A stretch of 64,000 nucleotides of DNA from Rhodospirillales bacterium (GTDB taxonomy: Bacteria > Pseudomonadota > Alphaproteobacteria > Bin95), in the NCBI GenBank assembly GCA_038143065.1, contig JAYQLI010000035.1, forward strand, positions 2,464,894 to 2,528,893. Reading direction: 5' to 3'. The translations under genes and the position numbers were made by a program. This document shows, piece after piece, positions 1 through 64,000 of the stretch; the stretch's first letter is position 1, and every line of letters starts with the position of its first letter. Under the pieces are notes generated by a model. That model did not search any database. It was not told where the DNA came from and saw only the letters and a list, made by a program, of their open reading frames with translations.

Positions 1-117
1 AAAAGTTCTCCGTTAAAGTAAGGGCAAAGTCATTTGTTAGTTTTGCTTAAAAATCGATTTCATTCTACGGCTTTATGCTTCTGCTGATTTAAACTTTTTT
101 TATTGGCTTTGCGCTAA

Positions 118-867
118 TTAATGAGGGCCGTGGACAGGGAACATAAGGAGTTCGCCAATAGCTACATGTGGAGGTTGCTCCAGAGCGAAGATAATTGTTC
201 TTGCTACATCATCTGCCTCAAGCACTGCTGGGAAACGCTCATAAAATAATGCTGCCTGTTTTGAATCATCATGATATCTCGCTTGGGCAAACCCAGTTCG
301 AACTACCCCAGGGGATACTTCGATAACCCTTATGCCACACCCTTCATAATCAGCACGAAGTGCGCGCGTCAGTCCGTTAATGGCGAACTTGCTGGAGACG
401 TAGGCGGCATCATTTGAAATAGCGAAGTGTCCGGAAGTGGAGCCAACGTTAACAATATCACCGCCTCCATGTTCCAGAAAATGTGCAGCAAAGGTTCTGG
501 CAACTCTGATCATACCTATAACATTGACCTCTATAATGCGTGCCAGCTCATCTGGCTCACATTCATCCAGGCGCTCGCGTCCACCTGTGTCATGTCCGGC
601 GTTATTTATAACTGCAGTGATATCCTGCCATGCTTCTGGCAGTGTGGCAGGAATATTTGCAACAGCAGCGCCATCCGTTACATCCATTGGCCAGGGTAAG
701 AAGTTATTTCCAAGCGTATCTGCCATTGATTCTAACGTTTTAGAACTGCGAGCAGCACCTACGACCTTTGCTCCGCGGGCGACCAACATTTTCGAAACCG
801 AAGCGCCGATACCACTTGAGGCACCAGTTACAAAAATAATTTTCTCTTTTAATTCTGTTCTAATCAT
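118..867 (-). CDS. SDR family oxidoreductase (YdfG-like)
   Basis: TGASSGIG Rossmann motif, NNAG, YVSSK catalytic motif. Confidence 0.85.
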   Translation of the reverse strand: MIRTELKEKIIFVTGASSGIGASVSKMLVARGAKVVGAARSSKTLESMADTLGNNFLPWPMDVTDGAAVANIPATLPEAWQDITAVINNAGHDTGGRERLDECEPDELARIIEVNVIGMIRVARTFAAHFLEHGGGDIVNVGSTSGHFAISNDAAYVSSKFAINGLTRALRADYEGCGIRVIEVSPGVVRTGFAQARYHDDSKQAALFYERFPAVLEADDVARTIIFALEQPPHVAIGELLMFPVHGPH

Positions 868-1631
868 TAGATGAATACCGAGTATCCGCCATCAACTGGA
901 ATCGATGCCCCGGTGACAAAATCTGAAGCTCGGCTTGCTAGGAATACTGCCGTGCCCGCATGGTCATCTGGAACACCCCAGCGTCCTGTTGGAGATCGGC
1001 TAAGCACCCTTTCATGCAGACCGGGCACTTGTTGTCTCGCTTGCTGAGTTAGTTCTGTATCGATCCACCCTGGGAGGACAGCGTTACATTGAATATTGTC
1101 CTTAGCCCAAGCGCAGGCGATGGATTTTGTGAGTTGAACAATTCCTCCCTTAGAAGATGCATATGGTGACGAGAAGGCAGCTCCAAATAACGACATCATT
1201 GAGCCTATGTTGATGATTTTTCCACCGCCGACCTTTAGCATCTCTGGGTATGCGGCTTGTGAAGTCACGAAAGCACTAGTCAGATTGGTCTCCATAACCA
1301 ATCGAAATTCTTCTAGGCTAATATCTTGAGGCTGCTTGCGTACCGCCGTACCAGCATTGTTAACCAGAATGTTCAAAGAATTGAACCGTTTGACGGTTTC
1401 CTGGACCATGCGGCGACAGGCTTCCGGATCAGTTATATCTACTTCTATGCTGTCTGCCTCAGCACCAAGACTTTGGATTTGTTCCACTGCCTCAGCATTT
1501 TTTTTTGTGTTTCTGCCAGCAACCATCACTCGTGCGCCTGCTTCTGCCATTGCCTTGCCAAAAGCCAGACCAATGCCACCATTGCCGCCCGTAATGAGAG
1601 CTACGCTGCCTGAAAGATCAAATAGGCGCAT
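867..1631 (-). CDS. SDR family oxidoreductase (KduD/glucose 1-dehydrogenase-like)
   Basis: TGGNGGIG, NNAG, YASSK, PGWIDT, VDGG motifs; stop overlaps the next start. Confidence 0.85.
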   Translation of the reverse strand: MRLFDLSGSVALITGGNGGIGLAFGKAMAEAGARVMVAGRNTKKNAEAVEQIQSLGAEADSIEVDITDPEACRRMVQETVKRFNSLNILVNNAGTAVRKQPQDISLEEFRLVMETNLTSAFVTSQAAYPEMLKVGGGKIINIGSMMSLFGAAFSSPYASSKGGIVQLTKSIACAWAKDNIQCNAVLPGWIDTELTQQARQQVPGLHERVLSRSPTGRWGVPDDHAGTAVFLASRASDFVTGASIPVDGGYSVFI

Positions 1632-1674
1632 ATGTATTCCCCACTAATGTAATTCTTTGAGTGCGGATTATACA

Positions 1675-2917
1675 CTAATTCGCTGCTGGAGGATTAGGTG
1701 CAGGTAAAAACAACGCGACAATTAACGCTACAGCAAGTGGTCCTAATGCTAGAATTTGAAGCATGCTGTCATAATTACCCCAATTGTCTATTGCCCAAGC
1801 AAGTGGCAAAGGGCCAATGCTTGCACCAACAATTAGGATCATCTGTCCTGTGCCCTGGATTTCTCCAAGATGCCGCCGACCAAAATATCGTGGCCATAGG
1901 TATCCAACATAGGTCATAGTGATGGCGTTATTGATCCCAAAGATTACTCCAAAAATGACGGCTGTGGCTGTATTGGAGGTCAGACTTACAGATAGCAGCG
2001 AAGCCGACTGAATAATTAACCCAAGAAAGAACATCCATTTTGTGGGAACCGTATCGAGTAGTCGGCCGATAACAGGCATCATTAATGCAGCTGTTACCCC
2101 TGTAACCGTGAACATTGCTGCTGCCACATCTTTTCGAAGACCCTGGGATTTCAGGATAGCTGTAAATTCCACATGAAGGGCGGTCATGAGTAAAGACATA
2201 CAAAACATGCCTGCTACAAGAATGTAAAAAGCAGGCATTTTAAGTGCCTCTGCTTTGGTAAATCCTCCAAGTTTTGGGCCGGATGTTTGGGCAGGTGCAT
2301 TGCTATCGCCATCAGGCTGAAGTCCAACATCTTCGGGACGGTTGTGTAAAAAAGGAGGGCAGGGGGCAAAAGAGTCAAAGTTGTGATTATCCCCAAAGCT
2401 ATCCACGCATCTCGCCAGCCAAGTTCTGCAATTAGCCATTGGGTGAGAGGGGGTGAATAGCGATAGATATAGGAAAGCCCAGAGCCATTATCCCGAGCGC
2501 AAAGCCTCTTTTTCTATCAAACCATTGGGATGTTATGTATGCACAGTTCATCATAAGGGAGCCTTGGCCAAGAAAGCGCAATGCTCCAAAGGCAAAAGCC
2601 AAATAAAGCCCTCCTGTTGCTAAACCTGTTGCCACAGCGGCAAGCCCAACTCCAGGTATTATAAACCAGATCATCTGAGCAGGGCCAAACTTGTCGATTA
2701 GCTTCCCCATGCGAGGTAATAGAAGAGCAGCTATTAATGTAGCCGACCCGTAAGCGGTCGAAATTTGCGTGCGACTAAGACCAAGCTCTGCCTGCATGGG
2801 ATCAAAGAAAAGCCCGATGAGATGAGATTGACCTGGGCCAGTCCCAAACATTGCTAGTGCTGCCACAGCTAGTATTGGCCAGCCGTAGAACATTCGGTCT
2901 GAGACCGCTCGAAACAC
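1675..2917 (-). CDS. MFS transporter (two apparent single-base deletions near 2450 and 2350)
   Basis: Three overlapping ORF pieces join into one MFS protein (GKLIDKFG, WFDRKRG motifs) when one base is restored in a C-run and one in a T-run. Confidence 0.8.
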
Positions 2918-2952
2918 AATACTGCGTAGGGAAGTAAAAATAGTGGATACCT

Positions 2953-3849
2953 TTAAGCTGGGCGAATTATTGTGCCGTCGCCGCGTTCAGTAAAGATTTC
3001 AAGAAGAATAGCGTGAGGCACTCTTCCGTCTAAAATGACTGATGCCTCTACTCCTTCTTGAACTGCGTCGAGGCAAGTTTCAATTTTTGGGATCATGCCA
3101 CCTTTAATAATGCCATCTTTAATCATAGAGCGTGCAAGGTCAGCAGAGATATCTTCCAGTCGATTGCCATTCGCATCTAGGACCCCCGCAACATCGGTGA
3201 GCATCAAAAGGCGTTTAGCTTTGACTGCTGCTGCGACTGCCCCGGCAGCGGTATCTGCATTAATGTTGTAGGTTGCACCTTCATCATCGAACCCTATTGG
3301 GGCAATCACAGGAACAACACCAGTTTTTGCAAGTTGGATTAGTACTTCACCATTTACTCGCTCCGGATCACCCACGTAACCTAGGTCAATTACCTTCTCG
3401 ACATTGCTATCAGTTTCTTTAGCAACATGACTAAGCTTTTTTGCGCGGATTAGGTCAGCATCTTTTCCGGACATCCCTATCGCACGGCCTCCGGCACGAT
3501 TTATAGCGGCAACAATACCCTTATTGATTGCGCCAGCTAACACCATTTCTACAACTTCAACCGTAGGCTTATCGGTCACCCGCAAGCCATCAATAAATTC
3601 ACTCTCTATAGCTAGACGCTTGAGCATAGCTCCAATTTGAGGGCCGCCTCCGTGCACAACGATTGGGAATGCACCTATTTGTTTCAGCAATACAATATCG
3701 CGCGCGAAGCCATCTGCCAGTGCCTGCTCGCCCATGGCATGGCCACCGTACTTGATTACTATTATTTCACCAGCGTATCGTCGCATAAATGGTAATGCCT
3801 CGGATAAGACATCGACGCGTAGATTTCGATCCTGATTTTCTTTTGACAT
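2953..3849 (-). CDS. argB: Acetylglutamate kinase
   Basis: VIKYGGHAM, VHGGGPQI, NINAD, GGMIPK motifs; start moved to MSKEN at 3849; usual position after engB. Confidence 0.97.
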   Translation of the reverse strand: MSKENQDRNLRVDVLSEALPFMRRYAGEIIVIKYGGHAMGEQALADGFARDIVLLKQIGAFPIVVHGGGPQIGAMLKRLAIESEFIDGLRVTDKPTVEVVEMVLAGAINKGIVAAINRAGGRAIGMSGKDADLIRAKKLSHVAKETDSNVEKVIDLGYVGDPERVNGEVLIQLAKTGVVPVIAPIGFDDEGATYNINADTAAGAVAAAVKAKRLLMLTDVAGVLDANGNRLEDISADLARSMIKDGIIKGGMIPKIETCLDAVQEGVEASVILDGRVPHAILLEIFTERGDGTIIRPA

Positions 3850-3857
3850 TGTTCTTC

Positions 3858-4511
3858 CTATTCTACGAACGCCGATAGGTGCGCTCGTAACTCTGGCAGG
3901 CCATCGCCTTTTTCGGAACTCGTAAATACAACCCATGGATGCGCTGCGCGATATTTAGAGGCAGCAGAGATGGTCGCCTTATGAGTAGCCTCGGCCGCCT
4001 CGGCTTTCACTTTATCGCGCTTTGTTAGTACTACTTGGAAAGATAGTGCTGCTTCATCCAAAAGTTTCATCATCTCATGGTCACTGGGTTTTAAGCCATG
4101 TCTTCCATCAACGAGGAGACAAAGCCTGGATAATTTGGAACGCCCTCTCAAAAAATCTCGGGTGAGATCGGTCCAGTCTTTGATTTTACTTTTAGATGCT
4201 CGTGCATATCCATAGCCTGGCAGATCAACAATCCGCAGTCGATTTGCAAGATCAAAGAAGATCAAGCTTTGGGTGCGACCCGGTGTATTCGACGCACGAG
4301 CAAGGCCTTTTCGACCTAAGAGAGCGTTGATAAGGCTCGATTTTCCAACATTTGATCTGCCAGCAAAAGCTATCTCAGGAAGATCTGCAGGCGGAAGGTT
4401 ATCAAGAGCTTTAGCCTCCCATAAGAATGTTGCTTCTCCCTGGAAGAGCTTTCTGCCTAGTTCCTTTGTCTCTGATGTTATGCCGAACATTATATCGGCA
4501 GGGGAGTCCAT
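3858..4511 (-). CDS. engB: Ribosome biogenesis GTP-binding protein YihA/YsxC
   Basis: FAGRSNVGKSS, TPGRT, DLPGYG, TKRD G-motifs. Confidence 0.97.
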   Translation of the reverse strand: MDSPADIMFGITSETKELGRKLFQGEATFLWEAKALDNLPPADLPEIAFAGRSNVGKSSLINALLGRKGLARASNTPGRTQSLIFFDLANRLRIVDLPGYGYARASKSKIKDWTDLTRDFLRGRSKLSRLCLLVDGRHGLKPSDHEMMKLLDEAALSFQVVLTKRDKVKAEAAEATHKATISAASKYRAAHPWVVFTSSEKGDGLPELRAHLSAFVE

Positions 4512-4523
4512 CTTTCACGCCCT

Positions 4524-6324
4524 TCAGTCGCTGCTGCTTTTCTTGGCTGCTTCTGCCTTCGCATGGGCGCGTCGGCCTATTGGAACGCCCTGACGCTTCA
4601 TAATGAGTGCTTGCTGTGCGATGGAGAGCAGGTTGTTCCACGTCCAGTAGATTACTAGCCCAGCTGCAAAGCTGGCGAGCAGGAATGTGAAAATAATAGG
4701 CATAAATGCGAAAATTTTTGCCTGAACCGGATCGGTGGGCTGTGGATTGAGACGTTGCTGGAAGAACATAGTCAAACCCATAGCAAGCGCCCACGCACCA
4801 ATATTAAAGCCCCCTGGGATAAACACTGACGGATCATAGGGCAGAAGGCCAAATAGATTAAATACACTTGTTGGGTCTGGAGCCGATAGATCTTGGATCC
4901 AGCCAAAGAAAGGAGCATGCCTCATTTCAATTGTAACAATAAGCACCTTATAAAGGGCAAAGAATACTGGGATTTGAATCAGAATTGGTAGGCAGCCAGA
5001 AGCCGGATTGACCTTCTTTTCCTTGTACAAAGCCATCATTTCCTGATTGAGTTTTGTACGGTCTTCACCGAAGCGCTCACGCAGTTTGACCATCTCTGGT
5101 TGCAGCGCTTTCATCTGGCTCATCGATTTGTATGACTTATTCGCCAAGGGGAAGAATGCTAATTTAATCAACACGGTTAGGGCCATGATAGCTAGGCCAA
5201 AATTGCCTAGAATGCTGTATAGCCAATCAATGGCATAGAAGAATGGTTTGGTAAGGAAATAAAACCAGCCAAAATCGATCGCGAGATCAAAATTCTGAAC
5301 ACCAAGTTTAGCTTCGATATTATCAAGAAGACGCACCTCTTTTGCGCCTCCAAAAAAGCGGTGGGTAAAGGCGGCAGATCCACCTGGAGCCACACTCACA
5401 GCAGACTCGGCTACGTAATCAGTCTGGAAACGGTCCAGCCCGCCCTGACTATGGTGCATAAACCTCGCATTAATTGGAGTATTCTGATCTGGGATCACAG
5501 CTGCTAGCCAATAAACGTCTGTAATTCCAATCCATCCGCCGGTCGACTTTTCTTCAACCATGCCCTTGGCGCCATCATCCATTAGGTCGCTGTAGTCGAC
5601 TTCTTTTAAAGATCCATCTAGGACGCCCAAAGACCTTCATGAAGAACAAATAATTGAGTTACTTTCGGTTTTCCTGTTCGCGAAACAAGTGCATAAGGAG
5701 TCAGCGAGACGGGAGAGTTTCCTTGGTTCTGAACTGAATCCTCGATGGTGAACATATAGCCATCATCGAGACTGATTTTACGCTCAAAATTTAGTCCTGT
5801 GGTTCCTTTCCAGGTCAAAGTAACCGGATTTCCAGGTCGTAGCGGTCCGCCGCTTGCTTGCCACAAGCTTTCTGCTGAGGGGGTAACGCCTCCTCCACCG
5901 CCTATCCAACCAAATTCAGCGAAATACGATTTTGGGCTTCCGCTTGGGCTCAGCAGGGTGACTGGGGGCTGTTGTTATCTAGCGTTTCTTTATAGGTGGA
6001 CAGGGTAAGATCATCGATGCGGGCACCTTTTAAAGAGATTGATCCGTGTAGGCGGTTGCTATCTATCTCGAGCCTTGGGGTAGATTGTACTGCTTGTTCG
6101 CGGGATACGGAATTAATTAAGTCCTGACTGATTACTGCAGGCGCTTGACCACTGGGAGTACTTGCAGAGGGCAATGCCACATCTGATGGAGATTTAGCAG
6201 GAGTATCTGATGCAGATGTTTCTGTTGTCTGCACAGTTGGCGTTTTTGGTGGTGGAAAAAGTACGTTCCAGCCAAGCAAAATACCGATAGACAACGCCAT
6301 CGCTAACAACAGGTTGCGGTCCAT
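4524..6324 (-). CDS. yidC: Membrane protein insertase YidC (two apparent indels near 5965 and 5630)
   Basis: N-terminal TM, periplasmic domain, DFGWFYF, GCLPILIQIP, YWTWNN; three ORF pieces joined at C- and T-runs; synteny with rnpA/yidD. Confidence 0.95.
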
Positions 6325-6369
6325 CCCTATGTGATCCCAATCGTCAAAAAGTTAAAAGAAGAAAGCTTA

Positions 6370-6612
6370 TTAAAAAATAGATGTTTTAGAGGCGGGGACT
6401 GGGTCGTACCCGCTGCTGCCACCTGGTCGGCAGCGCACTAAACGCCGCAAAGCAAGAAGGCAACCTTTAAAGGCCCCGTGGGTATCTATAGCTTCCATCG
6501 CGTATGTGGAGCAAGTTGGGTGAAAGCGGCAGGACATCGGCGTAAACGGAGAGATCCCATATTTGTACAGGATAACTGGGATTTTAGCGATACAGATCAA
6601 CATTCGTTTCAT
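6370..6612 (-). CDS. yidD: Membrane protein insertion efficiency factor YidD
   Basis: ISP..CRFHPTCSTYA..RC.P..GYDPVP signature. Confidence 0.95.
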   Translation of the reverse strand: MKRMLICIAKIPVILYKYGISPFTPMSCRFHPTCSTYAMEAIDTHGAFKGCLLALRRLVRCRPGGSSGYDPVPASKTSIF

Positions 6613-6983
6613 GATGTATTGTCCTCCAGCCGTTTCCCAACCTCTTTGAATGCCCTGCGCAGGTCATTTTTAATTCTATCAAAAGGTACGTTAACGGTCG
6701 CTGTCCGGCCAACCAACACATAGTCGCAACCCGGAATTGCTAAATCGGCCGCCAGTTCAGCAGCTGCGGCTTTCAGCCTTCGTCGTGCCCGGTTACGAGC
6801 AACGGCATTGCCTACTTTTTTTGAGCAGGTGAAGCCAATACGAACGGTTTGGTCTGGTGTTTCGCTAGGGCGCTGCTTTATGCCTTGCAACCCCACTATT
6901 GGACCTCCGGATTTTCTGCCACGGGCAGCCGCAAGAAATTCTCGACGGCGTTTTAGGCGGCCAATAGTAATCGTCCGCCTCAT
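6609..6983 (-). CDS. rnpA: Ribonuclease P protein component
   Basis: SKKVGNAVARNRARRRL RNR motif. Confidence 0.95.
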   Translation of the reverse strand: MRRTITIGRLKRRREFLAAARGRKSGGPIVGLQGIKQRPSETPDQTVRIGFTCSKKVGNAVARNRARRRLKAAAAELAADLAIPGCDYVLVGRTATVNVPFDRIKNDLRRAFKEVGKRLEDNTS

Positions 6984-6988
6984 TGCAT

Positions 6989-7123
6989 TTATGCAGAGAG
7001 ACGCTTGCGACCCTTCGCTCTTCGAGTGGCTAGAACGCGGCGTCCGCCAACTGTAGCCATGCGCGAGCGAAAGCCGTGGCGGCGCTTGCGAACGAGCACG
7101 CTGGGCTGGTAAGTGCGCTTCAT
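6989..7123 (-). CDS. rpmH: 50S ribosomal protein L34 (absent from the ORF track)
   Basis: Manual translation [44 protein letters not shown]; directly upstream of rnpA. Confidence 0.98.
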
Positions 7124-7304
7124 GGGATCAAACTCCATTATTCTTGGCCGGCTGTATGCTCGAGGACCGGACGAATTTTCCTATTAAATAATAGCTTCGA
7201 ATGTGAAGCGAGGCTTATAATCGATAGCTGGGGCAGGGGTCAACGTTGTATATAGCACCCAATGCCGCGGTAAAATGTATTTTCTTGTGTAAACGTAAGT
7301 TTTT

Positions 7305-8084
7305 TTGGTGAAGGTTATAAAGATTGTGAAAAATCACCGGAAAACATCAGAAGCAAATTCCTCTAGTGGCCAATATCTTCCAGCGCAAAGACCGAATTGG
7401 AAAAGACTTCTGCCAATTGCGGCTTTAATTATGGGTTTTCTGGCCTTTCTGTTCTTTGGCGCTTTGGAGTATTTGAGTCTCAGTGTTTTGGATGAAAAAG
7501 CTGCTGAGCTTCGCGAATTTGTAGAGATCAATTTCGGGCTTGCTGTTGCAATTTATTTTATTGGCTATGTGCTATCAACTGCGTTTTTCCTTCCTATAGG
7601 AACAATACTTACGCTTTCTGGAGGGCTGTTTTTTGGAACCCTTCATGGAGGGATGCTTGCTGTTTTTGGAGCAACGATTGGCTCTTCAATCTTATTTATT
7701 GCAGCAAGGTATGCTTTTTCAGGATTCTTCAATAGTCGATTAGGTCGGTATGCTCCTCCCTTTCGTCAGAAGTTAAATCAAAACGCTTTTTTTTACCTCC
7801 TTGCACTCCGACTTGTTCCAATTTTTCCATTTGTTGTTGTGAATGTCGTGCCGGCATTGGTTGGTATACCGATAAGAACCTATGTAATTGCTACCTTTAT
7901 TGGAATAATCCCAGGGACGTTTATCTATGCCGGTATTGGGGCTGGTCTTGCATCTATCTTTTCTGCGGACGGTAAGCCCAACTTGAATGTTTTAGTCCAA
8001 TGGGAATTCCTGTTGCCGCTCATACTTCTTGCGTGTTTGTCGCTCGTACCAACTCTTTGGAGACCAAGTCGACAAGAAGATTGA
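7305..8084 (+). CDS. TVP38/TMEM64 (DedA/VTT domain) membrane protein
   Basis: Hydrophobic; LRLVPIFPF and GIIPGT motifs; start uncertain. Confidence 0.88.
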   Translation: MVKVIKIVKNHRKTSEANSSSGQYLPAQRPNWKRLLPIAALIMGFLAFLFFGALEYLSLSVLDEKAAELREFVEINFGLAVAIYFIGYVLSTAFFLPIGTILTLSGGLFFGTLHGGMLAVFGATIGSSILFIAARYAFSGFFNSRLGRYAPPFRQKLNQNAFFYLLALRLVPIFPFVVVNVVPALVGIPIRTYVIATFIGIIPGTFIYAGIGAGLASIFSADGKPNLNVLVQWEFLLPLILLACLSLVPTLWRPSRQED

Positions 8085-8154
8085 TATGTATTCTTGACCA
8101 ACTGGAATATATGCGGATGGTGTTCAGTGCGTACTATGTGGAGATGGTTTCAAA

Positions 8155-8964
8155 ATGAGTAATGATAGGCCCGAAGGCAAATGGGACCCTGGTCAGTATC
8201 TTCGTTATGGTGGTCACCGTCTTCGGCCTGCGATTGAGCTCTTCCAGCGCATTGATTTAGATGAACCCAGCATCTGTTACGATATTGGTTGTGGTGCGGG
8301 CGAAATTGCAATTGCTATGACACAGCGCTGGCCCTCAGCGAAAGTGATAGGTCTCGACGCTTCTGCAGAAATGTTGGCCAAGAGTCGGTCTGCACCTGGC
8401 GGAAATAATGTTGAGTGGGTTGAAGCCGACATTGTTGGGTGGGCACCGGAAAAACCTGCTGATGTTATTTACTCCAACGCAGCTCTGCATTGGGTAGATG
8501 GTCACGACGCGCTGTTCCCTCATCTTATGCAACAGTTGGCTCCTGGGGGTGTCCTTGCGGTACAAATGCCACTTTCATGGGGTCAGGCATCCCATCGCCT
8601 GCTCAGAGAAGTTCTTGCAAATGGCAATAATGGAGAAGGGTATGGTTCGGATGAACTCCGACAAGGCGTTGGTCGTAAATGGGTAGATGATGGAGACTTC
8701 TATTTTGATCGCCTCCGACCTTATGCAAGCCATATAGACATATGGGAGTGTCATTATCTGCAAGAACTTTCCGGAGATGACCCGGTTCTTGAGTGGGTAA
8801 AAGGATCAGCCCTCCGCCCAGTCCTCACGGCATTAGGTGAGGCCGCAGCGTCTGCCTTCCTAGCTGAATACGGATCAGTTTTGCGCGACGCCTATCCCAA
8901 ACGGAGTGATGGCGCCACATTGTTTCCGTTCGGACGTCTCTTCATGATAGCTCAGCGGAGTTAA
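8155..8964 (+). CDS. tam: Trans-aconitate 2-methyltransferase-like SAM methyltransferase
   Basis: WDPGQY, DIGCGAG, SNAALHWV, LAVQMP, WVKGSALRP. Confidence 0.85.
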   Translation: MSNDRPEGKWDPGQYLRYGGHRLRPAIELFQRIDLDEPSICYDIGCGAGEIAIAMTQRWPSAKVIGLDASAEMLAKSRSAPGGNNVEWVEADIVGWAPEKPADVIYSNAALHWVDGHDALFPHLMQQLAPGGVLAVQMPLSWGQASHRLLREVLANGNNGEGYGSDELRQGVGRKWVDDGDFYFDRLRPYASHIDIWECHYLQELSGDDPVLEWVKGSALRPVLTALGEAAASAFLAEYGSVLRDAYPKRSDGATLFPFGRLFMIAQRS

Positions 8965-9006
8965 TGAAGTTTCTATCGATAAACGTCGCTCGTGCGCTTA
9001 GAACTC

Positions 9007-9899
9007 TTATCTCGTTTTAGGTATTTGTACGCCAGCCATCTTTTCAAGGGTTGTTGTTAAGGCGGTCAAATCTTGGTCGCGCCCAACTTCTGCCATGCAC
9101 TGCAGGAATAGCGTGCGGATATTTGTGCCTAGCCACATAGGAGTTTCGTAGGCCTCTGCCTCTCTACGCCAAAGCTCAAGGTCTTTTTCAATGATATATA
9201 AGGCGCCACCGTAGTCGAAGGTTCTTGAAAGAACGTGATTTGGAATTTTGGTGTCGGTTGCACTATTTCGGCCTGATGACGCATTAATGACTTCCAACAT
9301 TTGCTCAGGATCTAAGCCCGCCTTTGCCCCTAAAGTCATTGCTTCCAGAGCCACTGATAGGTTTCCGAATGAAATAATATTATTAACCAATTTCATGGTC
9401 TGAGCGGCGCCGGGGTTTTCGTTTAGATAAACCAGTTTTCCCGACAGGACTTCTAAGCTGGATTTTAGAGCCTCAAAGTTTCTTTGTCACCAGAGCACAT
9501 AATGCCGAGTGTCCCTGCTTCTGCACCTGGGGGTCCCCCAGAAATAGGTGCATCGAGGAAAACTTTTCCAGCCGCCTTCATTTTTTCAGCAACTGCGCGC
9601 GAATAGGCGCTACCAGTTGTTCCCATGTTTATGAATGCTTTGGCGCGATTGCCTTTATCAGCACCGTCAACGCCCAGAGCCACACCCTCTGCTGCAGCAA
9701 GGGATGGAAGACAAGCCAGTACGTAGTCTGATTTGTCGGCTGTTTCCCTCGGTGAAGCGGCAACCTCGGCCCCACGTTGTGCTAATACTGCAGTTCTGTT
9801 TTCATCCGTATCGCAAACAACCAAATCATGGCCAGCTTCTATAAGATTGATGGCCATGGGGCGCCCCATTGCTCCAAGGCCAATATATCCAATGCGCAT
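9007..9899 (-). CDS. Beta-hydroxyacid (3-hydroxyisobutyrate-type) dehydrogenase, indel near 9475
   Basis: GLGAMG, DAPISGG, MKLVNN, KDL motifs across two ORFs. Confidence 0.88.
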
Positions 9900-9912
9900 A
9901 GGTCAGGCTCCT

Positions 9913-11132
9913 TTAGATAATTTTCTGATCGACAAAATTTTGAATTGCCTCTGCAGAATACCCAAGCTCTTCAAGAATGGCTTGGTTGTGTTCGCCCAAC
10001 TTAGGAGCTCGACCGAACGCAGGAGGTGTTTCTGAAAATTGCCATGGTGTACCGTGTACTTTTAGGGTTTCACCAATTTCTGGGTATTCCATTTCGGCAA
10101 TATAGCCATTGGCAATATTGTCTTCGTTGTTTGAAGCTTCCAGCAAGGTATTTACCGGTGCTGCGACGATATCTGCATTACGCAATGTTATTAGCATGTC
10201 GTCACGTCGGCCTTTCGAAAATAGGCCCCGTAAGGTTTCTAAAATCAGATCTTTCTTGTTTTCACCTACGAGGGCCAGTCCAAGATCACTTGCACCTCTT
10301 TGTTCAAGTGTGTCCCAGAAGCCAAGCGCATTCATGGCGGGCTGCCAGTCTTTTGCGTCTAGTTGCAAAACTAACGGCAGTCCATCGATATCATCAAATG
10401 TAGCCGCTATGCCTGGACGATTACGCGTGCCGTTAATTCTTGCGCCAGTTATAGGATTTTTGTTGCGCCACATAGTTGTGGTCAGTGTCCATCCCATCAA
10501 TCGGACAGCACTTCCTGCAAGTGATGTCTCCACTTTCTGACCAATGCCGGTTTCACGAGCATTGATGAGTGCAGCAAGTACACCCCAAAAGTGAGCATTG
10601 CGCAGGTTTCATCAGCTACTGACACAACGCCAGTCCGCATGGAACCACCTGGTTGGGAGTATGCTTCGGCAATCCCAGATAGGGCTTGTCCCACGGCGTC
10701 TGTCCCAGGAAGATTGGCGTGAGGACCGCGTGTGCCGTAAGCAGATACTGATGCATAAACAAGCTTAGGGTTAATCTTTTTTAAATCTTCATATCCAAAA
10801 CCGTTCCGTTCCGCTGCTCCAGGACGGAAATTCTGGCCGAAAATATCTGCTGTTTTGATAAGTCTATGAAGAATTTCCTGAGCCTCTGGTGTCTTCAGAT
10901 TTAGAGTTAGACTTTTCACGCCTCTATTATTGGTTTCAAAGAAAGATGAAATTTCACCATTCTCTCCTTTGATTTCACCGGCCTTTCTAGAGGGGTCCCC
11001 TCCATTGGGACTCTCAATTTTAATTACTTCCGCACCAAGGTCTGCCATCAGCATGTATGGGACTGTACCAGCCTGAGCAGTTGAGCAGGCAACTACACGG
11101 ATACCGTTTAAAGGGCCAAGTGATCCCGACAT
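9913..11132 (-). CDS. Family III CoA-transferase (CaiB/BaiF), indel near 10585
   Basis: ADLGAEVIKIE, NRGVKS, NFRPG, catalytic-Asp segment VAD, APKLGEHN. Confidence 0.9.
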
Positions 11133-11223
11133 TCCAGGACAATCCTTTCAATGCATAGAAGGGCTAGTTTTATTCAATAATGCAAAAAATAAGCGTCTTG
11201 TTTAGTGTAGAGCTTAAGCTCGA

Positions 11224-11633
11224 TTAATGTCCGTCTGGTAATTCTGCCAATTCAATTAAGATATTTCCTGTTGCTTTTGGGTCTATAAAGGCGATGCGGC
11301 TTCCTCCATGTCCCGATCTTGGTTCTTTATCCAGCAACGCCACACCTTTTTCTTTTAATTCAGCAAGTGCGCCATCGATATCCTCTACTTCAAAGCAAAG
11401 ATGAAAAAGGCTTTGCCCTTTTCGTTGATCCAATCTTGCACTTTTGAGGAAGGGCCAACCGCTTCTAGAAGCTCGATGGATGTCTCGCCAACTGGATACA
11501 TTGCTAGCCGTGTTTCACCAATTTGCTCATCATAATCTTTTTTGAGACCAAAGATGTGTTCTAAGGCTTGCCCCTCTTTTTCCATATCATTGACTGCTAT
11601 CGCAATGTGTTCAACACGCTTTATCTTCACCAT
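11224..11633 (-). CDS. Methylmalonyl-CoA epimerase-like VOC protein, indel near 11415
   Basis: HIAIAV, IELLE, HLCFEV, IAFIDPK..G.LIEL. Confidence 0.85.
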
Positions 11634-11793
11634 ACCCTCCCTCTATTTGTAATGCTGAAGGAAAGCATGGAGTTGGTCGAGTAGCCATATCGTAGCTGAA
11701 ATAAAAAATATTTCTGTAACCTACATATTTTGCAAATCATCAAAATGTTTGCGTGGCGATCCATTTATTGAAGCAGTCTGTAACTTTAGCTTT

Positions 11794-12179
11794 TTAAATT
11801 TTAGTCTCCGGTCGCCACATCAAAACACTGGCAAATTTACCAAACTTTAGAGCCCCAAAAATTAGAGACAGATAAAGAATTAATTGTGAACTTTCTCCAC
11901 CTATTGAGATGCAAACTGCAACAAGACCGCCAATTAGTGTGAGAGCAATAGCCAGGGTGCGTGGGCTTTCCTTAGTTGCCTCAAGTGGATAAGCCCAGTT
12001 TCGCCATCCCTCTACAAGTGCAACAGCAACTAATACAATAGCAGTTCGCAAATCGAACTCAAAAGCTTCCTTCGCGGCTCCAATCAAGCTCTTATCTAAA
12101 CTGACTACGATGAACCCGACGATAGGCGGAAGAAGAGACCATTTCAGAGGGCTCTAACGTCTGGACCGTGACGCTTCAT
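11794..12179 (-). CDS. Hypothetical small membrane protein (indel near 12150)
   Basis: Several hydrophobic segments; restoring one C links the ORF to an ATG overlapping the MaoC stop (TGATG). Confidence 0.55.
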
Positions 12180-13309
12180 CAAGTATTTCGGCTTGGCAAT
12201 TCCACCAAACCCGTTCCAATCACTGAGAGCTCATTATCTTGTTGGCGAGCTTCTTGTGAAATTTCAATGAGATGACGTCCTTTCTCAATACGTTTGTCTT
12301 TTACAGTCCCACGTATGACCAGGAGGTCTCCCTCGGGGTTGTGACGGCGAATTTTGCAGGACGCTTTTCGTAAAAACCCATGGTCTCCCATCCAATCAGT
12401 AAGGTGATGAGTTAACCATGAGCAGCGCTCTGGTCCGTAGTCATAAGCCCCGGGTGTTCCGACTTGTCGAGCGAATTCCTCTTCCCAATGTACACGTTCA
12501 GGGCAATCTGGAATGTTGAATTTATTTACGATTCCAAGACCAGGATGGGCATCTATTTGTTTCCATGCAATGCGATTGGCGCGAATGTAAAGGCCGCCCC
12601 ATCCCTGAGCGTACGCAATAAAACCAGTAACGGTCATAGGGCCTTTGGGCATTGTAGGTAATTCATCACCAACATTTACATCTTCCCAATATCTGGGCTC
12701 TGACCCACGAGGCTTTTCTGCTGCATAAAGATTGTAGAATTCTTCCAGCTCCTCCTTGGTGTACTGACGAACGCCTTTTTCGCGAACTTCGGTGTATTTA
12801 ACCCCGCGTTCTCTGGCTGCGTCTCGTTCTGTCCTAAAACACCAACTGTCAGCTTCAGCCAGTAGCTCATTTCGCTGATTATAGAAATCGACATGATAGA
12901 TTTGTTGGATAGCACGACCGGCAAACTTGGTATCGTGTGAAATAAGATCCTTGAGATGGGCTTCTGTTCTAATCTCATCATTTCTGCGTATTGGAGCGTG
13001 CCATGACCAGTCAGCTCCCGCCCACATAGCATGAACACCAGGGAGCCCGCCTACGTACCCCGATATAATTCTGCTTGTTGAGAATAGGAAACTGGGAAGC
13101 GCTGTTATTCCGCCAAAACGGCTTTTTTCAGCGTATTCAGGATTGCACCAAAGTGGATTGTCATCGCCAATTCCGTGAGCGTAGTGACGGATATTGTCTC
13201 GGGTTGCCTCATGGCACCATGGCTCTAAGGAGCCAACAATGGGCACGCCAATTCGCCGCTTAAGATCGTTTAAGCCATCATCGGTGATAACAGGGAAAAG
13301 ATCACTCAT
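12179..13309 (-). CDS. Double MaoC/FAS1-like hot-dog acyl-CoA (de)hydratase
   Basis: IRHYAHGIGDDNPLW, RYWEDV.VGD.LP, ERVHW; two hot-dog halves. Confidence 0.82.
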   Translation of the reverse strand: MSDLFPVITDDGLNDLKRRIGVPIVGSLEPWCHEATRDNIRHYAHGIGDDNPLWCNPEYAEKSRFGGITALPSFLFSTSRIISGYVGGLPGVHAMWAGADWSWHAPIRRNDEIRTEAHLKDLISHDTKFAGRAIQQIYHVDFYNQRNELLAEADSWCFRTERDAARERGVKYTEVREKGVRQYTKEELEEFYNLYAAEKPRGSEPRYWEDVNVGDELPTMPKGPMTVTGFIAYAQGWGGLYIRANRIAWKQIDAHPGLGIVNKFNIPDCPERVHWEEEFARQVGTPGAYDYGPERCSWLTHHLTDWMGDHGFLRKASCKIRRHNPEGDLLVIRGTVKDKRIEKGRHLIEISQEARQQDNELSVIGTGLVELPSRNT

Positions 13310-13312
13310 GTG

Positions 13313-14881
13313 TTATTTCTCTTCTGATTTCGAACGTTCTCGGTCTCTGAGAACCTTACGATTGACCTTGCCGGCCGGGGTTTTGGTAGCTCTTCAACAA
13401 ATTCAATGAGCCTCGGATATTCGTGCTGAGAGAGGCGCTCTCTGACCATATTTTGCACCTCATCCACAAGATCTAAGTTATTGCGTTTGGCAACCAGGAA
13501 AGCCTTTACTACATGCCCTCGTGTGGGATCGGGTACCCCAATACAAGCGGCTTCCAATACATCATCATGTCGAAGGATGGCATCTTCGATTTCAACAGCA
13601 CTCATAGTCCAGCCTGCTGAGATGATTACGTCGTCTGCTCGACCGCCATGGAAAAAATAACCATCATTATCCTTGCGACCAAGATCTTTAGTGGGAAACC
13701 ATTGGCCTCGCCTCTCCACAACTATCTCCCCAGTTTCGTTGGGGTTAGCTTCTGATCCATCTGGGCGATGAATACGGACATCCACACCTGGTGGTGGTTT
13801 GCCAAGAGAGCCAGGTTTCATCTCAAAATCAATTGCGCCAGGGTAGGAGACCAGTATCACTCCAACTTCCGTGGTGCCATACATGCTTCGAGGGCGTTGA
13901 TTAAGAGCAATCTCACAGAAATTTGCAGTCTCGCTATCGATAGGCTCGCCGGTGAAGGTGAGTTTTTCTAGCTTAAGGTTTTGAAGCTCCAGTTCCTCCG
14001 TATTCATCATTAGCCTGTAATGAGTTGCAGCGGCTGAGAGGTTTGTTGTGCCAAAGTCTTGCATGGCCTGAACAAGACGTTTCGGATCGAAACGGCCGGC
14101 GTAGGACATTGTCTCTACACCAAGAGCCAATGGCGCGAGAGTGCCATGCCATAATCCATGTCCCCAAGCGATGGACGAAGGGCAGCAAAAACGGTCACCA
14201 GGCCGAATGCCAGTGCCATATAATGCAGCAGACATTAAGGTTACTAAACTTCGATGCGTATGGCGGATTGCATCGGGTAGCTCACGAGTTGTGCCAGACG
14301 TATACTGAAAACAGGCAAGGTCATCTCCCTTAGTTTCCCATGAGAATTGACTTTGTTGAGCAGCCATTTGCTTTTCAAATTCAGGCCCGGTTACCCATAA
14401 CTTGAGATTTGAAAAGCCTTTCGCTATTGGCATTTTTTCAGAATTAGTGAGCAGAGCGGCTGGTTTGCAATCCTCAATCCGAAGCTTGAGGCCATCTTCC
14501 CCAAACAATGTGAATAGAGGGACTGCAATGCAGCCAGCTTTCATGCAACCAAAGAGGGCGACATAATAGGCTTCCTCTGGCTCTAACATGATAGCTACAC
14601 GCTCGCCCCGCCCGAATCCCTTCTGCTTTCAGAAGGTTTGCAAACTGATTAGAGCGCTCAGCCAATTGCTGAAATGTAAGGGTGTCATTGCGCCCATCAG
14701 CATGAACTATGCGAACGGCCACTCTTTCTGATGAAGTTGCATGTCTATCAACGCATTCATGAGCAATGTTGAAACAGTCTCTATTCCCGTCATACAGCTC
14801 CCATAGTCCTTCCGGTTTGAAATGCAGATGAGCATCGCTGTAGGTTGTGAAGTCCGTTAGCCTTACCAAGGACTGATCCAT
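13313..14881 (-). CDS. Acyl-CoA synthetase (medium-chain/acetate-CoA ligase family), indels near 14610 and 13380
   Basis: FNIAHECVDRH, YTSGTT, YGTTE, GRADD; LPKTPAGKV after repair. Confidence 0.88.
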
Positions 14882-14900
14882 TCTGCCTGTTGTCGTGAGA

Positions 14901-15398
14901 TTAGTTTCTATCTTTGGGTTGTTTGTTAGACAGGGATTCAAGGAGTACGTCTATCCTGCGGCTTTCCAGAACAACTATGCGTTCCTTGAATTTTAGCTCG
15001 GTGCCATCTTCTACCAAGCGATCAAGATATTTCCCCGCAAGGAAGAGGCTCATTTCTCCGTCTTGCATTGTTCGGATTACCTGAAAATTAGTTCGTCCTT
15101 TGATTTCGCCATTCTCTTCAGTGTAACGGGCTCGCGACAGGATGTGACAGTAGGTATGGGGCTCGAAGATATTAGCAGTACGAAGAGCTAATACTCGATC
15201 TCTCATCATGCCTGCGGTGTTGCAATAAAATATACCCATAGGTAAGCCAGCTTCGTGGTTTTCACGGGTTACAATTTTATAAATTGCATCCTCGGTGAAA
15301 TAGCCAGGCCACGCCTCGAGGTCGCCGTCATCAAGTGTATGAGTGTAGTCAGCCTGGAAGTCATCCAACCGCTCACGAAGATCGTCATCTATCACCAT
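14901..15398 (-). CDS. Aromatic ring-hydroxylating oxygenase beta subunit (TphA3/AndAd/NagH family); probable indel near 14940
   Basis: WPGYF, RENH..G, DRV.ALR.ANI; C-terminus becomes LLVIPV* if one T is restored. Confidence 0.9.
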   Translation of the reverse strand: MVIDDDLRERLDDFQADYTHTLDDGDLEAWPGYFTEDAIYKIVTRENHEAGLPMGIFYCNTAGMMRDRVLALRTANIFEPHTYCHILSRARYTEENGEIKGRTNFQVIRTMQDGEMSLFLAGKYLDRLVEDGTELKFKERIVVLESRRIDVLLESLSNKQPKDRN

Positions 15399-16655
15399 TA
15401 GAAGCCCATAATTCTGCGGTAACCTGTCCAGAAACCTCGTATGGCGGCCTCAGTCGCGCGAGAATTTTCGGAGCTTTCCGCATCTCGGCCACCATTTCCA
15501 TAAAGGCGCGTTTATCTTCCGAACCTCGAGCGCCGCGCTGAACAAAATTGTTAATGCAACCGTCCTCCATTGAAACAAGGCCAGAAGACCCAGTCAGGTT
15601 CACTTGCATAACACGTTTTTCAGTCTCTTCAGGAGTGTCATCTTCATAGCCAAGGTAGATCCAGAAAAGCTCTGTTTTATCTTGGCCGCGTGGCAAATAA
15701 TGCCGCACGCATAGTGAATTCAAGGTAAAGTGTATGCAGAGGTTTGGAAAAAACGCTTGAATAGAATGAGTGATGCCATCATCAAACTCATCCCAAGTAT
15801 CTAAGAGCTGAGGGCCCTCTAACTTATTTTCATATTGAGCAGAGTGGACTCCAGCGTTTTTATATTCTTCGTCTTCGTTGAAGGTTTTGCGTTTTGCATA
15901 AGAAATGTGATGCCACTTGTCTGGAGCAATGATAATGCCGCCATCCATATCAAGGCGGTTTACCTTAAAGGTTGTGTAAAATGTGTGGAGCAGCGTTGCA
16001 TGATAGGCATCGCGAAGATTCTCGGCGTACAACATCCAATTATTGTGGATGATTTGGCTCTGTACACCGAGAGGTTTAAGCTTCCGTCCAAGGTTTCGGC
16101 GGACAAAGTCCGCCATTGTTTTTCCAAGAAAATCCTCGACTGGTGGAGTTTCGTCGGAAAAAGTTCGAAAACCATTCCGCAGAAAACTTCCACCCTTACA
16201 GGTTGCAACCGATGCTGGTTCATGTCGAAGTCATCAGGCATGCCGCCCTTGCCACCGACGCCGTTTTTGAAGGCAAGGCCAATAAGTTTGCCGTCTAATC
16301 CATAATTCCAGGAATGATATACGCAGGTTAGTGCTTTGGCGTTACCACGTTCTTTTAAGCAAACCAGAGCGCCTTTGTGAGCGCATCTATTGACCATAGC
16401 ATTTACGGTGCCCGTGCGATCGCGGGTAACAATCACAGGAGTTTCACCGACAAAAGTTGTCTTGAAGTCCCCCGGCTCAGCTACATCGAATTCCATGCAA
16501 AGGAAATTCCAGACGGGCCCTTTGAAAATTTTCTCTTGTTCTAGTTTGTAGATTTCAGGATCGAAAAATAATCGGTAAGGAATCCGCGAGATGCCTTCCT
16601 TTGGCCAAATGAAGGGTTCGGACAACTCTTCTTGGTTTTGCTTGTTTGCTAACAT
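15398..16655 (-). CDS. Rieske ring-hydroxylating oxygenase alpha subunit, terephthalate/anthranilate/salicylate group (indels near 16165 and 15490)
   Basis: Rieske CAH..CVYH, ENLRDAYHATLLH iron ligands, SMED; repaired C-terminus GGRDAESSENSRATEAAIRGFW; TAATG overlap with the beta gene. Confidence 0.92.
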
Positions 16656-16657
16656 TT

Positions 16658-17580
16658 TCAATCCTCTAAACCGTCTCGAGGGCCAAGTTTAACGCCCGCC
16701 ATTTTTTCGTAAAGCGTGATAACGCTCGAACTATCCAATTTGCCCAGGCCATTTGCCTTTGCCATCTGAAAGATCTAGAGGCTAACATTAGCTAAGAACA
16801 TTGGCACCCCCAAATGCTTGGCAAAGTCTGTTTGAAGTGTTTGGTCTTTAATGGTTATGTCTATGGTGCCCCCTGGCCGAAAGTCGCCTTTGATAAATTG
16901 TGGTGCGCGCATTTCGAGTGCGGTGGATGCGCCTGTTGATACCCGCATCACTTCAAACATGGCCTGAGGGTCCAGGCCGGCCTTAGCACCCATCACGAAT
17001 GCTTCAGCAAGAGCTGCGGTTGTTGTCTGGATCATCATGTTGTTTACATGTTTCATGGCCAATCCTTGGCCAATTTCACCCATATGGAATATTCGTGATG
17101 AATAGGCTTCGATGATTGGTCGAACTTTCTCGAGGGTTTCAGCTTTTCCTCCAATAATTGCCGATAGATCGCCCTCATCAGCCCTTTTCCAGCCGCCAGA
17201 TACAGGAGCGTCTAGTATACCAACTCCTTTGTCCGCTAAAATTTTATCCCAGCTTTTTACAGCTGTGGGATCATTGTGGCTGATGAGATCACCACGTCTC
17301 CCTGACGGAGAGCTGGAAGAAATCCATTCTCACCCATGATAACTTCTTCAGACTGAGCGGTTGTCTCCACCATACAGATCAGTATTGCGGCCTTATCAGC
17401 TACTTCACGCGCGGAAAAAGCACGCCCGGCACCTTTTGAGACAATGTCATCTAATGCGGTTTTGTCTAAATCAAAAGCAATGACTGGATGACCTTTTTTT
17501 ATGATGTTTCCGGCCATTCCTCCACCCATGACGCCGACGCCAACAATGCCTATCGTTGATCCTCTATTCCCCTCAGCCAT
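16658..17580 (-). CDS. Beta-hydroxyacid dehydrogenase family protein (indel near 17265, in-frame TAG at 16775)
   Basis: GVGVMG, DAPVSGG, MKHVNN, KD motifs; family-like sequence continues past the TAG to TGA at 16658. Confidence 0.82.
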
Positions 17581-17796
17581 GCTTTTGTTCCTTTCAAGTC
17601 AGTCATCTGCATTTCAAAGAGAGAATGCCGAAATGCAAGCTTTGGTACTTTACGACGGGAATACTCCTGTCTAGGCTTTGAATCTTTCACACCCAACTGA
17701 CGTGTTTGGTTGGGTGGTTCGCTACAGGTACTGAAGAGAAAAGGGCGCGTCATAGACGCTACAGCCAGCAGCATAACAACTGAGGAGGAAACGCAT

Positions 17797-18954
17797 ATGC
17801 GTAAAGCAATGATCTCAATTGCAGTTTCTGCGGTTGCTGCTGCTGGAATAGCAGCAGGTGCTGTAGCTGCAGAAGTTAAACTGCCAAAAAATCTCTCGTG
17901 GACAGCCTATGGAACAACATCGTCCGGTTATGCCCAGTCAGTAGGACTGGGGAATATGTTGAAGGCAAAGTACGGCACTGAGGTTCGTATTATTCCTGGG
18001 AAAAACGATGTATCCCGTATGCTGCCTTTAAAGGCTGGTCAGGCTGAATTGTGCGCATGTGGTATTGCCGCTTACTTCAGTGGTGAAGGCGTTTTAATGT
18101 TTGCTGATGAAAAGTGGGGGCCGCAGCCATTGCGAAACCTTTTCAATAATAACGGTAGACATGGAACCGTTAGTGCGGCCATTGCTGATGACGTTGGTGT
18201 TAAGTCCTTACAAGACCTTAAAGGTAAGCGTGTCGCGTGGGTGAAAGGTTCGCCAGCTCTTCAAACAAACATGACTTCCATTCTCGCTTATGCGGGGCTT
18301 ACTTGGGACGAAGTCGTCAAAGTAGAGGTTCCAGGCTACGGCCAGTCCATGCAAGCCATTCTTGATGGCCAAGCTGATGTGGCCATGGGAAGCTCTATAT
18401 CTTCAATTTATAACCAGATTGCAGCTAGCCCCCGAGGCTTGTTTGTTCCTAACTTCCCGCACAGCGATAAGGAAGCGTGGGCAAGAATGAACAAAGTTGC
18501 ACCTTATGTCGCCAAAACTAAGGTGGAGCTTGCCATCAACGGTGAAAACAATCCTTCTGGAAAGCTTCCTTATGAAGGAGCTGGATATGCGTATCCAATT
18601 TTCGTTAGCTTGGCTCGAGTTAGTGATGATGTAGCCTATGGTTTAACCAAAGCCGTCATGGACAACTATGAGAGCTTTAAGGATGCTGGTCCTGGTATGG
18701 ACGGTTACAAGGTTGAAAATCAGAACTTCCAATGGGCTTTTCCATATCACACTGGCGCAATTCAGTACTACAAGGAGGCAGGAGTTTGGACTGCGGAAGA
18801 CCAAGCTCATACCGACATGTTGTTGAAGCGTGAATCAATCTTGGCTAATGCCTGGAAGAAAACTAAGAGCGAAGGTTTCAGTAGTGCTAAATGGCTTGCC
18901 AACCGTTCAGCTGCTCTGAAAGCAGCTGGAATGGATGCTCCATTCAGCGAATAA
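17797..18954 (+). CDS. TAXI-family TRAP transporter solute-binding subunit
   Basis: GAGGAGG RBS, signal peptide, DLKGKRV, PYHTGAIQYYKEAG. Confidence 0.92.
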   Translation: MRKAMISIAVSAVAAAGIAAGAVAAEVKLPKNLSWTAYGTTSSGYAQSVGLGNMLKAKYGTEVRIIPGKNDVSRMLPLKAGQAELCACGIAAYFSGEGVLMFADEKWGPQPLRNLFNNNGRHGTVSAAIADDVGVKSLQDLKGKRVAWVKGSPALQTNMTSILAYAGLTWDEVVKVEVPGYGQSMQAILDGQADVAMGSSISSIYNQIAASPRGLFVPNFPHSDKEAWARMNKVAPYVAKTKVELAINGENNPSGKLPYEGAGYAYPIFVSLARVSDDVAYGLTKAVMDNYESFKDAGPGMDGYKVENQNFQWAFPYHTGAIQYYKEAGVWTAEDQAHTDMLLKRESILANAWKKTKSEGFSSAKWLANRSAALKAAGMDAPFSE

Positions 18955-18991
18955 ACATAATCTTTGGCCTCAAGGTCTTAGATGCAAGTGG

Positions 18992-19025
18992 ATCGGGCGC
19001 AGTTTTCTGCGCCCGATTTGCTTTG
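18992..19025 (+). terminator. Hairpin terminator/stabiliser after the TAXI gene
   Basis: Perfect 11-bp stem ATCGGGCGCAG-TTTT-CTGCGCCCGAT followed by T-rich tail. Confidence 0.7.
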
Positions 19026-19241
19026 TAGGTTCATCATTGGTCCAAGCACTTTTCTAAAATCTGTCAAATTGATGTTTCTAAGCTTTACGGTGCTTAAGAA
19101 CACCAATACGATTTCTCAAATAAAAAATGTAGGACGAGGAGTTTTCCGGAGCAAATCGCCTGCGAATAAAAAAGCGTCGTCAAAGACTGGTGTTAAGCCG
19201 GCACATTTATTTAAAGCGCTATACACACGGGGAAGAGTCTT

Positions 19242-21283
19242 ATGAACGCGAATAATCAACCAGATCAAGCTATTACCGCCGAAGAAGCCGTAGAGCAGTC
19301 AGAGGTTAATGTTAGCCGCCATCGTCAGCTTTCAAAGTTTTGGTGGACCTGGCTTTTAATCGCATCCATTGGTTCAGTCCTTGTATCGATTTATGTGATT
19401 TTTGGTCTCGGAAATCGATTGGGAGCCTACGTTCCTCTAGAGACCGAGTATTTTTATGTAATGCTTGGCATGTTGTTGCCGCTTGTCTTTTGCTGTTTCC
19501 ATTCAAGTCGTTGGCGCCTGGGTCGGTAGAGTCAGGGAATGTGCCTTGGTATGATATTTTGTTGGCGGCTATTACAATTGCTTTGTCCGTCTATTTTGTT
19601 CTGCACGGCGAAGAAATTTTACAAGATGGTTGGGAGTATTTGCCTCCGGATACGGCAGAGTACTGCGCCTATGCGATGTGGTTGATCGTGTTGGAAGCAA
19701 CAAGGCGAACGGGTGGTACAGCTATCTTTGTCATCTGCCTGATATTTTCTGTTTATCCCGTATTCGCAGATGTAATGCCTGGTGTTTTGCAGGGCCAGCC
19801 AACAAGTTGGACTATCACGTCGGCTTTTTACATTTATGGCACAGAAGGCGTTCTTGGTATTCCTATGCGGGCTTTTGCCAATCTTGTGGTTGGTTTCCTC
19901 GTCTTTGGCGTTGCATTGCAATATACCGGTGGAGGGGCTTTTTTCCTCAATCTAGCATTTGCATTGTTGGGTAAATTTCGAGGCGGTCCTGCAAAAGTTG
20001 CAATCTTTTCTTCAGGTCTCATGGGTTCCATGTCGGGGTCCGTTATCACAAACGTCCTAACTACGGGTGTTATGACAATTCCGGCGATGAAAAGGGTTGG
20101 TTTTCGCTCGACCTATGCCGGAGGTGTCGAAGCCTGTGCATCAACAGGTGGTGTTCTCATGCCTCCAGTGATGGGTGCAACAGCATTCGTGATGGCGACG
20201 TTCTTAGAAGTCTCTTACGCAGAAATTGTGATCGCAGCGGTATTTCCTTCTCTGCTCTATTACTTCGGCCTTTTCATGCAGATTGATGCTTATTCGGCTC
20301 GCTACGGTCTTAAGGGTTTGCCTGTGGTTGAGCTTCCAAAAATTATGGATGTGCTTAAGACCGGATGGTACTTCATATTTGTTTTGGCAATGCTGGTGGT
20401 GATGCTTCTATACATGCTGCGTGAGGCGCAGGCACCTTATTACGCCACTGTGACGCTTTTAATTATTAATCAGCTATCACGGCACCATCGTTGGAACATA
20501 GCGCGTCTTATGGATTTCTTGATGGGTGTGGGCAAACTTTTTACAGAGCTGGCAGGCCTTTTGGCAGGTGTTGGACTCATTATTGGTGCTCTGATGCTCT
20601 CTGGAAAAATTGGCAGCCTAGCGTTCGACTTGGTTCAATTGGCGGGAGAAAATATATTCTTACTGCTCATAATGGGAGCAGTAACTAGCTTTATACTTGG
20701 CATAGGTATGACAGTGACAGCTGCTTATTTGTTCCTCGCAGTCACTGTCGGTCCTGCTCTCATCCAAGGTGGCTTGGATAAAATAGCCGTGCACCTTTTC
20801 CTTCTATACTGGGGAATGATTTCATTCATCACGCCGCCAGTTGCAATAGGCGCTTTCGCGGCGGCGACTGTGGCGCAGTCCAATCCAATGAAAACTGGTC
20901 TGGAGGCCATGCGGCTTGGCAGTATTATCTATTTTGTTCCCTTTTTCTTCGTTCTCAATCCTGCCTTGATAGGTAGAGGTGAACCAATGGAAGTTTTGGT
21001 GACATTTGGTGCGGCTGTTATTGGTGTCATTTTAGTGGCGGCCGCTCTCCAGGGCTACCTTGTTGGCGTGGGTCGGTTAGGAGCTGCTGATAATCCAGTG
21101 AGTTGGATTTGTCGCTTATTATTAATGGCGGCTGGAGTACTTATGATGATGCCTGGTGGCGATCTTGTGGGTGTTGAACATGCTACCCTTAACGTGATTG
21201 CTGCTGTTCTAGCTGTGGTCTCCGTGATCTTAGCTCGTCTTTTCCGTCGTCGACAATTGGCGGGTGGCATGCAAGAGGAGTAG
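19242..21283 (+). CDS. TRAP transporter fused 4TM/12TM permease (indel near 19490)
   Basis: GGPAKVA, GVEACASTGG.LMPPVMGA, ITPPVA motifs. Confidence 0.92.
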
Positions 21284-21287
21284 CTAA

Positions 21288-22142
21288 GTGGTTGGCGAAG
21301 TTTGGCGCATCGGCGACATAAAAATTAGTCGGATCGTCGAGATTGAAGCGACGGGTGGAATGACGCGTATAATTCCAGATGCTACCCGTGAGCGAGTGAT
21401 GGGTATTCGTTGGCTTTATCCAAATTTTGCTGACGAAGATGGGCGGATGCGTGGTGCTATTCACGCTCTTCTGGTTGAAACACCAGACATGAGCATCCTT
21501 GTTGATACGTGTATTGGTAACGACAAAGATAGAACTGTCCCTGCTTGGAATCATCTGCAAACAGATTTTCTTGATGATTTGAAAACTGCTGGGAAGGCCC
21601 GTGAGGAGATTGATCGGGTTCTTTGCACGCACTTGCACACGGATCATGTTGGTTGGAATACGATGTGGACGGGGTCGGAATGGGTCCCAACATTTCCAAA
21701 CGCACGATATCTCTACGGCGCAAAAGAATTTAGGTTCTGGCAAGAATCTGCTGAGGATGGTCAGGCTCAGGTTATGCAGGATAGCGTGTTACCCGTTTGG
21801 AATGCCGGTTTAGTCGATCTTGTGGAACAAGACGAAAAAATCTGTCCAGAGATAACTCTGATCCCGTCTCCTGGCCATACTCCAGGGCACGTGAGTGTAT
21901 TAATTGAAAGTGAGGGGCAAAGCGCTCTTATCACAGGAGATTTTCTGCATCATCCTGTGCAGATGGCTCATCCAGAATGGTCTAGTTCACCGGATGTAGA
22001 TCGCCCTCAGGCCATTCAAACTAGGAAGATCATGTATAACCGCTTTGCAGATGGCCCGACCCTCATAATAGGGACCCATTTTGCTACCCCTACAGCGGGT
22101 TACATCAAGAAAGATGGTGATGCCTGGCGATTAGAGGTTTAA
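21288..22142 (+). CDS. MBL-fold metallo-hydrolase
   Basis: THLHTDHVG, GHTPGH, GD..H, final H. Confidence 0.9.
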   Translation: MVGEVWRIGDIKISRIVEIEATGGMTRIIPDATRERVMGIRWLYPNFADEDGRMRGAIHALLVETPDMSILVDTCIGNDKDRTVPAWNHLQTDFLDDLKTAGKAREEIDRVLCTHLHTDHVGWNTMWTGSEWVPTFPNARYLYGAKEFRFWQESAEDGQAQVMQDSVLPVWNAGLVDLVEQDEKICPEITLIPSPGHTPGHVSVLIESEGQSALITGDFLHHPVQMAHPEWSSSPDVDRPQAIQTRKIMYNRFADGPTLIIGTHFATPTAGYIKKDGDAWRLEV

Positions 22143-23375
22143 ATTGTTATCCCTGATTTGATCCAGCACTGGTATCAAGTATTCACGAAATAAGTCTGGG
22201 TTCTCTGACATTGGGAAATGGCCCATGCCGCGCATTACTTCAAAATGTGCTGCTCCAATGAGGTCTGCAACTTCCTTTCCCATCTCTGGTGTAGCAGACG
22301 GATCATACTCACCAGAGAGTAGATAGATCGGGCAAGATGAGGTCGCGTAATGGTTCGGCAAGGCCGTTTCGAAGGTCGCCATCTCTGAAATAATACTGTA
22401 CGTCGCCGTGGAAGATGCCAGGTCCACTTTGCATATAGTGCCACATCGTTTCCCATCGTTCGGAGGCTGGCGATTGAGGCGCGATCATTCCTGCCATTGA
22501 TGCGCCTGATAGCATCCCTCCATGAATATCAGGACGGTGCAGAGCTCGTTCTGGTGGGGTAGGACCTAAGCTAATGTCCTCGGCATACAGTGCAGACTGT
22601 AGGCCTATTGCAGCTCTAAACTTTTCGCTGTGGCGTAAGGCAAGGTGAAGTACAACACGCCCGCCAATGGAACATCCCATAACAATTGGTTTGTCTAGCT
22701 TCATCGCTTTAACAAAAGCCATTATTACTGCCACATAGCTGTCCGTGGTGAGTTCGTATACCTCGTTCTGAAAACCAACCGGTGGGGAAGACTTTCCGTG
22801 CCATGGCAAGTCAAAAGCTATTACACGATGGCGACTAGTTATTACTGGATCGTTTAAAATATGGCGAAATTGCCGTCCATCACTACCAGCCGTATGCAAA
22901 CAAAGTAGAGGGTGCCCAGAACCGGCTTCTTCAAAGTACACGCGGTGAGGAATTCCTTGAATGTCCAAACGAAGATAACGTCCTGTTACGGGTTCTAGGC
23001 CTGCTTGTGCAGGTCTGGGTTCCTGTGCGCCTGCATCGAGCCGGGAAAATAACATCTCCAGCAGCAGCATTTGCTGAAAAAAAAGACCAACATCACCTCC
23101 GACGGTCATATGCTGTCTACGACGCATCGTTGATAGTGTTTGGAAACCTGGTCCAGGTTCATCAGATAGAAAGGCAGCCCAAGTGTCTCTGTCGGCGATC
23201 AGGGAAAAGTTTGTTTTTTCAAGTGGAGGTACCTGGGATAGCTGTAGCTGTCCATTTTTTACTTTGACATAGGTTGTGTCTTCATCAGCTAAGACTGAAA
23301 AGAGAAAGACGAAAGGGATAATAAAAGTTGGATGTGGGGATTTGCTCTTGCTTTTTCTTCTAAGTACGCAAACAC
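22131..23375 (-). CDS. Alpha/beta hydrolase with N-terminal SCP2-like domain (indels near 23297 and 22340)
   Basis: LHTAG, GCSIGG nucleophile elbow, GEYD, GHF; likely GTG start at 23375 after AGGAGG. Confidence 0.82.
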
Positions 23376-23555
23376 GACTTCCAACCTCCTGCAGTGGAAG
23401 ACGAATAATAAACGTCTGTGCTTCTTCTGTCTCCGGTGATTTGAGGGAGGTGGGCATATAGCGCGATTTAGACCCAAGTTGTTTTTGGAGATCTAAATTT
23501 AAATTGGAACAAAGAATATCGAATAGGTGTCACTAAAAATAGCGGGTTATTTTAT

Positions 23556-24505
23556 TTAAAAACCCTGAGCGGCTGGAGCGTCTGGATTATGAATTGGCAC
23601 CAAAGACTTTAGGTATTCAACGACGGCAGCTACATCCTCATTATCCAGCTTGGAAGTTCCATGTTCGATAACTTCGTACATGATGGAGCCAACAACATCG
23701 CCATTGATTTTCAAGCCAGTGGTGAGAAGGAAGGAAATATCTTCGGAGCTCCATTCTCCTAAGCCCGTTTCGGATCCTGAGTTAAGTTAGGAGCGGTTTC
23801 ACCTTCGGGACCATTTTTAACTCCTGCCATCCACATAGACATGTCCAAGCCGCCCGAGAGAACACGAGGAGTATGGCATTCGCCACAATGAGCAACGGCC
23901 TCCGAGATGTAGGCCCCACGGTTCCACTGACTGCTGCGGTCGAATTTAGGCTCGTAACTGCCTGATGTGAAATGCAGTAACTTCCAAAAACCAATGCCCC
24001 ACCGCTGGTTAAATGGAAAATTTATAGAGTGTTTTTTGTTCGGCGTTTTATAAGGCGGCCGCGCCATTATTGCTTTTTGGATTGCTAACATGTCTGCATC
24101 TGTCATGCGCGTATATGCTGCGTATGGGAATGCAGGAAAATAGTGTTCGCCATCAGGGCTCTGTCCGTGCCTAAGGGCACGTATAAAGTCTTCATTCGAC
24201 CATGCACCGATACCATGTTCACGATCGCTTGAGATATTTGGCGCAATGAAGATACCAAAAGGTGTTTTGAGTTCACGACCTCCGGCGAGTTGTGCTTCTT
24301 TTGTTTTGGGATCGGTATGGCAATTTACACATCCAGCCAGACCCAAAAGAAATTCGCCATGCTCTTTTGAGACTAGAGATGTATCTGTGGGGTAGTTGAT
24401 TTTGACATTCTTGGGGAAATCTATGGCTACAAAGATAAAAATACCCAGCACACCGAGTATGATCGTCAAAAACCCTCTGCGCGCTATTCTCCCCATCTTT
24501 ATCAC
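23556..24505 (-). CDS. Membrane-anchored diheme cytochrome c (gluconate 2-dehydrogenase cytochrome subunit family), indel near 23770
   Basis: CVNCH and CGECH, APNIS..GIG.WS, YFPAFPY; continues GLGEWS...YLKSL in another frame. Confidence 0.88.
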
Positions 24506-24524
24506 CGTTGGAAGCTAATTGGCA

Positions 24525-25379
24525 TTAGGACTCCGTATCCTGGCCTAACCCCAGCATACGGCAAATGGCAGTGGTGAGTTCGGCACGGTTAAGAGTGTAA
24601 AAATGGAATGCATGCACTCCCTCTCGTTCTAACTCTTTGCATTGTTCCACAGCCATCGCAGCTGCGATTCCTGAGCGTGTTTCTACGTCTTCATCTAAGC
24701 CTTCAAAACGCTGAGAAACCCATTTTGGAACTGTTGCGCCGCAGCGGCTAGCGAAAGCCACCATAGATTTGAAGTTAGTTACTGGAAGAATTCCTGGAAT
24801 AATTGGCATCTCTAACTTAGCAGCAGCCATTTTGTCACGATAATGAAGAAAATCCTTGGTCTCGAAAAAGAACTGAGTGATCGCCCGTGTGGCGCCTGCA
24901 TCAAATTTCCGTTTTAGGTTGTCAATTTCAGTCGCTAGGTCGCGAGCTTCAGGATGAGTTTCGGGGTAGGCCGCTACTGAAATTTCAAAGTCATGAAGTT
25001 TTTTCAGTCCAGTGACCAAATCTGATGCGTAGGCGTAGCCGTTAGCCGTTGGTTGATACGCTTGTCCAGGTTCGGGCATATCACCTCTGAGTGCTACGAT
25101 ATGCCGGACGCCCATGGCCCAGTAATCATTTGCTATCTCGTCAACTTCCAAGCTAGTTGCGGACACGCAGGTTAAATGAGCTGCGGCGGTAAGAGACGTC
25201 TCCTGAGTGATTTTGCGCACCGTTTCATGCGTGCGCTCGCGAGTGGTTCCTCCAGCGCCATAAGTTACTGAAACAAACGAGGGTTTAAATGGAGTTAATC
25301 TCTGGACTGATTGCCAAAGCGTTGAGGCCATTCGTTCAGTTTTTGGGGGGAAGAATTCAAAGCTAACAGTTGGTAACAT
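24525..25379 (-). CDS. metF: 5,10-methylenetetrahydrofolate reductase
   Basis: SFEFFPPK, VTYGAGG, ALRGD, AYPETH, ITQFFF, HFYTLN. Confidence 0.97.
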   Translation of the reverse strand: MLPTVSFEFFPPKTERMASTLWQSVQRLTPFKPSFVSVTYGAGGTTRERTHETVRKITQETSLTAAAHLTCVSATSLEVDEIANDYWAMGVRHIVALRGDMPEPGQAYQPTANGYAYASDLVTGLKKLHDFEISVAAYPETHPEARDLATEIDNLKRKFDAGATRAITQFFFETKDFLHYRDKMAAAKLEMPIIPGILPVTNFKSMVAFASRCGATVPKWVSQRFEGLDEDVETRSGIAAAMAVEQCKELEREGVHAFHFYTLNRAELTTAICRMLGLGQDTES

Positions 25380-25387
25380 TTCTTATC

Positions 25388-26338
25388 CTAAGACATCTGA
25401 ATGCCAGATAGGTCTGGTTTTCGAACAAGCCAGATACAGACGGTTAATGGTTCGCCGGGTAAACTTTCTTCGCCAAAAATTTCCAAGCCAGCATCATCAG
25501 TCCATCGTGTAACTTCAGAGGATGCAAAACCCAGGCGTCTATGGGCGTGGTTATGTCTTAAATGGTCGAGAGTATGTGGAGCAAAGTCTACTAGAATTGC
25601 TTCCCCTCCAGGTTTTAGTAGGCGTGCTACTTCCCCAATTGCTTTTGCCGGATTGTCTAAGAAGTGAAGAACTTGATGAGCCGTTATTAGATCGAAGTTT
25701 TCATCATCAAAAGGGGCTGAGTAGAGATCCCCATGTCTTACACTGCAATGTGTTAATCCTGCCGCAGCAATTCTATCGCGTGCTAGGGATAGCATGTCTC
25801 GACTAATATCTAGACCAGCAGCGCGAGAAGCATAAGGGGCAAAGAGTTCTAATATTCGTCCTGCTCCAACGCCAATATCAAGATAATCATCGACAGGCGT
25901 TTTGGGTGCAAGCCGCAGGAGACGTGCCTCCAGTTCTGCCTCGTCAACATGCAGAGAGCGAATGGCATCCCACATTTTGGCGTTTGCTTTAAAGTAGGCT
26001 TCAGCCTCCGTTGCTCTTTGGGAACGGATGTCGGCTAAACGTTCCGCATCACGCCTAAGCACATGTTCATCAGAGTTGGTTGAATTTATTAGCCACTTTG
26101 CCAAGCGCCCTGCTTCACCAGAGTCTGCCAGCCTGTGGAATACCCATGCGCCCTCTCTAAATCGAAATAGGAGACCAGACTCAGAGAGGATTTTGAGATG
26201 CCGAGACACCGCCGGCTGCGTCATGCCAAGAATTTCTGTGATTTCTGTTACGGTCAATTCGCCTTCTGCACAAAGAGCTAACATGCGTAATCGGGTAGCT
26301 TCTGCAGCGGCACGCAACATTGTGATGAGGTGGTTCAA
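25388..26338 (-). CDS. sahR: ArsR-HTH plus SAM-methyltransferase domain regulator (SahR type)
   Basis: ArsR HTH (QPAVSRHLK, REGAW), DIGVGAG, HRRLGF; directly upstream of metF; TTG start inferred. Confidence 0.85.
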   Translation of the reverse strand: MNHLITMLRAAAEATRLRMLALCAEGELTVTEITEILGMTQPAVSRHLKILSESGLLFRFREGAWVFHRLADSGEAGRLAKWLINSTNSDEHVLRRDAERLADIRSQRATEAEAYFKANAKMWDAIRSLHVDEAELEARLLRLAPKTPVDDYLDIGVGAGRILELFAPYASRAAGLDISRDMLSLARDRIAAAGLTHCSVRHGDLYSAPFDDENFDLITAHQVLHFLDNPAKAIGEVARLLKPGGEAILVDFAPHTLDHLRHNHAHRRLGFASSEVTRWTDDAGLEIFGEESLPGEPLTVCIWLVRKPDLSGIQMS

Positions 26339-26365
26339 AAGAAACTCGCATGGGGATAAAATTAG

Positions 26366-26385
26366 ATATGCAGATATTTGCATAT
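26366..26385. promoter_or_regulatory. Probable SahR operator
   Basis: Near-perfect 20-bp palindrome ATATGCAGATATTTGCATAT about 30 bp upstream of sahR-metF. Confidence 0.7.
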
Positions 26386-26544
26386 TGTTAAATGTATATA
26401 AATTCGCAACTTAGACATCAATGTTTGAATTAAAGGTGCGTCACCTTTGCGTTCGACAAGGTGTGTCAGCAAATCCGATACTATTGGCGATTGGGGTAGC
26501 ATTCGTTAAACAAGAACTGGTCACTAGTGAGGTAACCCGGACTA

Positions 26545-27321
26545 ATGAATTTGAAGGCTGCTGGAAGAGTAGGTAAGGCTTGCTTAGCTGCTTTGACAAT
26601 CTTCATGATGGCTGGATGCGCTTCGCTGTCTGAGGACCAAGCAGACCGTGCCGAGACCTTAACCGTAAATGATCCTTTTGAGCCTGCTAACCGGGTCATG
26701 TTCGCCGTTAACAATATTATAGACACAGTGTTGCTGCGACCTATTGCGATAGCGTATCGCGAAATCGTTCCAGGTCCTGCCAAAAAAATAGTGTTCAATT
26801 TTGTTCGCAACTTATCGTTGCCTCTCACAATTATTAATGATGCCTTACAAGGTAATTGGGACAGAGCCGATGTCGCGACTAGACGCTTTGTCGTTAACAC
26901 AACCGCAGGTATCGGTGGCTTGTTCGACATAGCGACAGATATAGATTTGCCTCACCATAAAGAGGATTTTGGACAGACTTTCGGTACTTACGATATCGTT
27001 CCAGGGCCTTATATCGTCCTCCCTATTTTGGGTCCTTCCTCTGCCCGACATACATTTGGGCGAGTTCTGGACTTCCTTCTCGATCCAGTATCATTTGCTT
27101 CTGCAAGTGCCCCCTTCGAAGCCAGGATGACGGTAAGGGGATTGACAATTGTCGACCAAAGGTACCAGTTATTGGGACCTTTGGACGACGTGAAGAGAAC
27201 TTCTCTTGATTATTATGCAGCTTTGCGATCGCTCTACCGTCAGCGGCGGACATACGAAATACGGAATCAGGACCAAAGACCACCAGGCGGCGGTCCGCCT
27301 TCTCGTCCGGCTGCGCAATAG
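26545..27321 (+). CDS. mlaA: MlaA/VacJ lipoprotein
   Basis: Lipobox MAGC, DPFEPANR, EDFGQT, LPILGPS. Confidence 0.93.
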   Translation: MNLKAAGRVGKACLAALTIFMMAGCASLSEDQADRAETLTVNDPFEPANRVMFAVNNIIDTVLLRPIAIAYREIVPGPAKKIVFNFVRNLSLPLTIINDALQGNWDRADVATRRFVVNTTAGIGGLFDIATDIDLPHHKEDFGQTFGTYDIVPGPYIVLPILGPSSARHTFGRVLDFLLDPVSFASASAPFEARMTVRGLTIVDQRYQLLGPLDDVKRTSLDYYAALRSLYRQRRTYEIRNQDQRPPGGGPPSRPAAQ

Positions 27322-27328
27322 GTTAGTA

Positions 27329-27919
27329 ATGGTTAAGCGGTTTTCTTTTATCGTTGCAATTGCATGCTGGGCGATCCTGCCGTCGCTTGCGAGTGCAGGC
27401 CCAGCTTATGATTTAGTTAATGCCCTCGCCAGCAACTCAACGCCAGTCTTAAACAGTCGTGAGCTATCAAAACCGGTTCGGACTGAGAGGTTGCAAGGAC
27501 TCATGGAAGGCTTGGTAGACCGCGAGCAAATGGCTGTCTCAATGATGGGCAGACATTGGCGCCGTGCTAACCAGAGTCAAAAATCTGAGTTACCAATTCT
27601 TCTCGAAGCCTACCTCATTGATGTTTACGTTAGCCGTATCGAATCGGTAAACGGCACAGTGAGTTTTTCAATCCAGGGTGAACGAGATTTAGGTAAGAGA
27701 ACCTTGGTTGATACACAGGTAGTTCGTCCAAACGCTCCCAACATTGATGTGTCCTGGCAAATTGAGGCCATCGGTGGGAAACCAGTTATCACTGATATAA
27801 TAATTGAGGGTGTGAGTTTAGTCGTGAGCCAACGAGCAGACTTTTCGAGCATCATTCGTCAGCAAGGCGGTTTAGACGGACTTATTGGACTTTTGCGTCA
27901 AAAGCTGGCCTCTAATTGA
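27329..27919 (+). CDS. mlaC: MlaC/Ttg2D phospholipid-binding protein
   Basis: Signal peptide, MG.HWR.A, DIIIEGVSL...R.DF; follows mlaA. Confidence 0.88.
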   Translation: MVKRFSFIVAIACWAILPSLASAGPAYDLVNALASNSTPVLNSRELSKPVRTERLQGLMEGLVDREQMAVSMMGRHWRRANQSQKSELPILLEAYLIDVYVSRIESVNGTVSFSIQGERDLGKRTLVDTQVVRPNAPNIDVSWQIEAIGGKPVITDIIIEGVSLVVSQRADFSSIIRQQGGLDGLIGLLRQKLASN

Positions 27920-27991
27920 ATTATACCGTGAAGGGCTAAATATTTTATCTAGATGGCCTAACGGGATCTCCCAGATACGGATCATAAACTG

Positions 27992-29050
27992 ATGGTTGCC
28001 CCTATTAGCACAACCTCCGACTGGCTTACTCATGAAGGGATGATCATTGATGCTCGGAGCCCATCGGAGTTCAAGGATGATCATGTTACGGGCGCAGTAA
28101 ATCTACCTGTTCTCTATGATGATGAGCGAGCAGATGTTGGACGTATTTACAAGCAGGTCAGCCCGTTTGAGGCCCGTAAGCTTGGCGCTCGCCTGGCAGC
28201 TATAAATATTGCACGCCATATCGAAACAACACTCAGTCAGTATGATAAAAGCTGGCGTCCTCTGATCTATTGCTGGCGTGGCGGCCAGAGATCTGGCTCA
28301 ATGGCTAGAATTCTGGCTGAGATTGGATGGCTCGTAACAGTATTGGATGGAGGATATAAAAGATATCGACGGGATGTTGTGGATTCTATCGAGGAAATAT
28401 CATCAAAACTTGATGTGATTATACTTCAAGGACCTACTGGGACGGCAAAAACCCAAATTCTTCGTGAAGTTATGGCCTCAGGACATCAGGCTATCGACCT
28501 GGAGGGACTTTCGAGACATCGTGGTTCTCTCCTTGGCCATGAACCAGGACACCCTCAACCCAGCCAGCGATTGTTTGAAACTAGCCTTAACCAAGTCATG
28601 TTGAAGTTAGATCCCAGCAGACCCGTGCTTATTGAGGCCGAAAGTAGCCGTATTGGATCCTGCCACATCCCCTGGGTGCTCTGGCAAAGGATGCAAAAAG
28701 CCCCGCAAATCCGAATTAATGCGTCGCTTGACGCTAGAGTTGATTTCCTAATTCGTGATTATGCGCATCTAATAGAAAATCCCTCAACACTGAACCGTCT
28801 TTTCGACAGCATGATACAGAGACACGGTCATGAAATCTGTGAAAACTGGCGCCAACTTGCTCTTAACAGGGATTGGCAGCAGCTGACAGGATTGCTTATT
28901 GAGCAGCACTATGACCCGGCTTATGCAAGGACGAGTGCAAGACGCGAAAGGGCTGATCTTGGCTTTATAGATGCTGGTAACCTTAGCGATCCAGCCATTC
29001 CAGAATTGGCAAGGCAAGTGACGAAATTGATGGAAATACCCCAACAATAA
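27992..29050 (+). CDS. selU: tRNA 2-selenouridine synthase
   Basis: IDARSPSEF rhodanese domain, YCWRGGQRS, P-loop GPTGTAKT, DLEGL..HRGS, EAES. Confidence 0.95.
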   Translation: MVAPISTTSDWLTHEGMIIDARSPSEFKDDHVTGAVNLPVLYDDERADVGRIYKQVSPFEARKLGARLAAINIARHIETTLSQYDKSWRPLIYCWRGGQRSGSMARILAEIGWLVTVLDGGYKRYRRDVVDSIEEISSKLDVIILQGPTGTAKTQILREVMASGHQAIDLEGLSRHRGSLLGHEPGHPQPSQRLFETSLNQVMLKLDPSRPVLIEAESSRIGSCHIPWVLWQRMQKAPQIRINASLDARVDFLIRDYAHLIENPSTLNRLFDSMIQRHGHEICENWRQLALNRDWQQLTGLLIEQHYDPAYARTSARRERADLGFIDAGNLSDPAIPELARQVTKLMEIPQQ

Positions 29051-29174
29051 AAAATACTTTTTTGTGTCATCTGCCCACCACTTGTCTGAGATAACATTCC
29101 TGCCTTCACCGGCAGCTAAGCGATAGAACACCCAATTTCTTCCAGCCTGGCCGTTCGTTGTCCAATTATAGATT

Positions 29175-30873
29175 TTACTGTGTCTTTAATTGTGTGACTT
29201 TTCCATTTTGTACTTCAAAAAGACAATCTGCTATTGCGGTCCAAGCTGGCCGGTGCGTGATTGCGATAATAGTGTATTTTCCCTGCAGCGTTTGGATGTT
29301 TTTCACGATCGCTGCCTCGGTTTGTGGGTCGAGCGCACTAGTCACTTCATCTAAAATTAAGACTTCCGGTTCAGTAGCCAATGCGCGGGCAATAGAGATA
29401 CGTTGCCTCTGACCCCCGGAGAGTTTTCCACCAGTTTCTCCAACTACAGAATTGAGTCCCTTAGATTGCCCTTCAACAAATGCCCGAGCGCTAACTTGGT
29501 CTAGGGCAGTCCATATCGCTTCATCTGAAATTTCTGGATCGCCTAGAGATATATTTTCTCTAATGCTGGTGTGTAAAAGAGTAAGTTCCTGCGGAACATA
29601 GCCAATTTTTTTTCGCCATTCCTGAATATCAATATTTTCTATTGATGTGTTACCAATCAGGACTTGACCGCTGTCAGCCTTATAAAGACCGATTAACAAA
29701 TCAAGAATTGTAGTTTTTCCTGCTCCAGAGGGGCCCATGAAAACTGTAATTTTTCCAGAAGGTATGGTGAGAGAAAGATCATTTACTACAAGATGGTCAC
29801 CATGGCTGAAGCGCACATTTTGAAATCTAAAATCGCGATTGGTCTGAGGTAAGGTTTTTCCAGCCCAGTCTTCGTGGTTTGCATCAGCTTCCGCAATCAA
29901 CTCTTCTGATCGCAAATATGCACTTTCTAATTGCACCGAATTCTGTAAAAAGCGCTGAAGTTTTTTGTAAGATTGAAATCAGTTGGAAAAATACGATGCC
30001 TGAAACTATCAGCTCTGGTAAGGGCACCGCCCAAATATTGTGAGCCATATAAATTGCCAAAGCGATGACAATAACAATTAAAACATCGCCTCCCTGAAGC
30101 ATTCCTTGCTTAGCAATTTCTCTTTTTACCAATGAGCGCTGCAGCCTGCTGAGTGCATGGGTCATGGCGTCAAGAGAAACCCGCCACCGGTCCATGGTTT
30201 TGAGCGGTTTAATATTGCTTAGCATGTCCACCGTATGGATAGTTAGGTCAGCCGTTCGTCCGGTTTGTCGGTCGCCGGCTTTACGGGACATAGTCACTAG
30301 GCCCCCAAGAGTGCACGTTACAATGGCACCGCACGCGATGCCTCCTAGAGCTAATTTCCAATCAACCATCAACGCTACAGTCATGTAGCCAAGTGCTTGA
30401 ACACTGTACGCAACGACGCGAGCTGCATGCACATATGCGTCACCAGCACGACCTGCATCATTTGCGACCGTATTTGCAAAACGACCACGACTTTGGTCGG
30501 AGTAAAATGTCCAGCGTGCGCTAAATATGGCAGCAATCAAACGCCGCCGAAGGTCAGTTGCTACTCGGGCGGCTGCTATCCCTGCATAGGTAAGGGCGAA
30601 GAAAGATAGGCAACCCTTCACAAGCATAAATATGCATACAAAACTGAGCATAACGCCCAGAGTTGGATTTAAGCCAACCCTTAAGATAAACTCTCTAACA
30701 ACTGCATTCAGGCCCGAAGAATTATCAGTTTCACCGCCGGACATGGAGGTAACGGCCGGCAGCAATGTTGAGATGCTGGCTATCTCAGCAATGCCCCCAA
30801 TAATTAGGCAGGCAAGAACCAGCCACGGATTGGTGTCGCGAGCAAAGAAAAAGATTTTGAAAACAGTGCGCAT
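29175..30873 (-). CDS. ABC exporter, fused permease/ATPase (indel near 29965)
   Basis: N-terminal TM domain; GPSGAGKT, LSGGQ, ILDE. Confidence 0.9.
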
Positions 30874-30939
30874 ATGTGCTCCAGCCCACTGTATCGTAAG
30901 CTTACGTTATCTACTGCTAGGTTAGCTTGCCCGTCAAAT

Positions 30940-31644
30940 TTAAACCAACAATTCGGCTAATTCTTTTAGATCGGTCACTATCAGGTCGGGCTGCTGAGGC
31001 CAGTCCCCAAAGGGGCGCTTGCGCCTATCAATAAATGCTGAACGCATCCCAAAAGACTTCGCACCGACACAGTCAAAAGCATGGTTTGCAACAAAAAGTA
31101 TGCTTGAGCGGTCTACGCCTAAGATTTCTGTAGCGGTGCAGTAAGTTTTCCAATGCGGTTTAAAATAACCAGCCTCTTGGACGGAAATCACATTGTCAAA
31201 AGGAATGCCTATATGAGGTTTTGCTGCTTCCAGCATGTCTCTATCGCCATTCGAAAGAATAGCTAACTTATAGCACTTTTGTAGTCGAGACAGGGCGGAT
31301 TTTGCATCTGCAAATGGCTTTAATTTTTCTATGAGTCCCACAAGCCAACAAACTTCTTCTTGGGTATAAACAACACCAGCTCTATCCATGACGTGACTTA
31401 CTGCTCTATGGCCAATTTCTCGGTAAGGTGTGTGCCCACGATCACAAAGTGCGTCGATCATCGAGTTTTCGAAATGTGTCCTCCGCCACCAAGTTACGAA
31501 ACTATTAGGTTTTCCAGCCCAGCCTTTTGACTTCAGAAAAGGGGTAACAGCCTCTGTAAGGCCTGTTTGCATATCAACGACTGTTCCATAAAGGTCGAAA
31601 ACTAAATAATGGATTTCACGCTTAAGGATTGCGGCGTCTGTCAT
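30940..31644 (-). CDS. Haloacid dehalogenase type II-like HAD hydrolase
   Basis: FDLYGT nucleophile, LSNGD, FKP, ANHAFD. Confidence 0.85.
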   Translation of the reverse strand: MTDAAILKREIHYLVFDLYGTVVDMQTGLTEAVTPFLKSKGWAGKPNSFVTWWRRTHFENSMIDALCDRGHTPYREIGHRAVSHVMDRAGVVYTQEEVCWLVGLIEKLKPFADAKSALSRLQKCYKLAILSNGDRDMLEAAKPHIGIPFDNVISVQEAGYFKPHWKTYCTATEILGVDRSSILFVANHAFDCVGAKSFGMRSAFIDRRKRPFGDWPQQPDLIVTDLKELAELLV

Positions 31645-31680
31645 AAATATTCCTGCTGTAAAAGTTGGCTGGCTAGCGTC

Positions 31681-32520
31681 TTAAGAAATGAATTCTAATA
31701 TCAGGCCGCAGGCATTGTTGCGATTAACCCTGAGAGCGGAGCCGATACTGGTATAGGAAATTTTAGCCTGTTTTAAATATTTTTCTGTTTCTCCCAGGTC
31801 ATTAACGCCAATAGAAAGAACATGCCAGATTGGTCTTTCCATTGCGGGGTGTGCATCCAAATCGTTATGCGCCATGTTAATATTTTCATCGGTAGCTAAG
31901 CGAATAAAACCCCTGCCAGTATCAAGCTCAGCTCCAAATTCGGTTTCCTTTATTGATGCTGTGCCAAAAAGCTTAGACAATGCTTGTGCTGTTGCTGCAG
32001 GGTCGCTTACAAGGCCAGTGATACCAGCAAAGCGAATTGCGCCATTTGGGTGATCTATGAGGCGTGCATTACGCATTAGTTCTGGGGTTTTATGCCCACA
32101 AATAAAAATTGGCATGCCAGCAAGATCTTCTGGTTCCAGAAAAAGATTTCTAAACCTAACTATCCCATCAGGTTCTTTAGATGGTCTAGCAAGGTCAGTT
32201 GGTCCTTCAGTTCTAACACCCAAAGCTTCAATTTTTGTTTTAACTGCATCTGCGTCTGAGGTTCCAAGAGCAAGTCTATGTAGGCCTTCCCCTCTGGATT
32301 TTAGTTTCTGCTGTAGGCCCCCGTCTGGGTACTCTGGTTGATTGATTCCTAAGAGCTCCAGGTATGTATCTTGAAACATCAGGCAGTAGTTTGCTGTCGC
32401 ACGGTTTACATGATCACCTAGCGGCGCCGCCGTGAAGCCTAATTTCTCATAGATCCCGCGAGCTTTTTCCAAGTCATGGACAGCAATAATGCAATGATCT
32501 AGGCCTATAACTGGGTTCAT
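31681..32520 (-). CDS. VOC/glyoxalase-like protein
   Basis: LDHCIIAVHDL, LGF, TAN, YLEL, HPNGA. Confidence 0.85.
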   Translation of the reverse strand: MNPVIGLDHCIIAVHDLEKARGIYEKLGFTAAPLGDHVNRATANYCLMFQDTYLELLGINQPEYPDGGLQQKLKSRGEGLHRLALGTSDADAVKTKIEALGVRTEGPTDLARPSKEPDGIVRFRNLFLEPEDLAGMPIFICGHKTPELMRNARLIDHPNGAIRFAGITGLVSDPAATAQALSKLFGTASIKETEFGAELDTGRGFIRLATDENINMAHNDLDAHPAMERPIWHVLSIGVNDLGETEKYLKQAKISYTSIGSALRVNRNNACGLILEFIS

Positions 32521-32533
32521 ATACGGTCTCCGA

Positions 32534-34651
32534 TCATTCCTTCAAAATGGTTTCCATCACTCGCTCTCGGGTAAGAGGCATATCAATGATTGGTTCGCCA
32601 AGTGCGTGCGCGACGGCATTCAATATGGCCGCTGCCGTAGGCCCAACAGTGCACTCGCCAACGCCAAGGGCTATGTCGTTTGGACGAGAAATTAGCTCTA
32701 AATTGATCTCTGGTACATCTGAGAAACGCAAAATTGGATAACTATCCCAATCAGTAGAAACTATTCCAGCTCCCTCGATCTTTACTTCCTCTTTCAAGGC
32801 CCAACTTGCTCCTTGGACACATCCCCTTCAAGTTGGTTCAATATACCATCAGGATTGATAGCCAGGCCGGCATCAGCGACAGCCCAAATTTGTTCGAGAC
32901 GGATCTCTTCTTCTACTGTGACGGCAACAGCAACACCTGCCATTGCGGCAATGTTTTTGTAGCGAGAATAGGCAATCCCTAGGCCTTTTCCTGTGCCGCT
33001 TGCACCTCTTTTAGACCAATCACACAGCTCTGATGTTCTCTGCAGCACTGAGCGAGCTCGATCATCATCGAGGAGAGATAGGCGGTATTCCACGGGATCT
33101 TTTCCTGCTTCCAGAGCAGCAAGATCCATCATACGTTCAATGGCGCAGACGTTGGGTAGCGCTCAAGGCCTCTCAGTGCGGAAGTGCGCACCGCTGGCTC
33201 ACGGATTAAATGATGGTGGATATGTGTTTGTCCCACCTTATATGCGGGGAACGCATTTCGTGGCCCGCCATATCCTCGTTCGGGTGGTGGATCAGCTGGG
33301 TCACCCTCTGGTGCTACAGCGCCAAGAGATTTAGCTCCAAGCATGACAACGCCGGGCGCGCCCGGCCTCTGGACATGAACTGGACTCCAGATGTTAGTTG
33401 TCCAATCTGTTGGATTTCCGTTAGCATCCAAGATAGTCTCAATATCAACTTGCATTGCAGGGCCAACCGGCTCAAACGCAAATTCTTCGTCGCGCTTCCA
33501 TTGCATGCGGATCCAGGTGTTAGGAATTTCAAGAGCTACGATAGCTGCATCAAGCGCTGCATCATCCGCTCCATTATGTCCGTAGCAGCCTGGACCGTCA
33601 GCATGACGAGCATGAATAGAATTCTCGTCAATACTCAGTGCTAGAGCCAAATTTCTGCGAAGAGGGTGCATCCCTTGGCCATGAGACCATATATCTAATT
33701 TTTTATTTTCCCAGCGCGCTAAAGCCACGGAGGGGCCAAGAGAAGCATGAGCAACATATGGCCTTGTAACAGTAACTTTTAACTTTTTACCGGGAGTTGA
33801 AGCAGCAGTTACTTGGTCACCATAAAAATTTTTAACGGCGTCTTGTCCTGGTAGGTTACGGGCATCTGCTGCGCCTTTGGAGATATTGCTTACACCACTC
33901 CATACTGCATGCTGGTAAGCAGCCCGTGCTGCTTTTTCAGCAAGCCATTCTTCATCTGCAATTAAGGCTATGAAATTGCCTTTACGAAGGATTTGAATGT
34001 CACCACCAGCTGCACGCTTAATAGCCTCTTCGTCTAAGTATGATAACTGAGCTTCAGGAGAAGGCTGTCTAAGCATGCGGGCATGCAACAAATTTTTTTC
34101 TGAGATGTCGTGAATAAAACCACTGCCCATTACCTTTTTACCAAGGTCATCACGAGGCGTATTTTTTCCTACAATCTTGTACGAGCTCGTTGTTTTATGG
34201 GGAAAACAAGCCGTTGCTTTGCGTTCCCAATCAATTTCATCTGCTACGTCCCAATAGTCGACACCAGTCACTTCCTGGTTTTTTAAAAATTCACCATTTG
34301 AAATTTCTAAATCTTCCGGGGCACAATTAAGTCTCAAGGCGGCCCGCTCCGTTAGTAGGGCTCTTGCTTCTGAAGTTACAGCTCTGATTGCAGCACCGGA
34401 AGCCATGATGGAAAGACTAGAGGTCGTATAATTTTCATCAGGCCCAATCTCTGTATCGCCTGATGCCAAAGACAATTTAGATAGGTCTATGTCTAATTCT
34501 TCAGCCGCTATTTGCCGAAGGGCAGTTACAATCCCTGTCCAATTTCAACTTTACCTGAAGCAACACGCACGGTTTTGTTTGGTAGAAAGGCAATCCAGCG
34601 GTTGAGCGATGGATTTGCTGCTAGGCTTGCAGGTAATTTTGGCAGACTCAT
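32534..34651 (-). CDS. Molybdopterin-binding hydroxylase large subunit (NicB/IorB-like), indels near 34535, 33160, 32820
   Basis: GKVEIGQG, GCYGHNGADD, RTSALRGL, NQLEGG, GVGE....P; ATGA overlap with the Fe-S gene. Confidence 0.88.
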
Positions 34652-35118
34652 GACATTAATTCCGCGGCACGCTGTATGGCGCGAATAATCCTATTATGGA
34701 CACCACATCTGCAAAGATGTTTATCAAGAGCCTCTACAATCTCAGCACGGGTTGGATGACTGTTTTTCGAGAGAAGCGACTTTGCCGTTATTATCATGCC
34801 TGATAGGCAATAGCCGCATTGGCCAGCTTGCGCCTCCACGAACGCCTGTTGAATAGGGTGAAGGCCATCAACGCTAGCTAGGCCTTCTACTGTTTCAACT
34901 GACTTGCCAGCTACCGATTGGGTCAACAATGTACAAGAGTACTGTTCGACCCCATCAACAAGCACCATGCAGCACCCGCACTGCTCAAGGCCACAGCCAT
35001 ATCGCACACTTTTGGCATTACAATCATTTCGGAGGGCGTAGATTAAGGGGCGATCTGGATCAGTTACTTCGACTTCTTTCCCGTTGAGTGTAAAGCAAAC
35101 GTTATCCAATGCATTCAC
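34648..35118 (-). CDS. (2Fe-2S)-binding small subunit (NicA/CoxS-like)
   Basis: GCGLEQCGCC..C and QCGYC..LCRC. Confidence 0.93.
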   Translation of the reverse strand: MNALDNVCFTLNGKEVEVTDPDRPLIYALRNDCNAKSVRYGCGLEQCGCCMVLVDGVEQYSCTLLTQSVAGKSVETVEGLASVDGLHPIQQAFVEAQAGQCGYCLSGMIITAKSLLSKNSHPTRAEIVEALDKHLCRCGVHNRIIRAIQRAAELMS

Positions 35119-36224
35119 TCCGCGGCCTCAGGTAAATTTACTGGGGAAGGCATCTTGGTTGGATTGATTTCAGCTAATGGCTTTCCAAAGTGCTTTTCAA
35201 TCATAGGAACAACTTTGGTCTGAAATTGGGTCATGCTGCTCATTACATCCTTACTCGGCACATCACCTACGGCAAAGTAAATATTCATATGGCTGGGTCG
35301 ATATAATTGGATTTCATCGCAAAGACGCTCTGCAACTTCTTCAGCGCTTCCCGCCACAAGATTACGGCCAATTTCATCGATTGAGGGTTCGTCAGGAAAA
35401 GCTTCTTCCTCCACCATGTAATCGTCAACCATATGCTCTCGTCTATGCCTAAGTGACTGAGCCAGACGGCGCTGAAAACGAGCTCCGTCTATGTACCGTT
35501 CGATCGTAGCCTTATTGTCGGATACGCAAACAAAACGAAGTACGCCAAGAGGTGTTTCCGCTGGGTCTTTGCCTTCTTCTAAAAAACAAGCATCAACTTG
35601 ATCTCGCATTTTTTTGATAGAAGCAGCACTTCCTACCCCGCCAGAGATAAAGGGAATAAATCCGTCTCGGGCACATCGTCTATGGCTGTTTGGATCAGCT
35701 CCTGCAATCCATATTGGTGGGCGAGGGGTCTGTGCAGATCGCACGTTTATTGCTGTATCAGGTATATTAAATTCACTGCCACTGTAGCGGAAAGTTGGCT
35801 GGCGTAAGCCTCGATCTACAATGTCCAGCATTTCATGGAACATTTCCTTATTTTTAGAAATATCCGCATTCAAACGCTCGAATTCATAATGTTGATATCC
35901 GCTGCCTACCCCAACATCGAGCCGTCCGCCTGACAAGGCATCAACTTGGGCTATTTCCGCAATTAAACGAGCTGGTGTATGCAAGGGAAGAATAAGAACG
36001 GCGCAACCTACTCGAACCCTTTGTGTTATAGCTGCAGCATGGGTGCAGAAAATTAGAGGTGAGGGACAAAGGCTGTAGTTGGAGAAATGGTGTTCGGCAA
36101 ACCAGACTCGTGAATAGCCGAGATCCTCAGCTAGTCTGACATGGTCCATCGCTTCATTAATTACTTGGTGAGGTGATATGGACCGATCACGATGCTGTAG
36201 AAGATTGAAAACACCAAAGTCCAT
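35115..36224 (-). CDS. LLM-class flavin-dependent oxidoreductase
   Basis: WFAEHHF, D.LSGGRL..G.G.G, PPIW. Confidence 0.9.
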   Translation of the reverse strand: MDFGVFNLLQHRDRSISPHQVINEAMDHVRLAEDLGYSRVWFAEHHFSNYSLCPSPLIFCTHAAAITQRVRVGCAVLILPLHTPARLIAEIAQVDALSGGRLDVGVGSGYQHYEFERLNADISKNKEMFHEMLDIVDRGLRQPTFRYSGSEFNIPDTAINVRSAQTPRPPIWIAGADPNSHRRCARDGFIPFISGGVGSAASIKKMRDQVDACFLEEGKDPAETPLGVLRFVCVSDNKATIERYIDGARFQRRLAQSLRHRREHMVDDYMVEEEAFPDEPSIDEIGRNLVAGSAEEVAERLCDEIQLYRPSHMNIYFAVGDVPSKDVMSSMTQFQTKVVPMIEKHFGKPLAEINPTKMPSPVNLPEAAE

Positions 36225-36303
36225 TGAGTATCTCCCTAAAAATTAAGCAAGCTTAACCAATGAAAGATAGATGTCTGACGATTGGTTGGGCGTAGTGTAA
36301 AAG

Positions 36304-37509
36304 TTATTGTTGATGCTCGGGCACATTAATCCCTAAAAGTCGTGCGGCGTTAAGGCCAAGAATTTTAGCCCGCGCTGTATCTGATAAACGTGGCATGGTG
36401 CGTTCGATTGCCTCCGCTGAATGAGGCCAGGTCCCTTCATGGTGGGGGTAATCGTTCGCCCACATGAAGTTATCTGCGAGGTCATATTGTTCTGCTAAGG
36501 CAAGACCTGCTGGATCTTCCTGGAACGTTGAAAATCCGTGAGCCCGATAGTAATCGCTGGGTAAACCTTGGAGCTTAGGACGGACCCACATATGGTGTTT
36601 GCGATATGCTTCATCCATCGCATCTAGCAGCCATGGAACCCATCCTATTCCAGCTTCCACAGTCGCAAATTTGAGATTTGGGAAACGCTCTAACACCCCT
36701 GATGCACAGAGGTTTGCGACGGGTTCAATGGTCGGCGAAAGTGAGTGACTAACGTAATTAATAACAGCACCACCATTACCCCTTGCTGCTCTAGGGTCTC
36801 GGCCGGTCGAAACATGGAAAGTCATTGGCATTCCAGTCTCTTGTATGAGTGCATACATTGGATCGAAATGAGGCAAATTGTAGTTCACGTGATCGATATC
36901 ATGACCGCCCCACATCGGCTTACATGGCAGGCTAAGGATTTTGTATCCCATCTTGGCGGTTCGCTCGATTTCAGCCATCGCACCATCAATGTCACCGGTA
37001 GCTATTGAAGCTACTGGAACCATGGCATCACCATAGCTAGAGAATTGTTCCCAAGCCCAGTCATTCCAGACTCGACACATTGCATTAGCAAAGACAGGGT
37101 CAGGCGTTGCCCACATTGCCAAACCCTTGTTGGGGAAAATGATTTCTACATCGATGCCATCTTTTTTGTTGTCGGCATGACGCTGGGCAGGATCAGCGCC
37201 AGCTTGGCTTCTAACCCAATCCTCACCTTCAAAGGACATCACTCGGACTCGATCGGGTCGATATCCTTCACAGTAACGCCATTGCACGCCCTTTTCATCC
37301 ACTACAATACGGGGAGCGCGTTCCTTGTAGACGTCGGGAAGTCTTTTGGCCCACAGGTCTGGTGGCTCATTGGCATGACAATCTGTTGAAACCATAAAAT
37401 ATTTTTTAGGGTCTTCTACCCGAGCAGTTCGCTCCCAGTCTTCTGCCCCTGGTGTTTCCAGTCGCCAAAGATTTTCATCATTAATCTGAACAGATTGAGC
37501 ATTATCCAT
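36304..37509 (-). CDS. Amidohydrolase_2 family metallo-dependent hydrolase
   Basis: STDCH, FHV, EAGIGW, WANDYPHHEGTWP, G.NAARL. Confidence 0.9.
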   Translation of the reverse strand: MDNAQSVQINDENLWRLETPGAEDWERTARVEDPKKYFMVSTDCHANEPPDLWAKRLPDVYKERAPRIVVDEKGVQWRYCEGYRPDRVRVMSFEGEDWVRSQAGADPAQRHADNKKDGIDVEIIFPNKGLAMWATPDPVFANAMCRVWNDWAWEQFSSYGDAMVPVASIATGDIDGAMAEIERTAKMGYKILSLPCKPMWGGHDIDHVNYNLPHFDPMYALIQETGMPMTFHVSTGRDPRAARGNGGAVINYVSHSLSPTIEPVANLCASGVLERFPNLKFATVEAGIGWVPWLLDAMDEAYRKHHMWVRPKLQGLPSDYYRAHGFSTFQEDPAGLALAEQYDLADNFMWANDYPHHEGTWPHSAEAIERTMPRLSDTARAKILGLNAARLLGINVPEHQQ

Positions 37510-37532
37510 TTTTAAGGCCTCCATTTTAGTGG

Positions 37533-37973
37533 CTATATGAGTTTCCACTGTGCGAGTGTGTGGGGCGGGTCCGTATCGAGGTGATGTTCAAAAGCAATTT
37601 CAACGTGCGCGCCAATTTCGACTTCTTGCTCCGGGCTTCCCAGTAAATTTCCAATCATTCGGATATTTCCGACGTGCGGTAGTTCGACCAGAACGATCAG
37701 ATACGGTCCAAAACCTTTCAAGGCAGAATGCACAGGGTGCCAGGGTCGTTCCCAACTATAAATTTGCCCCTTTCCATCAATTTCTTGCCAGTCAAGTTCA
37801 AAGGAGTGGCAGGCGTGGCAAATCCATTCTGGCCCCCAAATCCAGGTGTTACAGCCTTTGCATCGTTGCACCATGAGGCGCTCTTGCATAAGGCCATCCC
37901 AGTAGGGTTTGGAGAGATTGTCGTTTTCTGGAATTGGGATCGGAAGTCCTTCTGGAAGGTATCTAGCACTCAT
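37533..37973 (-). CDS. Zn-ribbon/OB-fold DUF35 protein (ChsH2 C-terminal-like)
   Basis: PYW, CKGC..CHAC, G.IYSW; adjacent to thiolase-like gene. Confidence 0.88.
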   Translation of the reverse strand: MSARYLPEGLPIPIPENDNLSKPYWDGLMQERLMVQRCKGCNTWIWGPEWICHACHSFELDWQEIDGKGQIYSWERPWHPVHSALKGFGPYLIVLVELPHVGNIRMIGNLLGSPEQEVEIGAHVEIAFEHHLDTDPPHTLAQWKLI

Positions 37974-39151
37974 ACCGTTGCCTCCGATCAAAAAATACAA
38001 TTCGAGACTGGAGTGACCATGGGGCCTGCTATAACCATAGAGACGTCTGGATCCTTCACTTGTGATGTTGAAGTTCCCCGTAATTGTCTCACAGCCTCAA
38101 TTTGTAGCTCCAACCCATGCATGTAACATTCGGCAAGATTACCTCCTGAGGTGTTTAAAGGTAGTGCGCCGTCTGGAGCATAAAATGTTTCAGGTTTAAA
38201 GAAGTCATTCACTTCATCTGGGTCGCAGAATCCATGCTCAACAATGCTCATCATTACGCCACCTGTGAAGTTTTCATAGGATTGTAAAACATCCACATCA
38301 GCTGGCGTGACCCCAGCCATTTCAAAAAGCCTAGGTGCAACACTCGAAAAATTTGCACTGGCGTAGTTTGGGTGATTATGGCTTGGTGCGGCGCACCGAT
38401 GATCTGATCCCCCTGCAGCTCCCAAGATGAAGCTAGGCTTGTGACGAATGTCTTTAGCTCGATCAGCGGGTAAAATGATGATAGCTGCAGCTCCATCATT
38501 TTCCTGGCAGCAATCAAATAGGCGCCATGGTTCTACTATCCACCGTGAAGCGTCATAGTCAGCTTCAGTTAGAGGGCGACCGTACATGACAGCACGTTGG
38601 TTTGCTTGAGCATGTCGGTAGGAGGCCAGGGAAATAGCTCGCATTGCTTCGTAATTGACGTCGTGATCATGCATAAAACGCATGCATTTCATGGCATAGC
38701 GCTGAGCAGGTGACATCAAGCCATACGGTGCTTGCATCGCCATATCACCCGAAATTGTTTTGACTGGCTGGCCTTGGCCAAAGCGCGCAAATTGTCCTTG
38801 TGCAAGTGCGCGGAACACAACGACGCAGTCTGCAAGTCCTGTTGCTACCGCTGCTGCCGCATTACCGATAGCTGCTGCACCACCTCCACCGCCACCACCC
38901 CATTGCATGTTGGAGAAGCGTAACTCTTTTGTACCGAGGGCTGCAGCTAGCCTAGAAGGATCGTTTCTGTCATTTGAATATGATGCAAAGCCATCGATAT
39001 CTTTGGGGTTGATGCCAGCATCTTCTGCTGCAGCTAGGATCGCTTTCAGGGCAAGTTTAAATTCTGCATCTGGTGAATTGCCATGTTTATAATAAGTGGT
39101 TTCACCAACTCCTGCTATCATGGCTTTGCCCCGGAGGCTTCGTGTTGCCAT
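37970..39151 (-). CDS. Thiolase-fold lipid-transfer/aldolase protein (Ltp2/SCP-x type); in-frame TGA at 37988
   Basis: GVGET, DCCQENDG, YENF, NTSGGNL...Y.HG, EAVRQLRG; no canonical thiolase Cys. Confidence 0.85.
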
Positions 39152-39325
39152 ACTCTTTTCCTTTATCTACTTGGAAAAGTTAAAGGGCTTTTAAGCTGGT
39201 CGTCTAGTCTTAACGCTAGTTTAAGGAGCTTATCTTGCGGTGTAGAAAGAATTGGCAAATTGGTTTTTTTAGTTCCTGAAGAAGACTTAACAGCTTTTAG
39301 GCGTAATCATTTCATCGCACTGCAG

Positions 39326-40162
39326 TTATTTCGAAAAGCGATTTAGAACTGGTAAAATATATTCTCGAAATGCGGCGGGGTTTTCTGACATAGGAAAATG
39401 TCCCATGCCTTTCATCTCGATGGCCTCTGCGCCAGGGATGGCTGCCGCTGTTCTTCGGCCATCCTCCGGTGTGCAAGAATAATCATACTCCCCAGTCATC
39501 AAGATGAGGGGGCATGGGGAGGAACTTTTTGCATCTGCCTCGAACTCAGAGTCCGTTCGAAAAAAATGCATATCTCCCTTAAATATGTTGGATCCACTCT
39601 GTCTGTAATGCCATAACGTTTCATTCCGGAATTCGGCAGGACTTGTAGGCGCAGCAAGACCAGATACTAGTGCCTCGCAGAAGTCACCTCTGGCAAAAAA
39701 ATCAGTATCGAGCCATGAGTTGTCCCACCAAGGAGATGGTCGGTTTGATCCTTCCAGTCCAATTGCTGCACGGAACTTCTGGCCGTGCAAGCAAGCAAGG
39801 CGTACGGCAACCCTTCCGCCCATGGAGCAGCCCATCACAATGGGTTTTTCCAAGGCAAGCGCATTAGAAAAAGCTAGAATTGTATCAACGTAAAATTCTG
39901 CCGTCAGCTTGTATTCCTTGGTCTCCCATCCGACTGGAGGATTGGATTTTCCATGCCAGGGAAGATCAAAGGCGATTACTCTGAAATTTTTTGATACATC
40001 AGGATCGCACATCAGATGACGAAATTGGCTTGCATGTGCGCCAGCGGTATGGAGGCATAGAAGCGGAATACCTTCACCAGCTTCCTCAAAATAAATGCGA
40101 TAGTCTTCGCCGGCAATTTTAAGCTTTATGTAGCGTCCAACGATGGGTTCAATTTCGGCCAT
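39326..40162 (-). CDS. Alpha/beta hydrolase
   Basis: LHTAG, GCSMGG, GEYD, GHFPMSENP; paralog of the 22131 gene. Confidence 0.88.
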   Translation of the reverse strand: MAEIEPIVGRYIKLKIAGEDYRIYFEEAGEGIPLLCLHTAGAHASQFRHLMCDPDVSKNFRVIAFDLPWHGKSNPPVGWETKEYKLTAEFYVDTILAFSNALALEKPIVMGCSMGGRVAVRLACLHGQKFRAAIGLEGSNRPSPWWDNSWLDTDFFARGDFCEALVSGLAAPTSPAEFRNETLWHYRQSGSNIFKGDMHFFRTDSEFEADAKSSSPCPLILMTGEYDYSCTPEDGRRTAAAIPGAEAIEMKGMGHFPMSENPAAFREYILPVLNRFSK

Positions 40163-40166
40163 ATTC

Positions 40167-40522
40167 CTAAACCTTCCGCAGTAGATCAAGAACAGCTTTG
40201 AAGTAAGCTAGATGTCCCAGGAGTACATTGATATCGCCTTCAATTCTCGCATTACCTGAGGCGGACATTGCAAAGATGTCATGGAAACCAGGTCTAGGAA
40301 TTGGACGCATAAATTCGGTCCATGTATCTTTTGTTGCTGCGATTACAAAGCTTGATCCTCGCATTTGAAAGGGCCCTTTTGCAACGCTGGTGATTTGTCC
40401 GTTCTCTACACAGAGTGAAATTGCTCATCATCTACCTGCAGCACAAATTTCGTTGTGCATCCGCGTCCAAGACGTTGAATATGGGCATTATTATTTACTT
40501 TTGATGCTAAGATTTCAAACAT
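40167..40522 (-). CDS. Small SCP2-like protein (indel near 40415)
   Basis: Joined ORFs resemble the N-terminal domain of the 22131-23375 protein (HIQ, W..F, PGF, GD). Confidence 0.65.
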
Positions 40523-41515
40523 AGTATCAAAGCATCCGCTCTTCGGGTCTGTACAAGGTGTAAGGGCGTTTCTCCTTTTATTGCACGAAGACAATTCTCG
40601 ACTGCACGCTGAACGACATTCTTCCTCCAAACACCGACGGACGCTGAATTGTGAGGAGAAGGGATCACATTTGGAAGATCTAAAAAGGATGTTTCATGGA
40701 AAATTTTCCATGTCGTATGGGCTCAATCCACCAAGCATCGATGCATGCACTGAAGTCAAGATTAGCCTTTAAATGCTCGTAAAGCGCTGTTTCGTTGATA
40801 ATTTCGCCTCTGGCAAGGTTAACAAGAATGGCATCAGATTTCATTGCCGCGAGGCGCGAGGCATCAATAAGATTTTCGGTTTCTTTAGTAAGTGGTAGAC
40901 TGAGTACCACCACATCAGATTTTTTCAAAAGTTCATCTAAGCGATCGATTTGGCCAATCCAGTCAAGGTAAATAGCTTGATCTGATGCTCCGCGGCGATT
41001 AACGGCAATAGTTTGCATTCCAATACCTTTAAAAGGCGCGCCATTGCCACTCCGATGCCTCCATAGCCGACGATTCCCGCTGTTCCGCCTAAAAACATCT
41101 TGTTGCGCGAGAATTGGTTAAATTCTCCTTCTTTCATTTTAGAGGCTTCAAACGCCAAGCGTTTACCGGCCGCTAAAGCCATCGCAAGGCCGTGTTCTGC
41201 CATCGGCTCTGCAAAGGCACCGCCATTTCCTGCAATAGGAAGATCACTGGGAAATTGTTTTAGGGGTAAAAAATCTACTCCAGAAGAATAAAACTGAAGT
41301 AGACGGCAGTTCTTATTAATACCTGACCCATCGTCCGGAAGGTCTGAAGGGCGACTGGCGAAGATCGCCGTGGCAGAACCCACTGCCTTGCGTTGGGCAT
41401 CAAGCTCAAGGTCCTTAAGAAAAACAATATCGGCGTCATCTCTAATTACCTGGCCAATAATCTGACGACGTTCCTCGGTTGCTTCAATGGCTACGACAAG
41501 GGATGGTTTAGGCAT
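40507..41515 (-). CDS. D-2-hydroxyacid dehydrogenase (indels near 41025 and 40685; end approximate)
   Basis: MAEH, GYGGIG, LPLT.ET, NLARG, DAW, SPHNS. Confidence 0.85.
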
Positions 41516-41598
41516 GGGAAATATCCAAATTTTTATACAAATACGAAAACTGACTAAAAGTACTTAGAGAAGACTGCCATTAAGAATCAAGCGGGTCT

Positions 41599-43113
41599 AT
41601 GATTCAGGCTATGGCGCTTCTCCCTGCATCAGGCCCTTATACTCGTGGTCAACGTATCCTCATCACTGTACCGGTATTAATGGCCTCGCTCTTGCATGCC
41701 ATAAATATGAGTACTGCGTATGTGGCGTTGCCAAATATACAAGGAAATCTGTCTGCTACCGCTGATCAAGTGGGGTGGGTGATAACGGCTTTTGTGGTCG
41801 CTAGTGCAGTTGGAACAGTTTTAACGGGTTGGTTGTCACAGCAAGTTGGCAGGCGTGCTGTCTTCCTGGGTTCTATCGCTGGTTTCACAGTCACAAGTCT
41901 ACTCTGTGCAACTGCCGTTGATTTACAACAACTAGTGCTTTTCCGAGTTTTGCAGGGATTTGTTTCCGCTCCATTACTACCAGTGTCCCAGTCAATTATG
42001 CTTGATACTTACCCACGGGAGAAACATGGGTTTGCGATGTCCATCTGGTCGATGGGCATGATCCTTGGACCAGTAATTGGACCTACAGTAGGAGCAATAG
42101 TCACCGAGTTCTATGGATGGCGATACCTTTTCCTTATCAATATCCCTCTGGGGATAGCTGCTTTCTTAGCCATTCTTCCCACCTTGCCAAAAGCACCTAA
42201 CAAGCCAACTGGGTTGGACTGGATTGGAGTTACTACCCTTATAATAGCGGTGTCTGCGTTCCAACTTATGCTTGATAGAGGAGAGCGTCAGGATTGGTTT
42301 GAGTCCACAGAAATAATAATTTCAGCATTTGTGGCGGCGTTGTCCTTTTATATCTTTATTGTCCATTCATTGACGGCTTCACGGCCCTACATAAATCTCG
42401 CGATCTTTCAAGATAGGAACTATGTCGTAGGCGTTTGTCTGATTTTCGTCTTTGGGGTAGCGGTATTCTCCAGCCTCTTCATTTTACCTCTCTTTTTGCA
42501 GAATATTCAGGGCTATTCGGTTATTTCAGCTGGCTGGGTAGTTTCTGCTCGAGGTGTAGGAACAATGATTGCTATGCTTTGTGGAGGTTTTCTTGCGGAC
42601 CGGTTTCAAGCCCGACATTTACTCATTGCCGGCCTCCTGTGTTGTGCTTTTTCCAATTGGTGGATGACCGGTTGGTCAGCAGATGTTGGCCTTGATGAAA
42701 TTATCTGGGTGACGCTGGTTAATGGCTTTGGGATGGGCGTAATGTGGGTAACACTCTCCACCGCTACCTTCTCTACTCTAGCCCCAGAATTAAGAGTTGA
42801 AGGTGCATCCCTATTTTCTCTTGTGAGGGCTATTGGTGCCAGTGTGGGCACATCAATCGTAATTATGATTCTGGTTAGATCTGCCCAGGTAAATTACTCA
42901 GAGCTTCGCGACCGCATCAGTTTTGCTAATGAAGCATTGCAAAACTTTAGTAATGGAGGTTTGTGGAATTTAGATACCGCTGGTGGCGTAGCTGCCTTGT
43001 CTAAGTTGGTTTCAAAGGAAGCCTTGATGATCGGTTTTTTAAATGACTTTGTCTTTCTGGTTGCTATAGCTGCAGTTGGAATTCCATTAGTTTTTCTTTT
43101 GCGCCGATCTTAA
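41599..43113 (+). CDS. DHA2 family (EmrB/QacA) MFS efflux permease
   Basis: VALP.I, WVITA, RVLQG, GPVIGP, FLINIPLG, DWF.S. Confidence 0.92.
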   Translation: MIQAMALLPASGPYTRGQRILITVPVLMASLLHAINMSTAYVALPNIQGNLSATADQVGWVITAFVVASAVGTVLTGWLSQQVGRRAVFLGSIAGFTVTSLLCATAVDLQQLVLFRVLQGFVSAPLLPVSQSIMLDTYPREKHGFAMSIWSMGMILGPVIGPTVGAIVTEFYGWRYLFLINIPLGIAAFLAILPTLPKAPNKPTGLDWIGVTTLIIAVSAFQLMLDRGERQDWFESTEIIISAFVAALSFYIFIVHSLTASRPYINLAIFQDRNYVVGVCLIFVFGVAVFSSLFILPLFLQNIQGYSVISAGWVVSARGVGTMIAMLCGGFLADRFQARHLLIAGLLCCAFSNWWMTGWSADVGLDEIIWVTLVNGFGMGVMWVTLSTATFSTLAPELRVEGASLFSLVRAIGASVGTSIVIMILVRSAQVNYSELRDRISFANEALQNFSNGGLWNLDTAGGVAALSKLVSKEALMIGFLNDFVFLVAIAAVGIPLVFLLRRS

Positions 43114-43193
43114 GTGGTTACTGTCAGAGTGAATTTGTTACTTGGAAGCCGAGGTTGGTTTGGGTGGTCAATTTGGAAGCTCATTAAACCTAA

Positions 43194-43225
43194 AAAGCCC
43201 GATGGACCCTGGTCCATTGGGCTTT
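43194..43225. terminator. Hairpin terminator between convergent genes
   Basis: AAAGCCCGATGGACC-CT-GGTCCATTGGGCTTT inverted repeat. Confidence 0.7.
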
Positions 43226-43264
43226 CTATCCTTTAGGAAAAGGTAAAACCGTAGTAGCTGCTGT

Positions 43265-44119
43265 TTATTCAGCTACTACTGGGTTGCTCAGTACACCTAC
43301 TTGCTCAACTTCGATATCTACTGTGTCTCCTGGAACCATGAACCGAGGGGGGGTGCTGGCATATCCTACGCCCTCAGGAGTACCAGTAACTACGATATCC
43401 CCTGCTTCGAGGGTCATGACTTCGGTTAAGTGCCATATCAGTTTTGCAATCGGAAAAATAAGGTCCCGTGTATTTGCGTTTTGCATCGTTTCGCCTGAGA
43501 CGCGGGTTTGCAATTGTAAGCCAACACCACCCGGTGTTACTTCGTCTGCAGTTACGATATCTGGCCCAAAAGCTCCGGTGCCATCAAAATTTTTCCCCAT
43601 GGTCCATTGACTGGCCTTGCGTTGATAATCGCGCACGCTCCCGTCGTTGAAGAGGGACCAGCCGTAAATCATATCGAGTGCATCAGACTCGGCAACATGA
43701 CGGCCTGTCTTCGCTATTACCATTACCAGCTCGCCTTCAAAATCAAATTTGTCGGAGGCTTTAGGAAGAACAAGAGGGTCTCCGTGAGCGATAAGCGAGG
43801 AAGGAAACCGGACAAACACCTCAGGGTAGGTTGGTGGAGCAGCTCCACCCTCGGCGGCATGCGCTGCGTAATTGCGACCAATACACAGAATTTTGCCGGG
43901 GCGCGGAATGGGAGGAAGAAGTTTTACAGAAGATAAGGGGCGAGCTTGAGCGCTAGCAGCTGCAGTCTTAAGTGCTTCCTTGGCCGCTGACCCTCCTTTA
44001 ATTACCCCAATCATATCCCCGCCAAAGGCCTCACTGGCTTTAGTGACGTCAAAAACATCTTCTCCAACACGGACACCAATTTTTTCAACGCCGTCTTCTA
44101 CAAACGTCACTAACCGCAT
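43265..44119 (-). CDS. Fumarylacetoacetate hydrolase family protein
   Basis: CIGRNY..H, DFEGEL, NDGSVRD, GKNFD, TGTPEGVG. Confidence 0.93.
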   Translation of the reverse strand: MRLVTFVEDGVEKIGVRVGEDVFDVTKASEAFGGDMIGVIKGGSAAKEALKTAAASAQARPLSSVKLLPPIPRPGKILCIGRNYAAHAAEGGAAPPTYPEVFVRFPSSLIAHGDPLVLPKASDKFDFEGELVMVIAKTGRHVAESDALDMIYGWSLFNDGSVRDYQRKASQWTMGKNFDGTGAFGPDIVTADEVTPGGVGLQLQTRVSGETMQNANTRDLIFPIAKLIWHLTEVMTLEAGDIVVTGTPEGVGYASTPPRFMVPGDTVDIEVEQVGVLSNPVVAE

Positions 44120-44316
44120 GTTTCATCCTCATAAAAAGGTAAAAGTTTCACTTCAGTTCAAATAACCTAACGCATGGAACAATACTACACTGCAAGAGTT
44201 TATATCTTGAGTTGGTTGATCAGAATAATCAGATCTTATTTTCGGATCTCTCAGGCTAAGACAAGTTCAAAATTGAAGTGTGTCCTCAATAATTGAGGCC
44301 TTCAAATAATCCACCA

Positions 44317-45486
44317 TTACACTCGGTTACGATTTTGTTGGTTTTGATCCCATATCAAGTCAGGCCCAATGTCGGCTATGTTGCGGCAACCTACCTGGCT
44401 CATAATTTTGTTCATTTCGTCTTCAACTATGGCCACTGCTTTTGATGCTCCTTTATCCCCACCGGCTACAGCTCCGTAAAGCATTGGTCTCCCCATGAAG
44501 ATGAATTTTGCTCCTGATGCTAAGGAAGTCACGACATCCGATCCTCTGCGTATGCCGCCATACAGCAACAAGGTCATTTTGTCTCCGACCGCGGCATCTA
44601 TTGGTCCCAGAGCATCTAATGAAGCAGGAGCACGATCAAGTTGGCGTTCTACATGGTTGGAAACAATCAGGCCGTCTACGCCAAGAGCAGCAGCTCGCTC
44701 GGCTTCATCAGCGCGAATAACACCTTTAAGGACTAATGCACGAGGCCATAACTTTCGGATGCGCTCTATATCTTTCCATTCAATACTATTCGGCAGCTGG
44801 CTTGCTACAAACTCAGCAACACCCGGTGCATCTGTTCCTGGTGGGGCATATGCTTGCCAGTTTGGTAACATAGCAATCCCGTGTTGGAGATAGTCCAGCA
44901 TCCATGCAGGCTTAGTTAAAGCATTTAACTTGGTGGCTAGCGTCAGTTTCAATGGACGGCCAAAGCCATTGCGACGGTTACGTTCCCGGTTTGGAGACAC
45001 GGGTACGTCTACTGTCACAACTAAGACAGGCATACCTAAATCAGCGGCGCGCTTCACCTGGTCATCTGCGATACTTCGATCTTTTGCAGTATAAAGCTGA
45101 TACCAACCGTGATCTGGTGCTTCTCGAGCGACATCCTCCATCGCAGCTGTTGCCGCACCCGAGAGAATGAAAGGGATATTTGCATTTCTTGCGGCGCGGG
45201 CCAGCATTAAATCTCCACCTCGCCGATAGTTGCCAATTCCACCCATCGGTGAGATGCCAAAAGGACTTGAATAGGTTTTGCCAAAGATAGTTGTTGACCG
45301 GTCGATTGGCGCATCTCCGGCCATGTACTTAGGCATCAAACTACGATGGGAGAATGCGTCTTCATTTCGAGCTAAGCCACTTTCGTCATCTACTCCACCT
45401 TCGATGAAATCATAAATTAGCTTGGGTACTCTGCGTTTGGCGATATTACGCAGGTCATCTAGATTTATGCAGTCGTCTATATTCAT
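44317..45486 (-). CDS. FMN-dependent alpha-hydroxy acid dehydrogenase/oxidase (LldD/MdlB-like) with deviant motifs
   Basis: GGVDDE, WYQLY, TVD, LKG, SNHVERQLD, GRP.LY. Confidence 0.88.
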   Translation of the reverse strand: MNIDDCINLDDLRNIAKRRVPKLIYDFIEGGVDDESGLARNEDAFSHRSLMPKYMAGDAPIDRSTTIFGKTYSSPFGISPMGGIGNYRRGGDLMLARAARNANIPFILSGAATAAMEDVAREAPDHGWYQLYTAKDRSIADDQVKRAADLGMPVLVVTVDVPVSPNRERNRRNGFGRPLKLTLATKLNALTKPAWMLDYLQHGIAMLPNWQAYAPPGTDAPGVAEFVASQLPNSIEWKDIERIRKLWPRALVLKGVIRADEAERAAALGVDGLIVSNHVERQLDRAPASLDALGPIDAAVGDKMTLLLYGGIRRGSDVVTSLASGAKFIFMGRPMLYGAVAGGDKGASKAVAIVEDEMNKIMSQVGCRNIADIGPDLIWDQNQQNRNRV

Positions 45487-45571
45487 CGTGAATATCCAGG
45501 AAATTTTATATCATACGAAAGTTAGCTTAGAATTTACCTGTTTCCTTGCAAATGGTTTCAAAGAGTGCGCT

Positions 45572-46503
45572 ATGACAATTCTGTTTGTTTCAGATCCCAT
45601 AGTCGGGGGTGAAGAGGGTTGGCGAAAAGCCATGGCAGAACGTTTGCCAGACATACCTTTTAAGCTTTCAACAGAGATTTATGACAAGGAAGCGATCGAG
45701 TTTGTTCTTTGCTTCAGAGCACAGCCAGGCCTTTTTGCGGGAATGAAAAACCTAAAAGCAATTTTGGCAACTGGAGCAGGGGTGGATGGCCTGTTTCTTG
45801 ACCCAGATTTGCCAGATGTCCCAATCGCTAGAATTGTAGATCCTTGGATGGCAGATCAGATGGCGGCGTGGACTACTTATGCCGTACTGCATTTTTTCCG
45901 GAGATTTGGAGATTACCATAAGCAACAAATTTCGGCTGAATGGCGCGAGCTTGAGCCTCCGCAATCGGCTCCTCCACGGGTGGGTTTTTAGGGTATGGCG
46001 CAATTGGGTCTACCGTAGGCAAGGCCTTAGGCAATTTTGGTTTCGAAGTCTCGGCTTGGACACGCGGCTCTCGCGAGCTTCCTGGGATTTCCCATTATCA
46101 TGGCATGGAGGCCCTTCCTAACTTCATGGCGAAAGCAAATTTTCTTGCTTGCCTTATGCCTCTAACGCTCGAAACCAAGGGTTTCTTGAACAAGGAACGT
46201 CTCGGACTACTCCCTAACCCTGCCTACCTAATCAACCTTGCTAGAGGGCAGGTTGCAATTACTGAAGATATCATTTCTGCGCTCCAATGCGGTAGGCTTG
46301 CAGGCGCTTTTCTAGACGTAACAGACCCGGAACCGCTACCTGCGGACTCACCACTCTGGTCTATGGATAATGTCAGAATTACGCCTCATTGTTCTGGCCC
46401 TACCAATCCTGAAACAGCTGCAGATCAGGTTGCGGGTAATATTCTGCGCACTTTGAAGGGGGATCGGTTGGAAAATTTGATCCGTCGAGAACTTGGTTAC
46501 TAA
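45572..46503 (+). CDS. Glyoxylate/hydroxypyruvate reductase A-like 2-hydroxyacid dehydrogenase (indel near 45988)
   Basis: GAGVD, GYGAIG after repair, NLARG, LDV..PEPLP, TPH. Confidence 0.87.
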
Positions 46504-46994
46504 AGAAGTCTTTGCCACCAGCCAACATCGTGCCAAGCATTAAATTTGCGGCCGACCTCCTTGAATGTTCCAGCGTGCGTAAATCCCACAGCTTCATGCA
46601 AAGTTATGCTTTTGGGATTGGGAAGGGTGATAGCTGCAAAGGCAGCATGAAACCCCTTTTGTTTGAGACGCGGTAGTAGCTTTGCGTAAAGTGAACGTCC
46701 AATACCTTTTCGTTGTTCATTTTGTGCAACATAAAGACTGACTTCAGTGGAAGGCTTATAAGCTTCCCTCGTCCGATACACAGATCCGTATGCATATCCA
46801 ACGACTTTATTATTACTGATTGCTACGAAATATAGGCGAGTGGAGCGATATTGTTCAATACGCCTGTACATCTCATCGACTGTAGGCACCTCTGTTTCAA
46901 AAGAAATTGGGGTTTCTTTTACAAAAGGGGCGTAGATTTCTCGGATGCTTTCAGCATCTCCGGAGCAAGCTTCTCGAAGATTGAAGACTGTCAT
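46500..46994 (-). CDS. GNAT N-acetyltransferase (phosphinothricin/MddA-like)
   Basis: ISFE..P, S.YV, QRKGIG, N..S..LH..GF, GRKF..WHDV. Confidence 0.9.
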   Translation of the reverse strand: MTVFNLREACSGDAESIREIYAPFVKETPISFETEVPTVDEMYRRIEQYRSTRLYFVAISNNKVVGYAYGSVYRTREAYKPSTEVSLYVAQNEQRKGIGRSLYAKLLPRLKQKGFHAAFAAITLPNPKSITLHEAVGFTHAGTFKEVGRKFNAWHDVGWWQRLL

Positions 46995-46998
46995 TGGC

Positions 46999-48245
46999 TT
47001 AGCGTGTTAACCGAGTTGCTAGAAAAATTAATAGAATGATTATTCCCGAAAGTAGCCAGAGAGCGGAGGCAAACCCCCCAGACATTTCGGAGATTGCTCC
47101 TAGGGCTAGTGGACCAGTTACGCCACCAATTTCGGCGGCGGAAAAAAATAATCCAGAAGCAGCTCCAGCGCGGCGTGCACCAATTTCAGGCATTTCAACT
47201 AAAATTAAAATGGCGACGGTCATAAGGGAAGAACGGGCTATACCTTGAAGAGTTAAGCCAGTTGCTAATCCAATTCCTGGTGAAAGATGCATCAAAACCG
47301 TTGCAGTCAAGGCAGATAGCAGGAGTGCCAGAAGAATAAAATATCGCCTTTCACGCTTGGCTAGTCTTGGAATTATAAGAGACCCAGCGACACCAACAGC
47401 CGTAGGTATCATCGCCCATAGATCAGCAGATGTTGGGGGTAGGCCTTTGTCTCTTAGGAGAGTAGGCAGCCAATTATTCAGGCCATGGTTTAGAAAGAAT
47501 ATGCCAACACTCATAATCAGCATAAGCTGAACTGTTGGAAGTCTGAGGAGTTCTTTCCAAACAAGCAGCTGTGGTTCGCGTGGCGCACTTCGGAGGCTTG
47601 CCTCCACACGACGTGCTTCCGCATGGGACGATATCAATAGCCAGATAGCGGTCGCAATGGCAGTTATGGCTGCATAAAATAGAAGAACTGCGCGCCAGTC
47701 ATGATCAAATAATGGCATTAAAAGGGGATTAGTAATTGCCAATGATGTGATGGCCCCAAGACTTGGCCCTGTGATGTATATGCCCATTGCAAACGCGCGA
47801 TCTTTGCTATCAAACCAAAGCGCAATTACCTTTGGGGCACCCACTGAAACCAGAGGCCCTCCAAGCCCAAAGACCGCAACAGCGACTAAAAATATGCCAT
47901 AAGTATCTGCAGATGCTCTGAAAATTCCAGATGCAGTTATCATCAAACCCGCAAAAAAAGAGTTTTTCTTGGGCCGATGCGGTCCATCGCGGCGCCGCCA
48001 GGTGCTGCAGAAATGATATAGACGAGTTGCCATGCTCCAAACACTACGCCCATTGCAGCGTGTCCGACCCCAAGGTCTTTGGTAATTGGCCCGACAAGAG
48101 GAGCAAGGGATGCTGAAGTAAGGCCAAAGCATAAATACAATAACCAAACAGCTCCGAGCATCATCCAGCGGTGTGGATGCCCTGCTGCAAGTGCTTCAAT
48201 AGAGTTGGTAGAACCGCGGGCCATAGATCGCTCTACCATTGCCAT
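46999..48245 (-). CDS. MFS transporter, CynX/NimT-like (indel near 47955)
   Basis: DRIGPR motif A, WF...R..A.G, WLPTLL; start uncertain. Confidence 0.85.
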
Positions 48246-48297
48246 CCAGTGCTTACGATAGGCAGGATGTCGCTCTTAAACTATTGTGAGGTCAAGC

Positions 48298-49076
48298 ATG
48301 AGTCGGATGGATGGTCGAAAAGCCGTTGTAACTGGAGCAGCTGGGGGAATTGGGAAGGCTATAGCGTCGTTGTATGCCCGCGAGGGCGCAAAAGTAGTTA
48401 TAGTAGATTTAAACCAAGAGGCGGCGGATGAGACCGCGCATGAGGTTGGTGCTGTTGCTGCTTTTGCCTGTGATGTAACTCAGATACAGTCCGTCGAGAA
48501 GATGTCCACGCAGGCAGTATTGGCTTTGGGAGAGGTGGATACGCTAGTCAATAATGCTGGAATACCAGGACGAGGTTTTCTTGTTGATATTGATGAAGCG
48601 CTGATTGATCGAGTGATCAGTGTAAATGTTAAAGGCGTAATTTTAGCTTCGAAAGCTTTTGCGCCACACCTCATTCAAGTTGGAAAAAGTGGCAGAGATG
48701 CTTCAATCATCAATATGTCTAGCCAGGCAGGTAAAAAGGTTGGCCGGAGCTAACAGTTTATTCTGCGTCTAAGGCAGCAGTACTAGGATTTTCCCGCGGA
48801 CTTGCAGTTGAATTGGGCCCTAATGTGCGCGTGAATTCTATTTGCCCTGGCTACATTAGTGCAGCAGGCATGTTTTGGAGAAATTGGAGTCAGGCAGGTG
48901 ATGAAGAGAAGACACCTGAGGAGAGGGGAGCAGAATTTGCTGCTAAACATTGGCCTCTTGCTCGCCTGCAGAGTCCTGAAGATGTAGCTAATGCAGCTTT
49001 ATTTCTTGCCTCTAGTGAGGCACAAGAAATTACCGGGCAAGCTATTAATGTCGCCGGCGGCGTAGTTATGGATTAA
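48298..49076 (+). CDS. SDR family oxidoreductase (indel near 48738)
   Basis: TGAAGGIG, NNAG, YSASK after repair, ITGQ.INV.GG. Confidence 0.87.
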
Positions 49077-49100
49077 TATCTTGGGAAAGAGGAGATCAAG

Positions 49101-49976
49101 ATGGCTTTAACCTTTAATGTTGGTGAAATGCGTGTCGATCGTGTGATTGAGCAAGAATTACCCGGTTTTGATCCATTCGAATTTTTTCCGAACCTCACCA
49201 AGGAGGAATTGGAAGAGCATCGCTCGATGTTAGAGCCAAATGCGCTAGATCCTGCAAGCGGATTGTTGGTGTTTACTATGCAGTCTTATGTGGTGCGAGT
49301 TGGCGGCCTCACAATTCTTATTGATAGCTGTATTGGAAATGATAAGGACCGACCAACACGTCCGCTTTGGCATATGAAAACTGACACAACGTACATGGAT
49401 GCGCTGAAGCGGGCAGGTCTAACTGTCAATGACATTGATATGGTCATGTGCACGCACTTGCACCCTGACCATGTTGGATGGAACACCAAGCTTGAAAATG
49501 GCCGTTGGGTGCCAACGTTTCCAAATGCAAAATATGTATTTTCTAAAATGGAGTTAGATTATTGGACGGAACAAAATGCCAAAAAACCAATTGGTCATTT
49601 TGTAGACTCGGTGTTGCCAATTGTAGAAGCGGGAAAAACTGAGCTTGTAACTAGTGACCACGAGTTAACCCATGGAGTTCAGTTGCTCCCAACACCCGGA
49701 CATACGCCGGACCACTATTCTGTCCGTCTATCATCGGGTGGCTCTGAGGCCATAGTCACTGGCGATTTGATCCACTCGCCACTGCAGTGTGTTTGTACTC
49801 ATCTGCATGCTCGTCCAGATGTCGATCCTGTCCAAGGTCTCGCGACCCGAAATGCAGTCATGGAGAAATATGCGGACACAGATACACTAATAGCAGCAAC
49901 ACACTTCCCATCGCCTTCTCTGGGGCAATTCATTCGGAATGGTGATGCTTTTGGTTATCGCTATCGTGAAGGTTGA
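49101..49976 (+). CDS. MBL-fold metallo-hydrolase
   Basis: THLHPDHVG, GHTP.H, GD..H; paralog of the 21288 gene. Confidence 0.9.
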   Translation: MALTFNVGEMRVDRVIEQELPGFDPFEFFPNLTKEELEEHRSMLEPNALDPASGLLVFTMQSYVVRVGGLTILIDSCIGNDKDRPTRPLWHMKTDTTYMDALKRAGLTVNDIDMVMCTHLHPDHVGWNTKLENGRWVPTFPNAKYVFSKMELDYWTEQNAKKPIGHFVDSVLPIVEAGKTELVTSDHELTHGVQLLPTPGHTPDHYSVRLSSGGSEAIVTGDLIHSPLQCVCTHLHARPDVDPVQGLATRNAVMEKYADTDTLIAATHFPSPSLGQFIRNGDAFGYRYREG

Positions 49977-49984
49977 GGTAGCCT

Positions 49985-51015
49985 ATGACCATTAAATATT
50001 CTGTCCTAGATCAATCTATAGCAGTTGCTGGTGAACCTCAGGGGCAAGCTATTCGAAATACTGTGGAGTTAGCTGGCTTCTGCGAACGGCTTGGCTATGA
50101 GCGTTTTTGGGTTTCTGAGCACCACAACCATCCAAGCATCCTAGGCTCTGCTCCAGAAGTCTTGCTGGCTGCAATTGCTATGAAAACGTCAAGAATACGG
50201 ATTGGCTCTGCCGGAGTGATGTTGCCGCACTATTCTCCATATAAGGTGGCAGAGCAATTTCGTGTCCTTGACGCACTTGCGCCAGGTCGTATTGATCTTG
50301 GTCTTGGGAGGGCTCCAGGCTCTGATGGCCGTACGGCGTTTGCTCTCAACCCCAATGCTAATGAACGTCCTAACCAGTTTCCTGCTGATGTTCGGGACCT
50401 AATGGCTTGGGTAACTGGTCAACCTCTTGTTGATGGACATCCATTCGGGGCTGTAAAAGCCTATCCTGCTGGAGATACATCACCGCAGATTTGGATGCTG
50501 GGCTCATCTGACTATGGGGCCCAAGTTGCTGCGCATTTTGGTTTGCCATACGCGTTTGCTTGGTTTTTCACTGATGGAAGAGGAGCAGATCAGGCTCTCA
50601 AGTTATACAAGCAGTTCTATCGACCTTCAGAGTTGTGGCCAGAACCAAATGCTACAATTTGTGTCTGGGCGCTAGCCGGGGATAGTAAGGCAGAAGCAGA
50701 ACGAAACTTTATGCCAAGAGCGAAATGGCGCCTGGCCAGAGACCGCGGCCAATTTATTTCTATGCAGACGCCTGAGGAAGTCTTAGCTGAGGGTTCAGTG
50801 AGAGTGATGAAATGCGCATCCACCCAATGCTAAGAGATGGTTATGTAGGAGAGGGTGCTGAAGTTGCTCAAAGGATAAAAGCTCTCGGTGCTGAACTCGG
50901 TGTGCAAGAGATTGCCATTGTCACCTGGGCTCATGAAGAATCTATTCGTCAGAGAAGTTATGAACTTTTGGCGCAGCATCTAGGAGTTTCAGAAGCTCAA
51001 GGTGTGGCGGCTTGA
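49985..51015 (+). CDS. LLM-class luciferase-like oxidoreductase (indel near 50790)
   Basis: SVLD, FWVSEHH, GSAGVMLP, DLGLGRAPG, LGSS. Confidence 0.88.
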
Positions 51016-51815
51016 CGTCGGAAACGGGTATTTACCTATTTGATGAGCCAGTTTCCGCGACTGGCAACATGAGAGTTCATTTTCACCGCGCATCCTCTTG
51101 GTCTAGCGATGGTCCAGTGCTGATTGTTCTTCATGGGTATAAGCGTAACGCGGATACTTATCTCTGCGACTGGAAATTAGAGGCTGAGCGCCTGAATGCA
51201 CTCCTTTTATGCCCAGAGTTTGACAAAGGGGGGTTCCCCACTCCACGGGAATATGAAGTTGGCCGGATGCGTACGCCTGATCGTCGCGCATTTCTCCCTT
51301 GTGAGGAATGGAATTGGGGTGCAATAGAGCGTGGCTTCGATGCAGCTTGTAAGAGGTTTGGTGTAAGCCAAGATAGTTATTGGCTTTACGGGCATTCAGC
51401 AGGAGGGCAATTTGTGCATCGCTTTGCACTTTACTGTCCAGAATCCCGTGCATCTCACATCATCGCTGCTAATGCTGGCGCGTATTCGGCTCTAGATGAC
51501 CAACGTTTCCCTTACGGAATAGGGCAAAATGGACCGGCTACAGATCTTCCAGCTTTTCTAAGCCGACGCATTACTGTGCTTTTGGGGCATAAAGACAGGA
51601 AAACTAAAGGAGGAGTTTTGTTAAGGTCGCCTGAGGCACTCGTACAAGGCCCTCATCGCCTAGCACGCGGGCGTTTCTTTTTTCAAAGTGGGAAGGCAAT
51701 GGCCGCAAAACTTGACGTGCCATTTAATTGGAGCTTGGTCGAGGCTCATGACATCGGCCATAGTAACCGCTTACTAGCACCTGTAGCAGCACATCTTTTT
51801 GCAGCCTCAGGTTAA
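51012..51815 (+). CDS. Alpha/beta hydrolase (esterase-like)
   Basis: LHG..RNA, GHSAGGQF, G.GHS. Confidence 0.8.
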   Translation: MTSETGIYLFDEPVSATGNMRVHFHRASSWSSDGPVLIVLHGYKRNADTYLCDWKLEAERLNALLLCPEFDKGGFPTPREYEVGRMRTPDRRAFLPCEEWNWGAIERGFDAACKRFGVSQDSYWLYGHSAGGQFVHRFALYCPESRASHIIAANAGAYSALDDQRFPYGIGQNGPATDLPAFLSRRITVLLGHKDRKTKGGVLLRSPEALVQGPHRLARGRFFFQSGKAMAAKLDVPFNWSLVEAHDIGHSNRLLAPVAAHLFAASG

Positions 51816-51898
51816 GTGATAGTTGCCAGGCGCTAAAGTTTCTTAGGTAGAAGTTTTCTGGAATTAATTCCTGGTGCTTGCTCTCTCAATCTTCAAAT

Positions 51899-53449
51899 TT
51901 AGCTACTGTTTTCTAATTCCAATTGGTCCAGCTCAGTTTTGAGTTGCTGCAAATCTACTTTGTTTACCCCAGTCATCGGAAGGGTATCTTTAACAAGAAT
52001 ACGTCGGGGGTGGGCATAAGCTGGCCCGTTTTTAAGCGTAAAATCTTTCAAGTCTTTCTCTGTCACTTCCAATTTATTGATTACTACAGCCGCAACCGGG
52101 CATGCACCTTTTGTTGGATGGTTGTGGGGCATTACTACTGCTTGGATCACTGCGGGATGTTTAAGGAGAATATTTTCTACTTCTTTGGGATAAATATTTT
52201 CACCACCGCAGACGAACATATCGTCAATCCGTCCTTCAAAATAGAAAAAGCCATTTTTGTCTTTTGAAAGTATGTCGCCCGTACGAAGCCAACCCTCGAC
52301 AAACCTTTCAGCATTCACCTTGGGAAGATTATGATAACCAGGCGAATTGGCAGGACTTTTGATCCAAAATTCGCCAATTTGATCGCTCTCTTTACCATCT
52401 GTTCCAACAAGTTTTACCTCCGTCCCAGGCATGATAGTTCCAACAGACGAGGGTGGCGTTGGTCTCCCGTCTAGAGGTGGTGACATACAGCCTCCAGCTG
52501 TTTCTGTCAGGCCGTACCCTTGGGCACTAGGACAGTTAAAAACACGTGCTATTTCGCTCATCAATTCCGCATGCGCTGGAGCAGATCCAAGTCGGGGCAT
52601 TTGAAGGGAAGAGAAGTCAAGTTGTTTGATTAAATCCTGCTGCTTCAGAAGCATGGAGAACATAGTTGGGACACCCCCAGCTTCTGTCACCTTCCAGTCA
52701 TGAATTGCTTGGAGATAATTACGGGCATCAAAATTTTTCATCAAAACTACTGAACCGCCCGCACTGATCTTTGTCTTCAAGCGAACGGTCATAGCATTTT
52801 TGTGATAAAGAGGCGCTGCTATCAGGCCGCGTTGATCAGGTTTTGCAGGCCAGTATTTTTGCCGAGTTTCAATCAGCCAAGTTGTATTTAGGTGTGTGAG
52901 TATGACGCCCTTAGGTCGGCCCGTTGAACCAGAAGTGTATGGGTGGAAGGCTGGAGCGTTAGGTGAAATTTCTATGGGCTCAAAATGGGTACTTGAGCTT
53001 TCGACAGATTTCCAAAAAGGCAACCAACCTTCTGGTTCCTCTCCAAAAGCAAATTTCAATGGAATATCTGCAGCTGCATCGGTGATGTGTGCGCCAGCAG
53101 CCGGTTCAATAATTGCCGCTTTAGCTCCGGAATCAGCGAAAATATAAGCTAGAACTTCTTTACTTTGTTTTAAATTTATAGGTACGGGAACCAAGCCGGC
53201 GCGCATTGCACCAAACATGGTCATTAAAAACTCTGCCCTATTGGATATAGCAAGACCAACTCTATCGCCCGTTTGCAGACCTGTATTTCGGAGCATTGAG
53301 GCAACGCGGTTCATTGCATCGTCTAGGTCTCGAAACGAATATTTCCTTGGTTCACCTTGGCTTATATCAATGAGAGCAGTTTTATCTGAATACTCGGCTG
53401 CAGCTCGCCAGAAAAACCATCCGAGTTGTCCGTCTCCTTGAAAATTCAT
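51899..53449 (-). CDS. Class I adenylate-forming enzyme (acyl-CoA ligase)
   Basis: YTSGSTGRPKG, GYGLTE, TGD, GGENIYP.EVE. Confidence 0.92.
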   Translation of the reverse strand: MNFQGDGQLGWFFWRAAAEYSDKTALIDISQGEPRKYSFRDLDDAMNRVASMLRNTGLQTGDRVGLAISNRAEFLMTMFGAMRAGLVPVPINLKQSKEVLAYIFADSGAKAAIIEPAAGAHITDAAADIPLKFAFGEEPEGWLPFWKSVESSSTHFEPIEISPNAPAFHPYTSGSTGRPKGVILTHLNTTWLIETRQKYWPAKPDQRGLIAAPLYHKNAMTVRLKTKISAGGSVVLMKNFDARNYLQAIHDWKVTEAGGVPTMFSMLLKQQDLIKQLDFSSLQMPRLGSAPAHAELMSEIARVFNCPSAQGYGLTETAGGCMSPPLDGRPTPPSSVGTIMPGTEVKLVGTDGKESDQIGEFWIKSPANSPGYHNLPKVNAERFVEGWLRTGDILSKDKNGFFYFEGRIDDMFVCGGENIYPKEVENILLKHPAVIQAVVMPHNHPTKGACPVAAVVINKLEVTEKDLKDFTLKNGPAYAHPRRILVKDTLPMTGVNKVDLQQLKTELDQLELENSS

Positions 53450-53527
53450 GATTTGTTTTCCTTGACCAGACCGCTGGGAGTTGTGTCTAACAAAGTAAAG
53501 TATGTGTCAGGTAGGAGCTTTGCACCA

Positions 53528-53986
53528 ATGTTACATTCATTAATGGTTACTCTGCATCTTGTTGCCGCTGTAATTTGGATTGGCGGTATGTTTTTTGCCT
53601 ACATGATAGTTCGTCCCGCAGTTGCTGCGCTTGAGCCTCCGGAGCCAGCGCGCTTTTGGGGTCGCATTTTTACGAAATTTTTCACATGGGTCTGGATCGC
53701 AATAATTGTTCTTCTAACAACTGGATACCAAATGTTGGTGTTTGAATATGGAGGCATCGGAGCTGCCCCTGTATATCTGCACGCGATGCAATTTTTAGGC
53801 TTAGTCATGATTGCACTATTCATGCATCTTTATTTTGCACCATGGCGCCGGATGAAGTTCGCGTTGAGGAACTCCGATTATCCAGAAGCAGCCAAGCAAA
53901 TACCCCAAATTCGCCGTATAGTGGCGATCAATCTTTCATTGGGTATTGCTAATGTAATTATTGGAGCTGGAGGGCGTTACTTCTAG
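53528..53986 (+). CDS. CopD-like integral membrane protein
   Basis: H...A.IWIGGMFF..VRP; four TM segments. Confidence 0.7.
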   Translation: MLHSLMVTLHLVAAVIWIGGMFFAYMIVRPAVAALEPPEPARFWGRIFTKFFTWVWIAIIVLLTTGYQMLVFEYGGIGAAPVYLHAMQFLGLVMIALFMHLYFAPWRRMKFALRNSDYPEAAKQIPQIRRIVAINLSLGIANVIIGAGGRYF

Positions 53987-53995
53987 ATCTAATTT

Positions 53996-54553
53996 CTACT
54001 CTCGGGGCGCATGTTTGGCTAAAATTCTTTGCAGGGTTCGCCTGTGCATCCTTAAGCGCCTCGCGGTCTCCGATACATTGCGGTCGCACTGCTCATAAAC
54101 GCGTTGGATGTGCTCCCACCGCACTCTGTCAGCAGACATTGGCATCTCTGGCGGGGGAGGAGGGGATTCTGGTGTGGCTAGTAAGGCCGCTTCAATTTGA
54201 TCTGCATCAGCAGGCTTTGGAAGATAGTCTATTGCACCGGCCTTCACAGCAGCTACAGCAGTTGCAATGTTTCCATAGCCCGTGAGTATTATTGCGCGTA
54301 CGTCTGGACGTTCTGCTTGAAGTGCGGCAACCACATCGAGCCCGCTACCATCCCCAAGTCTAAGGTCTACTACAGCATAGGCTGGCTTGAGATGCACGGA
54401 TTGTAATCCTTGCGCAGCACTTTCTGCTGTATGGACATCGTACCCACGCCGCTCCATCGCTCTTGCGAGTCTTCTTAGAAAAGGCAGATCGTCTTCAACG
54501 ATCAGCAGGCTCTTTTCCTCGAGGGCGTTTTCACCAACATCTTCTGTAGTCAT
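53996..54553 (-). CDS. regA: ActR/PrrA/RegA redox response regulator
   Basis: LTGYGNIATAV, PMSADRVRWEHIQRV, NVSETARRL.MHRRTLQR. Confidence 0.97.
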   Translation of the reverse strand: MTTEDVGENALEEKSLLIVEDDLPFLRRLARAMERRGYDVHTAESAAQGLQSVHLKPAYAVVDLRLGDGSGLDVVAALQAERPDVRAIILTGYGNIATAVAAVKAGAIDYLPKPADADQIEAALLATPESPPPPPEMPMSADRVRWEHIQRVYEQCDRNVSETARRLRMHRRTLQRILAKHAPRE

Positions 54554-54557
54554 ATGG

Positions 54558-55883
54558 CTAATCCTTTAACTCCGCCTCAAGATCACTGCGGGACCAGGAG
54601 GCTGTAATTTCTGCCCCAGCTCCCGATCTATTACCAAATGTAAGCCGAGCTCCTGAATTCTCCAACAATGTTCGAGCGATAAATAATCCAAGACCCATGT
54701 GGCCATCTTTGTTTTTCCGAGTTGAGATATACGGATCCCCTATTCGTTCCAATAGATCCGATGCAAAACCAGGACCATCATCTACTACGGTGATGCTAAC
54801 GTTTTTAGCACTCCAAGCAACAATAATGGATACTTCTTTACGCGCGAACTGTAATGCGTTTGCGAGAATATTCGTAATTCCATTCACCAATTCAGGGGAT
54901 CTTAAAACTCGAGGCTCTACTCCAGCGTCTCCAGCTATAGGGCGTTTTAGTATCGAGAAACTAATCTCAGCAGGTTTGCGTTCTTCTGCTATTTCTTCAA
55001 GCAACGCCGAGAAGTTGATGGGGTAAAAGCGCGCTCCTGTGTCATTTTCATCTTCACCAGGCCGAGCTGTTAGATCAGCTAGAATGGAACGACATCTTTC
55101 CGACTGCGATACTAGCAAAGCGATATCTTTACCTGTTTCTGTATCCTCTGGGATTTCTCTTGAAAGTTCTTTTGCAACAAGTGTTATGGTTGCCAGAGGT
55201 GTGCCGAGTTCATGCGCGGCTGCCGCCGCAAGTGCCCCTACGGCCGAAACTTGTTGCTCTCTTCTCAGCGTAGCTTCGACAGCATGCAATGCTTGCATCA
55301 TTCGACGCTGTTCAGCAGCAACACGGGCCACGTAGCCAGCAATAAAAATCAGGCCTACTAAGGTCGCAACCCAAGCAGCTACACCATATATCGAAGCCAG
55401 GTCGGGTGCAGGTCCTGGTAGTTCAACGTGCACAACTGTTAGTAGTGAGACCAATATTGCAACCAAAACTCCCGTGCGAATTGTATGCCTAACCGGCAGA
55501 ATGGCAGCTGATACTGTAACAGGGGCTAGAATTAACATTGAGAAGGGATTGTAGAGCCCGCCAGTTAAACCCAGTAAAAATGCCAATTGAACAGCATCAA
55601 ATCGGAGAGAAAAATTAGCGTCCCGCCGTTTCATTTGGCGTGCGTTACGATATTTCCGTGTGAGGTGAAGGTTCAGAATGCAAGACGCTAAAATAGAAAT
55701 TAGGCAAAACGTCAGCGGAAGATCAAAGTCGAGCCAGAAGCGAACTGTTAAGACCGTAACAAGCTGGCCAGTTATTGCCACCCACCTGATGGCGATCAGG
55801 GTAGCGGCACGAATGTGTCTAGGACGCATGCCGGGAGCGTCATTGAAAATATCTATCTTGAAGGCGTCAAATATGCCTGCCAT
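54558..55883 (-). CDS. regB: ActS/PrrB/RegB redox-sensing histidine kinase
   Basis: GGLYNPF quinone motif, AHELGTPL H-box, ERCR redox Cys, DDGPGF, GLGLF. Confidence 0.96.
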   Translation of the reverse strand: MAGIFDAFKIDIFNDAPGMRPRHIRAATLIAIRWVAITGQLVTVLTVRFWLDFDLPLTFCLISILASCILNLHLTRKYRNARQMKRRDANFSLRFDAVQLAFLLGLTGGLYNPFSMLILAPVTVSAAILPVRHTIRTGVLVAILVSLLTVVHVELPGPAPDLASIYGVAAWVATLVGLIFIAGYVARVAAEQRRMMQALHAVEATLRREQQVSAVGALAAAAAHELGTPLATITLVAKELSREIPEDTETGKDIALLVSQSERCRSILADLTARPGEDENDTGARFYPINFSALLEEIAEERKPAEISFSILKRPIAGDAGVEPRVLRSPELVNGITNILANALQFARKEVSIIVAWSAKNVSITVVDDGPGFASDLLERIGDPYISTRKNKDGHMGLGLFIARTLLENSGARLTFGNRSGAGAEITASWSRSDLEAELKD

Positions 55884-56092
55884 TTAGGCCTCAATCTCTT
55901 TCAAAGAGTACGGCTTCGAGAGTATTCATTTTCGAATACTAACCCGATAAGAGCGCACCCTTCTACTTACTTCTGCACCTGATAAGAAAAAATGAAATAA
56001 GAGAAAGTATGTCGTGTGTTTAAAGGTTGCCAGTTCAATTGCTATCGAGTAGTTTCCGCCGCTCTTGCCGTTAGAAAACATGGCAACAGAAA

Positions 56093-56169
56093 GCGCCCGT
56101 AGCTCAACTGGATAGAGCGTCTGACTACGGATCAGGAGGTTGGGAGTTCGAATCTTCCCGGGCGCGCCA
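56093..56169 (+). tRNA. tRNA-Arg (anticodon ACG)
   Basis: GCGCCCG acceptor stem, AGCTCAACTGGATAGAGC D-arm, CT-ACG-GA loop, GTTCGAATC T-loop, encoded CCA. Confidence 0.98.
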
Positions 56170-56567
56170 TATTTTTCAATGACTTAGCTGGTAGTTGTCG
56201 AATTGAAAATGTATAAAACACCCTCATAAGGGTTTTAACAATTTGATCGATTAAAAACAAAAATAGGTTGGACCAAGAAGCGATGCGGCATAGGCCAGTG
56301 TAAATGTTATAACTAAAGTGGCTCATTTTTGCATTTGTAGTTCTATTGCACAGCTCTCTCATATTGATTCTCTGTTTTTACCACCTTTGAAAAAGGCTTT
56401 AGGGGCCCGTCGCGCGTTCTAAAGACCTTGGTGAAACTTTCTCAAGAATTTAGATCAGAGATCGCGGCCCGGGGTTCTGAGTTAGAGGTTAGGCTAGGCA
56501 AATTTGGTTGAGAGGTTGAATTATTGGGATTAACCTTACTAAAAGTATTGCTGATGGAATATGCCGA

Positions 56568-57413
56568 ATGAGTGATATAAACGTCCAGCCTAGCGCACTC
56601 TCAGGATTTGCCCAGAGTGCTGATGTCCGCCGCCTGACAGAAGCTGAAAAAAACCAGTATAGGCGTGACGGGTATGTTAAGAACCTGCCAGTGTTCTCCA
56701 AAGACGGCGTTACCGAATTGCAGGCGCTCTACAGGGATATGGCTTTGCGCATGCCGAACGGTCTAGACATCAATAAAGTAAACAACTGGCACAAGGCGAG
56801 TGCCCGCGTATTCGATGTCTGCCGCACGCCCGCGATCCTCGACTATGTGGAAGATGTGATTGGGGCAGACATCATGCAGTGGGGTTGTCAGCTCTTCGTC
56901 AAGCATCCGGGCGACGGCTCGGTCGTGCCCTGGCATCAGGATGCTCAATACTGGCCGCTAAATCCGCACCGCACCGTAACAGTCTGGCTCGCTGTCTGCG
57001 ACACCAACGCGGAGAATGGTGCTATGCGTCTGGTTTCGGGCAGTCACCACAAGGGTAATTTTAGGCACGAGACCAATGACGCAGAGAACCTAGTGTTGGA
57101 CCAGGAGGTGCCGGAGCCACTGATCGACTATGGACGGGTGGTAAGCATGGACATGAAGGCTGGCGAGATGTCACTGCACGATGACGGGCTGCTGCATGGC
57201 TCTCTGCCGAACACCTCGGACCAAATGCGCGTCGGCTTTACCATGCGGTTCTGTCCACCGGACGTGAAGTGTGATCTCGACGTCTGGCCGAATTTCGAGA
57301 CCTATGTCGCGCGTGGAGAGGATAAGTTGCTCCTGAACCCGAGAGGGCAGGAGCCAAATGGTGAGCGGTATCCTGTCCGTCGATTTCAGCACTCGAGTGA
57401 GTTCGCGGGTTGA
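56568..57413 (+). CDS. Phytanoyl-CoA dioxygenase family Fe(II)/2-oxoglutarate oxygenase
   Basis: WHQD, ENGAM..V.GSH, HGS.PN.S..R. Confidence 0.9.
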   Translation: MSDINVQPSALSGFAQSADVRRLTEAEKNQYRRDGYVKNLPVFSKDGVTELQALYRDMALRMPNGLDINKVNNWHKASARVFDVCRTPAILDYVEDVIGADIMQWGCQLFVKHPGDGSVVPWHQDAQYWPLNPHRTVTVWLAVCDTNAENGAMRLVSGSHHKGNFRHETNDAENLVLDQEVPEPLIDYGRVVSMDMKAGEMSLHDDGLLHGSLPNTSDQMRVGFTMRFCPPDVKCDLDVWPNFETYVARGEDKLLLNPRGQEPNGERYPVRRFQHSSEFAG

Positions 57414-57530
57414 TGCGCCGTTTAGTTCGTGAGCATCAGAGTAAGTTGTCATAAAATATTAAAAATTTGAATCGAGAGAGGTAAAAAAATTACTCTCCGA
57501 CTGGCTGGATTTAATTAGGAAAAGTGACAG

Positions 57531-57836
57531 CTAAGAGTGAGTTTGTGGTGAGGTTGCATTGACGGTTGAGCCAGAAGGTTTTTGTTTGGCACTAGCTTTT
57601 GAAGCGAACCACACTGAATGCACAGCGCAGACAAGATAAATTGCAAAAACGATTGCAAGATATGTCCAGTCTAGTCCTGTAAAGAAAGAGAGGAAGTTTA
57701 AATTACTTCCACTACCCCAACACATAAAGATCTCTCCAACGCTATATGACAAAACCAAGTCAGTAGTAGGTCCTATTTCATTCCTCAGTAAACAATCGCG
57801 CATTATTCTTGCTTGGTACATAGCGAAGTCAAGCAA
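57531..57836 (-). CDS. Hypothetical membrane protein or gene remnant
   Basis: 101-aa ORF with a hydrophobic segment; no recognisable family, poor start. Confidence 0.25.
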   Translation of the reverse strand: MLDFAMYQARIMRDCLLRNEIGPTTDLVLSYSVGEIFMCWGSGSNLNFLSFFTGLDWTYLAIVFAIYLVCAVHSVWFASKASAKQKPSGSTVNATSPQTHS

Positions 57837-57981
57837 TCTAGATTTCGCCCATCCATGATTTTATTTGGCTACCAAAACTAGGATTATCTGGTTTAGTGGT
57901 CAGATGACATTATTAACCAAGATTGCTAATCACACAGTCAACTTTATTTCTAGTCTCAGATCGTAGTTTGAAGGATCCCGA

Positions 57982-58476
57982 ATGATGCGCCAATGGGCTG
58001 TACTTTTTTGCATGACAGCGAGCATATTGTCCTTACATACACTGGCCGTTGCAGCTGAGTACAAGTTAGGCAACGTGAGTATTGTTAACCCCTACAGCCG
58101 AGCAACGCCCACAGGTGCTATGACAGGCGCTGGATATATGAACATCAAGAACATTGGCGAAGAAGACGACCGATTAATTTCTGCTTCTTGCGGATGCGCT
58201 GCTAAAGCTGAAGTGCATGAAATGTCTAATAACAACAACATAATGTCCATGCGCCACATGACTGAGGGACTCCTTATACCTGCTAAGGGAGAAGTGCCTC
58301 TCAAGCCGGGCGGCTATCACATCATGTTTATGGGCTTAAAGAAGCCGTTCCTAACAGATGACACTGTCAAAGCTACTCTTACCTTTGAAAAGGCTGGTGA
58401 AGTCACTATCAGTCTTAAAGTTATGAGTTTGAGGGGTAGCAAAAAGAAAATGCACGATAGCCATTCTAAACATTAG
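57982..58476 (+). CDS. Copper chaperone PCu(A)C
   Basis: Signal peptide, HEM...M.M, LKPGGYHIM, His-rich tail. Confidence 0.93.
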   Translation: MMRQWAVLFCMTASILSLHTLAVAAEYKLGNVSIVNPYSRATPTGAMTGAGYMNIKNIGEEDDRLISASCGCAAKAEVHEMSNNNNIMSMRHMTEGLLIPAKGEVPLKPGGYHIMFMGLKKPFLTDDTVKATLTFEKAGEVTISLKVMSLRGSKKKMHDSHSKH

Positions 58477-58637
58477 TCTGCACCATGTTCTCGCAGGCTC
58501 CACCAGATTTGCTCAACTGGTCTGTTCTCAAAGCCTCAATCAGATTTTTTGGTTACGAAAACGATCCACTTAACTAATCAGAGGAATGTGGCGGAGTGTT
58601 TCCGCAAAATACTGTGGTGTACGCAAAGGTTTGATCA

Positions 58638-58853
58638 TTGAAAGAAAAGCGAGAACTTTCTGAACCTCAGATTTCAGAAATAATTCAGATGGCATTATCA
58701 GATCATGTCGCATTTTCTGATATTGAGCATCAATATGGTTTGAAAGAACGGGAAGTTGTGACCCTTATGCGTAAGAGTCTTCGCAAGGGCTCATATCGTA
58801 GTTGGCGCAAAAGGGTAGCAACCTTTGGAAGTAGGCGTGAACATTACAAATAA
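58638..58853 (+). CDS. TIGR03643/DUF2805 family small protein
   Basis: I.MA..D...F..I..QYGL.E.EV..LMR..L...SYR.WRKRV. Confidence 0.85.
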   Translation: MKEKRELSEPQISEIIQMALSDHVAFSDIEHQYGLKEREVVTLMRKSLRKGSYRSWRKRVATFGSRREHYK

Positions 58854-58902
58854 CCTTTTCACTCAGAAGACCTTTGAACTTCTGCTGCAGCTCACCCAGC
58901 TA

Positions 58903-60084
58903 TCAAGACCCAAGTCGCATGATTGCCAAGGCCAAGGTCTTGGCGCGCGGAACCATAGTGTCTAGACGCATGAACTTCTCCGGCGTATGCGCCCGTCCTC
59001 CAACCGGTCCAGTGGCGCACACAGTTGGAGTGCCAACTTGCGCTGTGAAACCTGAATCGGCTGATCCACCTGAAAACTCCCCGCCAATGGTCAGGCCCAT
59101 ATCAGCACCGGCAGCAGTATAAACATCGAAAATTTGTTTACTTTCCTGTGATTGAGTAAGGGGAAGAAAACCACGGCTTTCAGTGATCTCAGTTACTGTT
59201 CCGGTGACATATGCTGTCTCCAGTATTTCGGAGATTTGTTTCCACACTGTGTCGCGCGCCTCCATAGTTTTAAAACGTACATCGACTTCAGCTTCTGCGA
59301 GTGGAGCGACCATGTTGACTGCACTTCCGCCACTCACAAGTCCTACATTGACGGTCGTTCCAACTTCGTAGTCAGTCAATTTGTGGAGTTCAGTGACCTT
59401 TGCAGCAAGTTCTCCAATAGCACTGATACCCTTCTCATGCTGGCCTCCAGAGTGTGATGATTTACCGGTAATTCTAAATTTAAAGAAGCTAGCACCTTTG
59501 CGGCCAATGACAGCGTTTCCACTCTCGCGTCCGGGCTCTGCATTGAATACCGCGCGGGCGTTGCGCGCCTCATTTTCAATAACGGGCCGAGAGGATGGGG
59601 AGGCGATCTCCTCATCTGAGGTGTAAAGCCCTATCAAAGGATAGGGACAACCTCCAAACCGTTTGAATGCTGCTAGCACGAAGGCGTTCATGACCAGTCC
59701 TGCTTTCATGTCGGCTACGCCAGGACCGTAGGCGATATCACCTATAATGCTGAAGGGCCGCCGTTCTGCTTCGCCGTCTGGGAAAACCGTATCTCGATGC
59801 CCCATTAAAAGTAAGGGTTGGTTTCCCTCGCCGCCGCTGACATGAGCACGAATACAATCGCCGAACTCTCCGTGAGGAACGCGGTCAGTTGGAATACCTT
59901 CTTCTTCAAACCACTCTTCAAATGCCCGCCCAACAGCGTCCACGCCTTTTTTGTTGTAGGAGCCAGAATCAATATTGACTACTTTCTCCAGTAACTCGGT
60001 CATTGCCGGGCGTTGTTCATCGAGCCAATTGAGTAAGTCGGTTTGTTTTTTAATAGACGGAGACGGCATTGTTAGTAATTCCAT
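58903..60084 (-). CDS. M20 family metallopeptidase (glutamate carboxypeptidase-like)
   Basis: GHRDTVF, GPGVADMKAG, DEE, GGSAD, AH. Confidence 0.9.
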   Translation of the reverse strand: MELLTMPSPSIKKQTDLLNWLDEQRPAMTELLEKVVNIDSGSYNKKGVDAVGRAFEEWFEEEGIPTDRVPHGEFGDCIRAHVSGGEGNQPLLLMGHRDTVFPDGEAERRPFSIIGDIAYGPGVADMKAGLVMNAFVLAAFKRFGGCPYPLIGLYTSDEEIASPSSRPVIENEARNARAVFNAEPGRESGNAVIGRKGASFFKFRITGKSSHSGGQHEKGISAIGELAAKVTELHKLTDYEVGTTVNVGLVSGGSAVNMVAPLAEAEVDVRFKTMEARDTVWKQISEILETAYVTGTVTEITESRGFLPLTQSQESKQIFDVYTAAGADMGLTIGGEFSGGSADSGFTAQVGTPTVCATGPVGGRAHTPEKFMRLDTMVPRAKTLALAIMRLGS

Positions 60085-60274
60085 TTTGAGAGGGTTGGCA
60101 ATGTTGCCATTGCTATCGTCATTTTGTCGACGTCGTGCCTTTGGGAGGCGCGCAGTGAGTCCAAATTATTTTGGACGTTTTAATTAAAAAAATTCAAACG
60201 CTACGGATCGCAAGATGAAAAAAATTTCATCTTTTAGTCATCTTCTTGCCATAGGTGGCGATGTAAATAGGAGG

Positions 60275-60347
60275 TAGGTTCATTTTCCTCCCTGAACTCA
60301 GCTCAGCCCACTTGTTTGGCCTCAAAGTCAACTTGTGGGCTTTTTTT
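60275..60347 (+). ncRNA. alpha-r8 / MmgR (suhB family)-like small RNA
   Basis: Hairpin GGTTCA-TTTTCCTCCC-TGAACT exposing the TTTCCTCCCT motif, then AGCCCAC...GTGGGCT stem and T-run. Confidence 0.72.
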
Positions 60348-60421
60348 ATTGGATGATGTTGTGAGAGGATAAACTCTCATGAACGCCTTTAGATTTGAGG
60401 TGAAAAAAAATGAATGAATAA

Positions 60422-60607
60422 TTGCAGAGATCGCATAGGTTTAAGCTGAGTCGTCCTTTTGCAGAGAGAGTTTGCAGTGACATGGAGCCTGAACTTCAGC
60501 CGTTGAGCGGGCAAGTTTCACAGAAAGTTGCCTGCCACATGACAAATCCTTCATCGGGGCATACGAAGGTTAACAGCAAGGAAGTTGAATATGAGCCAAT
60601 CTTCTGA
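60422..60607 (+). pseudogene. C-terminal remnant of an oligo/dipeptide ABC transporter ATPase
   Basis: RF..(R)PFAERVC...EP.L......KVACH resembles the OppD/F C-terminal Cys motif; no Walker motifs upstream. Confidence 0.6.
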
Positions 60608-60776
60608 AGAACCATTTCCCGGATATGTGTATTCGAGCGAAGCGGCCAAGCGTGCAGAGAACATTCAGGGCGCTGGTCGGAAGGCGATATTTAAATTTGC
60701 TGAGGGTTCTCTCTTTGATACCGAGCCAGCCATTATTGACAAAATCATGGCCAAGAATGCGGAGACGCATAAATGA
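60591..60776 (+). CDS. Small protein coupled to the amidase
   Basis: AAGGA RBS, 61 aa, ATGA overlap with the amidase start. Confidence 0.65.
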   Translation: MSQSSEEPFPGYVYSSEAAKRAENIQGAGRKAIFKFAEGSLFDTEPAIIDKIMAKNAETHK

Positions 60777-62212
60777 GCCTAACTGATTTGACACTGTTTG
60801 AGGCTGCAAAAGCGGTAGCGAATGGCGAAGTGACTTCATTAGATCTTGTTGAGGCTTCACTGAGTCGGATTGAAATGGTGGACCCTAAGCTGAATGCTTT
60901 CATACGTGTAGAAGCAGATACTGCTCGGTCAGAGGCCGCTGAGATCGATAAAGCTCGTGCTGCTGGCAAAAACCTTGGCCCGCTTGCTGGTGTGCCATTA
61001 GCACATAAAGATATGTATTACCGTGCAGGTGGCCTTACTACGTGTGGGAGTAAAATTCGAAAGAATTTTAGACCAACAGTAACTTCAACTGCTTTAGCTC
61101 GCCTCATGACCGATGGTGCTGTTTACCTTGGTGGTCTGAACATGGCTGAGTTTGCATTTGGTCCGACCGGCCATAATGAGCATTTTGGTGCCTGCCGTAA
61201 CCCTTGGGATCCTTCGAGAATTACTGGGGGCTCTTCATCTGGTTCTGGCTCGGCAACCGCTGCGCGTATGACTTTTGGAGCCCTTGGTTCTGATACTGGT
61301 GGTTCGATCAGGCTGCCTGCAGGCTTGTGTGGTATTGTGGGGATGAAGCCTACGCAGACCCGGGTCAGCAGATTTGGCGTTATGGGCCTATCGTTTTCAT
61401 TAGACAACGTTGGGCCACTAACTAGGACTGTACTGGACAATGCCCTCATGCTTGCGTCGATTGCTGGGCATGATCCAGAGGATCCAACTTCCGCAGCTGT
61501 GCCAGTAGACGATTATGTTGGAGCAGCACAATCGCCCAGCTGTAATGGCATCCGTATCGGAGTGGCACGCGGATATTTTGAAAAAGATGCGGACGCGGCA
61601 GCCTTAACTGCACGCGATGAGGCTTTAGCAGCCTTTAAATCTGCAGGCGCTGTTATTGTGGAGACTGATGCGGGTAATTTAGATGATGTCAAAGCGATAA
61701 ATGCTCTTTCTGCGCTTACTATGGGGCCAGAGGCTGCAACGCTTCATGCACACTGGCTTAAAACCTGCCGCGATGATTACGGCGCTCAAATGCGAGCCCG
61801 GTGTGAACCTGGATTTCAATATAGTGGCGTAGACTATCTCTCGGCCCTTCAACTTCGTCCCAGGATTGTCGAAGAGTTCATTCAGCGTGTTTTCTCTGAC
61901 TGTGATTTTCTGTTGGCTCCAACTTTCAATGTTGAAACACCAACTATTGAGGAAACTGATGTTTTAGATCATCAGGGTTTTGAAGCGATTATTGCACGTA
62001 TATCCCAATGTACTAGACCGTTTAATTATCTCACCCTCCCAAGTCTTGCTTTGCCAACGCCATCCTTTGTGGCGGGTATGCCTGGTTCCATCCAACTTGT
62101 CGGGGCGCCTTTTAGTGAAGCTAGAATTTACCAAGCTGCGGCTGCTTATGAAGTTGAAGCTGGTTATACCAAGCGAGTCCAGATCTATGAGATAGTGTTT
62201 GATGAAGTCTGA
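60773..62212 (+). CDS. Amidase signature family enzyme
   Basis: HKD, GGSSSGS, GSDTGGSIR Ser-cisSer-Lys triad. Confidence 0.93.
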   Translation: MSLTDLTLFEAAKAVANGEVTSLDLVEASLSRIEMVDPKLNAFIRVEADTARSEAAEIDKARAAGKNLGPLAGVPLAHKDMYYRAGGLTTCGSKIRKNFRPTVTSTALARLMTDGAVYLGGLNMAEFAFGPTGHNEHFGACRNPWDPSRITGGSSSGSGSATAARMTFGALGSDTGGSIRLPAGLCGIVGMKPTQTRVSRFGVMGLSFSLDNVGPLTRTVLDNALMLASIAGHDPEDPTSAAVPVDDYVGAAQSPSCNGIRIGVARGYFEKDADAAALTARDEALAAFKSAGAVIVETDAGNLDDVKAINALSALTMGPEAATLHAHWLKTCRDDYGAQMRARCEPGFQYSGVDYLSALQLRPRIVEEFIQRVFSDCDFLLAPTFNVETPTIEETDVLDHQGFEAIIARISQCTRPFNYLTLPSLALPTPSFVAGMPGSIQLVGAPFSEARIYQAAAAYEVEAGYTKRVQIYEIVFDEV

Positions 62213-62682
62213 AGTCGGACCTTCCTACGTCGTTAGTTGATCGAGTTAATATTCAAAACCAACCAAGCCCGCACGAACCGAAATTCGTGTGGGCTTAGTT
62301 TTGTGCTTGGGAGGATAATCTATGAACCAGCCATCAATTTATACGAACTAAAATGGCGAGATCCTTTCAGAAATCTTAAAAAATATTCATCTAAACAAAT
62401 GGCTTGTCTGCATTTCTTAGTTGCGTGGGGTAGTGACCTGAAGTGCTAAAAATCTTTCACCAACTACTGTTTTACTATCGTTAATTCAGTCATGGATGAA
62501 TTTTAATAAGCAATCAGGAATGAATGGATAATCAAAGTTAAAAAAACTCAGTAATTAAACAAATAAAATCATTGTGTTGCAGATTTGCTCAACGATTTTT
62601 TTTCTGGTTTCCTTGACCAAGGTGTCATCATTGCAGGTACGCTACCTACTCCAAAAACCGTAATTACAAAGGAGCCGCTTAA

Positions 62683-63258
62683 ATGGAAATCGTTGTAACA
62701 GGTCATGGTATGGATGTCAGACAAACATTAACCTCTCGCATAGAGTGTGAATTTGTCGAAAAAGTTGGCCGTTATTTTGAAAATGCAATTGAGGGCCAAG
62801 CGACACTCAAGCGACAGCAAAGACACTTTTTTGCTAGTTTACGGGCTCATATTGCTCGTGGCACAACTATAGAAAGTTCAGGTTCAGCCGTTGATGCGCA
62901 CTCAGCCTTTGATGCAGCTTTGGAACGAATGGCTAAGCAACTTCGTCGATATAAGCGGAAACTCGTATCAACTAATCATCATTCTCCATCATCAGTTTTA
63001 TCTCCGGCAATTAATTTTGCTGGCAGTGAACAGGGAAATAGAGAAAAAGAGTCTTTTGAGGCTGGAAATGAGCCGGTAATTGTTGCCGAAACAACTATGG
63101 CTATTCCAGAACTGACGGTTTCAATGGCTGTGAACCGCATCAATATTTCGGGACGGGCAAACCTGTTTTTCCGTAACGCTGCAAACGGTCAACTGAATGC
63201 GGTTTATCGAAGAGAAGATGGCAATATTGGATGGGTCGATCCATCAATGCAGGAATAG
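62683..63258 (+). CDS. hpf: Ribosome hibernation promoting factor (long HPF/RaiA)
   Basis: AAGGAG RBS, KQLRRYKRKL, C-terminal VYRR.DGNIGW.DP. Confidence 0.9.
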   Translation: MEIVVTGHGMDVRQTLTSRIECEFVEKVGRYFENAIEGQATLKRQQRHFFASLRAHIARGTTIESSGSAVDAHSAFDAALERMAKQLRRYKRKLVSTNHHSPSSVLSPAINFAGSEQGNREKESFEAGNEPVIVAETTMAIPELTVSMAVNRINISGRANLFFRNAANGQLNAVYRREDGNIGWVDPSMQE

Positions 63259-63287
63259 TGGGGACTAGAAGTTTTAAAACCTGAAAT

Positions 63288-63323
63288 GCTAAAGCCCACC
63301 TCTTGGCGGGCTTTAGTTATTTT
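63288..63323 (+). terminator. Rho-independent terminator after hpf
   Basis: GCTAAAGCCCACC-TCTT-GGCGGGCTTTAGT stem plus T-rich tail. Confidence 0.75.
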
Positions 63324-63560
63324 TAGAAGTAAAATTCGTAGATATTGATTTGGTTAAAGAGACAATTTTCATATCACGAAGTAACAACATCTAAAACCTT
63401 TATTCCACATCGTTAACCGAATTAAGACTAGAGCTAGATGACGTGCTCATATCTAAAATTTGGATAAATGTTCCTGATTTAGCGATAGATATTGGCCCAA
63501 CAGCGCTTCCTAAAAAGCTAAAATTTTGACAGGTAAATTAATTAAACGGCTAAGAAAAAC

Positions 63561-64000
63561 TCAATAGCCGCCTCCATCTCCTCCGCCACCACCACTGTCA
63601 TTCCCTCCGCCACTATCATTGGACTCAGAGCTGACCCCGAATGTGGTCTCCGCAATTTCTGGCAAACCTCTCGTTGGCATTATGGATATTTGTTTGCCAT
63701 CAGTTTCGGCTGTAGAGCCAGCGCTAACTAAAGATGGTGAACCATTTGTAGGCATTACCTCCACTATTCCATCCAAAACTGAAACTAAAGTACTTCCGCT
63801 TGCATCTATGGACACGATGAAATCTGTCCCACGAACTCCAAGTACGGCAGAAGGTGTGCGAACTGCATAACTTTTGCTTGCCATTTTGCCGGTCACAAAG
63901 CGCATCAGACCGGTTGCAATATTTAGTGATAAATCGCCTGTGCTAGATTTTGAATTAAACGCAAAATTGTCAATTTTAACTTTGCCAAGAGATCCCACAA
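63561..64000 (-). CDS. FecR domain-containing protein (5' part outside window)
   Basis: G..RFVTG, VRTPSAVLGVRGTDF, V.DG.V; Gly-rich tail. Confidence 0.8.
   Translation of the reverse strand, partial: VGSLGKVKIDNFAFNSKSSTGDLSLNIATGLMRFVTGKMASKSYAVRTPSAVLGVRGTDFIVSIDASGSTLVSVLDGIVEVMPTNGSPSLVSAGSTAETDGKQISIMPTRGLPEIAETTFGVSSESNDSGGGNDSGGGGGDGGGY

Follow-up and report, generated by a model that had tools for sequence, protein, structure and literature searches.

The question raised by this locus is whether a Rieske oxygenase encoded beside an acyl-CoA ligase, a double MaoC-type hydratase and a TAXI-TRAP transporter belongs to a distinct route for aromatic acids. It lies in a 64,000-nucleotide stretch of a Rhodospirillales genome (the window; GCA_038143065.1, contig JAYQLI010000035.1, positions 2,464,894 to 2,528,893), to which all coordinates refer. 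Gene families were assigned by Pfam and NCBIfam profile searches, and open reading frames at high-GC loci were picked with a GC3 filter. Every family that an earlier note on this DNA had named between 11794 and 23375 is present. On the minus strand, a HIBADH-type beta-hydroxyacid dehydrogenase (DH1, 16670..17580) lies directly upstream of the oxygenase alpha subunit (15398..16661, Rieske and Ring_hydroxyl_A domains), followed by the beta subunit (14925..15398, Ring_hydroxyl_B, PF00866), an AMP-forming acyl-CoA ligase of short/medium-chain type (13310..14881), a 376-residue double hot-dog protein resembling (R)-hydratases/dehydratases (MaoC2, 12179..13309, MaoC/FAS1-DH, with PF13452 and PF01575 in the N half) and a small hydrophobic membrane protein matching no Pfam or NCBIfam family (11794..12186; 129 residues in a 93%-identical relative), its start overlapping with the MaoC2 stop. 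From DH1 to MaoC2 the genes either overlap stop to start or lie 3 to 43 bases apart, indicating a single transcript. The minus-strand run continues past the left edge drawn in the note to 9007, adding a single-domain VOC protein resembling methylmalonyl-CoA epimerase (11227..11633, placed by tblastn), a family III CoA-transferase (9913..11132) and a second HIBADH-type beta-hydroxyacid dehydrogenase (DH2, 9007..9899). Divergent from DH1, the plus strand carries a TAXI-family TRAP solute-binding protein (SBP, 17710..18954), a fused DctQ-DctM TRAP permease (19242..21283, PF06808) and an MBL-fold, weakly lactonase-like hydrolase (21288..22142, PF00753), facing a convergent minus-strand alpha/beta-fold hydrolase with an N-terminal extension (22131..23457). 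This last gene had been called an SCP2-hydrolase; the hydrolase and its orientation stand, while the SCP2 head, measured on an intact orthologue (413 residues, L118:4929-6170), gives only a weak signal (E 0.009, 16.8 bits against a cut-off of 21.3). As had been observed, Pfam and NCBIfam searches find no reductase, ferredoxin, ring-cleavage dioxygenase or regulator in 9007-23457.

Many of these genes are broken in the assembly, as would be expected of a cluster decaying into pseudogenes. Single-base indels interrupt at least nine of the 13, and more than nine are truncated or out of frame in the window: DH1 (indel at 17272, plus a TAG stop codon at 16775-16777), alpha (15491 and 16166), beta (C-terminus disturbed by indels at 14921 and 14938), the ligase (13380 and 14606), the membrane protein (N-terminus lost through an indel at 12153), the VOC protein (truncated at 11418), the CoA-transferase (10582, with PF02515 on both pieces), DH2 (9474, leaving NAD_binding_2 and NAD_binding_11 one to a piece), the TRAP permease (two frames) and the alpha/beta hydrolase (22341 and 23297); MaoC2 is intact. 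The 93%-identical relative, in which all genes are open, is seven single-base indels apart from the window, and in metagenome contigs from four runs, each of a different study, identical single-base corrections appear at 12 listed places and at four more. All four runs have a G at 16777, abolishing the in-frame TAG of DH1, and one more A after 17272. Such agreement marks the breaks as errors of the assembly and not as decay: the cluster is intact in natural populations, and we reject the pseudogene reading as having next to no chance of being right. A frameshift-ridden long-contig assembly can, as here, be rescued by public metagenome contigs.

The aromatic-type Rieske oxygenase reported from the bare sequence is upheld by NCBIfam scores and solved relatives, which place alpha in the TphA2/AndAc/NagG clade. 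The best NCBIfam models for alpha and beta are those of AndAc and AndAd, each scoring below its equivalog cut-off (NF041684, 444 bits against 750; NF041685, 163 bits against 230), and the best solved relatives of alpha are TphA2 (E 7e-123), then a 413-residue TphA2-like chain (7VJU), with NagG third. By hand count, alpha is ∼44% identical to TphA2 (177 of 402 aligned columns), below the orthology-level similarity of the verified marine TphA2 proteins, for which the available part of PMC7666164 gives 60.2%. All 81 family members retain the Rieske CxH...CxxH ligands C91, H93, C111 and H114 as well as the iron ligands H219, H224 and D365, which align with H210, H215 and D356 of TphA2 as the 2-His-1-carboxylate site. 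In Comamonas TphA2A3 (TPADO; PDB 7Q04-7Q06), the substrate is contacted by R309, N224, S243, R390 and I290, the last stacking on its ring, according to the available text of PMC9060491. Mapped by hand on the alignment, these are R318, N233, S252, R400 and I299 of alpha, the first four invariant in 81/81 family members and I299 present in 75 (V in 6), so that both carboxylate clamps are kept. The related anthranilate dioxygenase AndAcAd and salicylate 5-hydroxylase NagGH belong to the same clade, but lack the second-carboxylate residues in that same text (PMC9060491); nor are AndAa/AndAb-type partners encoded nearby here. The invariant clamps favour a free acid of aromatic dicarboxylate type over a CoA thioester, and, together with the metal ligands, the five shared contacts make a para-dicarboxylate-type aromatic acid the most likely substrate.

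Here, as in Comamonas tph (PMC9060491, in part), the oxygenase has a dehydrogenase gene coupled to it; in tph it encodes the PdxA-type TphB, whereas DH1 is of HIBADH type, with 2-(hydroxymethyl)glutarate dehydrogenase as its best solved relative (E 1e-55). That such a non-homologous dehydrogenase is tied to the oxygenase, as the note had held, is confirmed by DH1–alpha–beta in all ten genomes of the genus, with gaps of a few bases. The beta-hydroxyacid family of DH1 includes the decarboxylating 6-phosphogluconate dehydrogenase, and HIBADH-type enzymes act on free acids, not thioesters. From its chemistry and gene coupling, DH1 would be a chemically sensible stand-in for TphB; literature searches on a Rieske oxygenase with a dihydrodiol dehydrogenase and 3-hydroxyisobutyrate dehydrogenase found no such combination. 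The remaining tph genes (TphA1 reductase, IclR regulator and the Bug/TTT binding protein TphC) are, like a PdxA-type TphB, absent from 9007-23457. PdxA-family and FNR-type matches do occur elsewhere in the genome, the only two FNR-type matches both lying more than 1.2 Mb from the cluster. Unlike in Comamonas, no protocatechuate cleavage family was found: the 97.6%-complete genome holds no match to the LigB, intradiol or PaaA/BoxB families, a negative that holds for these three only.

The ligase (522 residues, intact in the 93%-identical relative) resembles ACS, ACSM and 4-hydroxybutyrate ligases. MaoC2 has no close solved or named relative among the (R)-specific enoyl-CoA hydratases and double hot-dog MaoC proteins (PhaJ, HadAB, ChsH1/H2): both halves weakly match MaoC, PhaJ and HadB chains in a profile search (best E 8e-4), a single-sequence PDB search gives one match (E 0.001), the ESM Atlas holds only unnamed ‘FAS1-like dehydratase’ clusters, and an AlphaFold model from a 13-sequence alignment (mean pLDDT 53) was too poor for a fold search. 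Proteins 100% identical to MaoC2 occur in metagenomes. Set against what we take to be the hydratase-2 Asp...His motif, its C half has invariant D268 and H274 and its N half W54 in place of the His, with a spacing one residue off the motif. The intact VOC orthologue (135 residues) scores 112.9 bits on the methylmalonyl-CoA epimerase model TIGR03081, just under the cut-off of 114.95; in locus L009 the intact CoA-transferase has 406 residues and the intact DH2 297, the latter scoring 197 bits against tartronate-semialdehyde reductase, below the cut-off.

A CoA ligase and a two-subunit Rieske oxygenase share a cluster in the ipfABDEF(GHI) upper pathway for ibuprofen in Sphingomonadaceae, a precedent (PMC9195938, available part) that weakens the idea of an undescribed oxygenase/CoA combination, although ipf takes off the side chain with a thiolase-like/DUF35 pair where the present cluster has a double MaoC hydratase. 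The operon contains no thiolase or DUF35 gene, the only such pair in the window lying 14 kb away at 37533-39151. The ipf oxygenase is reported to act on a CoA thioester, whereas alpha keeps a carboxylate clamp suited to a free acid. Among the papers listed for salicylyl-CoA with Rieske oxygenases, and for Rieske oxygenases with CoA ligase and MaoC (centred on steroids), no description of this operon was found.

The SBP (TIGR02122, 167 bits, cut-off 84) and the fused permease (TIGR02123, 571 bits, cut-off ∼320) stand side by side above curated cut-offs and constitute a TAXI-TRAP transporter, solved relatives of the SBP being distant (E 2e-12). A TAXI-TRAP pair, opaL/opaN, also accompanies an alpha/beta Rieske oxygenase in the o-phthalate operon of Pseudomonas sp. 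PTH10, whose substrate is an aromatic dicarboxylate; as far as PMC6362003 is available, opa likewise lists no regulator, but has a ferredoxin, a reductase, a classical diol dehydrogenase and meta-cleavage genes, all missing from the present cluster. Within the genus the transporter adjoins DH1, divergently, in only two of ten genomes (G000 and G005), and in a genome of another genus (G019) it lies on one strand in the same operon as alpha–beta. The TAXI uptake proposed earlier thus gains a second independent adjacency and a precedent in opa (PMC6362003, in part). The MBL protein scores 87 bits on the AidB model (cut-off 360); the TAXI–permease–MBL trio is present in relatives (seen in G003), while the MBL and alpha/beta hydrolases are adjacent to the operon in only two of the ten. 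Feeding of the pathway by ester hydrolases therefore has little to rest on, and the link of these two hydrolases to it is weak.

Comparison across genomes shows that the cluster is real but patchwork. Ligase–MaoC2 lies directly behind beta in 8/10 genus genomes, at 65-88% protein identity; in the other two (G004 and G007) DH1–alpha–beta is kept and the pair is on a different contig. VOC–CoA-transferase–DH2 follows the operon only in G000 and G008. At all four orthologous loci in other families ligase–MaoC2 occurs without the oxygenase (57-61% and 69-74% identity), with an IclR regulator at two, PEP-mutase/ICL-type proteins at two, and an HpcH aldolase, a dicarboxylate symporter and a CoA-transferase at one each. 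The expected synteny of a five-gene core therefore holds as gene order in most of the genus, but the core consists of two separate modules, of which ligase–MaoC2 is pre-existing and widespread, joined to the operon in most species of the genus. No alpha orthologue of at least 60% identity was found in 150 other-family genomes, and 71 of 80 alpha loci, like 6/6 in sister genera, have no orthologue of ligase, MaoC or DH1 beside alpha; the HIBADH cluster appears, out of those 80, at only eight loci of this genus and one Bradyrhizobium locus. The neighbourhoods of DH1 orthologues from two other families gave no information. The operon is a variant on terephthalate-dioxygenase-like systems with an unusual partner dehydrogenase.

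Elsewhere, the genes found beside alpha-family members are of Cys/Met-PLP, methyltransferase or rhodanese type and not aromatic ones. A sulfur-compound role, considered in view of rhodanese, Cys/Met-PLP–NifU and MBL neighbours at those loci, was set aside: the MBL proteins there are RNase-Z-like, not persulfide-dioxygenase-like, and have no link to the window.

The reading that we favour, with a confidence somewhat short of an even chance, is that an estuarine/marine alphaproteobacterium carries a genuine catabolic cluster, in which a TPADO-like oxygenase and DH1 form the constant unit, TAXI-TRAP provides import and ligase–MaoC2 has been recruited. TAXI-TRAP would probably import the acid, as its two independent adjacencies suggest; alpha–beta would most likely dioxygenate an aromatic acid of para-dicarboxylate type in its free form, be it terephthalate or a natural compound resembling it, with electrons presumably supplied by a reductase encoded elsewhere. 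The cis-diol is also a beta-hydroxy acid, and DH1 would then oxidise it at the C2 hydroxyl, giving a beta-keto acid, which on chemical grounds and from the gene coupling could lose CO2 and re-aromatise, the job of TphB performed by an unrelated fold. In the least supported step, ligase–MaoC2 may make a CoA thioester and hydrate or dehydrate the enoyl-CoA, handling the product or a companion acid. Several observations count against this scheme: the lack of a LigB or intradiol match would leave a protocatechuate-type product without a known cleavage enzyme, the cluster has no reductase, ferredoxin or regulator, and alpha is ∼44% identical to TphA2 where verified marine proteins reach ∼60% (PMC7666164, in part). 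Outside the genus alpha–beta also stands without DH1, including at all six sister-genus loci and with one Bradyrhizobium locus excepted, ligase–MaoC2 stands without alpha, and the enzymes other than the oxygenase look like short-chain aliphatic-acid types.

Some of this would suit independent modules, a rather unlikely arrangement in which DH1–alpha–beta hydroxylates some aromatic acid while ligase–MaoC2, with the VOC protein, CoA-transferase and DH2, serves ordinary short-chain or dicarboxylic acid metabolism (acrylate/3-hydroxypropionate/C4-C5 type), the shared operon being due to descent in one genus. The solitary ligase–MaoC2 loci and their neighbours, the 0/150 count for alpha, the separate contigs of G004 and G007, the restriction of VOC–CoA-transferase–DH2 to two genomes and the ACS/ACSM/4-hydroxybutyrate-like ligase all agree with it, but the gaps and overlaps indicative of one transcript, and an arrangement kept in eight of ten species at only 65-88% identity, do not. 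Improbable, in our view, is a fuller version of the note's hybrid oxygenase/CoA-thioester route, in which the Rieske enzyme forms a cis-dihydrodiol, the ligase thioesterifies the remaining conjugated carboxylate, MaoC2 hydrates the dienoyl-CoA, the dehydrogenase oxidises the hydroxyl and the ring opens hydrolytically, an aerobic analogue of the lower benzoyl-CoA pathway. The invariant clamp residues speak for a free acid, HIBADH-type enzymes would not be expected on thioesters, and ligase–MaoC2 is separable, occurring in genomes in which the search gave no alpha orthologue. In its favour are the five-gene order in 8/10 genomes, the tight packing of oxygenase, ligase, hydratase and dehydrogenase genes, the lack of LigB, intradiol and PaaA/BoxB families, the hydrolases, CoA-transferase and epimerase-like gene next door in this species, and the known oxygenase/CoA combination of ipf (PMC9195938, in part). 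We would likewise hardly expect a ring-cleavage-dioxygenase-free route on an aromatic dicarboxylate with a HIBADH-fold diol dehydrogenase and TAXI-TRAP import of the acid. A non-aromatic substrate seems very unlikely; alpha–beta would then hydroxylate an aliphatic di-anion about as long as terephthalate, either a dicarboxylate or a carboxy-sulfonate, with DH1 oxidising the new hydroxyl and ligase/MaoC2 continuing by CoA chemistry. All partners besides the oxygenase are of aliphatic-acid type, aromatic-ring genes are few in the genome and the family's other contexts are those described above, yet the ring-stacking I290 of TPADO is kept in alpha and the characterised clade members, as given in the available part of PMC9060491, all act on aryl carboxylates.

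If DH1 has the role proposed for it in the favoured reading, the TphB step would have found a new solution in a diol dehydrogenase of HIBADH fold. The alpha/beta family keeps the terephthalate-recognition motif, yet it has no tph genes alongside and is not a verified TphA2 orthologue. If its members act on terephthalate-type acids, marine plastic-monomer degradation surveys undercount capacity; with any other substrate, the ‘TPA motif’ would lose its diagnostic value, which matters for database mining. The family is abundant: reference genomes encode it on 224 stretches, and metagenomes from sea and soil yield more than 120 clusters of it at ≥67% identity.

An ORF listing with Pfam and NCBIfam scans confirmed every gene family named in the earlier note, with a Pfam family match in 16 of the 18 ORF pieces scanned; the two without a match are a 97-aa membrane ORF and a 95-aa piece of the permease. 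The minus strand carries the operon, comprising DH1 (a HIBADH-type beta-hydroxyacid dehydrogenase), Rieske oxygenase alpha and beta, an AMP-forming ligase and MaoC2 (a 376-aa MaoC/FAS1-DH protein), together with a gene for a small hydrophobic protein. Divergent from this run are genes for a TAXI solute-binding protein (SBP), a fused TRAP permease and an MBL-fold protein, and a convergent alpha/beta hydrolase closes the region. Three further minus-strand genes, down to 9007 and beyond the run first described, encode a single-domain VOC protein (112.9 bits against the cut-off of 114.95 for methylmalonyl-CoA epimerase), a family III CoA-transferase and DH2, another dehydrogenase of the HIBADH type. 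Housekeeping genes flank the region: rnpA, yidC and a methyltransferase to the left, cytochrome c and metF to the right.

In the window DH1, alpha, ligase, CoA-transferase, DH2, permease and hydrolase each lie in at least two pieces, and the VOC and membrane genes are truncated. The genes are nonetheless intact in nature. A relative, G008, is 93.0% identical over window 11704-16657 with seven gaps of one base each, and every gene there reads without interruption: alpha (419 aa, the contig beginning two codons into the gene), beta (156 aa), ligase (522 aa), MaoC2 (376 aa), membrane protein (129 aa), VOC (135 aa) and CoA-transferase (406 aa). DNA near-identical to the locus is present in 20 public runs from 7 studies (estuary and marine metagenomes). 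When contigs of four runs, from four studies, were compared with window 9000-23500, one-base indels relative to the window and common to all four were found, among the 12 of 16 places listed, at 9474, 10582, 11418, 12153, 13380, 14606, 14938, 15491, 17272, 22341 and 23297; that at 17615, the twelfth, is found in three, the fourth run lacking cover there. All four also have G rather than A at 16777, turning the in-frame TAG of DH1 into CAG. This TAG (window 16775-16777) is a base substitution, not an indel, and either the assembly contains substitution errors as well or 16777 is a real strain variant. Given the same corrections in four metagenome runs and the open genes of G008, a decaying pseudogene cluster is very unlikely.

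The closest solved relatives of alpha are 7VJU, a 413-aa TphA2-like chain (E 5e-124), the terephthalate dioxygenase (TPADO) alpha subunit TphA2 (7Q04, E 7e-123) and NagG (E 8e-85). The top NCBIfam models, AndAc (444 bits) for alpha and AndAd (163 bits) for beta, both score far under their equivalog cut-offs. According to the TPADO study (PMC9060491), iron is bound by H210, H215 and D356, the reacting carboxylate is clamped by R309, a residue shared throughout the aryl-carboxylate clade, I290 stacks on the ring, and the second carboxylate is held by N224, S243 and R390, a set confined to TPADO among five characterised homologues. Alignment offsets of +9, then +10 past one gap, place the iron ligands at H219, H224 and D365 of alpha, and R309, N224, S243, R390 and I290 at R318, N233, S252, R400 and I299. 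Alignment of the reference with the alphas of 80 reference-genome loci (66–100% identity) reveals N233, S252, R318 and R400 to be invariant in 81 of 81, with position 299 being I in 75 and V in 6. The substrate-contact residues are thus retained in alpha, and its family carries the published TPADO substrate-contact motif. It falls short of orthology-level similarity to TphA2, since marine TphA2 proteins that have been verified share ∼60% identity with the Comamonas enzyme (PMC7666164) and alpha shares only ∼44% (177 of 402 columns, counted from the alignment), and it is also without tph companion genes. The retained carboxylate clamp points to a free acid, anionic at both ends, as the substrate rather than to a CoA thioester. 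At E 1e-30 alpha has 6,642 relatives, the best 120 clusters all being at least 67% identical; the family may already have a place in the sequence similarity network files of PMC9060491.

An alpha relative is encoded in 224 reference-genome stretches, of which the best 80 were kept for context. Beta directly follows alpha in 77 of these 80 loci (the exceptions being due to contig ends or a frame break), DH1 orthologues lie upstream in only 7, and ligase and MaoC2 lie downstream in only 5, plus one cut within the ligase, all from the window's genus. Coupling of DH1 to alpha–beta is maintained throughout that genus (10/10 genomes). Ligase–MaoC2 follows beta in 8/10, and in G004 and G007 is found on a different contig, with lower identity. 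In two sister genera DH1, ligase and MaoC2 are absent within ∼9 kb of alpha–beta at all six loci. Among 150 genomes, one per family throughout the class, no alpha orthologue of at least 60% identity was found (best match 49%), MaoC2 orthologues (69–74% identity) occur in four, and a fifth has a 48% relative. A ligase orthologue (57–61%) directly adjoins MaoC2 in all four orthologous loci of these other families, so the pair is modular; its neighbours there include an IclR regulator (2/4 loci), PEP-mutase/ICL-type proteins (2/4) and, at one locus each, an HpcH aldolase, a dicarboxylate symporter and a CoA-transferase. The five-gene order put forward as a core therefore holds in 8 of the 10 genus genomes but not as a single unit, since ligase–MaoC2 stands alone elsewhere. 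In view of the DH1-less alpha–beta loci and the stand-alone ligase–MaoC2 loci, the core arose by a single fusion, within one genus, of DH1–alpha–beta with the otherwise separate ligase–MaoC2 pair. Beyond the operon, VOC–CoA-transferase–DH2 follows only in the window's genome and G008 among the 10, and a GDPD gene follows in G001, G002, G003 and G006. MaoC2 (window 12179-13309) is the operon's most conserved protein, at 83–85% among genus members where the ligase is at 65–66%, and many metagenome copies are 98–100% identical.

We propose that alpha–beta would dioxygenate a free para-dicarboxylate-type aromatic acid, to give a cis-diol in which a hydroxyl would sit beta to a carboxylate. Because of this geometry, and from its membership of a family that includes 3-hydroxyisobutyrate, tartronate-semialdehyde, 2-(hydroxymethyl)glutarate and (decarboxylating) 6-phosphogluconate dehydrogenases, DH1 could plausibly oxidise that hydroxyl; CO2 loss and re-aromatisation would follow, the role of the PdxA-type dehydrogenase TphB performed in another fold. 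In the second module the ligase is of the short/medium-chain type and MaoC2 has a double hot-dog architecture, with weak profile matches of each half to MaoC, PhaJ and HadB chains; D268...H274 is invariant in the C half, and in the N half W54 replaces what we take to be the motif histidine. The main rival to a joint pathway is that DH1–alpha–beta and ligase–MaoC2 are functionally unrelated modules, as the pair's occurrence elsewhere would allow. We consider this possible, if the less likely case; gaps in the operon are of 3–43 bases and stops and starts overlap, so co-transcription is likely.

Six-frame family searches of the genome (97.6% complete) gave no match genome-wide to LigB, intradiol dioxygenase or PaaA/BoxB, and did find homogentisate dioxygenase. 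For a protocatechuate-type product the genome would offer no known cleavage enzyme from those three groups. This absence fits the boldest reading, in which the substrate is dearomatised and then passed to CoA intermediates with no ring-cleaving dioxygenase, a route we nevertheless hold to be improbable. Four more Ring_hydroxyl_A loci are present, two FNR-type matches lie more than 1.2 Mb away and PdxA-family matches are located elsewhere. The oxygenase would have to borrow its reductase; tphA1 is also missing from a marine tph cluster (PMC7666164). The homogentisate dioxygenase matches include two of identical score on small contigs (C44:2700-3155 and C46:36324-36779) and a broken third on C23; these may be duplicated or contaminant contigs (contamination estimate 5.5%).

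Uptake of the oxygenase substrate by TAXI-TRAP, as suggested in the earlier note, is plausible, owing to a second, independent adjacency and a precedent. In G019, of another genus, a single strand carries in tandem the genes for a TAXI SBP (50% identity), the permease (67%), a DHDPS-family protein, alpha and beta, and in Pseudomonas sp. PTH10 the o-phthalate operon includes the TAXI-TRAP genes opaL/opaN (PMC6362003). Within the window's genus the TAXI–permease–MBL trio is divergent from DH1 in G000 (the window's genome) and G005, on the contig of DH1 but 13–20 kb off in G001, G003 and G006 (a separate trio in G003), and not adjacent to DH1 in G004, G007 and G009; the contig ends first in G002 and G008. 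The proposed feed by ester hydrolases is weakly founded, because G000 and G005 are the only genomes where the alpha/beta hydrolase adjoins the MBL gene, and the supposed SCP2 head of the hydrolase scores below threshold. G005 has a second TAXI–TAXI–permease locus (L117, contig C179), and in sister genera the orthologous permease is accompanied by two or three genes for TAXI SBPs, which indicates that this transporter family has expanded in the lineage.

The operon is a new variant of aryl-carboxylate Rieske systems: it combines TPADO-like contacts at ∼44% identity with a dehydrogenase partner non-homologous to TphB, has TAXI-TRAP in place of the TTT importer of tph, and adds a recruited CoA module. 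Clusters that combine an oxygenase with CoA chemistry are already known as such, for example ipf (PMC9195938). Literature searches gave no paper linking dihydrodiol dehydrogenase, 3-hydroxyisobutyrate dehydrogenase and Rieske, and the listings of papers on Rieske with CoA ligase and MaoC, or salicylyl-CoA with Rieske, show no description of the operon.

Other alpha–beta loci have other partners. In a marine subclass (L022-L026, L028, L029, L032, L033, L036, L039, L043, L052, L053, L056, L065; neighbours counted around alpha at ∼10001 of each locus) a Cys/Met-PLP enzyme fused to NifU lies directly upstream of alpha (14 loci), a UbiE-type methyltransferase (12) and an RNase-Z-like MBL protein (8) lie downstream, and hydantoinases B (14) and A (11) are on the opposite strand. 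Bradyrhizobium, Methylocella, Terripilifer and Burkholderiales (L044, L051, L054, L057-L059, L062, L064, L069-L072 and others) have LysR–alpha–beta–small rhodanese with at least one TctC (Bug) binding protein, an arrangement that resembles tph but lacks TphB and a reductase. G019 (L128:8724-15143) has a third, different set, of TAXI SBP, fused TRAP permease and the DHDPS-family gene, which is of the pyruvate aldolase/dehydratase type. Within the window, 31681-40189 is a second catabolic-looking block, encoding a two-domain VOC protein, pieces of a molybdenum hydroxylase large subunit with its 2Fe-2S subunit, an LLM-class oxidoreductase, an Amidohydro_2 protein, a DUF35/thiolase-like (lipid-transfer-type) pair and an alpha/beta hydrolase; further assembly indels are suggested by overlaps between ORFs on one strand there.
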